A stretch of 60,409 bases of DNA, the filler included. It is 7 parts of 7 records of this genome, joined end to end, with 100 filler letters (N's around TTAATTAATTAA, not from the genome) between each part and the next. Parts side by side here need not be neighbours in the genome. Positions count along the whole stretch, not along the records: positions 1 to 8,520 come from SRR20825019_4; 6 more parts are not named here. One strand, given 5' to 3'. This document shows, one piece after another, positions 1 to 60,409 of the stretch. A program made the position numbers and the translations under genes. The notes under the pieces were generated by a model. That model had not been told where the DNA came from, did no database searches, and worked only from the letters and a program-made list of their open reading frames with translations. How positions within the stretch are numbered: the stretch's first letter is position 1; every line of letters begins with the position of its first letter.

Positions 1-28
1 TATATATATATATATATATATATATATA
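1..28. repeat. (TA)14 microsatellite at contig start
   Basis: Perfect TA dinucleotide run. Confidence 0.95.
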
Positions 29-100
29 GATTTGTATCCCCCCCCGTAAAATGTACATAACCACGTGTATACCACGCGTGCCTGTTGTTAGCCCGGTGAC

Positions 101-3100
101 ACACCTTTCCTTAAAACGGTATATCCACGTAATACTTAGAACAACAGCCCACGAAATTGTAAACAAACGTATCTGATGATAAAATGCACATATATCGTAC
201 GTGTATACTTATTTTTATTGTCTGTATGTTATATATCGATACAACTGTCTATGCATTACACGTGGTATTAAACTTGCCAGTATGTTATGTAATGTACAAT
301 TTGTGTAGTTATATACACCGGTATACTGGACAATGCCTGGAAAGGTGTATACACGTAGTCATATGAACAGATTAAACACTGCATACCAAATTACGTTTAG
401 TTGTTTTTTGTTTTTATATCCCCTATACTGTTATGTCTTTCTCGGAAAGGTGCGTATCACATTGAATAGTTGCGTACGGTATGTAATATACTGCGTGTAT
501 GCAGCATACACATGATACTACGGAAGTCGTGTATGTAACCGGACGGAGTACGCGTTTGTTCACGCCTATACAACCTTGTAGGCTATTACAATATACGTTT
601 TTAGGGCACGCTATCCCCCGGAGTATACCACGGTAAGTTTTGAATTAGTTACTCTATTTTTTTGTTTGTTGATATACTTAATTACTACATATATGTATGT
701 CTGGAAAGATATACCCGGTAGGAGTGATAACCTATAGCTTTATACTTTTTCAGGATTTGGTGTTTGTGTTTACGTAAACTGTATAACATATTATAGGAAA
801 GGTGTATTAACGACATGAACTACTTTCATAACTGCTGGAAACGACGCTCGCGTATGTACCATACAGGGTACACTCATCACCTACGTGGCATGTAACCCGC
901 ACGGTATTACGTACACCTTTCTTATGTATATAGTGTAATTATGGTAGTAATTAAACTATATCAACGAAAAAATATCTGGATATCGACATGTACCCCTTTC
1001 CGGGATAAGCGATGAATATTGTGAGGGTTAAACCAAAACAAAACAATAAAGTTTGCGTAATGGATAAGTTCTACCGAGTAGGAACAGGTATTAATTTTTA
1101 AAAACGCAAAATACCTGTATACAACAGTTTACACTACACTGTCGTGTAATATACCTTTCCGTGGTGTACTTGTACACAGTGGGAAGTTATTACAAAAACA
1201 CCAATATTATTCTGGGGAACATATAGGAACTTTTAGTACACCAAATACGACCTTTCTAAAAAGTATGCAACCAGTTTTAAAATGCACCTTTCCTGACCCG
1301 CGGTGTGAACATTGCCTTACACATGCCCCGTACAGTTTAAAAAAAAGAGTATGAAATTTACAAGTATTATACATATAAGTTCTGGGAGTACGTTACTATA
1401 TTTACCTCGTATTTCATAGACACATCTACACGTGTATAGTGTTTTATTGTGGTTTTGTATGCTTGACACTTCCTGGGTGCATAACATACTTTGGAAAGGT
1501 GTATTTATTCGTAAAGCCCTCAGTTACGTACGCCCTATGATCGTTTGATAGGATGCTTTAATATACACGTTGTATACATCGAACGGGTATACAACACCAC
1601 GTAGTGCATAATTAATTTCCAGGTGTACCTGTCCTAAAAAGGCACCACCCGGGTATGCAGGTAAGATATTACTTGTATGTAATCAAGTTTTATTTTTGTG
1701 CTTTTATTGATGCGGTGTACACGTAGTCACATAAATCATCATAGGAAAGGTGTATAGTGCATTGCTTGTAACTCCTATATGTAGTGACATATACCATCAA
1801 GTACACGGCTAGCACAGTTTATCATGTAGGTGCTAGAATCAACGTACTCGGCATCATGTGTAACACCTGTATTCCCAGCGTAGTTGGTTGATTTGTTTTT
1901 TACGAAACGCAGTGTAATATACGTACTCAGGAAAGGTGTTAAAAATTTCTATTGTTTTAATAATTAACTGTATATACGTGTTAACCAACCTACCCCGTAT
2001 ATTGACATAAAGGTGTAAGCCTTACATGTATACAAATAGTATATATGTGTAGTAAGTATCTCCCAGGGATGTTACACATAACCACAGCTACGACGTGCTT
2101 ATTTTTCTATCATTGTATGTTGTATGTTAGTACATGCATACCTATATTACGTTGGAAAGGTGTACACCTACGCTATGGTGTATGCATGTCATACACACCC
2201 GTACCCGATGATGTTTAGCACACAGTTAAACACCACGCAGGTGGGTATATATATATATATGCTTGTACACCTTTCCAACGAGAACACTAACTATTATACA
2301 CTTACAAAAACACTAAAAAAGTAGCAGTTTGTAATACCCGTACAGGATAACTTTCTACAGGTGTTATACGTACTACATGTGTTTGTTAACACCCCGATAT
2401 ATACATATACATATATGTCACGTAAAAAAATATATAGTATACCTCGGGTGTACGTGCATTGCATGTACGACTACAAAACATGTATTAATGTATACTGTAT
2501 TCCGGTAGGACCCATGTATGCGGGGATGTGTGTTTAACAGATACACCTTTCCCGATATGTAACGAGCAAGCATCCCAGATTAAAAAACATAAATAAGTAA
2601 CATATCTTACTTAGGGTATAACGTCCGGGATGTAGCGTGTAATAATACATATATAAACATAGACCCATGTATATGCATTGCATGTTGTACTTGTCAGCTC
2701 ACCTGGAGGGTGCACACCTTTCCGTAATATACATAGCACACGTATTATGTTCGTACCTCACAAAAAAATAAAAATGTTTAAGTAATGTGAATACGTTAAT
2801 GTCCTATACCGGTTTTATCATAGTGTATTACTTACCGGACGTTACATAAGTGTACGTAGTTAACTTTATCCCGGGGACTACGTTGCCAAAATTCCTACGA
2901 CGGTGATTCATCAACATACGATATGGATTGTATGTGGTACTACATATTTCACACGTGTTTGATCGATACATATGTGAACTTCTACAATTTTGTTTTTGTT
3001 TTTACACAAGTTGTATTATACCCCACTGGAAAGGTGTACTGTATTGTTATATTAATACGTTAATTACACGTACGGTATGCGCGTTACGAAACTACCTGCG

Positions 3101-6100
3101 TGTATTGTAAGTGTCGTACGTGTTCTGTTTATCATCTACATAATGTTGTTTTTGTTATTGTTTTATGAATAAGTTAACCCCACTTCAGGAAAGGTGTATG
3201 TCTACGTATACATATACAGGTTACAGTGTATACTATAACTTGTAACTACGTCTACAGTAGTATGTGTATTAAAAATGTATTACCGTTTACGCGCAATGTT
3301 AGCATTATACGTTCCCCATCGGATAGACACACCTTTCCTAGAAAACCTTACAATCCTGTACCGAGTATAAAAAATCAAAAAATGAAACCTATGTTACGGT
3401 AAGGCATTGTCCCTATACATAAAAACGTGTTATGTGTAAATTAACATGTAATACTTTTTTTATTACACGGGGGCAAGCTACATGCAATACTTTGTGCATA
3501 TAACTATACATATTTACATTTAGTTGGGGTTTGTTTTGTAATAACATACCACGTGCATTTAATTTGCTGGAAAGGTGTTACCGTGTTTCCCGGACTAAAC
3601 AGCTAACGTGTACGGCATCGTTAGAATGACCATGTAGTCTCCACAAGGTGAACACCGGGTTGTCTACCCGTTTGGTATAGTACGTTTCACACACTACTTG
3701 CACCCGGAAGGTTTACGTATTAATTTTTCCTAAAATTTTATGTAAGCCGTCCTGGAGGCTATGTGTAAAAACGTACGTGCTGACCCCTGTGTAAGACTGT
3801 GTGTTTACTATACATGTAATATACAATTTTTTCGCGATAGCGATGTACGGACTTGATAAATTAAATACGATGGAAAGGTGTACACGATGTAACGCATCTG
3901 GAGATTGCGTACGTGTCCCACCCAGAAGACATTGTACGGCTAGATACTTTCAGGCGGTATTATTTTATCCCCGGGGGTTACACGTAATCTATCTGGGATG
4001 TAAGGACACTACGAGCGTAGTTAACATGTTTCGTAAGTTAACACATAACAAACAAACACCGGTACATACAGTATTTCCCGAGGGTTATACTACCCGTATG
4101 AGTTCACATCTATTGGTCACACCTTTCCTTTATGTACAGTAGGGCATGATAATTACCCCACATAAATGAACTATGCAACACAATTACAAGGTGTACATGC
4201 CACCCCGGAGATATGCGTGGACTACGTGTGGGTGTATACTTACCTGCATGACTAGGGAGATTCCCCTTTCCGGTGTGGTAGTGCATACCGTAATTACAAA
4301 AAACACACCCCACGCAAACACGTAATCATCATACGTATAAAACATATACCGTAATATATGTGTACATACACGTGGTTGGCGTATACACTATGATGTACAC
4401 CTTTCCTCTAAAGTACGGGGGATGTAACATGCACCACTCCAAAAAACGTAACGAAACAGTTTTATGCATATAGTATGTTACGTGAGGTGTATGTGTTAAT
4501 CCTATGTACATTGTGTTAACGACCACGTACATGGTTAGTATTACACATCATTCATTACATTTTTTTTGTATAACAAATGCACTACGTACATTAAATAGTG
4601 CTAGGTATGTCTGTATATAGCTGGGTATTACACTTACTAATCATACTTAATGTCATACACCTTTCCGTTATTTAGCATGTTGTACATTACGGGGACAATC
4701 AATCCCAAAATAGTGACCCGTAGACGTACACGCCATACCACGTACTATTCAGGTAAGCACGGTTAAATTAGTAATATTAAGGTTATGTTGTAAGTATAAT
4801 ATCAGTAAGTGCTTACAGGTATCGTCGTAAAGCCTAGATGTACTGTTACGCGTTTTTGCGGAGCACAGCTTACACCCGTAAGTGGTGTACACCTTTCCGT
4901 TATATACTATGTACGCAATATTTACAACATACACAAAAACACGGAAACGCAAAAACGTATACCCGGTAAACAGCGTAGCATAATTTTACCATGTTTGTTG
5001 TATGATTACGTGCATGTGTTTAGACCTTACACACCTATCACCCTATGGGGCGTGGCATGTTGTACATGCATACTTAAATTACCTCGTGTAGGACTTATTA
5101 ACCACAGTATTTCACAGGGCAGTACTCGTAACATCCACTTATTACGTTTGACAAGGTACTCGTAACAGTTAATACACCGTGTAGCATTATTTCTATTTAC
5201 TTATTTTTTTGTTTGGTGTTGTCTGTTAAGCGCGTGTGTTACAATAAACCTAGGAAAGGTGTGTATACCTTTTTGTATAATTACGACACGTATACTGCGT
5301 AACAGAAATCACATCGCGTACACCATTACTATCCCCAGCATACATAGTATTACATTATTCCGCATTTATGTTTTTTGTATATTGCAAGTCTACGATGTAC
5401 TCGAGGAAAGGTGTACACACGAATACTACTGCAGGGGTTCTTATACATGTACGTACACGTGATGCTGTCTAATTTTAAATACAGCTAGTTAGTGTATGTG
5501 TGCTTAGCGTATGCGTTTAACAACCCCGAAACGGTAAGTGAAACACCTTGTAACACCTAAACGCGTACGATACAACGCATACCCCAGACAAGGCATGCTA
5601 CATATTATGTACGTTTACTGGGAACATACAGGACGTGTACACCTTTCCAATATTTGTTACTAGTATCCTGTACACAAAACAAACCTACCAAGCAACAAAT
5701 GGAAAATACTTCCCGTGTAATCCAGCATACACTGTAAGCCACATGTCGTGTACATTAATAAACCATAGTAATATACCTGTGTGTGTTTTTGTTTACGTGG
5801 GTGGTACTTCCTCCAGAAAATTACTTAAACCCATGTACACTACACAGATTAAATTATTAGCGTGTCATTACTAGTACAAATTCCCATATGGCTTACGCCC
5901 CACGTATGTATTTATGAGCTATGGTTTTGAAAAAATAGTATGCGTGTGTAATGTAACTGCATAACATAATATCCGCGTACACTAACCGGTGCGTAGCATA
6001 CCGTGTACATCTACTTTTATTTTTTTTAAAATATAGTTTGCTTATTAATATTTACTTGTTATAGGAAAGGTGTGTTGCAATGTACGTGATACACTTGTAT

Positions 6101-8445
6101 AACTAATACTGGTATCATACCATTCTACAGGTATGCATTACGGTTATTATATTCTCAGGAAATCTTACACGGCCGTAGTAGATCCCATCAGGTTTACACA
6201 CATCGTGATAGGGGCATGTGGCTAGGATTTACAGTTATATCTAACACCTTTCCGGGGATAGGTCTTGAATAACACACTGCATACACAACAACAAATACGA
6301 TAAGCACATTTATACCATAATGTCACTACACCCCTGGGCTATGTTATGTTGTTGATAATATTTTTCTTTTCGCGTAGCGATTACTATTATTACATACCAG
6401 GCATTCCTGGAAAGGTGTAACAGTATTCACCATAATGTGATACGTCGAAGCACACCGTTTACTACGGGCATGGTACACCTTTCCTACGCATTGTATCACG
6501 TAATACATATATATATCCTAACGGACAACATATTAAAGCAATATGTCTTAAGTGATTGTAATCCTGTGGGCGTGTCTGCTATACATATATACATGTATCA
6601 ACACGATATAGTTTTACAAGCTACACCTTTCCAAATATATGCGATATTGTGCGTGTAATAAATCTACACACAATAAAATAAAGCAACACAAAAACCTAGT
6701 AATGTAGTAATATAATATCCTTATGCAAGGTTATGATATCAGGTACACGTAATAATACCCTTGTTACGCGGGAAGCTCGTGAGTTAACCTGGTATGTAAT
6801 GTACACGATGAATGCTAAATTATGGCAAGCAAACCCCGTATACGTATTATGCAACATGTATTACAATCCGTGCATAGTTTACTGTGCGTTATCTTTTTGT
6901 TTGTGTTGTAGACGTAATACGTTATTATGTACACATTCACGGAAAGGTGTATGTTAACCTGTAGACGAGATCGTAACAGCAGTGAAACGTATACACCTTT
7001 CCTGTAACCTTAAATTTGCATAGTTAATACACACCACAAACCACTATAATAATATGTTAGTAACACGGCGCTTACCTAGGGTTTATTGGCATAATAAGTT
7101 TCACTAAAATACCTGCAACGTGTACATCACCTGGTAATGTTATACCACATTCCATATTATGTATGGTATAATACCGTGTGACACACCTTTCCAGAGTAGA
7201 ATGTAAACCGGGACTTTACTAGTACAAAAACAAAAAAAAAATAATTAATATTTTATTTCTGTTACGTTGTACGCTGTTACCTACATACAAGTGGTACACC
7301 TTTCCGGATCAGTTAATATCTAGCTGATATATGTACTAACGTACATCAATAGTAATAAAAATCATACGTGTGGGAGCAATGTATGTATACATTATGTACG
7401 TTACTGTTTAACTGATATATAAAATTCTTATGAGAACTCCATGGTTGTTTCTGTAACAGGGCTTGTCACTAATAATTATAAAAAAAGTCATACGGTGATA
7501 TGTTCCCAATTTTTTCCGGAAATGTACTGCTACAAATTTTGGATGTGTACAAGGGAGGTACACCTCCCGGGGTGTAAACGACGTTGTCCTGGAAAGGTGT
7601 CGCTACCGGGGGCAGTGTACTGAACATGGATTTATCCTAACCCACGTGTGTGCCCTTCCCGTAAAAAGGTTTCGTGTAAGTCGTATATCATACAAACAGC
7701 AAACGGCATTAACAATTACCTGTGCAATATAATGTAGTATGATCTGCTAGATTTGGAACAACAACATCAAGTTACTTGTATGTAACGGAGACACCTTTCC
7801 TATGTATATATGTAATACTGTATACGTATGCTACCGCATAATAAAAAAATAGAACAGTACAAGTTAGGGTATATATTATATTACGGCAGTATTGTGCAAT
7901 AATATGTTTTAAATTTCTGCGGAGCAGTTACATACCCGGGGTACGTTAACGATGGAAAGGTGTACGTATAAAGTAAGTTACTGTTACAGAATATATACAG
8001 TCATATGTACGCGTAACATTTGTTGTACATGTACAGTGTAACTCTTCATGAAGGCGTTAACCGGATACAAGCTTACATGTGTAAGAACTCATGCAACACA
8101 TATATAAATGTGTATAACATAATTCTATTTTTTTTTTGAATGTACATGTAATGTGCATACGTGAACCTACCCGTAACATAGGAAAGGTGTACGACATTTG
8201 TGTATACAACTAACATGATTTTTTGCGTTAACAGATATACACCTTTCCCGGAATAAATGCAGAACGTTACTTATTTCCAAAACAAAACAATGAAAAAAAA
8301 ATTAAAGTAAGTTACTACTATCACACAGGGTATGTTGTATACACTATATGTCACGTATGCGTTAGGTCGTGTACAGTATATAAATTTTACGAAGTATAAA
8401 TGTTTTGTTATGTTATGTATTATAGTATTCCCATAGGAAAGGTGT
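101..8445. repeat. Dispersed array of the decamer ACACCTTTCC/GGAAAGGTGT (candidate kinetoplast gRNA-cassette motif)
   Basis: By-eye count: 18 exact ACACCTTTCC (101, 2267, 2543, 2714, 3329, 4119, 4397, 4657, 4889, 5639, 6244, 6475, 6623, 6993, 7183, 7296, 7791, 8239) and 19 exact GGAAAGGTGT (339, 796, 1493, 1744, 1930, 2154, 3028, 3188, 3569, 3872, 5253, 5405, 6064, 6409, 6941, 7591, 7954, 8181, 8436). One-mismatch copies at 444, 913, 992, 1151, 1284. Intervening sequence appears unique and has no credible ORFs. Confidence refers to the repeat, not the function. Confidence 0.95.
1192..1232 (+). ncRNA. Example putative guide RNA (one of ~40 cassettes)
   Basis: Starts 31 nt after the motif at 1151-1160. 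ACAAAAACACCAATATTATTCT (G-free, anchor-like) is followed by GGGGAACATATAGGAAC (G-containing, guide-like). Boundaries approximate; function inferred. Confidence 0.45.
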
Positions 8446-8520
8446 GATGTTTATGTTATGTGTTATCATGACGAAACGTTCGTATTAAATTAATTTCGGG
8501 AAATACGGGAAACTTCCCGA

Positions 8521-8620
8521 NNNNNNNNNNNNNNNNNNNNNNNNNNNNNNNNNNNNNNNNNNNNTTAATTAATTAANNNNNNNNNNNNNNNNNNNNNNNN
8601 NNNNNNNNNNNNNNNNNNNN
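8521..8620. other. Artificial contig linker
   Basis: N44-TTAATTAATTAA-N44, stops in all six frames. Confidence 0.99.
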
Positions 8621-8648
8621 GGGGGGGGGGGGGGGGGGGGGGGGTTAC

Positions 8649-8727
8649 CATTGAGGTCGTACTTGTATCCCTCTGGGATGCTCCGTGCGCCGCTGTCGAT
8701 CACTCTGGACAGCACTCTAACCACCAT
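8649..8727 (-). CDS. Possible first exon of a spliced gene cut by the contig edge
   Basis: ATG at 8727 gives MVVRVLSRVIDSGARSIPEGYKYDLN, followed by a GTAACC donor. Divergent from the gene at 9970. Confidence 0.35.
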
Positions 8728-9969
8728 CTCACTCGCCGTGTGTCAAGCGTGTTCTCACGACTGATATTGATATGAACAGCCGATGCTACTGAGTCGGATC
8801 TTGAGTGACTGTGCAGACTCATCGTACTTATCCAAGGCGCGGGCCCGTCACATCCGCGCGGCCCAGCTTGCGGCGCTGCACGTCGACCGGGCCCCGTCGG
8901 GCCTGCCAGATCGCCCCCGGCCGGGGTCCGGCTTGGCCGGCGGCCCGTGCAGTTTCCGAGCGGCGCGGGGGCGGCACGGCACCACTCTTCATAAGTCCCG
9001 GACCGTTCAGTTCGGTTGGTGCCTGGGTTGGATCTGATTCATTCGTCGCCTGCCGGAACGGGGCGACGCCCCTAGCCGCCGGCCGCAAGGCCGCCGCCGC
9101 CCCGGCCCCCCCGAAACTGCCCCCCCGCCCGCCCCGGCGCCCCGGCCCACGGCCCGGCGGGTCGTGGAGACTCGCCGGCGGCGGGCCCGGGGCGCTGAGG
9201 GCTCACCATCACTGACTGCGACTGTGGCGGCGCCGGCGGCCCGGCTCGTCCCGAGATGGGGGAGGGCCAGCCTTGGCTTCGGTTGCCGCTGCAGTGTAGA
9301 CAGTGAGCGAGCCGCCCCCGGCCACAGGGTCGGCTCAGTCACGCCGCGCGGCCTGGGAGCCACTGGCCCGTGAGGGGCGATCCGGCCGGCCGGTCGGGGA
9401 GGGGGTGCCAATCAGGAAGCGGAACGGATGCGCGCGCCTGGACCAAACGCCGGTTCGGCTCGGAGGACGTCCTGGATGGGCCGATGACGTCACCCCATGT
9501 CACCGGAAACCCGCCTCCCATGACCCACACGCATGGGATCAGTGCCGGCCACGCCCTCAGTGACCCTCAGCAGTGATTTCACACATAGACTATCTATTCG
9601 GTTCGGTCCCGCGGCGCTGCCGGTTCTTCGCAGCAGGCATCACTGTCATCGCCGGTGCGCCGGAGACTCGCTATCAGTATCCCGGGCCCGCCCTCCTTGC
9701 GCCAGGCCCGTCGGCACTGGGGCCGCGACAGCCCGGCCGTCCCATGGGCTGCCCGGCCAATAGCCAAAGGGCGCCGGCCGAGCCTACTACTCACTCGCCC
9801 TGGCTCCAGCACAAGCGAGTCCCGGCTGCACTGCCCGCGCCGCCGCTGGGGCAGTCAGTTCCACTCAAGGGGAGTCGGGGCCAGTGAGCAGCTGACTTAA
9901 AATATCGATCGCGCATTCACGGCCCGACCGTGAGTGCTACTGGACTAGAGTCCCGGGACTGAGTGCACG

Positions 9970-10984
9970 ATGGCTGTCGACAACAAGAAACTTATGGCGG
10001 CGATACGGTGGCTGCCTAACCTTGTGTTAAACTGCGGGGCCCGGCTATTGGTGAGTGGAGGGCTAGCCTGGTGGCGCTGGTGCTTGGGCCTGAGACTGAC
10101 GGGCCATCACTTTGTGGCAGCCTGACTCATACAAGACCAATGTCAATGAGGACTCGAGGCATCGCTTCAAGCGACGCGCCGCCATTCTCTGGTCAGTGCG
10201 GTCCGCCATTACGGCCTCCGCGTGGTGCTCACGAGAGTGATCAACAGGGTTCAGTTTGCGATCATCGCCCTACTGGCCACCCTGGTGGCGACCTTCATTC
10301 ATTACCTCACCACCGACCTCCCCGCGTCCAGTCTTACCATCACCTGTGGCAGCATCGAGGGATGCGAAAGGGAATACCAGGAGCGGACGGGCCGAAGCTT
10401 TGCTGAAGCCAAGTACAGCGGAGCCTCGTGCGCATACTTCATCCAGCAGAGCCTCCATGAGAACCAATTCAAGAGCCTGAGCGGTGTGAGTGACTCCACG
10501 GCCCAGACCGAGTATGATTCTCAGAAGGAGTTTATTCTGCTGAGAGTTTGCACCAAGCTCAAGATGAGGTGAGGGAGATGGGCCATGGCCGGGTTGGTCA
10601 GCGGGAATGATGGGTGTCTGACGCAATACCACAGTGCATGGGAGGCGTTCAACCTCAGCTGGGCCGCGGCGACAATGCTGTGGGCCCTGGTGATCTGCCT
10701 CGGCCCGATTCCACTGGGTCTGTGCTGTAAGAAGCACTATCATGACATCGATGAAAAGGGTAGGCCCGGCCCCATCACGACCCGGCCGCGCCGGCACTGA
10801 CTAGTGGCTTATCACTCACTAAACTCTGTCAACAGAAATGGGAAAGGCTGAACGCTCCGGGTCCAATGGCCAGTACGACCCGCACGCGGATGATCATGAG
10901 CATGAGCATGATCACGAGGACTATGGAATCAATATGACCAATGTGCATTCAGAGAGGTCGCGGCTGTCCACCTCCCAGGCCTAG
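9970..10984 (+). CDS. Spliced two-TM membrane protein, uncharacterised (exons 9970-10050, 10121-10191, 10248-10568, 10602-10759, 10836-10984)
   Basis: Four GT-AG introns (70, 56, 33, 76 nt) join ORF fragments into one frame, MAVDNKKL...STSQA*. Two hydrophobic segments flank a Cys-containing loop; His/acidic tail. Confidence 0.7.
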
Positions 10985-11154
10985 GGGAGGCAGGCACGGG
11001 TTGGCGCGGCAGCTGGGTGGATTTGAAGCCGTTCTCGGCGCAGGGAAGTCTGCTTTCCTGCGTGGGATAAAATGATTTCTCGAATCAGATCAGTTCAGTG
11101 TGCCCCAGCCACCACTGTCACACGCTGGCGGCGGCTCATATCAAGATAAATGGA

Positions 11155-11249
11155 GGCCGGCACGGGACTCGACTGAGCCCAGCGCCACGCCAAGGCATCG
11201 ATGTGTTATATACAGATGCGATGAACGGGGGCCGGCACGGGACTCGACT
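11155..11249. repeat. 20-bp direct repeat GGCCGGCACGGGACTCGACT (11155-11174, 11230-11249)
   Basis: Two exact copies 75 bp apart; the second touches the alpha-kinase stop codon. Confidence 0.85.
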
Positions 11250-12202
11250 CAGAACACCATAGAGGTGGACATCATCACGCCCTTAGAATAGTTATACCCC
11301 GAGGGCACATTGGGGGTCTGCCAGCCGTCCTCGCACCACCCGTTGCACTGGTGGTGATAAAAGAACCGCCATATACCGAAGCGGCCCAGGTCCGTAGGGC
11401 CAAATCGCTGGTTCTGGGACAGCAAGGCCGGGTCCGATATGATCACCGACGAGCCGTTGGTGCCACCCTGAACGTCGCACAAAACGAACTGGCCGCTGGA
11501 GCGGTGGTATGAGTAGTGTGACAGCGCCTGCATCATATCGGAGTGACGCCCGCCTTCCACCGCGCCCGAGTTGGAGTTCCATTTCATGTAGTTGCCAATG
11601 AATGGCTCCAGCAGTGCCCTCCCCCGGTTTGTGTGGATGGAGTCCGGCTGGTTCACCTGGATGGTCGGCCCTCCAAACTTCATGTTGTTCCAGTCATGGA
11701 CGATCTGGGTCGCCTTGGCAACCACCTTGGCATCCCACTGGTACCACGCCGCCTCCTGCCTCTTGTCCCTGAAGATCTTGGCCACACACGCCTTGTTCAT
11801 GTTCGCCCCGCCCGTGTACCGGCCCCGGTACACATCTCTGAAGGCGCCGGATGCATACACCCCGTCGCCAAAGTAAATCTCCGCATCACACGTCAAGTTG
11901 CGGCGTGCGGTGGGGAATCTGTTGCTGTTGACACAGGTAACGCAGCGGCTGGCTCCGTCGCCTTTGTACCATTGGTTGTCGCTGAAGTCCGCACTGGCCT
12001 TGGTCTGGCCACAGGCACAGCACTGCCGCCACTGGTCATTGTCGCTGCAGGACTCGGTGTAGCCATCACTATCTGATCCCCAGTAATCTCCTTCTACACA
12101 GGCATAGCAACGCGACACGCCGGGGCCCTTCCTCCATTGGTTGTTGCTGTACTCGTAGGCCGACAGCTCACACCTGCAGCTTGCGCAGATTCTCAACGTC
12201 AT
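11249..12202 (-). CDS. Alpha-kinase (eEF2K/MHCK-like) with two N-terminal Stc1-like Cys/Zn repeats
   Basis: Alpha-kinase motifs GAFRDVY, EPFI, QALSHYSY, LCDVQG, SDP, GPTDLG and HxCNxWC. Two CxxC...(Y/F)SxNQWxKG...SRCxxCV repeats. ATG at 12202 preferred over the GTG at 12316. Confidence 0.9.
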   Translation of the reverse strand: MTLRICASCRCELSAYEYSNNQWRKGPGVSRCYACVEGDYWGSDSDGYTESCSDNDQWRQCCACGQTKASADFSDNQWYKGDGASRCVTCVNSNRFPTARRNLTCDAEIYFGDGVYASGAFRDVYRGRYTGGANMNKACVAKIFRDKRQEAAWYQWDAKVVAKATQIVHDWNNMKFGGPTIQVNQPDSIHTNRGRALLEPFIGNYMKWNSNSGAVEGGRHSDMMQALSHYSYHRSSGQFVLCDVQGGTNGSSVIISDPALLSQNQRFGPTDLGRFGIWRFFYHHQCNGWCEDGWQTPNVPSGYNYSKGVMMSTSMVF

Positions 12203-13319
12203 TTCGCCCGTAAGCTTAGGCACTGTAGCAGTGCATAGAGGGGCACGTGTATGTGATATTTCAGTGAGTGGACCAACCAAAATTATTAGGCGACTGGTGA
12301 CCCGCTGGCCTGACACGGCGCTGCTGGCACCCTCCGGTCCCTGCTCAGTGGCGGTTCATTGCCAGGCCTTTCACGCACGGAACGCCAGTTAGCTCAAGTT
12401 CGAAGAGCGCTGCTTTCACCACGGTTTATTGAAGTGAAACAGCCCGCGTGGGGAAAAGAAAAAAAAAAGGAACGGGGGGGGGGGGGGGTTAGGCCCCGGC
12501 GAGCTGGTCACTCTCACAGTGAGCCGGGCACCACCCATGAAAAACCACTGCCTCGACCCGGATCTGGGACAATGTGGGCTAGTTGACGGAATCATATTGC
12601 CAAATGGGGAGACAGTCCGTTCGGGTTCGGCACGTTCCGAGTCGGCGGAGCGGCCGCGGGCGCGCCGGCCTGTGGTCAGCCCGGGGCGCCGCCCGCGGCC
12701 CCCGGGCGCCGCGGGCCCCGCTGAGCCCGCGGCGGCGTGGCCAGCCTGCCTGGCCGGCCAACCCGACCAACCGGAGAGCAACTGAACCGCGGACCCCATG
12801 GTGATAAATTTTTGAAATCAGGCTGGCTATGCCGTGCCAGTGAGTGGCAGTGCCAGCCAAGTGACCGTCACTCAGACTGAGAATAAGAGTGCATACCGAG
12901 TAAGTGCTATGGAAGTGTCCATCCGCCAGTCGGTCAGTGAGCAGAGTCGGACCGGTCACGGTCTGACGAACGGAACTCCGTGTGAGCGTAAGGCTTGGTG
13001 GGCCGGCCCCGGTGGCCGGCCGGGCCGGGGCGGGCTCGGCCGCGGCCAGTGGCCCCGGCCCCGGGGCGGCGGCGCGGCGGGACCGTGGCCGCTGGGCCCG
13101 GCCCCGGGCCGGCGGCCCGGGCCGCGCCTGGCCGGCCGTCCCTGAGTGGCAGCCGGCTGGACGCAGCCGCGGGGGACGCAGCGAACGGCCGCGGTCCCGG
13201 CCCCCCGGCGGGCACTTTTCCTAACCTCAGCTGGTGTGAGAGGAGCCGGGCTGATTATCCACTTCCAGCCGGCTTACATAAATACTTTGAGTGTCCTGCT
13301 ATTGGTGATTGCAAGGAAG

Positions 13320-15066
13320 ATGGCGAGGGTACTTACCGTGTCAGTGTGGGTTGCGTGGGCTAACATAACACTCCTGGTCGCCATGACACTGGTGGCCGGG
13401 CCAGCGACTGCGGACACCGCGGTTGGCGTTGACGAGCAGCGCTTGGTGGAGGCACTGGACTCCGCGGGCTTTGCGGTGCAGAAGGGACGGTTTGCGTACT
13501 TCCAGATTAAGGACTGTGAGAAGCTGGAGTCTTGCTTTGGGAACAACCCATCCTCGCCGTATGGCCTATTCTACCTCCCTCCTCCCCCCGGGCAGGAGTG
13601 GAAGGGCCACACACCCCTCCAGACCAGGTTCGTCCGGCGTCAGTTTGTGCGACTGCTTGGCTCACACTGACCGGTGGAGTGCACTGCAGTGACGGACTGC
13701 GCCCCGGGTGGGCCCTCGCTGAGCATGAGGCGGTCCTGTTTGTGGGTCGCACGCCCCCGGATTGCCGGTACTTTGGCTTCCGGAGCTATCTCATGGAGCG
13801 CTGGGCAACGTTGCGACGGAGGCCTATCAAGGTGTTTGGCAGCCTCGCGGACAGGTCGGCTTCTCCCTTGAACCATGTCCGGACCGCCTTCTCACGGGGC
13901 TGTGCAGTATCAACCACAGGAACATCAAGCTTCATCACGGGACCGAGGGGCCATTCGAGAGCTTGACCTCTGTCGTGTCCACAGCCTCGGCGCTGGTGGC
14001 GGAGACAGTAGCCGCGGCCATCGGGCCCCTGGTGGGAGCGGAGACCATTAACATCGACGTGATCCCCCACCGCCTTGTAAAGCTTGGCCTGCAGGATAGA
14101 GCAGACACAATTTCCATGCTGGCGCGGGTGGCAGGCTTTGCAGATGCGAAGAAAGGGCAAGAGTACCTCGACAGCCCCCCCGCGTATGTCCTCAGGCTGA
14201 CCCCCCGCGTGGAGGTGAGATGTCCACTTCTCACACACGAGTGGCTCGGCTTACAGGCCGTCCCCGGCAGATTCCATCGAAAAAGCTACGGTTGTTCGAC
14301 ACTCCGGCACTGAAGCATAGGGGACAAGGCCAGGCGGAGACGGACAGAGACCCGATGCTTGCGGGAAGGCTGAGGCAGCTGGCACAGGCGGTGGTCAAGG
14401 AATACTCATCCGAGTTCAAACACAAATGGCACACGGTGGTGCCGGTCCCGCTGGTCGGCCAGTACTGCGCCCGGGCGAATCTCCCCTGCAACGGCGACAA
14501 CAGTGACACCACATACCAGGTGAGCGGCTGGGCCATTGATGCTCAAGGGTAGTGTGTGACGGTGGTTGCAGGCCTCGATGCCGTCCCGCCTGGGGACGGA
14601 GGAGTTTGTGGTGATGGTCGGCGTCAATCACCATGCGGTGGGGTATGCTGAATACTCCAACATTGCATTCTACAACAAAGACCGGCTGATGGGCATCAGT
14701 GGGGTGCTGGTGAGGCATTGTTAACCTCTTTCTGACAGTTCTCTGTTCGTGTTTCCATTGTGATTCTGACGGTTGGGACAGGATGACGGCCTGGTCGGCA
14801 GTGCCAAGGCATACCTGGCGGATGCCGAGGACGACCTCTATGCGTGGGTCATCGCGCGGGACTGCACTGGGGTGGCGCGGCAGTTTGCCCGCGGGGGGTA
14901 CCGCCGAAGCAACTGTTACCAAATGCCGTACGAGTTCCCGGGCCTGAAGGATGACGAGAGGATGATGCTCATGGCGCGGGCGTATCTGACGCCGGGGGAG
15001 GATGTCGGCCCCAGCTGGCAGGAGATTTCACGCTTTGAGGTGTATCACTTCTACAAAGCGACCTGA
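13320..15066 (+). CDS. Spliced secreted protein, uncharacterised (exons 13320-13627, 13690-13854, 13908-14214, 14271-14519, 14572-14709, 14782-15066)
   Basis: Five GT-AG introns (62, 53, 56, 52, 72 nt) give one continuous frame. N-terminal signal peptide; blocks GNNPSSPYG, GRTPPDCRYFGFRSYL, CNGDNSDT, VGVNHH, RAYL. Confidence 0.8.
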
Positions 15067-15404
15067 TGCCACCACGCTGGTTGCACTCACAGGGCACGGC
15101 TTGGGGCCAATCGGCTGGCCGACCGCAGGGGCTTGAGACACCGTCGCGTTGGAGGGGTGCTGCTGACATCGATTTCACAAAAGGTTTTCTCATTGCATAT
15201 ACATTCAATAGTAATGTCATAGTAAGATACACCAGTTACCTTGTGTTTATTGCTGCGATGGTGGAGGTATGCCAGACCCTACGTCATTCTAAGATATTCT
15301 TCCAAAATTAGAGTGGCCGCGGGCCCTACTCAACTCTTAAGCGAGTCTCCGCGGGAAGACTGTTCAATGATACAACACATACAGTCACACATCCCGATTT
15401 ATTC

Positions 15405-16227
15405 TTAATTTTCGTTGGTGGTGTCCAAGGGGGCAAGCACAAGCTGGTCGCCATCTTCGCCATCGCCATCCTCGGGCCATACCACGGAGCACCAACTGTA
15501 AATATCTTCGGCCACCTTCTTAAGCTTCCTCCCAGCCTTCGCCTTGGGCCAGCCACTGTCGGGCGACGTGGATATCACGTTCGGGTTCCGGATCTCAAAT
15601 GCGACTTGGGTGATGATGTGGTCCGCGTTGATCTTTGGCTTGACCTGGTTGTGAATAACGCCTGTCCCCGGCAGTTCAGGGTTCTGGAACGGGTCATTCG
15701 CACGTGTTGGGGTCTCCCAGAATGTCGCAAAGGTTTCGTGGCTAAGCTGCTTGACACTGCCACCGGTCCACGGGGTGTTAGCGCCGGAAATCTTTCTCAC
15801 CTCTCCGTTCACACAGTCCTTAACGTAGGTGTTGGCATCGCCAAACTTTGCCTTCTGGGAATACTGCTCCACGAGATCGTAGGCTCTTCCCGATGACGCC
15901 TCCGTTGCGGAGCTGGCGTGGTCGATAAAGTTGTCCTTCATTGCGTATGAAAACTTGAAGAGGATATTTTCGTTACTCTTGACGGTGTTTGTGTTTTCGG
16001 TGGAGACCATCAGTCCCTGGAAGATCTTGAAGAATAGGGGATACTTCTGCGGCACAGTGAAGGTCTCCCAACTGTGCTTGTTATCCTTGCTCGACGCCTT
16101 GGCGGTGGGCACGACGCATTTCTCAAAGATGGAGATGGCGCTGTTTAGGAGCTTGAATTCAGACGGCGCTGAAGACTTCTTGTCTTCATAAAGAGCTTTG
16201 ATGTTGTCTAGGCTAAACTTCATGTCG
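15405..16227 (-). CDS. Hypothetical intronless protein, probably 5'-truncated by the contig edge
   Basis: 272-aa open frame with natural composition reaching the linker; no family recognised. Confidence 0.65.
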
Positions 16228-16327
16228 NNNNNNNNNNNNNNNNNNNNNNNNNNNNNNNNNNNNNNNNNNNNTTAATTAATTAANNNNNNNNNNNNNNNNN
16301 NNNNNNNNNNNNNNNNNNNNNNNNNNN
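16228..16327. other. Artificial contig linker
   Basis: N-TTAATTAATTAA-N. Confidence 0.99.
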
Positions 16328-16433
16328 CCAAAACATTCTAGTCCAGACAACAAAAAACCCGTAGAAACATACCCAAACCTCTAGAATAAACAAAAAAAAC
16401 ATCTTCATCGCCCATCATCAAGTTAATATCACT

Positions 16434-19400
16434 ATGAGCGAGACCGGATCTATGGCCGGCAGCATGGTAGGAGGCAGTACCCTAAACGGTGGCGATACCG
16501 ACTCAACACACGCCTCCGCATCGGCCCCATCCTCCCTGTTTCCCGGAAGTCGCATCTATAAATTTGTCACCGAGGACTTCCCAATATTCCCAGCTTTAGA
16601 GACATTAGTTGGAATTGCCGAATGGAGGTGGGCATCGTCACTAGGAGTACTGGTGCAGGCAATCCAAAGGCTCGCATTCGTCGTGAACCCCCATTTTAAC
16701 GCAATTTGGGGTGAGGCGGTTGGAACGAGTGGAATTAGTCGAGTATTCTACTTCTCCCACTTTCCCATTTATGACCCTCTTGAGTTCCCGTACACCGACA
16801 TCACCGCCACCATCCAGTTCGGTATTTGGTTCAGTGCCGTCGTAGCGATTGCATTGTTCGTATCAGTGGGTTTAGCATCTGCAACATTATCTCGCACAAA
16901 TAAACAAGATTCCCTCAATATGGTGTCTGTACGACTGATTGGGAGGACGTACTCGACATGGGTGTGGATCCCGCTTCTACAAATGATTGCGGCATCTATG
17001 GTGTGCGATTTGGCTTACACTGCCAAGTCGTTTGTACAGGGAGGTAACTCGGCCCCGACTGAAACAACACAGGCCTTCTTAGCTACCCTATACGCAGATG
17101 CAGGCTCCACTGCTGCAGCTGGACTAAATGTAGGGACCACCTCTACGTCCGCATCCCTCCTCGTACAATCGTCCATCTACTCGTCAGATACCAACCTTCC
17201 TGTCGTCAACTCCTATGCACCCCTCCGCAGTGAAATTAACGACTATGACTTCGCATCATTTAGCTGGTACTATCGATACGTACCCGCGACGTTTGTTAAA
17301 CTGAGTAATGCTGAGTGCTTCGGTCCGTCCCACACTGCCACCTTCATTGGCGGCGTAATCACCATCCTAGCACTGATCCCCCTACTCGTCTTTATTCGTC
17401 TATGCGACTACAGCACCACAACCAAGACTACCACCGGTGAGAGGAGGCTACTTGGGCGTCGTCACTCCACTTGCGATCTGTTTGATCTGGCATACACCGG
17501 CCTTCTTGCATTGCTGTATAACCTGATGCTCGCTACCGGTCACCACGCTGCCTTCTCACTAATTTATTGTGGATTGTCAGCGGGGATGGTAGTGGTGCAT
17601 GCCTATCACCTCCCATACCACAACCGCTTCATGAACCGTCTCATGGTTGCCTCCTACTCATTGTGTGCCTATACTGGTGCGTTAGTAGCTGCTGCAATGT
17701 ACAATACTACATTCGGCCAAGTCGAGGGGGCGCCTGTGATGTTCTTAGGTCTCACGCCCATCGTAATATTGGTTGGATACGTGATGGCTGAGTATCGAGT
17801 ACACACCCCCTTCGTACATGCAGTAGAGCGCTGCACTCTTGATGGTAACATGCACGATAACACTATCGTATGTACCACCGCCTCTGCTGCTAGCCACGCA
17901 TTTACCCCCTTCAGGCACAAGGCGCACACCCAGACCAACGGCCCTACTACTCTCGCAGAAGCCGCCTCCTGCATCTGGAGGGTCGATGCGTCCGGCCAGA
18001 CCCTCCGCTGTGACGATCCCCACACGATGGGGGGTTTTGGGGGTTCCACCAACCGCTTCGCCACTAGCTCACATTTCGACCACAACATGACAAATGCAGC
18101 TACTACCAATTATGATGCGTTCAGGGAGGGGGTTGCGGTGGATGTAGGACTACCCGAATCTATGGGCCATAGTATTCACTACCACCCCCTTATGGAGTTA
18201 CCTATGGATCTGGTCAGCACACACAGGGAGGCCCTACTAAGGGAGCAGGGCCGTATCATCTCTGAGAGAAGGAAGGGGTCGTCTCATCAACACGCTACCC
18301 TCGCCGAGGACCTCGCCGATCCTGAATACCACTTCAGGCGCCCCCAATGCGTCGAGGCGGAGACGCAACTCCGGGCCGCACAGGGGTTTGCAGCCAACAC
18401 CATCCCCTTCTCTACCCTCGAGCACCGCCAGCGGTTCCCAGCGGGCCTGGAGGATGATACCCTGGTACTCTTCTCTCCCTTCCCAGACTTTGACAGTCGT
18501 GTCCGAGATGCCCTAGCAAAGCAAATCGCATCTCACAAACACACCGTCTCCTCCACCACCATGGCCAACAACCACAACCATAACAACCGTGCCAATGATC
18601 CTTCGGCTGGTATGGTGTATGGCCGACGGAACAGTACCGGGGATCTCAATGGTGGTGAGGACGTGATGCTGACCAGTCTACGGCCTGGCTCTGATCAGCA
18701 ATACAATGCCCGTGGCGGTGGTGGCGCGTGGTCCAATCCCTTCTCCTCCATGTTCAGAGCTGCGTCGGTATTTACTGATTTATTTGGTAATTTTGGAGCT
18801 TCTTCGAATTATGCTGCCAGTAACAATCCCACAGACAGTTCCCTTAACACGGGCTCCTTTAACCCAATGGACTCCTCTAGAGGGGATAACCCCTTCGGAA
18901 ATAGTAAGTCACAATACCCCTCATCTACTGCTGGTGGTGGTGGTGCATTCCATCGAAACCCTGCCGCCATAATCCCCGAGCCTGGACTCAAGCAGCGAGT
19001 CAGTCGTCTATTGCATCCCTTCATAAGTAATGTGTATTCTGGCCGCGATGTGAGTTTAGCAACCAGTTTTGTGTACCAAGGTACATGGCCCCTACATCGA
19101 ACCCCCTCCGCCGAGATGCTACTACTAGCCTCGCATATGTATGCCCGCGGTCTCGTCCGCTTCCGCTCCTCCCCCATCGTCCTCCTAGACTTCGGAACCT
19201 TCATCACCGACTATATCCCCAGCCTTGCTGCATTCGGTACACAGCTACTTGAGCAACTCCAGCAGTGCAATCACCTATCCCTCGTGATACAGTTCCGTAC
19301 CACGCTCTTTGCTAGTAATCTCAGACAAGCTTTGGGTATTCGCAACCACAGTCATCTGCTCCACAGCGAGGCCGCCCGTACACTCCACCGGTCCGTCCTG

Positions 19401-22400
19401 TCACACATGACAACCTTCTGGAACACGCTCGCGGAGCCCAGCGTTAACATCGGCCAAGTTGCGGCAATCGCCGACGACATCACGTTGGACCGACGAAAGG
19501 CTATTGGGCAGTTCCAGCTCGCGATTCAGCGACAGACAGCATCCGACCCTAAACTTATTACCAGACTGGGTGAGTTTTTACAAGACGTCATGCTCGATAC
19601 CGAGGGCGCTACTGAGTGCTTCAACGAGGCAAGGGAAATAAGGGATGCGCGAAATGCTCGTACAATGCGTGGAACTCGACAAGTTACCCTCGTCGAGCTC
19701 GATTTACAAACTCTCAGCAATCGATTGTTGGGATTGCTATCCTCCCGGCAAGACACTGCTGTAGTTGCATCAAAGGGGATGGTACAATTCCTTCTTTTCA
19801 AGGTAACAATCATCATCTTATTTTTGGCGGCGGTCGCGGCATTGATGGTGTACGGGACGCTCTGGCAGGGCGATCAGGAGCGGGGGGTACTGAGGCGTGT
19901 GCAGGCTGGTTCGGAGGTATCCTCCTCCCTTGCTATGTTTACAGCGGTGCTTTACGCACAAGACCAGACGCTATCCGCCTCGTCATCGTCGTCGTCTGTA
20001 CAGTCAAATGTAACTGCTATCCTTTCATCGTTAGCAGAGACGTTTGGTAATGCCCTTCGAGACGTTACCGTCGGCAGTGCGGCCTCCAGTTACAAGCCCC
20101 ACCTCGACATCCTACATTCCGCTTCTATTCCCTTTTCAACCGACACGGACGTTTTAACAGGTGCCTCTGGTGTCGCTGTTGGTGCCTTCGACACTAGTAG
20201 CTATGTGGGAGGTGTAGCTGCCTCCCCCTATGCGTACAAAGAGGGACGTCAGACAATCGACTTTGATAGTATATCGCTACCTGAGGGGACCTCGCTGTGG
20301 GAGCTGGGACAGATTCTGAGTGCGAGCATGCAGGCCATTGTCCAAAGCGGGTTGGATCCTGCCGTCTCCTTCTTCCACTCCCTTACGCTGCGGGATAATG
20401 TTCACAAGGCTGAGTCAGTTTTCCAGTTCGATGTTCGTATGTTCCTTGAGGAGCAGCACGCCAACATGAGCAAGATGCGAATCTACTTTGTGATTGTCTT
20501 TTTGATTGGACTCGGGGTGTTGTTGGTGTTGTATTTAACCTTCTATCTCAGTCTACAGAGGACAGCATCAGAGAGGATGTTTACCTTCCAGCTAACCACC
20601 CTAATCCCCTTCGAATCACTGGAATTCCTCGCCTCCGAAGCCCGACGAAAGGTCAATGTGATCCTAGCAGAGCAGCAACAAGGTGGGAAGCGTGGTGGTG
20701 GGGGTAGCACTGGCATGAAGTTCAATACTGAGTTCCAGCTTGGATTCAGTGGTCTTTCTAACTCCACAAATGGTGCTTCCGGTTGGTTGGGAGTTTCAAC
20801 CGAAGACCAGTCTGAGAATAGTCAGCGATCGAGCAGAGCACCAACCCCACTGTCAGCAGCAGTTGGTGTCAGCAAGGGTACTGCTGCGGCTACTACTGTA
20901 AAATCCTCGTTATTTCCATCGACGTCATTAACACATCCCCATCACGGTAGACGCAGCCCCCCACCCCCTCCACCCGCACCTGATGCAGCAGCTTTACTTT
21001 CAGGCAGCGATGATAATGGTGAAGATGGTACCGGTGTAGTTACATCCCCCCCTACCGCTGCCCGGCCATTGATCGATATCTTTGAGGATCAAGGAGTGCC
21101 TGTGAAAACCCTATCCCGCCGTGCCCAACGGGGTGGTGGTAAGGTCGTCATCATTGGCACTAGTGACGATGAAATTGCCAATAGTGACTCAGACGGCGCC
21201 CCGAAGAAGCGTAACAGCGGTGGAGCTAAGCGTCGAGGAAAACAGCAGTTTAACCTTAATGATGACAATGAAGATGCACAACCACCTGTTCGTGGAGGAC
21301 GGAGGGGTGGTGGAGCTGGTGGTCCTGTTCTGACCGAGGAGGAGTACCAAGCAAAGAAGAAGAAGCACCAAGAGTATCTTCGCATGTTCAAACCTCCAAA
21401 GGAGCTACGATCCTGCCTTAAACGCGGGACGAAACAAGGTGGGGATCGGAGTGGAGGTCACAACACGCTTACATCCTCCGCAGCTGCCCTCACTAGTGCC
21501 CTTGAACCCCGCCTGATGCATCAACCCGAGAAGAAGGTAAGCGGTGGTGGTGCCCCTGTCAACACTAACAATATCCTCTCAAAGCAAGAACGCCAACGCC
21601 AACTTAGATCTAACAACGCCACGAGGGCAAAGAAGGTTCGCTGGGGTGGAGTAACTATCGTAGGGGCTGACAACAGTGTTCAGCGACAGCTTCAGAGCGC
21701 GGTGGCAGATGAGAAGACCGTCTCACGAGCTATTGATGAGGAGTCGAATGACAGCTGGGATGAGGACGAGACGAGCATGGAAATCCAAAGAGGCGCTGAA
21801 CAAAGTAAACGTGATCGTCAACGGCAAGCTGAAACCAAAGCCAAGCTCCGCCGAGCCTACTACCGCTACTTTGCCGTCACAATCGCCGCACTTGTGCTGA
21901 TTTTCACAATTGTTGTTACAACGTTGTTGGTGGTAGTTGTGGGGGAAATTGACGCGGGTCCGACGGAGTATGGAGATGTACTTGCCGACATTATCAACAT
22001 CGGCTCCCTTCGAGACAGTATCGTCTCACTCAGCGACCGCGGCCTCCAATTCACCATCTCCGGAAATGAAGATCTTGGTACTACTTACTTCGCACATCGT
22101 CGTCGGGTGTACGCAGAGCTGGACAGGCTGGTGTTGTTAGGTATTACCGAGGAGGAGGTCAGCCGACTTTTAGCCTTCGAAGCTGAGTTCAAGGATCAGC
22201 AATATGTCATCGACGATCTACTCGCCCTCTCCACCTTCTCCCACTCTATTCCGATTGTCGTGGATGTCATACCGACATTACATCCACTAGTGAAGAATGC
22301 AACGGAGCTGTATGAGAGAGTAAAAGAGAGACACCCCCTTAAGTATGCATCGTCATGGAAATTATACAATGCTATGTATAACGCTTCCGTCCCTATTCTA

Positions 22401-25400
22401 CTCACCAAATTCGCATCAAATCCCAACTACATCGATGACTTCCCATTTAACATTTCGGACCCTGTATACCGCACCCCCTCGGTGCACAATCGTCTATTCC
22501 TCGCGACGTTGTGCCCCCAGATTTATGTCGATATTCTTACAACAGCAGCCACCACCATGACTCGCCTTAATAGTATTTACGACACATTTGTGGAACGATC
22601 TATCAGAAAACTCGACGACATTACCCCCATAAAGAAGCTCACGGCGGCCCTTGCCTGCTCCATCTGCGCTGTTATATTGGTGCTGTTGTTGGCGGCTTTG
22701 GATGTAAATACTCTAACGTTTGGATACCTCGGCCGGGCTCATATGCTCATGTTGGTGGTTGTGTGGATACCGTGTGTAGCACTCTGCTGGGTTGCACTTG
22801 ACAATGCGAAGAACATGGACTCTCGTGTCGTCGAAAGCCGCCAAAATATCTTTACCGCTCTTGATGCCTACTCCAACATCACCACCAGTGTCCTTGCAGG
22901 CCATGAGGTGGCGGCAGCAGGTATGTTCTATTCCTTCCAGCGGAGCCAAGCTATCTCCTACGACCAGATAGTTCGTAGCCTTGTGGCAGTAGTTCGGACG
23001 ACTCAAGAGGAGGCGGAGGAAAACGCCCAGAAGGTCTCCATATTCTCAACCGCCCCTAACTTTGAAACAGCTCTTCCAAGTGATACTATAGTCGGGGGGA
23101 AGTTCTTAACTTCTGCGAATCTCTTGACGAACATGCAAACGGCTGCTACTGGGATGAAAACATCGTCCCTTATGGCAATCGATTATTTTGTAGCACAACC
23201 GATGGTGGATGCACTAGACCACTCATATTGGAACTTCTATGAAGAAGCGGATGTGCAAATCGACATGGCGCTATTTCGAAGGCCGCTACATCTCGATCAG
23301 GACATACCTCTCACCTACACCAACAAGACGTACGACCTAACTACGCGCTCCCCCCTCGAGCTCACCATCGCTGCCGTCTACACAGCCTTCGGACCCCGCT
23401 ACATTGCTCACTCACGTGTCGTCGCAAACACGGCCACTAAGGTGCGCGATAGTGGTATTGTCACAAGTATGGACTCGGTCAGGAGGAGTGGAGAGAATCT
23501 AAAGGCGCTTGTCGTTTCTGCCCTCATCACGGCCGTCATAGTCGTCATAACTATGGCTGGATTATCCTACCTGTTTTTACAAGTGCTCTACTTACTGCTG
23601 GGACTGAAGGCGGATGGTAGCAAAGTGTTCGAGGGGTCCATCTACGAGCGCATGATGGTCAGGGCGCGTGTGGCCGTACTCGCCCTCGCATTCCTCCTCG
23701 TGGCCGCCTTTGGGGTATGTATGTTTGCAACTGGTGTCAATGAATCTTACGCAAACCAACTGTATTTAGCCCAGCTAACAAAAATCCATATTGCGGATAG
23801 TTTGTTAATGTTCCATGAGGCGCTTGCAAACCTTACAATTAGTGGAGTATCTCGACACGCTGATTTCAGTACTATGGGCGATTCAGTCAACGATCTCATC
23901 TCAACAAAACGTCAATTATTGTTCGGATCGAGCCCCCTAGATGGTCGGATGGTGGCTTTGGGTAGCACCCCTGGCTTCGACGTACCTCTCTTTGGAGCGG
24001 GTGATATCGATGCTGCCAACGCGCTCCTATCAACCCTGTATCGTGATGGTTGTGGTGGGTTGTTGAATGCTGACACCCAATCACGGATGTCCGCATTCCT
24101 GAGCTCCACCGCAGCAGCCGTCCAAGACAGTGCAGTGACGTTATCCCAAGGCTCCAGTGGTATTGGGTCCTTCACCGCCTACAACACAGATACCACCGCC
24201 ACCTCTCCCACTGGCAGTGGACAACTACAGTTACACATGCTGAATACAGCCCTTGTACGCTGGTCCGAGCTACTCACCGTCATCAGCGGAAGCGCTTCTC
24301 GATTTGAAACGTATGCAGAACAACGTGCCTTTTTCGAAACCATTCTCAATGAAATGACAGCTGCAGCCCCCGATATTATAACAGGTGTGGCCGAGGTAAC
24401 CTCCAACCTCAGCGCACACCTTAATGGGGAGCTGGATACCATCACTACCGTGTCACTCATCGTTGCCTCGCTATTCGCCGCCGCCGTCGCGATCGTCTAC
24501 TTCTTTGTATTTATTCCTATTGTGCGACTATTAGTGGAAGAGGCTGAGAACGCTAAGCTACTCCTCCGAATGATTCCAGCCTCCGCACGGGAGCAGGTCC
24601 CCGCCATCGCCGAGTTTGTCGAAACTGGACGCATTGACAATGCCGCAGAGCTCCAGAAGAAATTCGAGGCCAGTGAGAAGCTTTTGCAGAATATACTTCC
24701 CACAAAGATTGCCAAGAGGCTTAAGGCGGGGGAGCAGCCGATTGCAGACATGCACGAGAGCATATCGATCCTCTTTACTGACCTAGTAGGGTTCACGAAG
24801 CGCAGTAGTAGCATGGCTGCTTTCGAGATCGTGGATTTCCTTAACGAAATATTCCTCGAATTTGATACAATTGCGGAGCTGCTTGAATTGGAAAAGATCA
24901 AGACGATTGGGGATGCGTACTTCTTGGCAGGGGGTCTAGATCCCACTATCAAGGACCATGCCATGCGTGTAATCGAAGCCTCCCTACTCTTCTTCACGAG
25001 TCTCCATGAGCACAACGAGCGACACCCCGGCCGAGACCCCCTTCGTATGCGACTAGGCGTCCATACCGGCCCCGCAGTAGCTGGCGTTATTGGAAAATCC
25101 AAGGTCGCATATGACTTATGGGGGGAGAGTGTTGAGATTGCGAATGCTATGGAGACAACAGGAGTGCCCGGCCTCGTGCACATCTCAGAAACCACCGCCC
25201 ATGACGTCCAGGGATACTACCGCCTAGAGGACAGGGGGGAGTTGCCACGTGAGAAGGAGTCGATCCCCGATAACATGCCTGCCACATTCCTCGTCACCGG
25301 TAGACTACTACCCACCCCCTATATGCACCTAGTTCGGCCCAAGCTACACTCCAAAACCGCACATGGATCCCTGGGAGGCAGTGGTGGTGGTGGGGTAGGA

Positions 25401-25508
25401 AGTAGTAGTGCTGCCAACAGTATGAGCGGCACTCAGAAAGATACTACCCCGAGAAAGAAGCTACTACCCAAGGATGCACCCCCAAGCTCCTCGCTGAACT
25501 CTTTATAA
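16434..25508 (+). CDS. Giant multi-pass membrane class III nucleotidyl (adenylate-type) cyclase with TmcB-like helical region
   Basis: 3024-aa intronless ORF with many TM segments. C-terminal S-helix (SEKLLQNILP) and cyclase motifs ILFTDLVGFT, EKIKTIGDAY, MRLGVHTGP, YDLWG. Confidence 0.92.
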   Translation: MSETGSMAGSMVGGSTLNGGDTDSTHASASAPSSLFPGSRIYKFVTEDFPIFPALETLVGIAEWRWASSLGVLVQAIQRLAFVVNPHFNAIWGEAVGTSGISRVFYFSHFPIYDPLEFPYTDITATIQFGIWFSAVVAIALFVSVGLASATLSRTNKQDSLNMVSVRLIGRTYSTWVWIPLLQMIAASMVCDLAYTAKSFVQGGNSAPTETTQAFLATLYADAGSTAAAGLNVGTTSTSASLLVQSSIYSSDTNLPVVNSYAPLRSEINDYDFASFSWYYRYVPATFVKLSNAECFGPSHTATFIGGVITILALIPLLVFIRLCDYSTTTKTTTGERRLLGRRHSTCDLFDLAYTGLLALLYNLMLATGHHAAFSLIYCGLSAGMVVVHAYHLPYHNRFMNRLMVASYSLCAYTGALVAAAMYNTTFGQVEGAPVMFLGLTPIVILVGYVMAEYRVHTPFVHAVERCTLDGNMHDNTIVCTTASAASHAFTPFRHKAHTQTNGPTTLAEAASCIWRVDASGQTLRCDDPHTMGGFGGSTNRFATSSHFDHNMTNAATTNYDAFREGVAVDVGLPESMGHSIHYHPLMELPMDLVSTHREALLREQGRIISERRKGSSHQHATLAEDLADPEYHFRRPQCVEAETQLRAAQGFAANTIPFSTLEHRQRFPAGLEDDTLVLFSPFPDFDSRVRDALAKQIASHKHTVSSTTMANNHNHNNRANDPSAGMVYGRRNSTGDLNGGEDVMLTSLRPGSDQQYNARGGGGAWSNPFSSMFRAASVFTDLFGNFGASSNYAASNNPTDSSLNTGSFNPMDSSRGDNPFGNSKSQYPSSTAGGGGAFHRNPAAIIPEPGLKQRVSRLLHPFISNVYSGRDVSLATSFVYQGTWPLHRTPSAEMLLLASHMYARGLVRFRSSPIVLLDFGTFITDYIPSLAAFGTQLLEQLQQCNHLSLVIQFRTTLFASNLRQALGIRNHSHLLHSEAARTLHRSVLSHMTTFWNTLAEPSVNIGQVAAIADDITLDRRKAIGQFQLAIQRQTASDPKLITRLGEFLQDVMLDTEGATECFNEAREIRDARNARTMRGTRQVTLVELDLQTLSNRLLGLLSSRQDTAVVASKGMVQFLLFKVTIIILFLAAVAALMVYGTLWQGDQERGVLRRVQAGSEVSSSLAMFTAVLYAQDQTLSASSSSSSVQSNVTAILSSLAETFGNALRDVTVGSAASSYKPHLDILHSASIPFSTDTDVLTGASGVAVGAFDTSSYVGGVAASPYAYKEGRQTIDFDSISLPEGTSLWELGQILSASMQAIVQSGLDPAVSFFHSLTLRDNVHKAESVFQFDVRMFLEEQHANMSKMRIYFVIVFLIGLGVLLVLYLTFYLSLQRTASERMFTFQLTTLIPFESLEFLASEARRKVNVILAEQQQGGKRGGGGSTGMKFNTEFQLGFSGLSNSTNGASGWLGVSTEDQSENSQRSSRAPTPLSAAVGVSKGTAAATTVKSSLFPSTSLTHPHHGRRSPPPPPPAPDAAALLSGSDDNGEDGTGVVTSPPTAARPLIDIFEDQGVPVKTLSRRAQRGGGKVVIIGTSDDEIANSDSDGAPKKRNSGGAKRRGKQQFNLNDDNEDAQPPVRGGRRGGGAGGPVLTEEEYQAKKKKHQEYLRMFKPPKELRSCLKRGTKQGGDRSGGHNTLTSSAAALTSALEPRLMHQPEKKVSGGGAPVNTNNILSKQERQRQLRSNNATRAKKVRWGGVTIVGADNSVQRQLQSAVADEKTVSRAIDEESNDSWDEDETSMEIQRGAEQSKRDRQRQAETKAKLRRAYYRYFAVTIAALVLIFTIVVTTLLVVVVGEIDAGPTEYGDVLADIINIGSLRDSIVSLSDRGLQFTISGNEDLGTTYFAHRRRVYAELDRLVLLGITEEEVSRLLAFEAEFKDQQYVIDDLLALSTFSHSIPIVVDVIPTLHPLVKNATELYERVKERHPLKYASSWKLYNAMYNASVPILLTKFASNPNYIDDFPFNISDPVYRTPSVHNRLFLATLCPQIYVDILTTAATTMTRLNSIYDTFVERSIRKLDDITPIKKLTAALACSICAVILVLLLAALDVNTLTFGYLGRAHMLMLVVVWIPCVALCWVALDNAKNMDSRVVESRQNIFTALDAYSNITTSVLAGHEVAAAGMFYSFQRSQAISYDQIVRSLVAVVRTTQEEAEENAQKVSIFSTAPNFETALPSDTIVGGKFLTSANLLTNMQTAATGMKTSSLMAIDYFVAQPMVDALDHSYWNFYEEADVQIDMALFRRPLHLDQDIPLTYTNKTYDLTTRSPLELTIAAVYTAFGPRYIAHSRVVANTATKVRDSGIVTSMDSVRRSGENLKALVVSALITAVIVVITMAGLSYLFLQVLYLLLGLKADGSKVFEGSIYERMMVRARVAVLALAFLLVAAFGVCMFATGVNESYANQLYLAQLTKIHIADSLLMFHEALANLTISGVSRHADFSTMGDSVNDLISTKRQLLFGSSPLDGRMVALGSTPGFDVPLFGAGDIDAANALLSTLYRDGCGGLLNADTQSRMSAFLSSTAAAVQDSAVTLSQGSSGIGSFTAYNTDTTATSPTGSGQLQLHMLNTALVRWSELLTVISGSASRFETYAEQRAFFETILNEMTAAAPDIITGVAEVTSNLSAHLNGELDTITTVSLIVASLFAAAVAIVYFFVFIPIVRLLVEEAENAKLLLRMIPASAREQVPAIAEFVETGRIDNAAELQKKFEASEKLLQNILPTKIAKRLKAGEQPIADMHESISILFTDLVGFTKRSSSMAAFEIVDFLNEIFLEFDTIAELLELEKIKTIGDAYFLAGGLDPTIKDHAMRVIEASLLFFTSLHEHNERHPGRDPLRMRLGVHTGPAVAGVIGKSKVAYDLWGESVEIANAMETTGVPGLVHISETTAHDVQGYYRLEDRGELPREKESIPDNMPATFLVTGRLLPTPYMHLVRPKLHSKTAHGSLGGSGGGGVGSSSAANSMSGTQKDTTPRKKLLPKDAPPSSSLNSL

Positions 25509-25783
25509 TGAAGGAAGGGAGGGAAGTGGGCACATCAGACACACGACACAATGGATGGAGAGGACATGTGTTCGTTGTCAATTTCACACACAATTATATG
25601 TATCATCATCATAAGCACTCACCTTTTAGAATGGACTACATTTTATACATTGTCACAGAATTTTAAACTTTTGTTTGTTTTGAAACGATTACTCCTTTAG
25701 GGCATTCATACATGTGTCTTGAGTTTTAATGATTCCCCCTCACTCTCAATCTTTCTAAAAGTGTAAAAAGGGTCGAATTGAAG

Positions 25784-26602
25784 ATGTCCGCCGTTATTAA
25801 CTTGGGCTTGAGAAAGCTCCCTGCACTCTTCCAAGGTGGCGGTGGTGGTGCAGACTACGCAGGTGCCGATGACAACTCCACCAACATCACCACCACCTCC
25901 CCCACCGAGATCAACTACGATGCCATCGACACCTCTGCCAAGAGCCAACTATCTGACTCAAGCCGCCTCATCATATTCTTTGTGGTCGCTGGTATTGCTG
26001 CAGCTGTGGTGATTGCGCTTCTTGTGTTTACATTTGTTACGCATACCCTGTCGAATCGCAAGATGAATGAGGCCCAGAAACAAAATCAAATGGTCCGCCT
26101 TATTAAGAAGAGGGCCATCCAACGTGCCTCCACACACCCCGATGCCCGTGTCCACAACTTCAACTACATCCCCGCCACGGGTCGGCCAAAGGAGGAGTAT
26201 TTTGGGAAGGAGGACATTCCACCTCTTAATGACGATAACTTCCAACGTGAGGTGAGCTTTATGCGCAGTGTCGCAGGAAGCGGCGGTGGAGCCCTTCCCA
26301 AGGGTGGCTTCACTACCAACGCCCACAACAATCACAGTATGGGAAGTGCTATGGGGTTGGGAAGCACGACGAGATCGATCATGGGGACAATGGATAACCG
26401 CCAGGCCTCTATGGGCGCCTCTCCCATGCAGATTGCTGCCCGTGAGGCACGGGCCCAGCAACAGGCAGCAGGGGACGCCTTCGCCATTGGTGCAGGTAGG
26501 GGTGGTGGCACTGCCATGAACCCACTCTCCCCTGGAAAGATCCGTGCCCCACGTGAAGTGTCGATGGGCAGTACCGGTGACTACAAGGACATGGACACAT
26601 AA
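25784..26602 (+). CDS. Single-pass membrane hypothetical protein
   Basis: ORF co-oriented in the cluster with one strong TM helix (LIIFFVVAGIAAAVVIALLVFTFV). Confidence 0.75.
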   Translation: MSAVINLGLRKLPALFQGGGGGADYAGADDNSTNITTTSPTEINYDAIDTSAKSQLSDSSRLIIFFVVAGIAAAVVIALLVFTFVTHTLSNRKMNEAQKQNQMVRLIKKRAIQRASTHPDARVHNFNYIPATGRPKEEYFGKEDIPPLNDDNFQREVSFMRSVAGSGGGALPKGGFTTNAHNNHSMGSAMGLGSTTRSIMGTMDNRQASMGASPMQIAAREARAQQQAAGDAFAIGAGRGGGTAMNPLSPGKIRAPREVSMGSTGDYKDMDT

Positions 26603-26800
26603 TATCATACACATCTACTGGTAAATAGGACGGGGGCGACAGTGTTTTCGTCTCCCTACCCAAAATGGTATGTGTTGTCAATACCACACATGTATATCTA
26701 CCCTTCGTCGCACACATGCTCCCATCATCTCACACCCGTGTAATATCCAGTTTTTATTTTATTCAACAATCACATCTTCAAATCAAAAGTTGTCAAATTC

Positions 26801-26874
26801 CGTTTTTTTGAGTGCATAATCCATTTTCATCATCATTTTTCATTCATCCTATCCCCTTTCATTATTTGTAGTAG
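26801..26874 (+). promoter_or_regulatory. Polypyrimidine tract plus AG, candidate trans-splice acceptor
   Basis: Pyrimidine-rich run ending GTAGTAG 14 nt before the ATG at 26889, in an intronless same-strand cluster. Confidence 0.45.
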
Positions 26875-26888
26875 CCCGATACAATAGT

Positions 26889-28268
26889 ATGTCGTGCATC
26901 ACAGGCGATGAGACCGGTGTTGTTAAGGTTTGGGATATTAGCCGCAGTACTGGAGCCGTCAAGAAGCTTTCTTTTGGAGAGCAGCGTAGGGACAACGGCG
27001 TACAGGCCATGTGCTGGAGGGATAGCAACACCCAGGAGGTGTGTCTGAGCAGGAAGAATGGTGTTGTGGAGGTACTCAACCTTAACACCCAGATGCTGAG
27101 CTGCAAGAAGCGCCTGGGTAGTGATGCCGTCGCTGCTGTGTCATCAGGATTCAGTGTAGTGCGTGGAAAGCTGATTGTGGTGCAGGCCAACGGTCGTATT
27201 CAGATCACCCCCGTCGATCTCGAGCACTCCTACGAGCTCCCTTCCGAGGTCAACGACACCGTCGATGAGGCCGAGGCTAACCCTGGTGCCTCCACCGACC
27301 CCATTGAGGACACCACCGCCATCGTCAAGGAGTTCAAGGCTACTAAGAAGTCCTCCAAGGCCGCTACTGCTGCCCCCACCGTCTCTGCTGCCGCCGCCCC
27401 CGCCCGTACCCAGCTACTCAATGACAACAACATGATCCGTACTGACGAGTCTGCTCTCATCTACGGCCGTAGCCCCATCGAGGCTGTCCATATCCATCGT
27501 CGCTTCGCCCTCGCTGCCGTCGGAGGCCGCGATAACGACCTGTGTGTCTTCGATTTGGCCGGTGAGCGCCAGGAGCCCATCTTCACAGCCAAGAATGTCC
27601 GTGATCACGTGCTAGAGGTGCCCATGCCCGTGTACGTCGCCGGATGCTGCATTGCCAGCCCCTCTGTCTTCTGCGTCGCCACGGCATACCACGAGGTGCG
27701 CTTCTACGACCGTCGTGTTGGTAGCGGACGTCCAGTGCAGGAGTTCCCCATCTCTAGGGAGCTCACCCGCCGTCCCACCTGCATCACCCAGTGGAACTGT
27801 AATAAGTACCTCATTGGTGAGGCCTCTGGTGATGTCCATCTGTACGATACCCGCCGTGGTTTCACCTCCCGTGCCAAGCTCCGCGGTGGTGTCGGTAGCG
27901 TCCGTCAGATGACTAAGCACCCCAATGGCCATCAGATCCTAGCCGTTGCTGGCCTTGATCGTAAGGCTCGTCTCTTCCATGTCCCCACCGGAAAGCTCCT
28001 CCAGAGCATCTACCTCAAGCAGCGTGCCACCTGCGTCCTCCTCGACCGCCACACCCCCCTCTCCGACGCCACCGAGACCTTCAGTGGCATCGTTAATACT
28101 AAGAATGCCGATAAGAATGCCAACAATGCTCTGGGAGACGAGCTTTGGGATGATATGGAGCCCGTTGTAGATGATGACTTCGAGGAGAAGGTCTCCTTCA
28201 GTAGCCGCGGTAAGGCAGCAGCCCCCGCCATCAAGACCCCTACTGGTCAGAAGCGCGATCGCGACTAA
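26889..28268 (+). CDS. WD40 ribosome biogenesis factor, WDR74/Nsa1-like
   Basis: N-terminal TGDETGVVK; GGRDNDL..FD, FTAKNVRD..LEVPMP, VRFYD.R...RPV, GGVGSVR, AGLDR..R.F and YLKQR match the Nsa1/WDR74 pattern. Confidence 0.85.
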   Translation: MSCITGDETGVVKVWDISRSTGAVKKLSFGEQRRDNGVQAMCWRDSNTQEVCLSRKNGVVEVLNLNTQMLSCKKRLGSDAVAAVSSGFSVVRGKLIVVQANGRIQITPVDLEHSYELPSEVNDTVDEAEANPGASTDPIEDTTAIVKEFKATKKSSKAATAAPTVSAAAAPARTQLLNDNNMIRTDESALIYGRSPIEAVHIHRRFALAAVGGRDNDLCVFDLAGERQEPIFTAKNVRDHVLEVPMPVYVAGCCIASPSVFCVATAYHEVRFYDRRVGSGRPVQEFPISRELTRRPTCITQWNCNKYLIGEASGDVHLYDTRRGFTSRAKLRGGVGSVRQMTKHPNGHQILAVAGLDRKARLFHVPTGKLLQSIYLKQRATCVLLDRHTPLSDATETFSGIVNTKNADKNANNALGDELWDDMEPVVDDDFEEKVSFSSRGKAAAPAIKTPTGQKRDRD

Positions 28269-28487
28269 GATAATATCATCACTCTCGATTAAAAAAGAAG
28301 AACAACACACAACCCCCCAACAACACCAGACTAAAAAATAATTACTAAAAACTCCACCCCAAATTTCAATCCACTTTTTGTGTGTTCCGTTTTAATGTTT
28401 GAATTGGATATTGGTGGTATTTGACTATATTCCCATCTACTCCCTTCTTTTATTATAAAATTTTAAAAGTTTAGCATCTAAAGAAAG

Positions 28488-28811
28488 ATGGCCTCTTGCC
28501 GTACCGGCCGCCTCCCCGGCTTCTCGGACCCCATGATCTCCCACATCACCCTTACCGACCTCCGCTACAACGGACGTGTCGCCTACGTGGGTCTACTCGC
28601 CACCGTCTGGATTATGTACCAGAAGCTTCAGCACAGCCATACCCATGTGACCTACAAGGGTCCCGAGAATCCCTTCGCCCGTATCCGCCATCGTCGCTAC
28701 CCCGGAGGTGGTATGTTCTTCGGTTGGGGTAACAACGGCCTCAATCGTGATTGCGGTATGCTCGAGTGGGAGTGCTGGGCAGGTTACACTGGTCGCGAGT
28801 ACTCCTACTAA
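28488..28811 (+). CDS. Cytochrome c oxidase subunit, COX6A-like (kinetoplastid type)
   Basis: 107 aa with one TM, then RIRHRRYPG...DCGMLEWECW, resembling the C-terminus of protist COX6A; strong codon bias. Confidence 0.6.
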   Translation: MASCRTGRLPGFSDPMISHITLTDLRYNGRVAYVGLLATVWIMYQKLQHSHTHVTYKGPENPFARIRHRRYPGGGMFFGWGNNGLNRDCGMLEWECWAGYTGREYSY

Positions 28812-29183
28812 GCGTGGGATGTACATCCATCTTCGCGATGTATGTGTCTATATTTATTATATGCACGTATATCTATGTGGTGATGCATGCACCATTTTAG
28901 CATCTACTTAACTTACTCTACTGCGCCTTCTCTCTTACTACTACTACTACCTATCATTGCCATTTTGTTACACCCCCCCCCGACGATACTCTACTCTTGG
29001 GAACGAAATGATATGAAATAGTGTAGTGTGTATGTATTTTTGATATGGTGTTATAGTTTTGTAGTTGGGAATGTGGACACATTGGTTGTTTGTAGCATAT
29101 AGGGCACCAAAATATCATTTTCATATGGTGGGAGGGGGTTTAAATAGATGCGGTCATCGACGACCTTCTTCCCCTCCTTTTTT

Positions 29184-29283
29184 NNNNNNNNNNNNNNNNN
29201 NNNNNNNNNNNNNNNNNNNNNNNNNNNTTAATTAATTAANNNNNNNNNNNNNNNNNNNNNNNNNNNNNNNNNNNNNNNNNNNN
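29184..29283. other. Artificial contig linker
   Basis: N-TTAATTAATTAA-N. Confidence 0.99.
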
Positions 29284-29760
29284 GGCAGCATCACCTGTCT
29301 GTTCACAATCAACAACCCTACCAACACCACCCTAGTGACAGGAGCTTTAGTCGAGGAGCATCGGGCTTCTCGAGGTCCCAGTCACGGTTTTAAGACAACA
29401 ACAGCTCATTAAAACACCATCTGGTACACCATCACAGCACACATACATTCACACACACATCATCCACTCTCACATGCATCCCCTGTCATCATCATACTGC
29501 CCATTATCCCATCCCACCACATCCCTTCTTTCACATCAAACACTATTATTATCCATTGTACTATTTTAGATTCCAAAAATCAAAATTATTTCAACGTGGG
29601 GTTTTTAATCCCTTTACCTTTTAATGTTTCCTATTTAACACTTGTACCCATTTTCACCCCTCTTATCTATTGACAACTATTTGTGTGCTACGTATTTACT
29701 GATAGAGCTGCGACATACATTTACACATCACCAACCAACCACCTATACACCCACCACACC

Positions 29761-30297
29761 ATGACAGGCCTTGAAATAGTGGCTCTCATCCCAATCGCAT
29801 ACGGAGCCCTACACCTTGCTAATAAGGTCGTCGATCTTAGGGAAACCATCAACAACCAAACCAATCGCATCTCGGAGCTGGAGAGTGCCATACAGAGCTC
29901 GAATACTACTATTCCTGGTGGGCCGGGTAGTCCGTCCTCGATGGGGAGGCTGGCCACCTTTGGGGGGATAGCCGCCGCGTCGGGGCTAGTGGCGTATAAT
30001 ACATGGCGGATATGGTCGCGGCCTCCCCCTGCCTCCACCCGCCACGGGCCCCCCTCGAACTACGAGCCCACCCCCAGCACTAATGAAGACGATCAATGTA
30101 AGGTATGTTGGGAGCACAGGCGGGACACATTAGTGGGGCCGTGTAACCACCTGGCATTGTGCTGGACCTGTGCGGCTACCATTGCGGATACAGCTGCTGC
30201 GGAAGGGAATAGGAGAGGGCCGGTGGATGCGGAGTCGATGGGACAGTGTCCGCTGTGTAGAGGTCCGATAAGGGAACTTCGATTCGCGTTTATGTAA
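29761..30297 (+). CDS. Membrane-anchored C3HC4 RING (IAP/MUL1-type) E3 ligase
   Basis: CKVC...PCNH..LCWTC...CPLCR; two hydrophobic N-terminal segments; ATG at 29761. Confidence 0.85.
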   Translation: MTGLEIVALIPIAYGALHLANKVVDLRETINNQTNRISELESAIQSSNTTIPGGPGSPSSMGRLATFGGIAAASGLVAYNTWRIWSRPPPASTRHGPPSNYEPTPSTNEDDQCKVCWEHRRDTLVGPCNHLALCWTCAATIADTAAAEGNRRGPVDAESMGQCPLCRGPIRELRFAFM

Positions 30298-30708
30298 AGT
30301 GGGGCTTTATAAAAAAGAGAGTAACCCACAACGAAGGATGAGGAGGAGATCACATATTTACGGGTGCGATCTATAACTATACCTGCCCTAGTAAACCACA
30401 TATTATTTTAATCACAGATCACCACCACTACACCCTTTGATGTCTCTCTCGCTCTCTCCTTACACTCCCTTTATTATACTTTACAACAACGTCGAAATCC
30501 TTAAAAACTGCTGCTTGAAATTCAAAAATATATACTTCCATGTTTGTGTGTGTGTGTGAATGTACCACTTTAACTGTGATTGTTGAGTGTTATCCCTCCC
30601 ATTTTTTCTTCCCGCAAAAAAGACAACTATCGCCCCAAACTGTGAGAGAGATATATCAGGCCCTACATAATTTTAAATTGAACCGAAAGTTATTACACAA
30701 CCAATTCA

Positions 30709-32175
30709 ATGAAGGCACCAACATCATCATCAACACTAGCCCTACTCTTTGTAGCTGTGTGCGCTGTTGTTGTTACTGCCTATGGTGATGAGGGAGAGGT
30801 GGAAGAGGTCCCCACTTCCAAGGAGGCTGCCCCCAACTCGTACTCTAAGCTACATGAGTTGGATATGGAGGGCTTCAAGCGGCTCTTCGTCGAGGATGCC
30901 CAGCCCTTCTTGTTGTGTATCGTCAACAAGGAGAAGGCAACGAGTAAGAAGAGACGCCTCAGGGACGCCCAGACGGAGGGTGTACTGGATAGCCTGGTCG
31001 AGGTCAGCAAGGCATTGGGCCCCATCGTTGAGACGGTCGTGGCGGATGCTGAGGGGGGAGCAGGGAAGGAAATCCTTCAGACATACGGTATCGGAAATAC
31101 CCCCGTCATCCTCTTCTTCAACAGCGATCTTACCCCCGTTGCTGGGGGTGATAGTGTGGCTAAGCTACCATTGGGTTACCAGGGGGACGGTACCCCTGGT
31201 GCCATTGTGCGCTGGGTGATGCAGGCCCTTTCCAACATCCCCATCCAACGCGTTAACGACGACAACTCCATGGCCCATTTTTTGAACCACCTCAGTCATC
31301 TTCACTTCCCTAAGATGTTGTTCATCACGAACGAGTCCAGCACCCCACCAGCCTTTAAGAGCGCTGCGCAGAGGTACCGCTTCGGTTGCCTCTCTGCCGT
31401 CTCTCTTGCCGAGGGGAGCCCCGAGATCGTCAAGCGGTACGATATCACAGAGTTCCCAACATTGATCGGTTTCTCCCCCAGTGGCAGTTCCTACTCCGTC
31501 AGCAAGCTCTCTCCTCCCCAGACCACTAACCCCTCCGACGCATCCTTCGATGACGTCACTGCCTTTAATAACGTCCTTGAGTTCTATGAGAGCATTGCTG
31601 TCCCAAAGGAGGGTAGGAGGGAGAAGATGATGGCGATTGCATCCGATGAGAAGTCCCAGAAGGATAAGGCAGCCGAGCAGGCCAAGATGGCTAGCGTACT
31701 TCCCCCCATCGTCATCAACAGTAGGGAGGAGTGGAATGAGAAGTGCATGAAAAGGAAGAAGGGGGCATGCCTGGTGGTGTTCCGTGATATTGGAGAATTC
31801 AGGGAGGCCCAGAACGGTCAGCTAACTGAGCATATGGAGATCTACCAAAATCTAGCCCGTACCGCCGCCACTAAGGCCCCTAGCACCCCACTCCAGATCG
31901 TTGTTGTAGATGGCCTTACCAACTGGAAGCTCGTCCAGGCGCTGGGAATTGTAAATGGTATTCCCGACGCTCTGGCCATCTACCCAGCCAAGAAGTCCTA
32001 CTACAATTTCGTAGGGGCTCTGTCTGAGAAGAATCTGCTCAATTTCTTCATCGATAAGGTTGTAAGGAACAAGCTTCCACGAACCATGCCAAAGCGCCTT
32101 CCCAAGTTCATCCGGACCAAGTCGAAGGAGGAGGAGGAGGCTGAGGAGGATGGCGGTGTAAACGATGAGATGTAA
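30709..32175 (+). CDS. ER-luminal multi-thioredoxin-fold (PDI/P5-like) protein lacking CxxC
   Basis: Signal peptide; Trx-fold remnants YGIGNTPVILFF and YDITEFPTLIGF; acidic tail ending NDEM. Confidence 0.7.
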   Translation: MKAPTSSSTLALLFVAVCAVVVTAYGDEGEVEEVPTSKEAAPNSYSKLHELDMEGFKRLFVEDAQPFLLCIVNKEKATSKKRRLRDAQTEGVLDSLVEVSKALGPIVETVVADAEGGAGKEILQTYGIGNTPVILFFNSDLTPVAGGDSVAKLPLGYQGDGTPGAIVRWVMQALSNIPIQRVNDDNSMAHFLNHLSHLHFPKMLFITNESSTPPAFKSAAQRYRFGCLSAVSLAEGSPEIVKRYDITEFPTLIGFSPSGSSYSVSKLSPPQTTNPSDASFDDVTAFNNVLEFYESIAVPKEGRREKMMAIASDEKSQKDKAAEQAKMASVLPPIVINSREEWNEKCMKRKKGACLVVFRDIGEFREAQNGQLTEHMEIYQNLARTAATKAPSTPLQIVVVDGLTNWKLVQALGIVNGIPDALAIYPAKKSYYNFVGALSEKNLLNFFIDKVVRNKLPRTMPKRLPKFIRTKSKEEEEAEEDGGVNDEM

Positions 32176-32403
32176 AAAAAACTTAAAGATGATGATGCGT
32201 GTAGAGGTTAAAAGCCCCACTCTCATCTTTACTTTTTCTTCGTCTGGCGATGTGCGAATTTATCAATCTTGACAACATTACTATTATTCACTGAAATGTC
32301 TATCTTGTTACAACAATGAGTGCTATTCAAGCTGAATTTATTGTAATCTATTTCCCCACTCTCTGATCATATATATTACCATAAAAAGAAACTGTGTAAG
32401 CCA

Positions 32404-33045
32404 ATGCTTCACTTCACTCTAATTGCCAGGCAAGCCGACGCCCTAGCCCTGGCCGCCGATACCGAAACTAGCGCAACCGACAGCAACGTAGAGAAGAACA
32501 AGGTCACCGCCAAAAATCTCCTCAGGCGTATCGCTAGTACCATGCAGCGCAACCCCGGCGCATACCCCCCTTTGATGACAGTGGAGGCTGCCTCATCTCA
32601 CTTCCATGTGTTGGTGGATGGTGGCGTCATGTTCCTGACCATGTGCGACCCCGGTACCCCCAATGCCCTCGCCTTTGCATACCTAGATGATGTAGCTAGG
32701 GAGTTTATGAACCAGTATGCGACCCAGGTGGCCAATGTCACCCGCCCATACCCCTTTATTAAATTCGATCTGTACCTACAAAAGACTAAGAAGGTGTTTA
32801 GCTCGTCCCATGCCCGTGGTGCATCCCTGCAGCCCCCCGCTAACCGCCCCGCCCCAGTGAAGAAGTCCTACAAGGAGATCATGGGTATCGCTGATACCCC
32901 TAAGGCTGGTGGTGGTGGTGGATCGTCCCCCTCAGGCGGCGGCGGTCTGCTCCAAGACAAGGAGACCCGTATCGCACTGATGGTAGCCGGAGGTGGTGTA
33001 GCCGTCGTTATCGTCATCGGCATCCTGCTGTGGCTCATCCTCTAA
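32404..33045 (+). CDS. Sec22-like longin-domain tail-anchored protein
   Basis: TLIAR..D.L.L, LAFAYLDDV.REF and RPYPFIKFD are Sec22 longin motifs; C-terminal TM. Confidence 0.85.
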   Translation: MLHFTLIARQADALALAADTETSATDSNVEKNKVTAKNLLRRIASTMQRNPGAYPPLMTVEAASSHFHVLVDGGVMFLTMCDPGTPNALAFAYLDDVAREFMNQYATQVANVTRPYPFIKFDLYLQKTKKVFSSSHARGASLQPPANRPAPVKKSYKEIMGIADTPKAGGGGGSSPSGGGGLLQDKETRIALMVAGGGVAVVIVIGILLWLIL

Positions 33046-33273
33046 ATATATTTATATTTGTTGTAATAGGTGGACGGATGAGAAAGAATGGGACATTTAT
33101 ATTATTCGATGAGTGACTACTATGTGCGTACGATACGGTTGACATTTGTTTGTATTTAGATTGTGTTTGTACTTTCTAAACTCGGAAAGTTTGCTAGTTT
33201 TCACCCCCCTCCACTTTTACAAAAAACTAATTTTAGAACATACACTTTTACATTCAAGTAGTTGAATGTCGGA

Positions 33274-36200
33274 ATGAGCAGCACCACACAACAACATTCC
33301 TCTCTCTCGTCTACAACTACTGTACCGTCAACAACGCGTCCGACTAGCCATGTCAATAATGATGATGTTGTCGACCCCACCATACATGATGACTCTCCTC
33401 CGTCATCACAATCGTCACCATTTTCATTGTGGGATGTAGTATTCCCAGACAATAACAACAGCACAGCACAGTCATTTACACACATAGAAGACTCGGAGTG
33501 GGACATACACTCTTACAGGTCAAAATACTCGGACCCCCTACACCAGCCAAGTGGTGGAGCCACCACTACTACTTCCTCTAGTGGTTACAAAAACATAGAG
33601 ATAGGAAATAAAGATCGTACAGTGCAATATGTAAACATTGACAACAATCATAATATAGAAGGAGGGAACGGTGGTGGTAGTAGTTTGTTGGCAGTGCCCA
33701 TTGTGTATGCACCCTCGCTTACTGACAACCCTAAGAAGGCCAATAAAGCAAAGAAGAAGGCAGCAGCTCAATCAGAAGCAGGCAATACTGATACTACCTC
33801 CAACCCCACTACTACAGCAGTCGAGACAACACCACCACCACCCGTAGTAGAGGAGCGTACTCCCACTTCACTATGGGTAGATCTAGACGCCCTCATTGGG
33901 CCATACAACCCCTCATCCTCGATACGGCAATACGATGATGAGGGGGATGGTAAGAAGCCCCCAACACCACCACCCACCCTCTCATCTACTACTACTACCA
34001 CTACTATATCCCACTATGAACGTGCGTATACTAGTTGGCTACAAGAGTCAGTACGGCATGTAGTAGGGGGGCTGCTATGGAGGTTGTGTCTAGTGTACAA
34101 GGGGGGAATGTACATGGTTACTGATCCACGCCTGGAGTCCTCATCAGAGACAGCATCCGAGTACAAGGCACGTAAGCCCGACGGATACGTACCAAGGGTT
34201 TTACTGTATATATCTTTGAGCTGTGGTCTGATGGGCGGGGGGAAGTTAGGTAAGGGTGGGGGTGTTTCTCCTACAACTTCTCATCTTCATCCAACGTTAC
34301 CAACACACCCCTCCCAAGTGGGCAGCAGGTTGCAAATACTGCAACGTCGGGAGGATGCGGTTAATCTGGGGGTCCGGCTGGGGGTGAGGGAGGCAATGGG
34401 TCGGGTAACGGACGCCTACAGGGAACTACATAGACTAGGATGCCCATGGTGGAACATACCTGCCGCCAACGTCACTGGTCTCGAGCCCCTTACCCCCGAG
34501 GCGAGGGAGAGCGCTCTGGAGAGAGCTGTTCACGACGTTGTACAGACCTTTGAACCACAGGTGTCTATCATTATTGTTCCTCCGACATCATCGTCGTCGG
34601 ATGCGGACAATAGTGTGGCGTCATCCACCCTTACATCAATCGTTGGGACCCTTCACCACACACTACGTCATCACACCACCACCACCACTCCTGTTACTGA
34701 TGATATCGACACCACCCCGCCACCTAGTTGTGTGTACTCTCCCCACACTGTCAGAGAGAGGATGGTCGTATTAGGTGGCGATGGGGGGTTGGAGTGGGTA
34801 GGGGTATTCATACATGCCCTGGGGGCGGTGAGGGACATAAATAGCCCACTGCTGGATGGAGCCGTGGGGCAACGAGTTCAGTTGATATCGGGATGTCGGT
34901 CGTGGATCGACTCCGCACCACCAACTTTCAATGACATTATGAAACACAATATATTAACAGTTGAGTTAAATATGGGGAAACGGACAACAGACGACGCTTC
35001 GATCCAAAGTCCCACACCATCACAACCAACCCCACACCCCCATTCCCCACCTTCTACAACTACCCACCATACATTATGTATATGGAATGATATCGGCGGC
35101 ATGCTACGACGTTTCAATAGTTGGGTGGATGACGTCGAGGAGGGGGTTGACACTACCAATATCAATAGTAGCAGTATGCTACCCGTTATGGAGGCCTACA
35201 CATACAATGGATATGTACACCACCATATCGGCACACATAGTGGCGTACTAAGATCTCTAGGTAAACTGCTTATCCTGGGTTCACCAACTTCCATAAATCC
35301 AACAACTTTTGATGGGGATAATAACCATCGTGCATCATCCAATATATCTGATATTGAAGGTGAACTGGGGCGGAGGGCAACACAGTTTGTACAAATGTTG
35401 ACATGGTCTCGACTGTTGGACGGTGGTGGCGGTGGAAAGAGTGATACCAAAATGCCCAGTCGTTCAGATGTGGATATGGTAGTGAAGGGTCTGACTCACA
35501 GGGTGGCGGCATCCACAACTACGCCCATGTCCATATTATTCATATTGACCAACATAATTCGCCGAAGCCAGGAGGAGAAGGCTGAGGGGGTCAAGACAGA
35601 CTGGGTGATGCAACAGCTCCAATCCCTTTCACACAGTACCAAAAAAAAGAAGAAATTACTGCAGGAAAGTGGAAATGATGACACTGAAGCCCAGCTGGCA
35701 CTCTCCCATCTTAAAGGAAAGTATAAGTTATCGAAAGAAAACTATGAGGGTAGAATAGAGGCACAGAGGAGCTGTCAGCAGGAGGCCGTCAGGCAGGTGG
35801 CTAGCAGTACGTATCTCATTATGCCATATATTAACTATGTTACACCCGTCACTACCTACTCCGACGTCAGCGACACTGCAGGGGTCTCTAATATTGGTGA
35901 GAAGAAGCATACTCATAATCAGGTTGCAACAAACCTCCTTACCACTCTTGTACAGAAGGCCTGCATGCGTCGGGGGTGGAAGCCTCCCCAAGCCCCTCCA
36001 CCGGCCAGAGGTACCAAGGAGGGTGTATTAGCGTCGCTCCCCTTTAAGATAGGGGCGTTTCAGCAGTTGGTGGAGTGCCTGTCCGATATGAGTACGTATA
36101 CCTCCACCACCATATCAGCAGCATCGTCGTCTGGCATACAAGATGGGGATGTGTGGCAGACTGCTTATCGATGCTTTGGGCTGCTATGGGGGGGAAGTAC

Positions 36201-37519
36201 AACACCCACTACGAACAACAACTCCTTGTCATACATACCACTACCGATGAAAGAATCGCATAGAGGACACATGGCACCAACACCACCACCACCCCAACCG
36301 GTATGTCAGTTGTCTGTGGGGCCAGGGAACACAAGTATGACCCATACCGAGGGACATAATATAAGTACCTACAATTATAGTTATGCCACCACTGCGATGG
36401 CGCCCGTCCGCATGCCACAGTATGGTGGTGTGATACTATCCAAGACTAGGGTAACGGGACAAGATGGAACACAGAAGAATACTAATACTGGCAGTGGTAG
36501 TAGTATGGTTGTAGTCCGTGGGCAGGAGGCAGGGGATGATGAGGTTGGTAAGCGGCACATCGTCCGCACGAGGCGAATCCAAAATGCCGCCACCTTTGCA
36601 GCACAGTACAGTAAAGATGTCATTGATGCCCTGCTAGGTATGAGTGGCACTGCCCTCGATGCCGTCCTTCTCAGGGGGACCTGTGGTGGTAAGAAAGTAA
36701 TTAATGGTAGTAGTATTAGCTCAGTTCCATCGCATACCGCTGACATCATCATACAACAACAGTCACCTGCTGATGAGGACGACAATGATAATGGGGAGGA
36801 GGATGATGATGATGATGCCGACACACGAGCTGCAGATGCGTACAGGATGGCATTGAACTGGGAGGGCACACGCCCCCTCGGCCCCTTACAAGCCCTTCTA
36901 AATCAATACAAAATCCCTAGTTCTATATCTCCCAATTTTATACAACTTCATGTAAATAGTGATCGGATGTCGAAGCTGTTTGATTTGTGTAGCGGGATCT
37001 CTCATCTGGGGAGTACGGTGGGGGCTAGGAGGTATGTACACCTAGGGGAGGGGGCCGTCCGGTCTCGGAGTATAATGCTAGCCTTGTCGATATTGCTGCA
37101 CAGTGGTAGGATCTACGAGTGGGAGGCTGTGCTGGTGGTGACGGTCTTGGTAGACGTATTGTGGGTACCTCTCCCACAGCCACACGCCCAGTCATCCTCA
37201 TCATATCCATCGACTTTTCTAACATTGCTCAAGCTGCGCATCTTGACGAAACTGCTTCAACGAGTCAATGATGAAGGGGGAGCTGCCATCGATACTACTA
37301 CTACTACCCCATCTCTATCTTCCATACTTAACAACGTATTGGGGGAGGTCTCATCGACCGTGGCCACCATTATTGCCATGAATACAGTATCCAGTGGGGA
37401 CCTCCTCCAACTACCTCCTATGCCCCTCACCACCATCAGCCCCTTTCCACATACAACCGCGCTGATGGAAGCTATCGAGAGTAGAGCATGTGAAGCAGTA
37501 GTGGCTACTACTGCGACAG
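33274..37519 (+). CDS. Large low-complexity hypothetical protein, 3'-truncated
   Basis: More than 1400 open codons, S/T/P-rich, running into the linker; no domain recognised. Confidence 0.75.
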
Positions 37520-37619
37520 NNNNNNNNNNNNNNNNNNNNNNNNNNNNNNNNNNNNNNNNNNNNTTAATTAATTAANNNNNNNNNNNNNNNNNNNNNNNNN
37601 NNNNNNNNNNNNNNNNNNN
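37520..37619. other. Artificial contig linker
   Basis: N-TTAATTAATTAA-N. Confidence 0.99.
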
Positions 37620-38195
37620 GATATGCAGGATACGTTTTTTATTCAGACAAATCCAGATGTTTTACTACGCACCCACACCTCATCGGTACAGGTTCGGTAT
37701 ATGGAAGAAAATAAACCCCCTATTCGTACTATTTCTCCAGGTCGCGTATATAGAAATGAAGCCATTTCAGCACGTTCGCATTGCTTTTTCCACCAAGTGG
37801 AAGGACTTTATGTGGATAAAGGCGTAAGTTTTGCAGATTTGAAACAAACGCTACAGTATTTCACTACCGAAATGTTTGGGAAATCAAAAATTAGACTGCG
37901 CCCCTCCTATTTTCCATTTACAGAACCAAGTGCCGAGGTCGATGTTTACTGGGGTTTAGAAACGGAAGCAGATTATAGAATTACAAAAGGAACAGGCTGG
38001 TTAGAAATTGGTGGCTGTGGAATGGTAGATCCAAATGTGCTAAAAAATTGTGGTATCGACCCTGAAGAATACTCAGGTTTTGCCTTTGGCGTGGGAATAG
38101 ACCGAATTGCAATGCTACTACACCAAATTCCAGATATTAGAATGTTTAGCGAAAATGATGTCCGCTTTTTGGAACAGTTTAAAAGTGTGCTTTAA
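37620..38195 (+). CDS. pheS: Phenylalanine--tRNA ligase alpha subunit, 5'-partial
   Basis: [38 protein letters not shown]. Confidence 0.98.
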
Positions 38196-38246
38196 AATAA
38201 CTACAAAACATTAAACTGCTACTTTATAACGTAAGACAAATAAACG

Positions 38247-38642
38247 ATGCGTAAGGATATTGAAATCCCAAAGGTTGAAAATAGTTACATTGCCGCTGTA
38301 AAAGAATGGGATAAAGATTTTACAGAAAAGCAATGGAATGTATATTTTATAAATAACCGTGAAGATACTATCAATACTGTATTGGTTCTGTCTCGTGGTA
38401 AAAGTGAAGACAAAAAAACGTCAACATTACGTCACAATTTGGGGAATATAGCGCCAAAAACTGCTGCTAAAATTGAATTTATTACTTCTGAAGTTTTAGA
38501 ATTTACAAATGAATATTTAGTGACTTTCTTTGCTGAAAATAAATTATATGAACGAAAATTTATTTTTGAGCCAAATAGTATTTCTGAAAAAAATGGCACT
38601 GAAATTCCGGTAATGGAAAGTGAAGGAATTTTGGCAAAATAA
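38247..38642 (+). CDS. Hypothetical protein (Bacteroidota-type)
   Basis: 131-aa ORF in an operon-like position after pheS. Confidence 0.85.
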   Translation: MRKDIEIPKVENSYIAAVKEWDKDFTEKQWNVYFINNREDTINTVLVLSRGKSEDKKTSTLRHNLGNIAPKTAAKIEFITSEVLEFTNEYLVTFFAENKLYERKFIFEPNSISEKNGTEIPVMESEGILAK

Positions 38643-38654
38643 AATTTTTAAACT

Positions 38655-39590
38655 ATGCTAAAAGTTGAAATCGATTCCTTTTCATACGCTGATAAAATCA
38701 TTTTAAAAAACATCCATTTTACCCTAAATCCTGGTGCGCATTTAAGTATTTTAGGTGAAAGTGGTTGTGGAAAATCTACCCTTTTGCATATTGTTTACGG
38801 CTTGCTCCATCTAGAAAATGGATGTATTTATTTCAACGAAAAACAATTACTCGGCCCAACAAAAACACTCATTCCTGGCGAAAAATTCATGAAGCTTGTC
38901 GCACAGGAATTCAACATTATGCCTTTTACAACTGTTGCCGAAAATTTGGGTTCTCACCTATCGGGATTAGATGAAGAAAAGGACGAGAAAAGAATAAATG
39001 AGCTACTCGAAGTTGTTGAAATGGAAACTTTCAAACATACATTAATTAAAAGTTTAAGTGGTGGACAAAAACAACGTGTTGCACTTGCAAAAGCATTGGC
39101 AAACGAACCCGAAATCCTTTTGTTGGATGAACCTTTCAGTAATATAGACACCTTTAGAAAAAATAAATTACAGCGAAAAATTTTCAGTTATCTAAAAGAA
39201 AATAAAATTGGTTGTATTACTGCAACCCATGATAGTGAAGAAGCTTTGGCTTTTTCAGATCATATTTTAATGTTGAAGAATGGTACTGAAGAAATGTTTG
39301 GCACACCGCAGTATATTTATGAAAATGTTTCAACGGAATACCAAGCTAGTTTTTTTGGCAATGCTAATTTAGTATCACAAAAAAAATTGTCTTCTGAAAA
39401 TAGCATAGTTTTTCCACATGAATTAACGATTTCAGAAGAAAAAACGAAACTAAATGTAGTTATTAAAAAATGCTATTACAAAGGCAATCACTTTCTTATT
39501 GAAGCAATTTATAACAATAAATCCATTTTTTTTAATCACCAATCTTCTTTGAAATTAGGTGAGAAATTCTGGTTAAAAAAGCATCTCTAA
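38655..39590 (+). CDS. ABC transporter ATP-binding protein (FbpC/PotA-like)
   Basis: Walker A GESGCGKST, LSGGQKQR, LLLDEPF, THD. Confidence 0.95.
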   Translation: MLKVEIDSFSYADKIILKNIHFTLNPGAHLSILGESGCGKSTLLHIVYGLLHLENGCIYFNEKQLLGPTKTLIPGEKFMKLVAQEFNIMPFTTVAENLGSHLSGLDEEKDEKRINELLEVVEMETFKHTLIKSLSGGQKQRVALAKALANEPEILLLDEPFSNIDTFRKNKLQRKIFSYLKENKIGCITATHDSEEALAFSDHILMLKNGTEEMFGTPQYIYENVSTEYQASFFGNANLVSQKKLSSENSIVFPHELTISEEKTKLNVVIKKCYYKGNHFLIEAIYNNKSIFFNHQSSLKLGEKFWLKKHL

Positions 39591-39646
39591 AATCAAGTTA
39601 ATTTTTCTTTTCTGATAAGATTAACGAACTTAAGGAATGCACGCAA

Positions 39647-39654
39647 TATCTTTG
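39647..39654 (+). promoter_or_regulatory. Bacteroidota -7 promoter element (TAnnTTTG)
   Basis: TATCTTTG 21 nt upstream of the FUSC gene. Confidence 0.6.
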
Positions 39655-39675
39655 CAGCTATAGAAATGCATTCTA

Positions 39676-41910
39676 GTGAAAACTTCAAAAATTAGTATCG
39701 CAACGGCATTTAAAGACCTAACGGAGTACTTTAAAAGCACCGATTTTTCAAAAGCAATTCTTTTGGGAATTGCACTTACAATCCCTATAATTATTGGTGT
39801 AAAATTAAATGTACTTTCAGTTGGAATAACCGTTAGCGTTGGTGCCTTGCTCGCTTCCCCAAGTGATGTAAGTGGTAGTATTCGTCATAAAATTACAGGT
39901 GTTTTACTCGCCACACTTTTGGCAATGCTTGTAAGTTTAATTGGCGGCTATCTTCATGTTTCGCTGTGGTTACTATTTCCCATTTTGGGAATTTTAATGT
40001 TCTGTATATCATATACTGCCATATATGGTTTTCGCGCATCGCTTATAAGTTTTTCCGGACTTTTAGCATTGGTTTTAAGTTTTTCGGAGATTTCTAACGG
40101 AATGCAACCGTATGAAAGAATGTTGCTTATTGGAATTGGAGGACTTTGGTACGCCTTGCTTTCACTACTTCGGCATTCAATTTTTCCAAAAGCTCCAACA
40201 GAATATTACCTTTCAAGAACACTGAAATTAACTGCAGATTATTTAAAAATTCGTGGCGAACTTGTAGCTGAAAGTAAAGATAGAACGGAACTTCTAAAAA
40301 CTTTATTGAATATACAAACTGAACTTACGGCAACACACGAAACCCTTCGCGATATTTTAATAACCTCTAGAACAGTTTCTGGAAAATCTAATTATGAAGG
40401 AAAACGGTTGCTCATTTTTGTGCAATTGGTTGACATGCTAGAGTTGGCAATGGCAAACCCAGTAAACTATTCTAAAACGGATGAACTGTTCAAAAAAAAT
40501 CCTAAACAATTAAAAGATTTTCAGAGCTTACTTTTTGCAATGGCGAGTAGATTAAACGCAATTGCAATAACTTTTTCAACACCAAAAAAACTTCGGAAAA
40601 GTGCAAAGATTAAAGAATTTCAAGAGAAAATAAATCAAGAAATAGCGCATTATAAATCAAAAACAACAGAAGGATTTGACGAAAATTTGCTAATGCTTAA
40701 AAACCTTTTTAAATATCAAAAAGAGCAAATAAAGAAAATTGAAAAAATAGAATGGTTGCTGAAAAATCCTGCACAGCGTGAAATATCCATGATCAAAAAA
40801 GAAGATTCAAAGAGGTTTTTAACAAAACAGAAGTACGACTTAAATATCCTGTTTGAAAATTTTAATCTCCGCTCCCCTATTTTTAAACATTCGTTGCGCC
40901 TCGGTGTTATGACAATGATTGGCTATGGCGTAGGAATGCTTTTTTCGGTTCAAAACCCATATTGGATTTTGCTCACCCTCATTGTAATTATGCGCCCAAC
41001 GTTTGGGCTTACAAAGACGCGATCTATAGAAAGAACTATCGGCACTTTAATTGGTGGTGCGCTGGCGGTAGGAATCGTTTTAATTACGCAAAATGAAACT
41101 GTGTATGGTATTTTGGCTATTGTTACTTTGGTCATTGCGTTCTCAATGGTGCAACGAAATTATAAAGCTGCCGCCACATTTATTACCTTGAGTGTCGTTT
41201 TTATTTATGCCCTTTTAAGACCCGATATTTTTAATGTAATCCAGTTTCGCGTTATGGATACTTTAATTGGCGCTGGGCTTGCTACTCTTGGAAATTTACT
41301 GCTTTGGCCCGCATGGGAAAATCAGGGAATTCAGAATACATTGATGGAAACTATAAAATCGAACAGAATTTATTTAAAAGAAATTGTCGGTTTTTATAAC
41401 ACTAAAGGAAGTCTTTCTTCTGAGTATAAAGTAGCACGAAAGCAAGCTTTTTTAGCAATGTCCGATCTTAGTTCGGCTTTTCAAAGAATGACGCAGGAAC
41501 CAAAATCAAAGCAAAAAAACTTAGATAAAATCTATGAAATTGCGGTTTTAAACCATACTTTTTTATCTTCTTTAGCATCACTCAGTACGTTTATATTGAA
41601 TAATCCAACAACACCAGCATCTAAGAATTTCAATAAAGTTTCAAAAAGAATTACTCAAAACCTATTGGCTTCAGAAGCTATTTTAATAGAAAGTACTACC
41701 GAAATAAACGAAGAAAATATCGACTCAGAATTGATTCTTAATGAGGCTTTTGAAAAAAACATCCACTTTTCAAAAGCTGATAAAACAAAAGAAGAGTTAG
41801 CTGAATTTCATTCAAAAATTGAAGAAGCACATTTAGTTCATGAACAATTAAAATGGCTACTTGCAATGAGTGAAAAAATGCCAAAATTGGTTAAAGAAGC
41901 ACACTTTTAA
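39676..41910 (+). CDS. FUSC/YccS-family inner membrane protein
   Basis: Two TM clusters; FKHSLR, YWILLT..VIMRP.FG.TK.R..ERT.GTLIG, R..DTLIG. Confidence 0.9.
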   Translation: MKTSKISIATAFKDLTEYFKSTDFSKAILLGIALTIPIIIGVKLNVLSVGITVSVGALLASPSDVSGSIRHKITGVLLATLLAMLVSLIGGYLHVSLWLLFPILGILMFCISYTAIYGFRASLISFSGLLALVLSFSEISNGMQPYERMLLIGIGGLWYALLSLLRHSIFPKAPTEYYLSRTLKLTADYLKIRGELVAESKDRTELLKTLLNIQTELTATHETLRDILITSRTVSGKSNYEGKRLLIFVQLVDMLELAMANPVNYSKTDELFKKNPKQLKDFQSLLFAMASRLNAIAITFSTPKKLRKSAKIKEFQEKINQEIAHYKSKTTEGFDENLLMLKNLFKYQKEQIKKIEKIEWLLKNPAQREISMIKKEDSKRFLTKQKYDLNILFENFNLRSPIFKHSLRLGVMTMIGYGVGMLFSVQNPYWILLTLIVIMRPTFGLTKTRSIERTIGTLIGGALAVGIVLITQNETVYGILAIVTLVIAFSMVQRNYKAAATFITLSVVFIYALLRPDIFNVIQFRVMDTLIGAGLATLGNLLLWPAWENQGIQNTLMETIKSNRIYLKEIVGFYNTKGSLSSEYKVARKQAFLAMSDLSSAFQRMTQEPKSKQKNLDKIYEIAVLNHTFLSSLASLSTFILNNPTTPASKNFNKVSKRITQNLLASEAILIESTTEINEENIDSELILNEAFEKNIHFSKADKTKEELAEFHSKIEEAHLVHEQLKWLLAMSEKMPKLVKEAHF

Positions 41911-41919
41911 AAAGCGGTA

Positions 41920-42378
41920 TTACTTTACACTCGTAATTTTATAACTCGAACCATTTAGGTTAAATACCTCCCCTTTTTTCTTCCCTGAAATTAATATTCC
42001 AACCGGTGAATTTAGCGCAACACAGAGGTAATCCTTCTTTTCAACAGTTACAGCACCAATAGAAAGGCTAACAAAATAATTAAATTTATCAGTATAAACC
42101 AAACTGCCCAAACGCGCATAATCTGAAGTAGTTTCCACTTCAATTTTTTTAAGCAAGGGAATTATTTTTTCAATTTCTTGCAATTGTTTTCCAGCGTTTT
42201 CACGTTCTATTTGAAGCATGGCACGTCCTGTTTCGTGTTTATCGCCACTGCTACTTTTAGATTCTTCCAAAAGAGACTCTTCAATATCGGCAATTGTTTG
42301 TTTAATTCTAGAAAAACGATTATCAACTTGCTTTTGGCAGTGTTGTAGCAATTCAGATTTTATTTCTACTACGGTCAT
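41920..42378 (-). CDS. GreA/GreB-like protein (Bacteroidota)
   Basis: N-terminal coiled coil with KSSSGDKHETGRAM; C-terminal LGSLV and SPVG..L/I.GKK.G. Confidence 0.8.
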   Translation of the reverse strand: MTVVEIKSELLQHCQKQVDNRFSRIKQTIADIEESLLEESKSSSGDKHETGRAMLQIERENAGKQLQEIEKIIPLLKKIEVETTSDYARLGSLVYTDKFNYFVSLSIGAVTVEKKDYLCVALNSPVGILISGKKKGEVFNLNGSSYKITSVK

Positions 42379-43085
42379 TTTTTCTTTTTCTTCTGTGGTT
42401 TAGGTTTTTGGGCTTCTAGTTTAAAAGGGCCATAATAGCGCATTTGGCGAACAATCCATTGGGTTCTTCGCGCCACATATGCGCTAGCAGGGTTGGCCTT
42501 ATACCGCTGTGGACTTGGTAAAATAGCAGCAATTGCAGCAGCATTTTCAGTACTTAATTTTTTTGCAGGCTTATGAAACCAATATTGTGAAGCAGCTTCC
42601 GCACCAAAAACGCCATTTCCCATTTCAATACTATTTAAATATACTTCCAAAATGCGCTCTTTACTCCAAAGAAATTCAATGAGTACTGTAAAGTATGCTT
42701 CCATACCTTTTCTAAACCAACTTCTTTCTGGCCACAAAAAAGCGTTTTTTGCCGTTTGTTGCGAAATAGTACTTCCTCCACGTAATTTTTTACCTTTTTC
42801 ATTACTTTCTAACGCTTTTTCTATTGCTTCACGATCAAAACCACTGTGACTTAAAAAAGTTTGATCCTCTGCACAGATAACTGCTAATTGCAGATACGGT
42901 GAAATCTCTTCTATGGGAACCCAATCATGACGCGTTTCATATTTTTCGTCTCCTTCAATAGCTCTAATTGCCATTAACGGAGTGTATGGAACAGGAACAA
43001 ATTTATAGATAAGCACCCATAAACCTGAGAGCCCAATGAACCACAAAAAAAGTTTGAAGAGAAATTTTATAAATTTTTTAATCAT
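42375..43085 (-). CDS. mtgA: Monofunctional peptidoglycan transglycosylase
   Basis: GT51 motifs EDQ.F..H.GFD, RGGSTISQQTAKN, RK..E, KERILEVYLN. Confidence 0.95.
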   Translation of the reverse strand: MIKKFIKFLFKLFLWFIGLSGLWVLIYKFVPVPYTPLMAIRAIEGDEKYETRHDWVPIEEISPYLQLAVICAEDQTFLSHSGFDREAIEKALESNEKGKKLRGGSTISQQTAKNAFLWPERSWFRKGMEAYFTVLIEFLWSKERILEVYLNSIEMGNGVFGAEAASQYWFHKPAKKLSTENAAAIAAILPSPQRYKANPASAYVARRTQWIVRQMRYYGPFKLEAQKPKPQKKKKK

Positions 43086-44208
43086 ATAAAGAAGCTAATT
43101 GTTTACCGATGGAGCTACCAATAGCAACACCCATTCCACCAAGCCTGACACCACAAAATACATTTTTTGAAACAGCTTTAATAATAGGTTTCTTCTGTTT
43201 TCCTAAGCCCATAATCCCGCTCCAACGTTGCGCTACTTCAAAAGATTGATTCGGTAAAATTACTGTTTTAAGTAGTTCCTCTAGCTTGTTTTGAATTAGT
43301 TGCGTTAATTCCATTTCAGTGGTTTCTTCCTTTTTAAAATCAAGATTTCTACCACCTCCAAAAAGTATTCTATTTTCAATATTTCTAAAATAATAATACC
43401 CTTTATCAAGGTGAAATGTACCCTTTATTTTTAAGTTTTCAATTGGTTTTGTAACTAAAACTTGTGCTCTGGCAGGTTTTATATCTTCCTTCAAAAATTG
43501 TTTTGCGAAGCCATTTGTAGCTATAAAAACTTTTTTTACAGTAATATCACCTTGAGGATGTTGGTGGGAATTTATGCTTAGCGAAACAGAAGTGCCGTTG
43601 TCTGAAATATTAGAAATTTCAGAAGAATTTAAAATTAAAATATTCTCTTTTGAAGCTTTTTTAATCAAGCCAAGCATCATTTTTCCAGTGTCTATTTGAC
43701 CTTCAAATTTGTTATAAATTAAGTTAGACTGAATGTTTTTAAACCCGAAATCATTCCCTTTTTCTGAAAAAACGTCGGTATTAAAAATTGGTTTCAACAG
43801 TTCATTTACGGTTTTAAGTTTCAATTTACAAGTTTCAAAAAGCTCAGAATCTTCGTTTGTGAAAAGTTCATATCCGCCATATTCTTGATAATCTATTTGC
43901 GTATCGCCTAAGGTATTTCGCAATAATTGCAATCCTTCTACTCTATTTTTTACAAGATGAATTACCTCTTCCTCAGAATGATTTTTAAGGTCTTCTAAAA
44001 TTTCAGAAATACTTCCAAAACAAGCAAAACCAGCATTTTTAGTACTCGCCCCACTTGGAAGAATCCCGCGTTCAAAAACTACAATTTTACTTTTAGGGTG
44101 TTTTTTTCGAAGTGAAAGCGCGCAGTTTAAACCAACGATTCCACTTCCTATAATTGCAAAATCTATAGCTGAAAACCACGTTTTATTTTCCCAGAATGAA
44201 AGATTCAT
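43078..44208 (-). CDS. FAD-dependent oxidoreductase (DAO/PuuB-like)
   Basis: GSGIVG Rossmann motif, GASTKNAGF, ATNG, WSGIMG. Confidence 0.9.
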   Translation of the reverse strand: MNLSFWENKTWFSAIDFAIIGSGIVGLNCALSLRKKHPKSKIVVFERGILPSGASTKNAGFACFGSISEILEDLKNHSEEEVIHLVKNRVEGLQLLRNTLGDTQIDYQEYGGYELFTNEDSELFETCKLKLKTVNELLKPIFNTDVFSEKGNDFGFKNIQSNLIYNKFEGQIDTGKMMLGLIKKASKENILILNSSEISNISDNGTSVSLSINSHQHPQGDITVKKVFIATNGFAKQFLKEDIKPARAQVLVTKPIENLKIKGTFHLDKGYYYFRNIENRILFGGGRNLDFKKEETTEMELTQLIQNKLEELLKTVILPNQSFEVAQRWSGIMGLGKQKKPIIKAVSKNVFCGVRLGGMGVAIGSSIGKQLASLYD

Positions 44209-44225
44209 TTCCCTTTATTTAAAAA

Positions 44226-44233
44226 CAAATATA
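44226..44233 (-). promoter_or_regulatory. Bacteroidota -7 promoter element
   Basis: TATATTTG on the minus strand, 17 nt upstream of the oxidoreductase start. Confidence 0.6.
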
Positions 44234-44265
44234 GTTAGGAAAACAGCTTCATAAATTTTTGGAAT

Positions 44266-44311
44266 AAAAAAAAGCATCAAATTCCAATAAAATATTTTGA
44301 AATTTGATGCT
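44266..44311 (-). terminator. Rho-independent terminator after accC
   Basis: AGCATCAAATT/AATTTGATGCT inverted repeat with a T8 tail on the minus strand. Confidence 0.75.
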
Positions 44312-44389
44312 CGTTAAATTGTATTCAGTGTCAGTTTTAAAAAACAGCTGTTTTCATTCATAAAAAACAGGATACTGCCACTTTTTTAT

Positions 44390-44891
44390 TTATTCCTCTT
44401 CCGGTTCATTCATATGAAATGTATTCATAAATGCCGTTGTGTAGTTTCCAGCCACATAATCCGGCTCATCCATCAACTGTCTATGAAATGGAATGGTTGT
44501 TTTTATACCTTCAATGACAAATTCATCCAAAGCACGCTTCATTTTGTTTATTGCTTCCTCACGCGTTTGAGCAGTCGTAATAAGCTTCGCAATCATAGAA
44601 TCGTAGTTTGGCGGAATTGTGTAACCCGCGTAAACGTGGGTGTCTAAACGAATTCCGTGACCTCCTGGCGCATGCAATACGGTTATTTTTCCAGGGGAAG
44701 GGCGAAAATCATTGTAAGGATCTTCGGCGTTTATTCTACATTCAATAGAGTGCAACTGTGGGGTGTAATTTTTTCCAGAAATTGGAATTCCAGCAGCCAC
44801 CAAAATTTGTTCGCGAATAAGATCATAATCAATTACTTGTTCGGTAATTGGATGTTCTACTTGAATACGGGTGTTCATTTCCATAAAGTAG
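44390..44891 (-). CDS. accC: Acetyl-CoA carboxylase biotin carboxylase, 5'-partial
   Basis: [29 protein letters not shown]. Confidence 0.97.
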
Positions 44892-44991
44892 NNNNNNNNN
44901 NNNNNNNNNNNNNNNNNNNNNNNNNNNNNNNNNNNTTAATTAATTAANNNNNNNNNNNNNNNNNNNNNNNNNNNNNNNNNNNNNNNNNNNN
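44892..44991. other. Artificial contig linker
   Basis: N-TTAATTAATTAA-N. Confidence 0.99.
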
Positions 44992-45251
44992 CAAGACCGC
45001 TTCGCTATAAGAAAAAAGACCAAATCTCAACGTTCAAAAAAATAAGTAGTTTAAAGAAACAACTTTATTAGAAATCCACTTTTTATTCATTTTTATTAAT
45101 GGTAAGGGGTCTATTTTAAAAACCTCATTTAAACCTTGACACAATTGAAGTCCTATAAATCCCGCTAACTTTTATTGAGCAACAATAGATTAAAAAAGAT
45201 AATTATTTTTTGTTAAATTCAGCCTCACTAAAAACCAACTAACAAAACAAA

Positions 45252-46046
45252 ATGAAACTACTAACACTATTCTGCATTTTACTATTATCTTTTTCATGTT
45301 CAAAATCTACAAACGCACAAGAGCCCGAAACTTCAACAGACTTAAAACTTATTTGGGAAGAGAATTTTGATGGCGCATCTTTAAACAAAACCGATTGGAA
45401 TTTAGAACTCGGTAATGGCTGTCCTAATAATTGCGGATGGGGAAATAATGAACGACAAGTTTATACCACCAACAATCATCAAATAAAAGATGGAAAATTA
45501 ATTATTACTGCAAAAAAGGAAGGGGACAAATACACCTCTACACGAATGACCACTCAAAACAAACATCAATTTCAATATGGAACTATTGAAGCTAGAGCAA
45601 AACTTCCTATTGGACAAGGCATTTGGCCTGCCTTTTGGATGTTGGGAGCTAATATAAGCGAAGTAAGTTGGCCTCAATGTGGCGAAATAGACATTTTAGA
45701 ATACGTTGGAAAAGAACCTGAAACTGTATACACAACAATTCACACTACCGATACTCATGGAGAAAATGCAAGTTCCCAGAAAACACCTTTTAAAAACATA
45801 GAAGAAGGGTTTCATACCTACAAAGTTAATTGGACCGCAAAAAAGATCGAGTTCTTAGTAGACAATAAATTAGTTTATACGTATGCTCCATTAGAAAAAA
45901 CAGAAAGCAATTGGCCATTCAACAAACCTCAATTTATACTATTAAATATGGCTGTTGGAGGAAATTTTGGAGGCCCAGAAGTAGATGATAGTATTTTTCC
46001 GCAGGAATATATAGTTGACTATATTAAAGTCTATCAAACAAAATAA
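45252..46046 (+). CDS. GH16 laminarinase-like glycoside hydrolase, lipoprotein
   Basis: Lipobox-like LSFSC, GWGNNE, WPAFWMLG, catalytic EIDILE. Confidence 0.95.
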   Translation: MKLLTLFCILLLSFSCSKSTNAQEPETSTDLKLIWEENFDGASLNKTDWNLELGNGCPNNCGWGNNERQVYTTNNHQIKDGKLIITAKKEGDKYTSTRMTTQNKHQFQYGTIEARAKLPIGQGIWPAFWMLGANISEVSWPQCGEIDILEYVGKEPETVYTTIHTTDTHGENASSQKTPFKNIEEGFHTYKVNWTAKKIEFLVDNKLVYTYAPLEKTESNWPFNKPQFILLNMAVGGNFGGPEVDDSIFPQEYIVDYIKVYQTK

Positions 46047-46170
46047 TCATGTTTTTTAAACACGGATTCATTAAAGTTCTTTTATCTCCAATTACCCCCC
46101 TGTTACACCCTACAGAAATGGAGAATAATGGATACTTGGAATGTACCCTAAAAATCTACATAAAACCAAC

Positions 46171-46195
46171 AAAAAAACCCGATGCTTGGCATCGG
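46171..46195 (-). terminator. Rho-independent terminator
   Basis: CCGATGC/GCATCGG stem with a T7 tail on the minus strand. Confidence 0.7.
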
Positions 46196-46232
46196 ATTTA
46201 TAATTCTTCTATAAAAAAGATTTTTTTCTAAA

Positions 46233-46502
46233 TTACAGTTCAGCTTTTTCAGCCTCAGTTTTTACTTCTTCAGCAGCATTCTCAGCTCCTTCTTTAGTAT
46301 CTTCTGCAGCCTCTTCAATAGCGTCTCCAGTTTCTTCTGCAGCTTCTTCAATAGCAGCTCCAGTGTCTTCTGCAGCCTCTTCTACGTCATCAGCAGCACT
46401 TTCTATAGCGTCTTCTGCTTTCTCTTTTGTTGTTTCTTTACAAGATACAACTGAAAATCCTAATGCGAATACAAGAGCTAAACTTAAAATTACTTTTTTC
46501 AT
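46233..46502 (-). CDS. Small acidic helical-repeat lipoprotein
   Basis: Signal ending VVSC; tandem 11-aa repeats of the TGDAIEEAAED type. Confidence 0.85.
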   Translation of the reverse strand: MKKVILSLALVFALGFSVVSCKETTKEKAEDAIESAADDVEEAAEDTGAAIEEAAEETGDAIEEAAEDTKEGAENAAEEVKTEAEKAEL

Positions 46503-46616
46503 GGTTTTTTTGTTTAATTATTTACTTAAATTTTGCGATACGAATGTAGTAATATTTTTCATTCGTAAACAAATAATTTCTATGCATTTCTAATATATTT
46601 ATAGCTATGCTAAAAA

Positions 46617-47861
46617 TCATTTAATTAATTTACGAATGTAGTCCCCTATTTGGATCTTAGCCCCTTTATTTTTATTTATAAAATTTTTATTTTTTTCACC
46701 TAAATCGTTTAAAATCAACCCATTATTAATCAAATAATCAAATTCTTTTTTAAACTCATTTTTTCCATTTACGGAAATTACTCCACCTATTCCTACCAAA
46801 TTTTCAGCCTCTATAAAACCTTTATAGTTTTTTCCAATCAATACAGGAATCCCAAAAACAGCAGGTTCCAATGTATTATGCAACCCAGTTACGCCCATTC
46901 CCCCACCAACATAAGCAATATCAGCATAACTATAAATTTTTGTAAGCAGTCCAATTGTATTTATAATTAACACCTCAAAATCTGCTAAGTTTTTTTCTGC
47001 TATTTCTGAAAATAATATTGTTTTTTTATCTAACGAAGCCTTTAGTTTTTCAATCTCGCCTCCTTTAATATTATGTGGCGCAATTACATATTTTATAGCA
47101 GCAGAAGCATCATTATTTATATAGTCTTTCAATAAGACCTCATCTTCTGGCCACGTACTTCCCGCAACAAAGCACAGTTTATCTTGTTTAAATTCTTCTA
47201 AAAAAGCTAAAGCATTATCTCTTTCTAATATTTCTGAAACTCTATCAAAACGTGTGTCTCCACTTACGGTTACATTTTTAATATCTATACTTTCTAGTAA
47301 TTTTTTGGAGTTTTCATCTTGAACAAATAAATGATCAAAAGTTTGAAGGGATTTTCTCATAAAGCTTCCATACCAATGAAAAAACGCCTGACTTTCCCTA
47401 AAAATTCCTGATACTAATAATGTTGGAACATTTTCTTTTTTTAAAGCGGAGAGATAATTAGGCCAAAATTCATATTTAACAAAAATAGCGAGCTCAGGTT
47501 TTACAATTTTTAAAAACTGCTTTGCATTGTAGGTTGTATCTAAAGGAAGGTAACAAACAATAGCTGCTGCAGTAGTATTCTTTTTTACTTCATACCCAGA
47601 TGGCGAAAAAAAAGTAACTAAGATTTTATGCGAAGGAAATTCTCTTTTGGTTTGCTCAATTACAGGTAAACCTTGTTCAAATTCTCCTAAAGAGGCGGTA
47701 TGAAACCAAATAATTTTATCGTTGTCTGAAATTTCTTCAGCTAAAAAATCAAAAATCCCAACACGACCTTTAACAAAAAGCTCTAACTTACTGTTAAATA
47801 AGGCTATTATTTTAATAAAAAAGCCCGATAAATAAACTAAGATATTATATAAAAAAAGCAC
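46617..47861 (-). CDS. waaA: 3-deoxy-D-manno-octulosonic acid (Kdo) transferase
   Basis: IWFHTASLGE, YLPLD, GDTRFD, AGSTW, YVGGG...HNTLEPA. Confidence 0.95.
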   Translation of the reverse strand: MLFLYNILVYLSGFFIKIIALFNSKLELFVKGRVGIFDFLAEEISDNDKIIWFHTASLGEFEQGLPVIEQTKREFPSHKILVTFFSPSGYEVKKNTTAAAIVCYLPLDTTYNAKQFLKIVKPELAIFVKYEFWPNYLSALKKENVPTLLVSGIFRESQAFFHWYGSFMRKSLQTFDHLFVQDENSKKLLESIDIKNVTVSGDTRFDRVSEILERDNALAFLEEFKQDKLCFVAGSTWPEDEVLLKDYINNDASAAIKYVIAPHNIKGGEIEKLKASLDKKTILFSEIAEKNLADFEVLIINTIGLLTKIYSYADIAYVGGGMGVTGLHNTLEPAVFGIPVLIGKNYKGFIEAENLVGIGGVISVNGKNEFKKEFDYLINNGLILNDLGEKNKNFINKNKGAKIQIGDYIRKLIK

Positions 47862-47928
47862 ATTATTTTGTTTGCTGCTAAAATACGTTACTTTCTGTTA
47901 ATACATTGGGTGTGGTAACTTAATTTTG

Positions 47929-47936
47929 TAATTTTG
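47929..47936 (+). promoter_or_regulatory. Bacteroidota -7 promoter element
   Basis: TAATTTTG (second copy at 47921) 22 nt upstream of the DegT gene. Confidence 0.55.
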
Positions 47937-47958
47937 TAGCTACTTAAGATTTATCTCC

Positions 47959-49104
47959 ATGAGGAAAATACAGATGGTTGACTTACAAAGTCAATATAGT
48001 TTCATAAAAGAACAAGTAAACAATTCCATAACCGAAGTTTTAGAATCTGCCGCATTTATAAACGGCCCTGAAGTTCAGAATTTCCAAAAAGAATTAGAAG
48101 AATATTTAGACGTAAAACACGTAATCCCATGTGCAAATGGTACAGATGCATTGCAAATAGCAATGATGGGATTAAACTTAAAGCCTGGGGACGAAGTTAT
48201 TACCGTAGATTTTACCTTTGCTGCAACAGTAGAAGTTATTGCTTTACTGCAATTAACTCCTGTTTTAGTAGATGTAGACCCGTCTACTTTTAATATTGAT
48301 ATTGAGGCCATAAAAAAAGCCATCACACCAAAAACAAAAGCTATTGTTCCGGTGCACCTTTTTGGTCAGTGTGCCAATATGGAGGCTATTATGGAAATTG
48401 CTAAAGAACACAATCTTTATGTTATTGAAGATGACGCGCAAGGAATTGGAGGCGATTATACATTTAGCAATGGAGTTACAAAAAAATCTGGCGCTATAGG
48501 TCATGTTGCTGCCACTTCTTTTTTCCCTTCTAAAAACTTAGGATGTTATGGTGATGGAGGAGCAATTTTTACAAATGATGATGAATTAGCGCACACGCTT
48601 AGAGGAATTGTAAACCACGGAATGTACGAACGCTACCACCATGATGTTGTAGGAGTAAATTCTCGTTTAGACTCTATTCAAGCTGCCGTTTTACGTGCTA
48701 AACTTCCATTATTAGACACCTATAATACTAAAAGAAGGAAAGCTGCAGTAAAATATACGGAAGCATTAAAAGGACACAACCATATTATTACGCCCGCTAT
48801 TACTGAAGGAGCGTTAACGGAAAATAATAATCATCATGTTTTTCATCAATATACCTTGAGAATTACCAATGGAAAACGAGACGAATTAGTGAAATTTTTA
48901 AATGAAAACGGGATTCCTTGTGGCGTTTATTACCCAATTCCATTACACAGCCAAAAAGCATATATGGATTCTCGCTACAACGAAAATGATTTTAAAGTAA
49001 CAAATCAATTGGTAAAAGAAGTTATATCGCTTCCAATGCACACAGAATTAGATGATGACCAAATTTTATTTATTACAGATAAAATAAAAGAATTTATTAA
49101 CTAA
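47959..49104 (+). CDS. DegT/DnrJ/EryC1/StrS sugar aminotransferase
   Basis: NGTDAL, VHLFGQ, EDDAQ, SFFPSKNLG, NSRLD. Confidence 0.95.
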   Translation: MRKIQMVDLQSQYSFIKEQVNNSITEVLESAAFINGPEVQNFQKELEEYLDVKHVIPCANGTDALQIAMMGLNLKPGDEVITVDFTFAATVEVIALLQLTPVLVDVDPSTFNIDIEAIKKAITPKTKAIVPVHLFGQCANMEAIMEIAKEHNLYVIEDDAQGIGGDYTFSNGVTKKSGAIGHVAATSFFPSKNLGCYGDGGAIFTNDDELAHTLRGIVNHGMYERYHHDVVGVNSRLDSIQAAVLRAKLPLLDTYNTKRRKAAVKYTEALKGHNHIITPAITEGALTENNNHHVFHQYTLRITNGKRDELVKFLNENGIPCGVYYPIPLHSQKAYMDSRYNENDFKVTNQLVKEVISLPMHTELDDDQILFITDKIKEFIN

Positions 49105-49149
49105 CCGGGTTATTCTATATAATAACTCACACCAAACAAACTACAATTA

Positions 49150-50166
49150 ATGAAAATACTTGTAACTGGAGGACTAGGCTTTATAGGGTCTCACACTGTA
49201 GTAGAGCTTCAAAACAAAGGTTTTGAAGTAATTATTATAGACAACCTTTCCAACTCTTCTATAGATGTTTTAGATGCTATTGCTAAAATTACAGGCAAAA
49301 AACCTGAATTTGAAAAACTCGATTTAAGAGAAAAAGAAGCTGTATCTGCATTCTTTAAAAAACACACCGATATTGCGGGAGTAATCCATTTTGCAGCCTC
49401 TATTTTTGTAAATGAAAGTGTCGAGAATCCGTTATTATACTACGAGAACAACATCAATACTTTAATTTATTTACTAAAAGAAGTTTCCGCTAGAAAAGAG
49501 ATGTCAATGATTTTTAGTTCTTCCTGCACCGTTTACGGTCAGGCAGACGAATTGCCAATTACAGAAGAAGCTCCAGTTAAAAAAGCAGAAGCTCCTTACG
49601 GAAACACTAAACAAATAGGAGAAGAAATTATAGAAGACACCTGTAAAGTTTATCCAAACTTAAAAGCTATTTCATTGCGTTATTTTAATCCAATTGGAGC
49701 GCATGAAACTGCCAATATTGGAGAAACTCCACAAGGCAAACCTCATCATTTAGTTCCTTATATTACACAAACTGCTATTGGCATTAGAGAACAATTATTG
49801 GTATTTGGAGGCGATTATGACACCGCAGATGGTACTTGTGTTAGAGATTACATTCATGTTGTAGATTTAGGAAAGGCACATGCCACAGCATTAGAACGCT
49901 TACTAAACAACAAGAACAAATCTAATTATGAAGTTTTCAATATCGGAACAGGTAAAGGAAGTACCGTTTTAGAAGTAATTTCTAGTTTTGAAAAAGTAAG
50001 CGGACAGAAACTTAATTATAAAATTGTAGACAGACGTCCTGGAGATGTAACTGCTATTTATGCCGACACCAAAAAAGCAAATAATGAATTAGGTTGGCAA
50101 GCAAAATCTACGCTAGATGAAGCCATGGATTCTGCTTGGAAATGGGAGAAAAAAGTTAGAAGTTAA
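49150..50166 (+). CDS. galE: UDP-glucose 4-epimerase
   Basis: GGLGFIG, FSSS, YGNTK, LRYFNPIGAH, RDYIHV. Confidence 0.93.
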   Translation: MKILVTGGLGFIGSHTVVELQNKGFEVIIIDNLSNSSIDVLDAIAKITGKKPEFEKLDLREKEAVSAFFKKHTDIAGVIHFAASIFVNESVENPLLYYENNINTLIYLLKEVSARKEMSMIFSSSCTVYGQADELPITEEAPVKKAEAPYGNTKQIGEEIIEDTCKVYPNLKAISLRYFNPIGAHETANIGETPQGKPHHLVPYITQTAIGIREQLLVFGGDYDTADGTCVRDYIHVVDLGKAHATALERLLNNKNKSNYEVFNIGTGKGSTVLEVISSFEKVSGQKLNYKIVDRRPGDVTAIYADTKKANNELGWQAKSTLDEAMDSAWKWEKKVRS

Positions 50167-50196
50167 TAACTTCTAATTACACCAATATATAATTAT

Positions 50197-50245
50197 AAAT
50201 AGAGCGTAGTCAGACTATTATTTTCATGACTACGCTCTATTTTTT
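50197..50245. terminator. Terminator between convergent galE and SDR genes
   Basis: 16-bp inverted repeat AAATAGAGCGTAGTCA/TGACTACGCTCTATTT with a T run. Confidence 0.85.
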
Positions 50246-50269
50246 GTATTCCAACTAGGGTATACTAAA

Positions 50270-51052
50270 TTAAAAAGCTGTTTTTACAGTCCCTCCATCC
50301 GCACGTAAAGCTGCGCCATTTGTTGCCGAAGAAAGCGGACTAGCAACATAAACTACCATATTTGCAACCTCCTGTGGATCGGTAAAACGTTGTAATAAAG
50401 AGGTAGGGCGTTCTGTTTTAAAAAACTGTTTTTCAACTTCGTCTCTTTTCCCCTCTTCAACGCCTGCAAATTCTTTCACTCCTTCAGAAAGTGTTGGTCC
50501 AGGTAACACCGAATTTACTGTTACATTAGTTCCTTTTGTAGTTTCTGCTATTCCACGAGAAATTGCAAGCTGTGCTGTTTTGGTCATTCCATAGTGCACC
50601 ATCTCAACAGGAATATTTATACTACTTTCACTAGAAATAAATATAATTCGCCCCCAATTCTTTCTCTTCATTGCTGGTAAAAAAGCACGAGATAATCTAA
50701 CCCCGCTCATTACATTTATGTCATAGAATTTCTGCCATTCATCATCTGCAATTTCTTCAAATGGTTTGGGCTCAAAGATTCCAACATTGTTTATCAGAAT
50801 ATCTACTTCTCCTACATTTTCAATAAGAGATTTCACTTCTTCAGGACTTGAAAAATCACACGCAACCCCTGTTACTTCGGCATCATTTATTGTTTCTTTT
50901 ATTCTTTTTAAAGCATCGTCCACAGTGCTTTTACTTCTCCCATTAATAATAACTTCGGCACCTTCTTTGACTAATGTTTTCGCTATTGCAAATCCAATTC
51001 CTTTAGTAGAACCAGATATAAAAGCGCGTTTTCCTTTTAATTCTAAATCCAT
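50270..51052 (-). CDS. Short-chain dehydrogenase/reductase
   Basis: SGSTKGIG, NNVG, YGMTK, VNSVLPG. Confidence 0.95.
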   Translation of the reverse strand: MDLELKGKRAFISGSTKGIGFAIAKTLVKEGAEVIINGRSKSTVDDALKRIKETINDAEVTGVACDFSSPEEVKSLIENVGEVDILINNVGIFEPKPFEEIADDEWQKFYDINVMSGVRLSRAFLPAMKRKNWGRIIFISSESSINIPVEMVHYGMTKTAQLAISRGIAETTKGTNVTVNSVLPGPTLSEGVKEFAGVEEGKRDEVEKQFFKTERPTSLLQRFTDPQEVANMVVYVASPLSSATNGAALRADGGTVKTAF

Positions 51053-51385
51053 AATCTATTTTTTTATCAATTACTTGGAAGCAAGCCCGTAAAAAAGATA
51101 AATAAGCATAGTTTACTCATCTAATTCAGAGTCTTTCAATAAACTCAAGGCATGCTTTAGGGAATTAAACCCTCTATGAAGTATTAAATTATTCAATAAA
51201 AAACACTTAAAAAAGTTTCATTAGCGTTTTAAGTTTAATTTAGCTTTTGGAATGATTACTTATCAATTATCTTTGTAGCTAACTACCTTGTGGAATAGTC
51301 AATAACCGTTAAGATAAAATATATTATTCCGCATATTATATTGAATAAACAAGCCCAGTTATTGGGATAAAATAAATAAGTTTTA

Positions 51386-53182
51386 GTGAGTAATACAATC
51401 ACGCTGGCCGGTCTCAGTCAGGTTATAACTACGTATAAAGAATCTCTGCAACAACAGAAATTAGGGCGTTCTATTGCCAATTCTAAAAATAATACTTATT
51501 TAAAAGGTCTTGTAGGCTCTTCTATTTCTATTGTAATTGCAAATGCTTTTAGAGAAACTGAACTTCCTTTTTTATTGGTGCTCAATGATAAGGAAGAAGC
51601 TGCATATCATTTAAATGATTTAGAACAACTTATAGGAGAAAAAGATGTTCTTTTTTACCCCGGAAGTTACCGCAGGCCCTATCAAATAGAAGAAACAGAT
51701 AATGCGAATATTCTGCTTAGAGCTGAAGTTTTAAACCGAATAAATTCTCGGAAAAAACCCGCAATTATTGTTACCTATCCAGAAGCGCTATTTGAAAAAG
51801 TTGTTACTAAAAAAGAACTCGAGCGTAGTACGTTAAAAATAAATTTAAACGATAAACTTTCAATAGATTTTATAAATGAAACTCTTTTTGAGTACAAATT
51901 TAAAAGAGTAGATTTTGTTACTGAGCCTGGAGAATTTTCTGTTAGAGGAGGTATTGTGGATGTTTTTTCATTTTCTAATGATGAACCTTACCGAATTGAG
52001 TTTTTTGGAGAAGAAGTAGATAGCATTCGAACCTTTGATGTGGAAACACAACTTTCCACTGAAAAACTAAAGAAAATCAATATCATTCCGAATGTTGAAA
52101 ATAAATTTTTAGAAGAAGAGCGGGAAAGTTTCTTAAAATATGTTTCAGCTAAAACAGTTGTTTTCAGTAGAAATAGCGAGCTCCTTTTTTCTAGAATAGA
52201 CGGATTGTTCTCTAAAGCAGAAGAAGCCTTTACTAAACTTTCAAAAGAAATAAAACATGCGCCTCCAAAAGAGTTATTTTGTGATGGTGCTCTACTAAAA
52301 AATCAGCTTAAAGGTTTTATTACTATTCATTTAAGTGCTCCAAAAGCTAATGATATAGCTTATGAAACTATCCTTTTTAACACAACGCCACAACCGTCTT
52401 TTAATAAACAATTTGATTTATTAATAGAAGATTTAAATAGCAACCATGAGAAAGGATACAAAAATTACATCTATTGCGTAAGCGAGCAGCAAGCAAAGCG
52501 TTTCCATGATATTTTTGATGATGTAGAAACAGAAGTTCATTATCAAACCGTGGTGTTTTCTATGTATCAAGGTTTTATTGATAACGAATTTAAGATTGCT
52601 TGCTATACCGATCATCAAATTTTTGAACGGTATCATAAATTTCAACTAAAAAATGGCTATTCCAAAAAGCAAGCTATTACACTTAAAGAGCTTACCAATC
52701 TTGAAATTGGCGATTATGTAACCCATATTGACCATGGTATTGGAACTTTTGGAGGCTTACAAAAAATTCAAGTAGAAGGAAAACTACAAGAGGCTATAAA
52801 ACTAATTTATGGCGAGCGTGATATTTTATATGTAAGCATCCACTCACTCCACAAAATAACCAAGTTTAATGGAAAAGATGGAAAACCTCCTAAAATATAT
52901 AAGTTAGGGTCTGCTGCATGGAAAAATCTAAAGAAAAAGACTAAAAGTAAGGTTAAAGAAATTGCCTTTAACCTTATTAAACTCTACGCAAAAAGAAAAA
53001 CTGAAAAAGGTTTTCAATACGGTCCAGATAGTTACCTACAAAACGAGTTGGAAGCTTCTTTTTTATATGAAGACACCCCAGACCAAAGTACTGCCACTGA
53101 AGATGTAAAAAGAGATATGGAAAGTGAACAGCCCATGGATAGGCTTGTTTGTGGAGATGTAGGATTTGGAAAAACAGAAGTT
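51386..53182 (+). CDS. mfd: Transcription-repair coupling factor, 3'-partial
   Basis: GEFSVRGG, RID domain GDYVTHIDHGIG, ETPDQ-like motif, MDRLVCGDVGFGKTEV. Confidence 0.97.
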
Positions 53183-53282
53183 NNNNNNNNNNNNNNNNNN
53201 NNNNNNNNNNNNNNNNNNNNNNNNNNTTAATTAATTAANNNNNNNNNNNNNNNNNNNNNNNNNNNNNNNNNNNNNNNNNNNN
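53183..53282. other. Artificial contig linker
   Basis: N-TTAATTAATTAA-N. Confidence 0.99.
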
Positions 53283-54944
53283 AGGGACCGCCTTTTTTAT
53301 TTGGTTGCGGGGACCCGAGGCCACCATTGTTATAACTTCAGGTGGACTTTGGTTTTTATGCTCGGTCGCAATGTCGAGAATGCCCATCAACTCACCCCGC
53401 AAGCTGATTTGAAAGTCGCCGCGCTTATCTCCCGGCGTGACAATTATTTCTCCAACTACAGACCTGATTGCGTCTGCCGCCTCCGCATACATCAGTGGAT
53501 CGTCAAGAGCTGCGGTCAGGTTTTGCACCTTCTTCCGGTAAATCTCCGCAATATTTGGATGGATGTCGGGAACATCTTGAGGAACCTCATCCATACGCGC
53601 GATGATCTCTTGTTTTTCCTGCTCAAGCTCTTCCATTCGGAACTTCATCGCCGACTGGTACATGCCATCTTCAATAGCCGACATAATGCCCGCAATCCCG
53701 CGCTCGACCTTTTCCAGTTTCTGCCGATCAAGAACAGCTTGTGCACGGCGTTCCCGGTTCATCTGGTTCAGACCTTCGGCATAGGCCTGAACCGCTTCTG
53801 CCACCGCCTCTGCAGAAACCAGTTTTTCGGTAAGCCCGGCCAGAACACGGGCTTCAATCTTGTCCCGAACAATTGTTCGACCATTGTCACAGGTTCCACG
53901 ACGATAACGATTTAAGCATCCATAGCGGTCCCGGGTGATGATGCCATAGTTACCACCACAGCAACCGCACTTGATAAGACCGGAAAACAGGAAAGCAGGT
54001 CTGCGTAGGGTATTGAGCTTTGCAGCATGGTATGCACGAACACCCTTGGTTACATTTGCATACTTCCTGGAGATTTCTTCCTGCCGACGACGTGTGGCCT
54101 GCCATAGATCATCTTCAACGATACGCAACCCAGGCACCTCAGTCCGAACCCACTCGGTTTTCGGGTTAGGTCGTGAAACCCGCTTTCCGGTCGCCGGGTT
54201 CTTGACATAATGGAGCCGGTTCCAGACCATCACGCCGATATAAAGCTCGTTATTCACGATGCCAGTCCCTCGGGAAACATGACCACGAATGGTCGTATCA
54301 CCCCAAACCCGACCATACGGACCAGGAACACCTTCCCGGTTAAGATCGGCGGCGATCGCCTTCGGACTTTTACCCGCAGAAAATTCACGGAAAATGCGGC
54401 GGACAATTTCAGCTTCCGCTTCGTTGATTCTGCGCTCACCGGTAACCGGTTCGCCATCACTGTTTAGACGCTTTACAACATCATATCCGTAGCAAATCCC
54501 GCCGCCGGATTTACCGTTCTCAACACGACCACGAAGACCTCGACGGGTTTTATCGGCAAGGTCCTTGAGAAAGAGCGCATTCATGGTGCCCTTGAGGCCC
54601 ACATGCAGTTCGGAGATTTCACCTTCAGCCAAGGTAACGATACGCACTCCTGCGAACTTCAGATGTTTGAACAAAGTTGCGACATCGGCCTGATCTCGGC
54701 TGACGCGATCCAATGCTTCTGCCAGCACCACATCGAACTTCTGCGCCTGCGCATCTTGCAACAGGCTTTGAATACCCGGCCGCAAGGTAATGCTGGCACC
54801 TGAGATTGCTGCATCATGGTAGGTACCGACAATTCGCCACCTCTCCCGCTTTACCTGCTCTCGGCAAATGCGGAACTGATCTTCGATAGAGTTTTCACTT
54901 TGGTTGTCAGAGGAGTAACGGGCATAAAGCGCTGCACGGATCAT
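53283..54944 (-). CDS. Large serine recombinase (resolvase + recombinase + zinc ribbon + coiled coil); stop codon beyond the contig edge
   Basis: YARYS catalytic motif, SIEDQ, DRVSR, CGCCGG...YGC...C zinc ribbon. Confidence 0.96.
53302..53326 (-). mobile_element. Candidate att junction containing a tRNA-fMet-like 3' end (CCCCGCAACCA)
   Basis: Minus strand reads TGGTGGCCTCGGGT-CCCCGCAACCA, an imperfect TGGT.GC...GC.ACCA dyad inside the last codons of the recombinase. Confidence 0.55.
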
Positions 54945-54974
54945 GAGGCTTTCCTTTCTCGCAAAACAAAAGGT

Positions 54975-55202
54975 TCACCCTTTGGGGCCTTGCCCCTTTA
55001 TCTCTTCTTCCAATGTGGCAGGACTATTGTCGTTGGCTGCCCGACGTTGCTTTTCCTCCCAAGCCAAATAATGTTTTCGAGCTAAATGATGGCCGACGGC
55101 ACGGGCGATAACACAAACATGCTGGTCCTGCTTAATTTCCATCCCATCATTGTCGTTAGCCGGGGGTGTTACAGCTACCCTTGCTTCTGATTTCTTAGCC
55201 AT
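54975..55202 (-). CDS. Small protein upstream of the recombinase
   Basis: 75 aa with GAGGTGGA RBS; two ANDN motifs around IARAVGHHLAR. Confidence 0.7.
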   Translation of the reverse strand: MAKKSEARVAVTPPANDNDGMEIKQDQHVCVIARAVGHHLARKHYLAWEEKQRRAANDNSPATLEEEIKGQGPKG

Positions 55203-55488
55203 CGGTCCACCTCTTCATGCAATGGATAGATCTGCCAAGAATGCTCTAGTCAAAAGATCATAGGAACCGCACTCAAATACGACAGGCACACGTTTTTGCT
55301 AAATAATAAGTGTGACATTTGCACGATTTGCCTTTGATAGCGTGATCAAATCAAGCATCATTAGAGAACGATGTACGCCTTGGCAATCACAACTGCTAGG
55401 GATAGAAAATAGTAGGCTGTGCAGGTTAAGCGGGGCCTTGAGAAACTGGGCTGATTATTTACGCCGCTTTTTGTCTCTGGTATCCCCC

Positions 55489-57243
55489 TCAGCTATTCGC
55501 AAACCATATCACTATAATTATGAACGCCAAGAACAGTATAGGCGTCAAAGTACCGGACTGCTTCTCTGGTTGCTGTTGTGGTGAATATTTTCCAGCACTT
55601 GATTGACGAGGCGCAGCTCGACCGTAAGATGTCTTCGAGGTGCTTGGGAAAGTTGGAGAGCTTCGAGTGCTACTGCCTGCCCCAATTTGTTGAAGAATCT
55701 TTGCGTTAGCCTGTGCCGATCTAGTTGTTGAAGCTGCTGTCGGTTTATGGCTTGTGCCCTTCGATCCGCGTAGAGAAGTACGATTGGGGGATAGCTGACT
55801 GAGAATAGCATCATTTCCCGTCAAGCGGCCCTCACTCCCTCCATTTGATGCCGTTCTAGTTGCCCGACCCAAGCGCCACAATGCTTCTTCCGACGAAATC
55901 CGCTTGATCTGAGTAGCTTCTGTAATTGTGATACCGACGTGCGAGTAAGTTGACTTCTTGAACGGTGGATCGATTAAACCGGTTACGGAAATATATTGCC
56001 CCACCCAAGCAGCGGACGGGGTCTCGCGAAGTATCTTCAAACCTTCGCTCCAAATCGAGAGCTTAACTGCGTTCCCGCGCCAATCACTGAAGTTAACAAA
56101 GATATAGGGCTTCCTGCCTCGCGTCCGACCTTCCTTAACGTCAAGAACCTTTCCTATCAATTCAACACGGTTGCCAACTTGGCTCAGTGCCGCGTTGTAG
56201 TTCGAAGCATCGATAACGTCATAAGCACCAATGTATTCGTGCACAACTTTGCGAGAAGCTGTGGTGCTTGTAACTTTAATTGCCGCTTTCGGTATGTTTT
56301 TGCCGACAAGAAAATCTTCTAGTGTCGGGATATCCCTAAATGCAGATGAGCATATGTTGCTAAGATTCTCGGCTGCTTGCTTCAGGCCTGGAAAAGCACG
56401 GAGAGCAGAGAACACTTTTGAGCTGGAGGGATCAGCATAGTCACTGGCGCTAAAAATGATGTTCTGGCCGTTCGAATACTCATCGAACAGTTGTGGACGA
56501 GACGCCAACGCCTGAAGGCTTAGATCAATCACAATATACGAGAAGCGATCCATCTCTGGACCAAAATCAGCAGCGCTCCTTTTAGGATGTTGAAAGTGCT
56601 TCTGACCCGTCTCAAATCCCTTGCCGATGGGAAGCCCAGGTACAAACAACCCATCGTAGTCAATTAGCTTCAAGCCATTAGATATGACTACGTTGCCATT
56701 CTGAAGGTCGCCATGTGCAATCCCGGCTCTACGGAGGTTCTGCTCCATAGTGAAAAAGTCGGCCCGCAGTTTGTCGATAGCTGAGGCTGATCCGAAATTC
56801 TTCTCAAGGAATGACCCAAGGGTGTCGCCTTGTGCCCACTCCATCTTGACTATTGGGTAGCGCTGACCATCAACAAGGATGCCATCTTTCTGGTATTCAA
56901 AGCCAACAAAGTATCCTGAAGTCTGCTTGGCAATGACCGCACTAATTTTCTCGTAGCGAGTTTCTAGGTGAGAGGAATCTCGTTGAAAGCAGCGGACAGC
57001 AAACTTCTTACCTGCATCAATCGTGTACGTCAGTGCAAAGCCACCGCCCAATGCGAGCGGAACACCCAACCCGGTAGTTACTGCGCTCCCAGACTTTAAT
57101 ACAGGGTCTGAAAAGACGATGGACGGGGACTGGACAGCAGTGGTGTACACGTCTTCAGGAAATGATCTACGTGACGGAAAAGACTTGGATGTTTGGGAAG
57201 CGTTGCTATTTACAGACTCGGCGTGTAACGCGAACAACCCCAC
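55489..57243 (-). CDS. Ser/Thr kinase-like protein with OB-fold and C-terminal TM (start uncertain)
   Basis: GGGFALTY, AVRCF, HGDLQNGN, LIDYDG, FQHP, DRFS. OB-like VELIGKV...IFVNF...ISVTGLI; S/T-rich linker; TM tail. Confidence 0.88.
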   Translation of the reverse strand: MGLFALHAESVNSNASQTSKSFPSRRSFPEDVYTTAVQSPSIVFSDPVLKSGSAVTTGLGVPLALGGGFALTYTIDAGKKFAVRCFQRDSSHLETRYEKISAVIAKQTSGYFVGFEYQKDGILVDGQRYPIVKMEWAQGDTLGSFLEKNFGSASAIDKLRADFFTMEQNLRRAGIAHGDLQNGNVVISNGLKLIDYDGLFVPGLPIGKGFETGQKHFQHPKRSAADFGPEMDRFSYIVIDLSLQALASRPQLFDEYSNGQNIIFSASDYADPSSSKVFSALRAFPGLKQAAENLSNICSSAFRDIPTLEDFLVGKNIPKAAIKVTSTTASRKVVHEYIGAYDVIDASNYNAALSQVGNRVELIGKVLDVKEGRTRGRKPYIFVNFSDWRGNAVKLSIWSEGLKILRETPSAAWVGQYISVTGLIDPPFKKSTYSHVGITITEATQIKRISSEEALWRLGRATRTASNGGSEGRLTGNDAILSQLSPNRTSLRGSKGTSHKPTAASTTRSAQANAKILQQIGAGSSTRSSPTFPSTSKTSYGRAAPRQSSAGKYSPQQQPEKQSGTLTPILFLAFIIIVIWFANS

Positions 57244-57850
57244 CTGTGGTGATGTTCAGCTTCTCTATCTGGGATTGACTCGGAATGTCTCAGACAGAAA
57301 CCAAGGAAGATCTGCACCTGATAGCTGGGATCGTGAGCATGTTTTCCCGAAGAGCTACGGACTTGGGCGGCAATCCCAGTACGGATATACAGATCTTCAT
57401 CACTTGCGCCCCGCTGATCGTACGTTGAATGGCTATCATTCAAACTACCCCTACTGCCAAGGGGGAGAACCGTTATTCGACAAGCACAATGATGGTTCGT
57501 TTAGCCCAACCTCTGCAAAGTACGACTCAGACAGGAAATGCTTTGAGCCGACTGATATTGCAAAAGGTCAAGTTGCCAGAATGGTCTTTTACATGGCCGT
57601 TAGGTATGAACCTGAAGACACAGAACCAGGGAATATGCCAGACCTTGAGGTAGTATCTTTGGAAGAGGCCTCCCCGGAGGACGGCCTCATTGGGGATCTG
57701 TGTGCGCTTGTCCAGTGGAACCGCCAGTATTCGCCTTCAGATTTCGAGCGTCTTAGGAATGATCGCATCGAATATATACAAGGAAACCGTAACCCATTTG
57801 TCGATCATCCTGAATGGGTTGACGTAATCTGGAAGTCATATTGCAATTAG
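57188..57850 (+). CDS. Endonuclease I / Bsn-like His-Me nuclease, apparently N-terminally truncated
   Basis: VWEAL..TD, WDREHVFPKS, TDLHHLRP, KGQVARMVFYMAVRY, RND.I...QGNRNPFVDHPEW. The upstream part of the ORF (57023-57187) is antisense to the kinase. Confidence 0.8.
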   Translation, partial: DVWEALLFTDSACNANNPTCGDVQLLYLGLTRNVSDRNQGRSAPDSWDREHVFPKSYGLGRQSQYGYTDLHHLRPADRTLNGYHSNYPYCQGGEPLFDKHNDGSFSPTSAKYDSDRKCFEPTDIAKGQVARMVFYMAVRYEPEDTEPGNMPDLEVVSLEEASPEDGLIGDLCALVQWNRQYSPSDFERLRNDRIEYIQGNRNPFVDHPEWVDVIWKSYCN

Positions 57851-59283
57851 GCAATGACCACGAAAAAGCGATCACTCACCCCACAAACTAAGCGTGTTCT
57901 CTTGTTGATCAAGAAAGCTTGTACCCAGTGCACCCCCCGAAACTTTGTCGGCTCGTATCGACTATTCATGTCTTTTGATGGATAGAACCCACCACGCAAA
58001 CAATCGGAGTTAGCCGCTTCCTCGTCAGTATTTACAACCTGCCATTCGACTTTGAAATCTTTCGAAAACGGAAGCCCGGATGCCTGCTGCACGGCACGGA
58101 AATAAATGCCACTATTGGGGTGTATCATATCTCCACTAGTTAGCGGTCTCAAATCCGCACCATCTTCTTCCGCACGCTCATAAGCAACAATGCGCACAGG
58201 AACTTGATTAGCGGCATTTCGGTAGGGCACGGAAACAACTTGAGGCAGGTTTGCGGGCATTTGAGTAAGGATTTGACGGCCACGCGCTTCTACGAGCGAG
58301 ACCAAATCTTTTCCTTGCTGAATGGCATCAGCGAAGACGCGCAATCGGCGAGATGCTGCTTCTTTTACTTCACCTTTAGCGAAAGATTCTCCAAACAGCC
58401 TACGCCATTTCTTTATGCTCTCGTCACGGTCTTCTTCTCCGTAGGCGTCATCAACCCACTCGCGATATTGTGAGATCTTATTGCGAAAATTATCATATTG
58501 TTCCTGTGTCCACTTCCTTGTGAAACTCTCACCAGGAAGTGCTGGGTTCTCAACCGCAGGAAGATCAGGGTTCTCTTGAAGCCAATCATCTAGGCGACCT
58601 ACTATTACTTTGAGGGTCGTTGGCAGGTCAGGGTAAGTATCAAATATGACCCCATCAAAGACGCCTACACGCTCACCGATTAGGGTTGTTAGGAGCACCG
58701 ATTTTGCTGAGAAAGTGCTCTTGGTATCCCTCAAATACTTCAGGAGACGGGCGGTCTTGATAAGATAGTTGCCACCGACGGCTTTGTTCTGCTCTGACCA
58801 CCATTCTTTGAAACCATCTCCATCTGAAGCCTCAAAGCAGTTCTCAGCTCGGTTACAAACCTCGTAGGTGTCTGAGCCTAGCCAATGTTCTCGAACAACA
58901 ATCGGGACAACATCGAGATGGAAATCGCCCGCATAATCAACGGTCACACAACGGGATTTCCGCGACGTCTTGTCTTTATATGTTGCACTTGCGCGAAACA
59001 CTCTTCGCAGTTCGTTCACATACTTGGCAGCGTCCCAATCATCAACCGGTTCTAAGTAGACCACCAGATCAGCATCAAATTCCTTATTCCCTGTTGGTGG
59101 CTTAATAATCGTCTTATGCGCCCAAGAACCCTGAGCGGCGAAACGTATAATTTTTGGCTCGTAATCAGAGTCGCGAAGGAATCTCTTTATCGTATCAACA
59201 CGCTGGCTCAGTAGATCAATCCGTGCCTGATTGAGGTTGACCGTATCGCGCAAGAAATCATCAAATCGCGCCGTCAGCTTCAC
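57847..59283 (-). CDS. CBASS cyclic oligonucleotide synthase (CD-NTase/SMODS) with C-terminal AGS-C domain
   Basis: QGSWAHKTIIKP, EFDADL, FHLDVVP, RLLKYLRD, WRRLFG. AGS-C motif WQVVNT..EA....LRGGFY...E.T.F.G.HWVQAF. GTGA overlap with the patatin stop. Confidence 0.93.
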   Translation of the reverse strand: MKLTARFDDFLRDTVNLNQARIDLLSQRVDTIKRFLRDSDYEPKIIRFAAQGSWAHKTIIKPPTGNKEFDADLVVYLEPVDDWDAAKYVNELRRVFRASATYKDKTSRKSRCVTVDYAGDFHLDVVPIVVREHWLGSDTYEVCNRAENCFEASDGDGFKEWWSEQNKAVGGNYLIKTARLLKYLRDTKSTFSAKSVLLTTLIGERVGVFDGVIFDTYPDLPTTLKVIVGRLDDWLQENPDLPAVENPALPGESFTRKWTQEQYDNFRNKISQYREWVDDAYGEEDRDESIKKWRRLFGESFAKGEVKEAASRRLRVFADAIQQGKDLVSLVEARGRQILTQMPANLPQVVSVPYRNAANQVPVRIVAYERAEEDGADLRPLTSGDMIHPNSGIYFRAVQQASGLPFSKDFKVEWQVVNTDEEAANSDCLRGGFYPSKDMNSRYEPTKFRGVHWVQAFLINKRTRLVCGVSDRFFVVIA

Positions 59284-60326
59284 GAGATAGCCTCCTCAAG
59301 TTGATACACTGGAACAAATTCAGGGGCTGGCTCGTAAAAAAAATGCCGCCGCAATTCGGGCAACTGCTCTCTCGCTTCGACCTTTGCACGGCCAACCATT
59401 TCTCTGATTACCGAGGTGTCGTCCAACGTGTAACGCCCCTGTGGTGCGTTCTGGTCTACGCGCCAGATTGCCTTTTTACCATGATGGCCGTCTCCGGTTA
59501 GTATCTTCGCAGTTCCCAACGCGCTGTGAGCCTGCCCAGCCATAAACAACCGGGTTAATCCACTCGCCAACGAGAGGATGCCAGTTCCACGGGACCGAGC
59601 GACGACTTCATTGATTGTTCCGATGCTTAGTACCTTGATTTGGTCTCGCGGCCAGCCGAGCAAACCAACAGCTTCCGTTACAGCAACCCCTATCGGGTTA
59701 TTAGCCCATACCCCTCCATCTACAAGCTCCACGCCATCACCTGTAAGGTGTGGCTTGAGATAGGTAGGTGCGGCTGCTGTAGCCATTGCCGCGTCCACCG
59801 CTGAACATTTGTAATCTGTTCGGAGGCGCTCATGGTGTGCGGTCTTGTATATGTAAACCCGTTCGGTCTCCGCGTGCCACGCTGGAATAATTAAACGAGT
59901 TTTGCTTTCGCCTATTTTCTTGTTTTGTAGAATCCCCTTCAGGGCATCGTGTAAATTCTCTGAATCATGCTTCGACTTTATAACTCGTCGAAACTTCTTC
60001 AGGTTTCGTAAAACTATATTCGCAGCAGTGCCTTTATCTTGACCAAAGATCGCAGGTCCGTGTTTCTCGTAGAGTTCTTGTATCTCTGCGGCGGTCTTGC
60101 CCAAGCCCAATCCAAGGGCGATGATACCGCCCGTAGAGGTTCCTGCGATTAAATCGAAGTAAGAGCCGATTGGTTGATCAACATCCTCTTCAAGGCTTGC
60201 CAGAAATGCAGCAGGAAAGACACCCCTTATGCCTCCCCCATCTATAGACAAAATCCTGTAAGATCGCCCCTCAAACACTCCAGCACCTATATCTACTTGT
60301 ATAATGCAACCATGCTTACTACCCAA
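59280..60326 (-). CDS. CBASS patatin-like phospholipase effector (CapV-like); start may be GTG at 60278
   Basis: ILSIDGGGIRG, GTSTGG nucleophile, DGGVWANNP; translationally coupled to the CD-NTase. Confidence 0.92.
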   Translation of the reverse strand: MGSKHGCIIQVDIGAGVFEGRSYRILSIDGGGIRGVFPAAFLASLEEDVDQPIGSYFDLIAGTSTGGIIALGLGLGKTAAEIQELYEKHGPAIFGQDKGTAANIVLRNLKKFRRVIKSKHDSENLHDALKGILQNKKIGESKTRLIIPAWHAETERVYIYKTAHHERLRTDYKCSAVDAAMATAAAPTYLKPHLTGDGVELVDGGVWANNPIGVAVTEAVGLLGWPRDQIKVLSIGTINEVVARSRGTGILSLASGLTRLFMAGQAHSALGTAKILTGDGHHGKKAIWRVDQNAPQGRYTLDDTSVIREMVGRAKVEAREQLPELRRHFFYEPAPEFVPVYQLEEAIS

Positions 60327-60409
60327 AATACATATCAGTAAAGTTTAATTTTCAGCTCTGACCGCCTTCACCTTCAACACAGCCCAACCAAAGGTCCGAA
60401 CCACAAGCA

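Follow-up and report, generated by a model that had tools for sequence, protein, structure and literature searches.

The window analysed here, 60,409 nt in length, consists of seven contigs joined by N spacers, and a dense array of short cassettes on both strands coincides exactly with the first of them (contig 1). Judged by its sequence, contig 1 is probably a guide-RNA (gRNA) chromosome, that is, a compact store of gRNAs that an uncultured marine kinetoplastid would use to edit its mitochondrial RNAs. The array is led by the decamer ACACCTTTCC, of which the window holds 37 exact copies, all within 101-8445 (18 on the plus and 19 on the minus strand), compared with a mean of 0.13 and a maximum of 1 in dinucleotide shuffles of the whole window. 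Allowing one mismatch adds five sites and brings contig 1 to 42 (22 plus, 20 minus); 50 mononucleotide shuffles yielded 0.5 such sites on average and never more than 3, and the remaining 51,789 positions of the window contain 2. Motifs are spaced by 203 bp on average (median 197, range 52-425 bp), confirming the first-pass annotation, which had described a decamer about every 200 bp in nearly equal numbers on the two strands. The signal extends to (R)(T/C)ACACCTTTCC, and its core CCTTTCC is preserved in a more distant lineage. The annotation had also not recognised this 10-bp signal from described kinetoplast DNA (kDNA): it differs from the Trypanoplasma borreli motif RYAGGCTTT, which has no copy in contig 1, and it is printed in no kDNA paper of the literature searched.

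Each motif is followed by a non-conserved spacer of ~27 nt (range roughly 20-40), the first 7 nt of which are C-poor, and then by an A/C-rich, G-poor block of 17-27 nt. The block starts ~27 nt past the motif end, and the A/C-rich stretch sits at about +37 to +60 counted from the motif start (Table 1). Between about +39 and +52 the composition is A 0.47-0.68, C 0.17-0.32, G 0.03-0.08 and T 0.10-0.18, against a background of 0.32 for A/T and 0.18 for C/G; the 42 cassettes of contig 1 show it, as does an independent set of 397 cassettes from 14 other contigs. Within +26 to +80, 22 of the 42 cassettes and 256 of 468 overall contain a 20-nt window in which A+C reaches 17 or more, compared with 7.5% of 5,000 windows taken at random from the same contig. 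Relative to the motif, this signature is strand-specific. The sequence downstream of each motif is unique, as first described, but its positional A/C-rich, G-poor signature had been missed.

Table 1. Features of contig 1, with motif coordinates and, for each cassette, the best 20-nt A+C window and its A+C count.
Feature	Coordinates	Strand	Motif	Best window (A+C)	Remark
Contig 1, whole	1..8520	.			non-coding array molecule; GC 0.33-0.41
(TA)n run, left end	1..28	.			1-39 treated as repeat in read comparison
Cassette 1	101..166	+	exact, 101-110	137-156 (16/20)	
Cassette 2	283..348	-	exact, 339-348	293-312 (14/20)	
Cassette 3	388..453	-	one mismatch, 444-453	396-415 (19/20)	block homologue in L092
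Cassette 4	740..805	-	exact, 796-805	756-775 (18/20)	
Cassette 5	913..978	+	one mismatch, 913-922	953-972 (16/20)	
Cassette 6	992..1057	+	one mismatch, 992-1001	1030-1049 (19/20)	
Cassette 7	1151..1216	+	one mismatch, 1151-1160	1184-1203 (15/20)	
Cassette 8	1284..1349	+	one mismatch, 1284-1293	1315-1334 (14/20)	
Cassette 9	1437..1502	-	exact, 1493-1502	1439-1458 (19/20)	
Cassette 10	1688..1753	-	exact, 1744-1753	1693-1712 (17/20)	
Cassette 11	1874..1939	-	exact, 1930-1939	1883-1902 (18/20)	
Cassette 12	2098..2163	-	exact, 2154-2163	2113-2132 (16/20)	block homologue in L052
Cassette 13	2267..2332	+	exact, 2267-2276	2298-2317 (17/20)	
Cassette 14	2543..2608	+	exact, 2543-2552	2574-2593 (16/20)	
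Cassette 15	2714..2779	+	exact, 2714-2723	2755-2774 (18/20)	
Cassette 16	2972..3037	-	exact, 3028-3037	2988-3007 (16/20)	block homologue in L085
Cassette 17	3132..3197	-	exact, 3188-3197	3145-3164 (19/20)	
Cassette 18	3329..3394	+	exact, 3329-3338	3369-3388 (17/20)	
Cassette 19	3513..3578	-	exact, 3569-3578	3520-3539 (19/20)	
Cassette 20	3816..3881	-	exact, 3872-3881	3827-3846 (14/20)	mixed-composition block
Cassette 21	4119..4184	+	exact, 4119-4128	4151-4170 (15/20)	
Cassette 22	4397..4462	+	exact, 4397-4406	4426-4445 (17/20)	
Cassette 23	4657..4722	+	exact, 4657-4666	4693-4712 (15/20)	
Cassette 24	4889..4954	+	exact, 4889-4898	4923-4942 (18/20)	
Cassette 25	5197..5262	-	exact, 5253-5262	5208-5227 (19/20)	block homologue in L034
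Cassette 26	5349..5414	-	exact, 5405-5414	5365-5384 (17/20)	
Cassette 27	5639..5704	+	exact, 5639-5648	5672-5691 (19/20)	
Cassette 28	6008..6073	-	exact, 6064-6073	6021-6040 (14/20)	
Cassette 29	6244..6309	+	exact, 6244-6253	6271-6290 (17/20)	
Cassette 30	6351..6418	-	exact, 6409-6418	6351-6370 (15/20)	
Cassette 31	6475..6540	+	exact, 6475-6484	6511-6530 (14/20)	
Cassette 32	6623..6694	+	exact, 6623-6632	6675-6694 (18/20)	
Cassette 33	6885..6950	-	exact, 6941-6950	6892-6911 (18/20)	
Cassette 34	6993..7058	+	exact, 6993-7002	7025-7044 (18/20)	
Cassette 35	7183..7248	+	exact, 7183-7192	7224-7243 (19/20)	
Cassette 36	7296..7361	+	exact, 7296-7305	7342-7361 (14/20)	
Cassette 37	7535..7600	-	exact, 7591-7600	7540-7559 (14/20)	
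Cassette 38	7791..7856	+	exact, 7791-7800	7837-7856 (16/20)	25-nt block homologue L039:1806
Cassette 39	7898..7963	-	exact, 7954-7963	7905-7924 (14/20)	
Cassette 40	8124..8190	-	exact, 8181-8190	8124-8143 (16/20)	block homologue L052:3227
Cassette 41	8239..8304	+	exact, 8239-8248	8277-8296 (18/20)	
Cassette 42	8380..8445	-	exact, 8436-8445	8400-8419 (16/20)	
Start of terminal repeat common to other array contigs	8484..8520	.			GGGAA/TTCCC-type palindromic units

As the first-pass annotation held, contig 1 is non-coding. Its longest ORF with a start codon spans 140 aa (table 4) and its longest stop-to-stop frame 178 aa, none of the 43 stop-to-stop frames of at least 60 aa has a Pfam match at E≤0.01, and tRNA and Rfam family searches of the contig found nothing. 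Run X1 contains a 100% identical contig of 8519 nt, and run X4, an estuary metagenome from a different study, contains a syntenic copy that differs by ~6%. Two cDNA-library contigs of run X6 cover 5270-5668 and 7771-8299; in both, one side is a loose end resembling an adaptor and the other breaks off in an A-run, a weak hint at transcription of both strands.

Three other metagenome sources yielded 16 further two-stranded arrays, namely L039, L065 and 14 scaffolds that all belong to one sample, which together comprise ~96 kb and 436 cassettes of the same build. None is similar to contig 1 by blastn, and their similarity to one another is restricted to the terminal regions. Inverted terminal repeats composed of 10-nt units occur at both ends of L065 (223 nt, 90%), L059 (292 nt, 88%) and L077 (73 nt, 95%). 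Because several contigs end in such repeats, the array molecules look linear, with a size of 6-12 kb, and the three contigs with repeats at both ends are therefore free molecules. The right end of contig 1 is a terminus of the same kind, and its positions 8491-8520 recur, with a very high word depth, on other contigs of X1, while the (TA)n left end is probably an assembly break.

Contig 1 co-occurs with kinetoplastid nuclear DNA. Contig 3 of the window carries an NSA1 homologue whose named matches are trypanosomatids only (44-71% identity over the aligned parts) and which shares just 26% identity with Diplonema, in keeping with its earlier assignment to a kinetoplastid. The assembly is mixed, contigs 5-7 being bacterial, and co-occurrence is what ties the array to the kinetoplastid; in addition, no CSB3 12-mer was found at up to one mismatch in the 17 array sequences. 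Both observations would suit a nuclear small-RNA cluster, a terminal-inverted-repeat transposon, a linear plasmid or a viral genome that is not mitochondrial or not kinetoplastid. We nevertheless consider such an origin very unlikely: coding capacity is zero and no Rfam family is present, the molecules with two terminal repeats are free, and no comparable array occurs among 94 prokaryote-genome stretches and 3 viral stretches matching the two-motif pattern. Moreover, the GC content, at 0.36-0.39, lies below that of the contig 3 interior (0.44-0.60 in 500-bp bins).

Between cassettes of different contigs, the motif and the block alone are held in common. In-register 12-mers shared across contigs peak at +40/+41, in 120-121 of 468 cassettes against 36 for locally shuffled decoys, and outside +30 to +55 their numbers are in single figures, the motif itself excepted. 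Small bumps, of up to 11, are seen near +104 to +112. Ungapped block matches outnumber those to reversed-sequence decoys by 78 to 16 at a score of at least 16, 38 to 6 at 17 or more, and 18 to 1 at 18 or more; the matched parts have a median start of +38 and a median end of +57.5. Aligned examples display identical blocks of 19-25 nt, with A-run lengths exactly preserved, inside unrelated spacers and tails and also across metagenome sources. For instance, the block shared by cassette 38 and L039:1806 has unrelated flanks, and cassette 20 matches L074:7116 over 34 ungapped nt with 6 differences, all transitions. Specific and diverse blocks thus recur amid diverged spacers and flanks, a sign that selection acts on the block sequence itself.

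The X4 copy tempers this picture. Among the first 40 of its 488 differences listed, 5 fall in the first four blocks (80 nt) and hence indicate no depletion; 4 of these 5 are A/G changes on the presumed guide strand, and 3 of the 12 indels listed (of 32) alter the length of a block A-run. Constraint on many cassettes may therefore be weak or absent. This would be expected if the array were structural or selfish DNA. The decamer would then be a site where proteins bind to replicate, package or segregate the linear molecules, its context would generate the A-rich stretch as a by-product, and no functional RNA would arise; the motif core does resemble the TTTCC/GGAAA units of the terminal repeats. 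However, the recurrence of specific blocks with exact run lengths where spacers and flanks have fully diverged, as well as the strand specificity of the signature, renders this explanation improbable.

A many-cassette gRNA molecule fits these data, since a short variable block follows a strictly conserved motif at a constant offset and the complement of the block (~60% U, 25% G) is U/G-rich like edited kinetoplastid mRNA. The reading put forward in the first-pass annotation is thus partly supported, by this arrangement as well as by the use of both strands, the non-coding sequence and the family of molecules, but three indirect tests, on cascade overlaps, on pairing-preserving substitutions and on constraint in the X4 copy (above), were neutral or negative. 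Staggered (cascade) overlaps between blocks did not exceed what low complexity and differences in spacer length would produce. The 3′ zones of other cassettes show no enrichment for anchor-zone k-mers (k=10; 210 pairs versus 158-184 in control zones). Pairing-preserving changes are not in excess, as the 38 best homologous block pairs contain 10 transitions versus 18 transversions among their internal mismatches; the 173 pairs with a score of at least 15 contain 57 versus 91.

The discreteness of the 17-27-nt units, devoid of detected cascades or surplus transitions, would also suit motif-led small mitochondrial RNAs other than U-insertion/deletion guides, such as antisense splints joining gene fragments, guides for other modifications or regulators. 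A deep-branching kinetoplastid relative has fragmented mitochondrial genes whose joining mechanism is not known (PMC6792441). We still regard such RNAs as unlikely: the block complement is C-poor as well as U/G-rich, as in U-inserted mRNA (compare the U content of Perkinsela below), the layout agrees with that of T. borreli gRNA loci, and the nuclear contig groups with editing-competent kinetoplastids. The opposite, G/T-rich strand might instead carry tiny gene fragments, as in diplonemids or the single-cell genome SAG D1, with the motif as a downstream processing signal. Blocks read by eye on this strand translate into hydrophobic peptides, and SAG D1 has multi-module mitochondrial contigs of 36% GC (PMC6792441). 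Yet its modules were found by homology, whereas none of the 43 frames of contig 1 matched Pfam, and 17-27 nt is far below described module sizes. Furthermore, near-identical blocks occur 2-3 times per sample and even within one contig (L034:2490 and L034:4485), which fits redundant guides rather than unique gene pieces, and coding on this strand is thus most improbable.

Compared with known systems, the gRNA reading finds both parallels and departures. In minicircles of the T. brucei type, a short conserved element flanks the gRNA gene at a fixed spacing of ~30 bp, and several cassettes share a molecule, as in the arrays. These minicircles are catenated ~1-kb circles that carry CSB1-3 and, between 18-bp inverted repeats, 3-5 cassettes; G:U pairs abound in their guides. 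By contrast, the arrays are linear-looking, 6-12 kb long and hold 20-60 cassettes, each with one unpaired decamer and a G-poor block that is shorter than most known gRNAs.

The closest known system is the multi-gRNA molecule of T. borreli. Its 'ScaI-flanked' molecules (PMC9679448) are dedicated non-coding kDNA that is probably linear and has oppositely oriented repeats at its two ends; many putative gRNA loci are scattered over both strands without recognizable order. A 9-nt motif, RYAGGCTTT, lies 20-40 bp upstream of each locus, and the gRNAs, with a median of 28 nt, form few G:U pairs (0.11 per base). Non-coding molecules, end repeats, two-stranded loci, an upstream motif and short blocks are thus common to both. 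T. borreli differs in its motif, in a CSB3-like sequence within the terminal repeat, in loci defined by alignment to edited mRNAs, and in density, with 23 loci on average in ~70 kb (~1 per 3 kb) against ~1 per 200-350 bp here, or roughly ten times fewer than in contig 1.

The free-living marine prokinetoplastids Papus ankaliazontas and Apiculatamorpha spiralis likewise have separate, high-copy gRNA molecules with a conserved backbone, probably linear in A. spiralis (PMC7859406). The circles measure 1.3-2.2 kb and hold 2-3 gRNAs, whereas the linear molecules, of ~600 bp, have one gRNA region of ~85 bp; neither kind carries dozens of cassettes. Perkinsela kDNA comprises many fragments with terminal repeats and gRNA candidates with an A- or A/C-rich tract, both as here, and its ORFs contain 40-62% U; unlike here, its contigs are short, complementarity over 25 nt or more served to define its candidates, and these were found to have no common flanking motif (PMC4669381). 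SAG D1, a marine single-cell kinetoplastid relative, has mitochondrial contigs of up to 7.2 kb that resemble the arrays in being mostly unique and mutually similar near the ends only, but, in contrast to contig 1, they bear recognizable protein-gene fragments of up to ~135 aa (PMC6792441).

From this architecture we infer that the molecules are mitochondrial and transcribed from the motif, and likewise where their RNAs end and that these serve as guides. Contig 1 would be one of a family of ~6-12-kb, probably linear kDNA molecules with inverted terminal repeats, in an uncultured marine or estuarine non-trypanosomatid kinetoplastid, and a dense two-stranded array of gRNA gene cassettes would be its sole cargo. 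Each cassette would combine a sequence-specific signal, a non-conserved spacer and a 17-27-nt informational block, in which mixed sequence (the anchor) gives way to A-rich sequence interrupted by C (the guiding part). A mitochondrial factor at the motif may set the transcription start or 5′ processing site at a measured distance, releasing a short RNA whose 5′ part would pair with the pre-mRNA and whose A residues would template U insertions.

Contig 1 (GC 0.33–0.41) carries 37 exact copies of the decamer ACACCTTTCC, 18 on the plus and 19 on the minus strand, where 0.13 would be expected. With up to one mismatch, there are 42 sites (22 plus, 20 minus) at a median spacing of 197 bp, compared with an average of 0.5 in mononucleotide shuffles of contig 1 and two sites in the rest of the window. 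Each site heads a cassette, and the motif is exact in 37/42. Both here and in the further arrays, the two positions preceding the decamer are also biased, to R and then T/C. The longest ORF (table 4) is 140 aa and the longest open frame 178 aa; none of the 43 open frames of at least 60 aa (table 4) matches Pfam at E≤0.01, and tRNA and Rfam scans of the contig returned no match. The array of decamers on both strands described by the first-pass annotation is thus borne out, with no detectable coding. The Pfam result also led us to reject gene-fragment chromosomes of the diplonemid or SAG D1 type: SAG D1 contigs carry recognizable gene fragments (PMC6792441), whereas contig 1 has none among frames of at least 60 aa.

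Scanning metagenome contigs for two motifs 138–168 nt apart yielded at least 114 stretches. Among the 114 listed, 16 are dense two-stranded arrays like contig 1, together about 96 kb with 436 cassettes at ≤1 mismatch. Fourteen are scaffolds of a single sample (L010, L013, L021, L031, L034, L040, L052, L059, L074, L077, L085, L092, L096 and L108), and the remaining two, L039 and L065, come from two other sources. L065 retains only the core CCTTTCC (35 cores in 9.3 kb), each followed by an A/C-rich block; it is a more distant lineage. The other 98 of the 114 listed stretches were rejected, as they match by chance or as tandem repeats on one strand. In L067, a marine contig of 1794 bp, 32 decamers follow one another on a single strand at a 38-bp period; it is an unrelated tandem repeat containing the motif by chance, and L008 (GC 0.26, 0.65 motifs per kb) was excluded from the array count. 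No such array was found with the same pattern in 185,579 prokaryote genomes (94 stretches) or in viral contigs (3 stretches), where the matches are one-stranded tandem repeats or chance pairs with a maximum of 8 copies per locus, two loci having 2+2.

Alignment on the motif reveals about seven C-poor positions after it, then about 20 that are unremarkable in composition. Between about +37 and +60, counted from the motif start, the 42 cassettes of contig 1 are rich in A (0.45–0.68) and C (0.17–0.36), with G mostly below 0.08, and this profile recurs independently in 397 cassettes of other contigs. Within +26 to +80, 22/42 contig 1 cassettes and 256/468 overall contain 20 consecutive nt of which at least 17 are A or C, as against 7.5% of random same-contig windows; in the other cassettes, such as cassette 20, the composition of the block is more mixed. 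No conservation is seen before the motif or past about +65. Unique sequence does follow each decamer, as the first-pass annotation reported; the A/C-rich block had gone undescribed. Initiator-like words (GTA, TAC and others) at a set place downstream of the motif are weakly enriched, for example TAC at +34 (0.098 versus 0.048).

In-register 12-mers common to cassettes on different contigs peak at +40/+41, with 120–121 of 468 compared with 36 for locally shuffled decoys; outside +30 to +55 the counts stay in single figures, except for the motif and bumps of up to 11 near +104 to +112. Ungapped block matches outnumber those of reversed-sequence decoys by 78 to 16 at a score of at least 16, by 38 to 6 at 17 and by 18 to 1 at 18. 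The matched part is 17–27 nt long, with median limits at +38 and +57.5; the counts leave out gapped alignments, which under lenient gap costs extended into unrelated flanks. In aligned examples, identical 19–25-nt blocks, down to exact A-run lengths, lie amid spacers and tails with nothing in common. As sharing between cassettes is confined to motif and block, these are the functional parts. Pairs of blocks also link different sources (cassette 38 of contig 1 with L039:1806, and L052:6650 with L039:1028). A block partner elsewhere exists for 6/42 contig 1 cassettes at a score of at least 17 and for 11 at 16 or more, and near-identical blocks repeat within one sample, even on one contig (L034:2490 and L034:4485). 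Judged by their sequences, the blocks, which are many, different, specific and partly redundant, behave as would an information carrier.

An upstream element at a fixed short distance is a trait of kinetoplastid guide RNA genes, and it is present here: matches to the block begin at a median of +38 from the start of the largely exact motif (10th–90th percentile +30 to +47). The distance from the motif to a given block varies from 20 to 40 nt, so it is only loosely measured. The make-up of the blocks (A 0.47–0.68, C 0.17–0.32, G 0.03–0.08) suits the complement of a U-rich, G-rich and C-poor edited mRNA, as expected of kinetoplastid guides; ORFs of Perkinsela have 40–62% U (PMC4669381).

Outside the termini, blastn found no similarity between contig 1 and the other arrays, and the array loci are alike only in their terminal few hundred bases; no syntenic diverged pairs, sought for a substitution test, occur among them. 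The termini are tandem arrays of ~10-nt GGAA/TTCC-type units, and in three loci one end repeats the other in inverted orientation (see table). Contig 1 closes with ~37 nt that begin a terminus of the same type, with a 30-mer common to other contigs of run X1 at very high word depth. Most simply, these would be a family of linear molecules of ~6–12 kb that share their inverted terminal repeats and each carry a unique array in the centre. L092 and L074 also have subterminal ~79-bp tandem repeats, 72–82% identical between the two contigs and different from the 10-nt terminal units.

Trypanosomatid minicircles are circular, about 1 kb in size and equipped with conserved sequence blocks, the CSB3 12-mer among them. 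Molecules of this type are ruled out by the 6–12 kb length of the contigs, by the inverted repeats that terminate them on either side, and by the lack of a CSB3 match at ≤1 mismatch in 17 array sequences. We observe separately that the reverse complement of the decamer ends in the hexamer that forms the 3′ half of CSB3, the universal minicircle 12-mer, and that its core resembles the TTTCC/GGAAA terminal units. A single DNA-binding protein might read both the decamer and the terminal units, an idea only.

The closest described system is that of the gRNA molecules of Trypanoplasma borreli. It has 17 contigs (~70 kb) with tandem repeats of opposing orientation at both ends and ~23 loci per molecule (PMC9679448); the loci lie 20–40 bp downstream of RYAGGCTTT, and their gRNAs, 28 nt in median length, form few G:U pairs. 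The present arrays match every architectural point, including inverted terminal tandem repeats, a unique centre and two-stranded loci, but with 20–60 cassettes on 6–12 kb they are about ten times denser than ~23 loci on ~70 kb, and they use another motif, without a CSB3-like 12-mer. The arrays are unlike the gRNA molecules of prokinetoplastids, which measure 0.6–2.2 kb (PMC7859406). In Perkinsela too, kDNA fragments end in repeats and gRNA candidates contain A/C-rich tracts, but a common motif is not reported there (PMC4669381). Among the literature matches listed, none places either form of the decamer in the context of kDNA, and within the searchable literature the one paper combining the decamer string with kinetoplasts is a Leishmania topoisomerase study. 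The T. borreli motif has 0 copies in contig 1, and the view that the 10-bp signal is unrecognized stands within these sources. The available portion of a 2026 preprint on kinetoplastid DNA content yielded no gRNA-locus data.

Evidence from sequencing runs consists of assembled contigs only. Contig 1 is present at 100% in run X1, and two identical pieces of it occur in run X7. Run X4, an estuary metagenome of another study, contains a collinear copy with 488 substitutions (338 transitions) and 32 indels, a divergence of ~6%, so that the contig 1 molecule persists in nature as a stable entity. Two pieces in run X6 each have a loose end on one side, presumably a template-switch cDNA adaptor, and stop in an A-run on the other. 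They hint at oligo-dT-primed cDNA of long both-strand transcripts crossing several cassettes and fit carried-over DNA equally well; no run recorded as RNA is on record as containing a stretch of contig 1. The adaptor-flanked ends, one sense and one antisense, lie exactly 20 nt from the edges of the nearby motifs, which may be coincidence with n=2.

For redundant guides, transitions that preserve pairing were not in excess among the 38 block pairs scoring at least 17, whose internal mismatches comprise 10 transitions versus 18 transversions; in one 34-nt pair (cassette 20 and L074:7116), 6/6 differences are transitions. The targets of homologous blocks may have diverged between lineages, so that this result lowers the guide claim and leaves it standing. 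Five of the first 40 of the 488 differences to the X4 copy fall inside the first four blocks, 80 nt in all, and hence indicate no depletion there; on the presumed guide strand 4/5 exchange A and G, and 3 of 12 listed indels (32 in total) change the length of an A-run inside a block. Offsets of 11-mers shared between blocks exceed decoys mainly at ≤9 nt, and the examples resemble the same unit with variable spacer length. The staggered overlaps of an editing cascade were inseparable from variable spacer length and low complexity, and anchor k-mers had no clear enrichment in the 3′ zones of other cassettes; the cassettes compared probably cover only a small part of the guide set. Six conserved mitochondrial peptide motifs, back-translated with G:U tolerance, gave best matches no better than shuffled motifs. 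With the repertoire covered to this extent, the cascade, transition, X4 and peptide tests have little power. The guide-RNA interpretation of the first-pass annotation is partly supported, by layout and block conservation, and gained no support from the cascade, transition, X4 and peptide tests.

The blocks might instead represent a new class of short mitochondrial antisense RNAs with a role other than canonical cascade U-indel guiding, which we regard as improbable; independent ~20–25-nt single-hit guides, or splints that join or tail transcript pieces, are one possibility. Such RNAs would be intermediate between diplonemid-type and trypanosomatid-type RNA processing, and no promoter or processing signal for them would have been defined before the decamer. 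We favour U-indel guides: the array looks and evolves like a guide-RNA array and is probably one, its guiding function being inferred; many cassettes may be weakly constrained.

The 60,409-base window consists of seven contigs separated by N spacers, and the array coincides exactly with the first. Contigs 2–4 of the window are eukaryotic (alpha-kinase, 3024-aa adenylate cyclase, WD40 protein) and contigs 5–7 bacterial (ABC transporter, Kdo transferase, DegT aminotransferase, Mfd, serine recombinase, SMODS cyclase). The assembly is therefore mixed, and contig 1 is linked to the other contigs by co-occurrence only. The 459-aa WD40 protein of contig 3 is an NSA1 homologue whose named relatives are all trypanosomatid at 44–71% identity over the aligned parts, compared with only 26% for Diplonema papillatum. 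Its best named full-length match (61% identity) is filed in EukProt under the transcriptome of Colponema, a predatory alveolate, and may be prey contamination of that transcriptome; the other named matches are kinetoplastid or diplonemid. This distribution places contig 3 in a kinetoplastid outside the sequenced trypanosomatids, and the kinetoplastid call for contig 3 in the first-pass annotation agrees with it. Bearing on a possible origin of contig 1 in kinetoplast DNA are this kinetoplastid nuclear contig in the window and the array DNA itself, which is AT-rich, non-coding and multi-copy, with shared termini.

Three further observations concern the neighbouring contigs. The cyclase ORF of contig 3 combines a C-terminal adenylate/guanylate cyclase domain with a TmcB-like TPR stretch; receptor-type cyclases of trypanosomatids are far shorter than 3024 aa. 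Contig 7 has a large serine recombinase beside a SMODS/AGS-C cyclic-oligonucleotide synthase, plus unannotated ORFs, and resembles a mobile element carrying a CBASS-type defence island. At the contig 1/contig 2 junction and five others, two 44-N runs flank the 12-nt linker TTAATTAATTAA, and contig 2 begins with a poly-G run; both are artefacts of window building or sequencing, not biology.

Coordinates of the array, its termini and neighbouring features
Sequence	Feature	Position	Strand	Remark
Window, contig 1	Cassette array	1–8520	both	
Window, contig 1	Span holding all exact decamers	101–8445	both	
Window, contig 1	Piece in run X6	5270–5668		adaptor-flanked end 5668 (−)
Window, contig 1	Motif near this end	5639–5648		
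Window, contig 1	Piece in run X6	7771–8299		adaptor-flanked end 7771 (+)
Window, contig 1	Motif near this end	7791–7800		
Window	Junction of contigs 1 and 2	8521–8620		
Window, contig 3	Cyclase ORF	16434–25508		3024 aa
Window, contig 3	NSA1 homologue	26889–28268		459 aa
Window, contig 7	Whole contig	53283–60409		
Window, contig 7	Large serine recombinase	53283–54944	−	
Window, contig 7	SMODS/AGS-C synthase	57847–59283	−	
L059	Inverted terminal copies	3–284 and 6573–6282		88%
L065	Inverted terminal copies	12–234 and 9087–9309		90%
L077	Inverted terminal copies	1–73 and 5988–5916		95%
L074	Subterminal ~79-bp repeats	1–275		
L092	Subterminal ~79-bp repeats	4135–4731		

The best available reading, and in our judgement a probable one, is that contig 1 serves a marine kinetoplastid outside the trypanosomatids as a compact guide-RNA chromosome, its cassettes led by a new signal. 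To our knowledge, the storage and transcription of guide RNAs outside trypanosomatids are known in very few species, namely Bodo, Trypanoplasma, Perkinsela and two prokinetoplastids. If the reading is true, a widespread marine kinetoplastid would keep 20–60 guide genes on each small linear molecule, one per 200–350 bp and each preceded by an invariant decamer. This would be the most compact guide-RNA organization described, and as a candidate promoter or processing signal for gRNAs the decamer would be unusually clean. Its high specificity would also offer a simple handle on the lineage's whole guide repertoire in metagenomes, and the editing patterns of uncultured kinetoplastids would become predictable from DNA alone. 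Linear, repeat-capped gRNA molecules like those of T. borreli would then extend to a free-living lineage, which would bear on the origin of minicircles.

What the first reader, a model, noticed from the sequence alone, without database searches (positions are those of the whole stretch)
992..8310. Near-fixed offset to an A/C-rich, G-poor tract followed by G-containing sequence (anchor-then-guide polarity)
Seen, forward copies: 992 -> AAACCAAAACAAAACAATAAA at 1030; 1151 -> ACAAAAACACCAA at 1192; 2267 -> ACAAAAACACTAAAAAA at 2304; 7183 -> ACAAAAACAAAAAAAAA at 7224; 8239 -> AAAACAAAACAA at 8279. Reverse copies mirror this, with T/G tracts ending ~25-40 nt before GGAAAGGTGT (444, 1930, 3028, 3188, 5405, 6941). 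Known: gRNA anchors pair Watson-Crick with U/G-rich edited mRNA and so are A/C-rich, while guide regions use G:U pairs. Inference: the motif sets a start or processing point ~30 nt away. Read in mRNA sense, some tracts resemble pan-edited ORFs (3121-3165 gives VLFIIYIMLFLLLF), but U-rich DNA does this easily.
Basis: partly seen in the sequence, partly recalled or inferred. Interest (0 to 1): 0.75.

Follow-up and report, generated by a model that had tools for sequence, protein, structure and literature searches.

The report
Guide-RNA gene array of a kinetoplastid
The first 8.5 kb of the window look like mitochondrial (kinetoplast) DNA packed with about 42 tiny guide-RNA genes, each lying a fixed ~28 bases downstream of the same 10-base signal, which is a new variant of a layout already known from trypanosomes.

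Summary
Contig 1 (1-8520) holds 42 copies of the core CCTTTCC, consensus (T)ACACCTTTCC, on both strands. The 10-mer with up to 1 mismatch matches 44 times in the window, against 4.2 expected by chance. In 29 of 42 copies an A/C-rich, G-poor tract begins at +25..+50, typically +35. The same profile appears in 708 independent cassettes from 29 metagenome contigs.

Blocks at about +33..+62 recur between otherwise unrelated cassettes and differ only by transitions: 28 pairs, against 5.9 in recombination nulls. The transitions are rare in the A/C part and common in the 3' part. Purine excess runs through the whole block, but G and T are suppressed only in its first ~15 nt. A nuclear contig of the same window encodes an NSA1 protein whose named relatives are nearly all trypanosomatids.

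My best reading (0.7) is a set of guide-RNA genes with the anchor first and the guide second, positioned by an upstream element as in T. brucei (30-32 nt) and T. borreli (20-40 bp). No target mRNA, small RNA or 5' end could be examined. No CSB3 was found.

The motif, the density of about 5 genes per kb and the absence of inverted-repeat pairs make it a new variant of a known kind.

The parts
101..169 (+). cassette: motif 101-110; A/C tract 140-156 (starts +36)
280..348 (-). cassette: motif 339-348; no clear A/C tract at +25..+50
385..453 (-). cassette: motif 444-453; A/C tract 395-415 (starts +35); 84% similar over 51 nt to a cassette in L062
737..805 (-). cassette: motif 796-805; A/C tract 756-771 (starts +31)
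992..1060 (+). cassette: motif 992-1001; A/C tract 1030-1050 (starts +35)
1151..1219 (+). cassette: motif 1151-1160; A/C tract 1192-1204 (starts +38)
1284..1352 (+). cassette: motif 1284-1293; no clear A/C tract at +25..+50
1434..1502 (-). cassette: motif 1493-1502; A/C tract 1439-1458 (starts +41)
1685..1753 (-). cassette: motif 1744-1753; A/C tract 1687-1718 (starts +32); 31-nt transition-only match to a cassette in L015
1871..1939 (-). cassette: motif 1930-1939; A/C tract 1883-1901 (starts +35)
2095..2163 (-). cassette: motif 2154-2163; A/C tract 2113-2128 (starts +32)
2267..2335 (+). cassette: motif 2267-2276; A/C tract 2304-2320 (starts +34)
2543..2611 (+). cassette: motif 2543-2552; no clear A/C tract at +25..+50
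2714..2782 (+). cassette: motif 2714-2723; A/C tract 2755-2774 (starts +38)
2969..3037 (-). cassette: motif 3028-3037; A/C tract 2988-3003 (starts +31)
3129..3197 (-). cassette: motif 3188-3197; A/C tract 3144-3164 (starts +30)
3329..3397 (+). cassette: motif 3329-3338; A/C tract 3369-3382 (starts +37)
3510..3578 (-). cassette: motif 3569-3578; A/C tract 3519-3539 (starts +36)
3813..3881 (-). cassette: motif 3872-3881; no A/C tract, but its block at +31..+66 matches a cassette in L017 over 36 nt with 8 transitions and 0 transversions, and all but one of the transitions lie in the 3' half
4119..4187 (+). cassette: motif 4119-4128; no clear A/C tract; 27-nt transition-only match to a cassette in L017
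4262..4330 (+). cassette: motif 4262-4271; A/C tract 4296-4321 (starts +31)
4397..4465 (+). cassette: motif 4397-4406; A/C tract 4432-4458 (starts +32)
4657..4725 (+). cassette: motif 4657-4666; A/C tract 4695-4710 (starts +35)
4889..4957 (+). cassette: motif 4889-4898; A/C tract 4924-4956 (starts +32)
5194..5262 (-). cassette: motif 5253-5262; A/C tract 5204-5227 (starts +32)
5346..5414 (-). cassette: motif 5405-5414; A/C tract 5365-5378 (starts +33)
5639..5707 (+). cassette: motif 5639-5648; A/C tract 5672-5699 (starts +30)
6005..6073 (-). cassette: motif 6064-6073; A/C tract 6015-6027 (starts +43)
6244..6312 (+). cassette: motif 6244-6253; A/C-rich stretch starts early (+24), outside the +25..+50 criterion
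6350..6418 (-). cassette: motif 6409-6418; no clear A/C tract at +25..+50
6475..6543 (+). cassette: motif 6475-6484; no clear A/C tract at +25..+50
6623..6691 (+). cassette: motif 6623-6632; A/C tract 6666-6696 (starts +40)
6882..6950 (-). cassette: motif 6941-6950; A/C tract 6883-6909 (starts +38)
6993..7061 (+). cassette: motif 6993-7002; A/C tract 7029-7044 (starts +33)
7183..7251 (+). cassette: motif 7183-7192; A/C tract 7224-7241 (starts +38)
7296..7364 (+). cassette: motif 7296-7305; no clear A/C tract at +25..+50
7532..7600 (-). cassette: motif 7591-7600; no clear A/C tract at +25..+50
7791..7859 (+). cassette: motif 7791-7800; no clear A/C tract at +25..+50
7895..7963 (-). cassette: motif 7954-7963; no clear A/C tract at +25..+50
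8122..8190 (-). cassette: motif 8181-8190; A/C tract 8128-8138 (starts +49)
8239..8307 (+). cassette: motif 8239-8248; A/C tract 8277-8301 (starts +35)
8377..8445 (-). cassette: motif 8436-8445; A/C-rich stretch starts early (+24), outside the +25..+50 criterion
8494..8520 (.). start of the repeat region shared by the related molecules (TTTCGGGAAA / CGGGAAACTTCCCG-type units); the contig breaks here

Best explanation
Contig 1 is kinetoplast DNA of a non-trypanosomatid kinetoplastid. It is a dense array of guide-RNA (gRNA) gene cassettes on both strands, about one per 200 bp.

Each cassette has three parts:
(i) the 10-nt element (T)ACACCTTTCC;
(ii) a variable spacer of about 28 nt whose length is kept;
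(iii) an information block of about 28-33 nt.

The first ~15 nt of the block are almost only A and C. I read this as the anchor, which pairs by Watson-Crick pairs with U/G-rich edited mRNA. The 3' half admits G and T. I read this as the guide, where G:U pairs are tolerated.

I infer that the element positions transcription initiation about 28 nt downstream. The likely start is the first A of the tract, which follows a T in 81% of cases. This would be analogous to the forward 18-bp repeat of T. brucei cassettes and the RYAGGCTTT element of T. borreli.

Shown here: the anatomy, its replication in independent DNA, the transition-only recurrence of blocks, slower evolution of the block, and the kinetoplastid context.

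Inferred: transcription, the start site, pairing with mRNA, and function in U-insertion/deletion editing.
For: 1. Motif enrichment and a strand-coupled profile. These are reproduced in 708 independent cassettes from 29 metagenome loci.

2. Offset. The tract starts at a median of +35 from the first C of the core, which is 28 nt after the motif's last base (IQR +32..+40). In 18 orthologous cassette pairs at about 88% identity there is 1 gap over +7..+62, against 41 over +66..+159.

3. Information content. Transversion-free runs of at least 26 nt between unrelated cassettes within +28..+72 number 28. The null, which recombines the halves at +50, gives a mean of 5.9 and a maximum of 9 in 12 runs. 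For runs of at least 28 nt the figures are 14 against 1.75. The flanks of these pairs are unrelated. Runs span a median of +32.5 to +60.

4. Polarity. In those 28 pairs there are 18 transitions at +40..+49 and 90 at +50..+59. Over all cassettes the purine fraction is 0.60-0.67 across +35..+59. G/(A+G) is 0.08-0.12 at +35..+49, rises to 0.20-0.29 at +50..+64, and is about 0.39 in the background.

5. Selection. The substitution rate in the block is 5.6% (29 of 522), against 12.1% downstream (202 of 1671); Fisher p = 9e-6.

6. Context. Contig 1 has no ORF longer than 178 codons, no Rfam match reaching its gathering score and no tRNA. An NSA1-like protein on contig 3 has 22 rows that carry an organism name. 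21 are trypanosomatids (E 1e-137 to 1e-106) and the weakest is Diplonema (E 6e-18).

7. Established knowledge. T. brucei gRNA genes start 30-32 nt from the forward repeat and have AC-rich, GT-poor anchors (PMC9202587, passages). T. borreli gRNA loci lie 20-40 bp from RYAGGCTTT on long molecules carrying many gRNAs on both strands (PMC9679448, passages). Perkinsela candidates have an A- or A/C-rich tract upstream (PMC4669381, passage).
Against: - No target could be examined. There is no maxicircle, cryptogene or edited mRNA in the window or the loci, so complementarity, the defining property, is untested.
- There are no small-RNA data or 5' ends.
- 13 of 42 cassettes in the window lack a clear tract, as do 28% overall.
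- A/C tracts share 11-mers very often: 2163 diagonals, against 113 in a control stretch. Much of the tract similarity is therefore low complexity, and only some 20-odd pairs are truly redundant.
- No excess of staggered anchor-to-guide overlaps was seen, although an editing cascade predicts them. The test had little power.
- The block-versus-spacer substitution difference is not significant (p = 0.10), and the block carries 10 transversions among 29 substitutions in orthologous pairs.
- CSB3, universal in known minicircles, was not found in about 175 kb.
- In run X6, whose RNA nature is a guess, a 399-nt and a 529-nt contig cross motifs. Their adaptor-like loose ends lie 20 nt from a motif, not at a tract. 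This is weak, may be an artefact or DNA, and rests on two cases.
- That contig 1 and the kinetoplastid nuclear contig come from one organism is assumed from their being in one window.
Confidence: 0.7

Rival explanations
1. These are gRNA genes, but the A/C tract is not the anchor. It is a generic initiation region or non-pairing 5' leader, and the mRNA-complementary part begins only after it, as was suggested for Perkinsela candidates.
For: - Tracts are low in complexity and share 11-mers about 19 times more often than a control stretch (2163 against 113 diagonals).
- A T precedes the tract in 81% of cases, and the first base is A in 78%, which looks like an initiator context.
Against: In redundant pairs the specific tract sequence recurs together with the 3' part, while the flanks are unrelated. 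Linkage of the two halves exceeds the recombination null, 28 against 5.9. The purine fraction is continuous from the tract into the 3' part, as expected if both face the same kind of mRNA.
Confidence: 0.15
2. These are gRNA genes, but the 10-mer is not a promoter-positioning element. It is a processing or protein-binding signal inside long precursor transcripts that run through many cassettes, and gRNA ends are made by trimming.
For: Two long contigs (399 and 529 nt; 0 and 4 differences) in run X6 span several cassettes and motifs on either strand. From recall, not checked here: long minicircle precursors trimmed 3'-5' are known in T. brucei.
Against: The RNA nature of X6 is a guess and DNA can be in it. 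Kinetoplastid gRNAs are primary transcripts starting at a fixed distance from the upstream repeat in T. brucei (PMC9202587, passages). The spacer length is kept free of indels, which fits a distance rule for initiation.
Confidence: 0.1
3. These are not gRNA genes. They are another family of short repeats or small-RNA genes, for example a dispersed promoter-like repeat of an organelle, a virus or another eukaryote in the mixed sample, and the A/C tract is a compositional by-product.
For: No target, transcript or editing machinery was examined. No CSB3 was found. The window mixes eukaryotic and bacterial contigs, so the origin of contig 1 is inferred.
Against: The strand-coupled anchor-then-guide composition matches that described for T. 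brucei gRNA genes. Transition-only recurrence of ~30-nt blocks is what G:U-tolerant pairing predicts and has no obvious other cause. A kinetoplastid nuclear contig lies in the same window. There are no ORFs and no known RNA families.
Confidence: 0.05

Closest known systems
Trypanosoma brucei minicircle gRNA cassettes (Cooper et al. 2022, PMC9202587; passages read)
   Same: A conserved upstream element lies at a near-fixed distance from the gene start: 30-32 nt in T. brucei, about 28 nt here. The 5' anchor is AC-rich and GT-poor and is followed by a G-containing guide. The gene begins with A. Cassettes without a recognisable gene also exist.
   Different: The T. brucei element is an 18-bp repeat that frames each cassette as an inverted pair on ~1-kb minicircles. 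Here a single 10-mer goes with each gene, orientations are mixed without pairing, there are about 5 genes per kb on molecules of at least 12 kb, and no ATATA-type initiation sequence is seen. The blocks here are about 30 nt, against 42 nt of complementarity there. No CSB3 was found.
Trypanoplasma borreli gRNA-bearing contigs (Gerasimov et al. 2022, PMC9679448; passages read)
   Same: Many putative gRNA loci lie on both strands of long molecules that end in repeats. A short conserved motif lies 20-40 bp upstream. The gRNAs are short (median 28 bp). Coverage is redundant. The motifs also resemble each other loosely (RYA..CTTT), which is my own comparison and was not tested.
   Different: The motif RYAGGCTTT is essentially absent here: 3 occurrences in 174,587 bp on both strands, against 683 of ACACCTTTCC. 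Density differs: on average 23 high-confidence loci per ~70-kb contig there, about 5 per kb here. T. borreli repeats carry a CSB3-like sequence and none was found here. T. borreli anchors often hold G:U pairs, whereas here G and T are depleted in the 5' part.
Perkinsela putative gRNA genes (David et al. 2015, PMC4669381; passage read)
   Same: An A- or A/C-rich tract lies at the 5' side of the candidate gRNA.
   Different: No common flanking motif was reported there, and the tract was placed upstream of the complementary region. Here a strict 10-mer is present and the tract behaves as part of the information block. File S3 of that paper could not be seen because supplements are closed.
gRNA contigs of free-living Prokinetoplastina (Tikhonenkov et al. 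2021, PMC7859406; passages read)
   Same: These are free-living kinetoplastids with separate gRNA-bearing molecules that share a conserved region.
   Different: Those molecules are ~600 bp with one gRNA region, or 1.3-2.2 kb with 2-3 gRNAs. Here the arrays hold dozens.

Membership tests
Kinetoplastid guide-RNA gene | Complementarity, with G:U allowed, to a mature edited mitochondrial mRNA | not testable with these tools
   No maxicircle, cryptogene or edited mRNA is in the window or in the 29 related loci.
Kinetoplastid guide-RNA gene | Expressed as a small primary transcript (5' triphosphate, 3' oligo-U tail) | not testable with these tools
   Only Logan contigs were available, and these cannot show starts, ends or small RNAs.
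Kinetoplastid guide-RNA gene | AC-rich, GT-poor 5' anchor followed by a guide that admits G and U | tested here: met
   G/(A+G) is 0.08-0.12 at +35..+49, 0.20-0.29 at +50..+64 and about 0.39 in the background. Compare PMC9202587.
Kinetoplastid guide-RNA gene | Redundant genes for one site that differ by transitions (A/G, C/U) only | tested here: met
   28 pairs with transversion-free runs of at least 26 nt, against 5.9 in the nulls. Flanks are unrelated. Transitions: 90 A/G and 86 C/T.
Kinetoplastid guide-RNA gene | Overlapping cascade: the anchor of one gRNA matches the guide end of another | tested here: inconclusive
   No excess at staggered offsets. Background matches (about 1100 for 14-mers) swamp the few tens expected.
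Kinetoplastid guide-RNA gene | The host is a kinetoplastid | tested here: met
   NSA1-like ORF 26889-28268: 21 of 22 organism-named hits are trypanosomatids, and Diplonema is the weakest hit. Linkage of contig 1 to that nucleus is assumed, not shown.
Kinetoplast minicircle | Conserved region with CSB3 (universal minicircle sequence; the 12-mer was typed from recall) | tested here: not met
   No exact match, and 2 non-recurrent matches with up to 1 mismatch, in 174,587 bp. The shared repeat regions are only partly assembled.
T. brucei-type cassette | Gene framed by an inverted pair of 18-bp repeats | tested here: not met
   One 10-mer per gene. The strand order along the contig is irregular, for example + - - - + + + - - - -. 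The profile is one-sided.
T. borreli-type gRNA molecule | RYAGGCTTT 20-40 bp upstream of the gRNA locus | tested here: not met
   3 occurrences in 174,587 bp on both strands. A different motif sits at a similar distance.
T. borreli-type gRNA molecule | Long molecule with many gRNA loci on both strands and repeats at its ends | tested here: met
   Loci of up to 12 kb hold up to 58 motifs. The ends of most loci fall in a shared repeat region.

The most novel reading that the evidence does not exclude
This is a class of kinetoplast DNA not yet described: molecules of at least 12 kb that are almost wall-to-wall gRNA genes. There are about 5 genes per kb on both strands, each with its own ACACCTTTCC element 28 nt upstream, blocks of about 30 nt, no inverted-repeat framing and no CSB3. 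The molecules belong to a free-living kinetoplastid lineage that also turns up in several metagenomes.

The ~30-nt distance between the upstream element and the gRNA start, shared with T. brucei although the elements themselves are unrelated, would then be an ancestral geometry of the gRNA transcription machinery.
Probability: 0.4. Interest if true: 0.65.

Novelty: new variant of a known kind. Interest (0 to 1): 0.5.

Why it matters
gRNA gene organisation is known in detail for only a few parasites. For free-living kinetoplastids, which make up most of the group's diversity, almost nothing is known; a 2026 preprint counts only two public genomes (10.64898/2026.09.29.755400, passage).

If the reading holds, this array supplies hundreds of gRNA genes with a sharply defined upstream element. 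It shows that the anchor-then-guide composition and a spacing of about 30 nt are shared between distant kinetoplastids that use unrelated motifs.

That makes the unknown gRNA promoter or positioning factor a comparative question. It also gives a simple sequence signature for finding kinetoplast DNA in metagenomes.

Tried and rejected
- The whole genome of the window is not held.
- No RNA holder is listed for contig 1. Only contigs could be laid.
- Literature search for the 10-mer. 398 papers hold one of the two strings. The 20 listed, seen as titles and abstract starts, are unrelated primer uses. Combined with 'kinetoplast', 2 papers and 1 paper remain, both unrelated by title.
- The Wideman 2019 single-cell paper has no gRNA analysis (one passage seen).
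- A search for Bodo caudatus kDNA found nothing useful. From recall only: 10-12 kb minicircle-like circles were reported for that species in 1986. I saw no text on this.
- A global all-offset search for transversion-free matches showed no excess over reversed controls below about 34 nt. It was dominated by self-overlaps and by one pair of orthologous contigs.
- A fixed-window core/tail test gave 4 against 0.57 expected, which is too rigid to be useful.
- Exact 11-mer seeds mostly reflect low complexity.
- The staggered-overlap (cascade) tests found no signal and had low power.
- Coding test of the mRNA-sense blocks: 2.42 open frames on average, against 2.25 ± 0.03 in mononucleotide shuffles. 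At least one frame is open in 99.6% against 99.3%, so the test is uninformative.
- The Atlas searches showed only that two ORFs are eukaryotic.
- CSB3 and CSB1-like searches were negative.
- Rfam, tRNA and ORF scans of contig 1 found nothing of note.
- Positions of the ~490 differences to the ~94% relative in run X4 could not be used, because only 40 rows were shown.
- Supplements are closed. Table S1 of the T. borreli paper and File S3 of the Perkinsela paper could bear on the comparison.

Full report
WHAT THE WINDOW IS

The 60,409 bases are seven contigs joined by N-TTAATTAATTAA-N spacers. The finding lies wholly in contig 1 (1-8520; GC about 0.36). The other contigs are of two kinds:
- Three are GC-rich, with long same-strand ORFs of eukaryotic type: alpha-kinase, WD40/NSA1, a 3024-aa cyclase, a longin SNARE and a RING protein.
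- Three are bacterial: Kdo transferase, DegT, Mfd and a CBASS-like operon.

The NSA1-like ORF (26889-28268) has 64 relatives. 22 rows carry an organism name. 21 are trypanosomatids (E 1e-137 to 1e-106, 44-69% identity) and the last and weakest is Diplonema papillatum (E 6e-18, 26%). The eukaryote is therefore a kinetoplastid outside the sequenced trypanosomatids. That contig 1 comes from the same cell is assumed.

THE OBSERVATION

The core CCTTTCC occurs 22 times forward and 20 times reverse in contig 1, and 6 times in the remaining ~52 kb. The 10-mer ACACCTTTCC with up to 1 mismatch matches 44 times, 42 of them in contig 1. The chance expectation is 4.16 ± 2.10, and 0 of 100 shuffles reached 44.

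Aligned on the motif, the downstream side shows A+C of 0.77-0.83 and G of 0.05-0.07 at +35..+49, counted from the first C of the core. The background is 0.50 and 0.18. The upstream side is flat, and the downstream side is back at background by about +65. 29 of 42 cassettes have a clear tract starting at +25..+50; 13 do not. Spacing between motifs is 55-422 bp, and the strand order is irregular.

RELATED DNA

One scan of metagenome contigs for a head-to-head motif pair returned 76 loci. 29 of them have the same character, with GC 0.34-0.40 and 2-6 motifs per kb, and total about 166 kb. The other 47 are chance hits with at most a few motifs.

The loci are mostly unique in sequence. The exceptions are one orthologous set (L040/L057 against L062, about 88% identity) and a repeat region at the ends of most contigs. 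That region is built of units such as those at L019 11570-12073, and in L057 it extends for at least 2.7 kb. Contig 1 ends (8494-8520) in the same unit.

In 708 cassettes from these loci the profile repeats, with A+C 0.76-0.82 and G 0.05-0.07 at +35..+49. Over all 747 cassettes:
- The tract starts at a median of +35 (IQR 32-40; 10th-90th percentile 26-47), which is 28 nt after the last base of the 10-mer.
- Its median length is 17.
- 72% of cassettes have a tract, against 17% in a control stretch.
- The base before the tract is T in 81%, and the first base is A in 78%.

IS THE BLOCK INFORMATION-BEARING?

Redundant guide RNAs for one mRNA site may differ only by transitions, because A or G pairs with U and C or U pairs with G. 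I therefore looked for transversion-free matches between cassettes from unrelated contexts.

Within +28..+72, at offsets up to 6, there are 28 pairs with runs of at least 26 nt and 14 with at least 28 nt. The controls are as follows:
- Reversed sequences give 5 and 0 in this window.
- Two control windows give 9 against 12, and 15 against 28 (forward against reversed).
- A stricter null keeps each half of the block but recombines the halves at +50. It gives means of 5.9 and 1.75, with maxima of 9 and 4 in 12 runs.

The alignments show identical or transition-only blocks embedded in unrelated spacers and downstream sequence. The runs span a median of +32.5 to +60.

The clearest case in the window is cassette 3872-3881(-). 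Its block at +31..+66 matches a cassette of L017 over 36 nt with 8 transitions and no transversion. The 5' half of the match holds one transition and the 3' half holds seven.

In 18 orthologous cassette pairs the block evolves at 5.6%, against 12.1% downstream (p = 9e-6). The spacer evolves at 8.2%, which does not differ significantly from the block (p = 0.10). There is 1 gap over +7..+62, against 41 over +66..+159. Motif invariance in these pairs follows from how they were chosen.

POLARITY

In the 28 pairs, transitions are rare at +40..+49 (18) and frequent at +50..+59 (90). A/G and C/T changes are about equal, 90 and 86. The outermost deciles of the runs are inflated by chance extension.

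Over all cassettes the purine fraction is 0.60-0.67 from +35 to +59. G/(A+G) is 0.08-0.12 and T/(C+T) is 0.32-0.42 only at +35..+49. T/(C+T) is back near background (0.58-0.66) from +50, while G/(A+G) rises to 0.20-0.29 at +50..+64 and reaches background (about 0.39) from +65. This is what a single U/G-rich partner strand predicts if wobble pairs are excluded from the first ~15 nt and allowed afterwards.

WHAT IS NOT SHOWN, AND WHAT SPEAKS AGAINST

No mRNA target, small RNA or 5' end could be examined. No excess of staggered anchor-to-guide overlaps was found, but the expected few tens would be lost in about 1100 background matches.

Many tracts share 11-mers simply because they are low in complexity. 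A rival reading, that the tract is a generic initiation or leader region as was suggested for Perkinsela (PMC4669381), therefore keeps some weight.

No CSB3 was found.

Public runs:
- Three runs of one study hold contig 1 (X1-X3).
- Two estuary metagenomes (X4, X5) hold a small share of its sampled words.
- Laid on the contig, X4 holds a relative covering nearly the whole contig, at about 94% identity by my estimate from the listed pieces, with 338 transitions and 150 transversions.

Run X6, whose RNA nature is only guessed, holds a 399-nt contig (5270-5668, 0 differences) and a 529-nt contig (7771-8299, 4 differences). Both cross several cassettes. Their loose ends, which I recognise from memory as a cDNA template-switch adaptor, abut 5668 on the minus strand and 7771 on the plus strand. 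Each of these points is 20 nt from a motif, not at a tract. One junction resembles the adaptor's own end, so an artefact is possible. With two cases and an uncertain library I treat this as an open point. It fits long precursor transcripts better than it fits any particular start site.

COMPARISON WITH KNOWN SYSTEMS AND NOVELTY

The kind is known: gRNA genes at a fixed distance from a conserved element.
- T. brucei has 18-bp inverted repeats on 1-kb minicircles.
- T. borreli has RYAGGCTTT 20-40 bp upstream, on ~70-kb contigs with on average 23 high-confidence loci on both strands, and short gRNAs with a median of 28 bp (PMC9679448).

What differs here:
- The element itself. RYAGGCTTT occurs 3 times and ACACCTTTCC 683 times in 174,587 bp.
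- One element per gene, without inverted pairing.
- The density, about 5 genes per kb.
- No CSB3 found.

Papers on free-living prokinetoplastids describe far smaller gRNA molecules (PMC7859406). Searches of the held library did not find the motif in a kinetoplast context. Supplements and subscription journals were not searched, so prior description cannot be excluded.

VERDICT

The gRNA-gene reading, with anchor-then-guide polarity, is the best explanation at a confidence of about 0.7. The role of the motif as a start-setting element is inferred by analogy. It is a new variant of a known kind and of moderate interest.

Noticed in passing
window 8521-8620, 16228-16327, 29184-29283, 37520-37619, 44892-44991, 53183-53282: The window is seven separate contigs joined by N44-TTAATTAATTAA-N44 spacers. 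Neighbouring contigs need not be linked or come from one organism.
   Followed up: yes
window 8494-8520; L019 11570-12073; L057 1556-4281; ends of most related loci: The gRNA-array molecules share a repeat region of at least 2.7 kb built of G/C-clustered, A/T-phased units, with tandem periods of about 49 and 337 bp. The assemblies break there. No CSB3 was seen in it.
   Followed up: partly
window 5270-5668 and 7771-8299: Run X6 (RNA only as a guess) holds two near-identical contigs crossing several cassettes. Adaptor-like loose ends abut 5668 (minus strand) and 7771 (plus strand), each 20 nt from a motif. Short contigs of 31-52 nt at high depth, with 3-5 mismatches, lie on three A/C tracts: 6657-6697, 7224-7258 and 8274-8306.
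   Followed up: partly
window 1-8520 against run X4: An estuary metagenome holds a relative of nearly the whole contig, at about 94% identity by my estimate, with 338 transitions, 150 transversions and many small indels. The molecule as a whole, not only the motif, is therefore conserved between samples.
   Followed up: partly
window 55489-60326 (contig 7, minus strand): A bacterial defence cluster: a CBASS-type oligonucleotide cyclase (57847-59283) and a phospholipase effector (59280-60326), next to a protein matching the PADLOC model STK_OB (55489-57243).
   Followed up: partly
window 16434-25508 (contig 3, plus strand): A 3024-aa intron-free ORF with a C-terminal adenylate/guanylate cyclase domain lies in a same-strand gene row with the NSA1-like gene. 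This is typical of kinetoplastid polycistronic units.
   Followed up: no
window 1-28 and 8621-8644: Contig 1 begins with a (TA)n run, and contig 2 begins with a run of 24 G. These are probably assembly-end artefacts.
   Followed up: no
window 6409-6484, 6941-7002, 8181-8248: Three head-to-head motif pairs lie only 55-69 bp apart, so two diverging cassettes share a very short upstream region.
   Followed up: no
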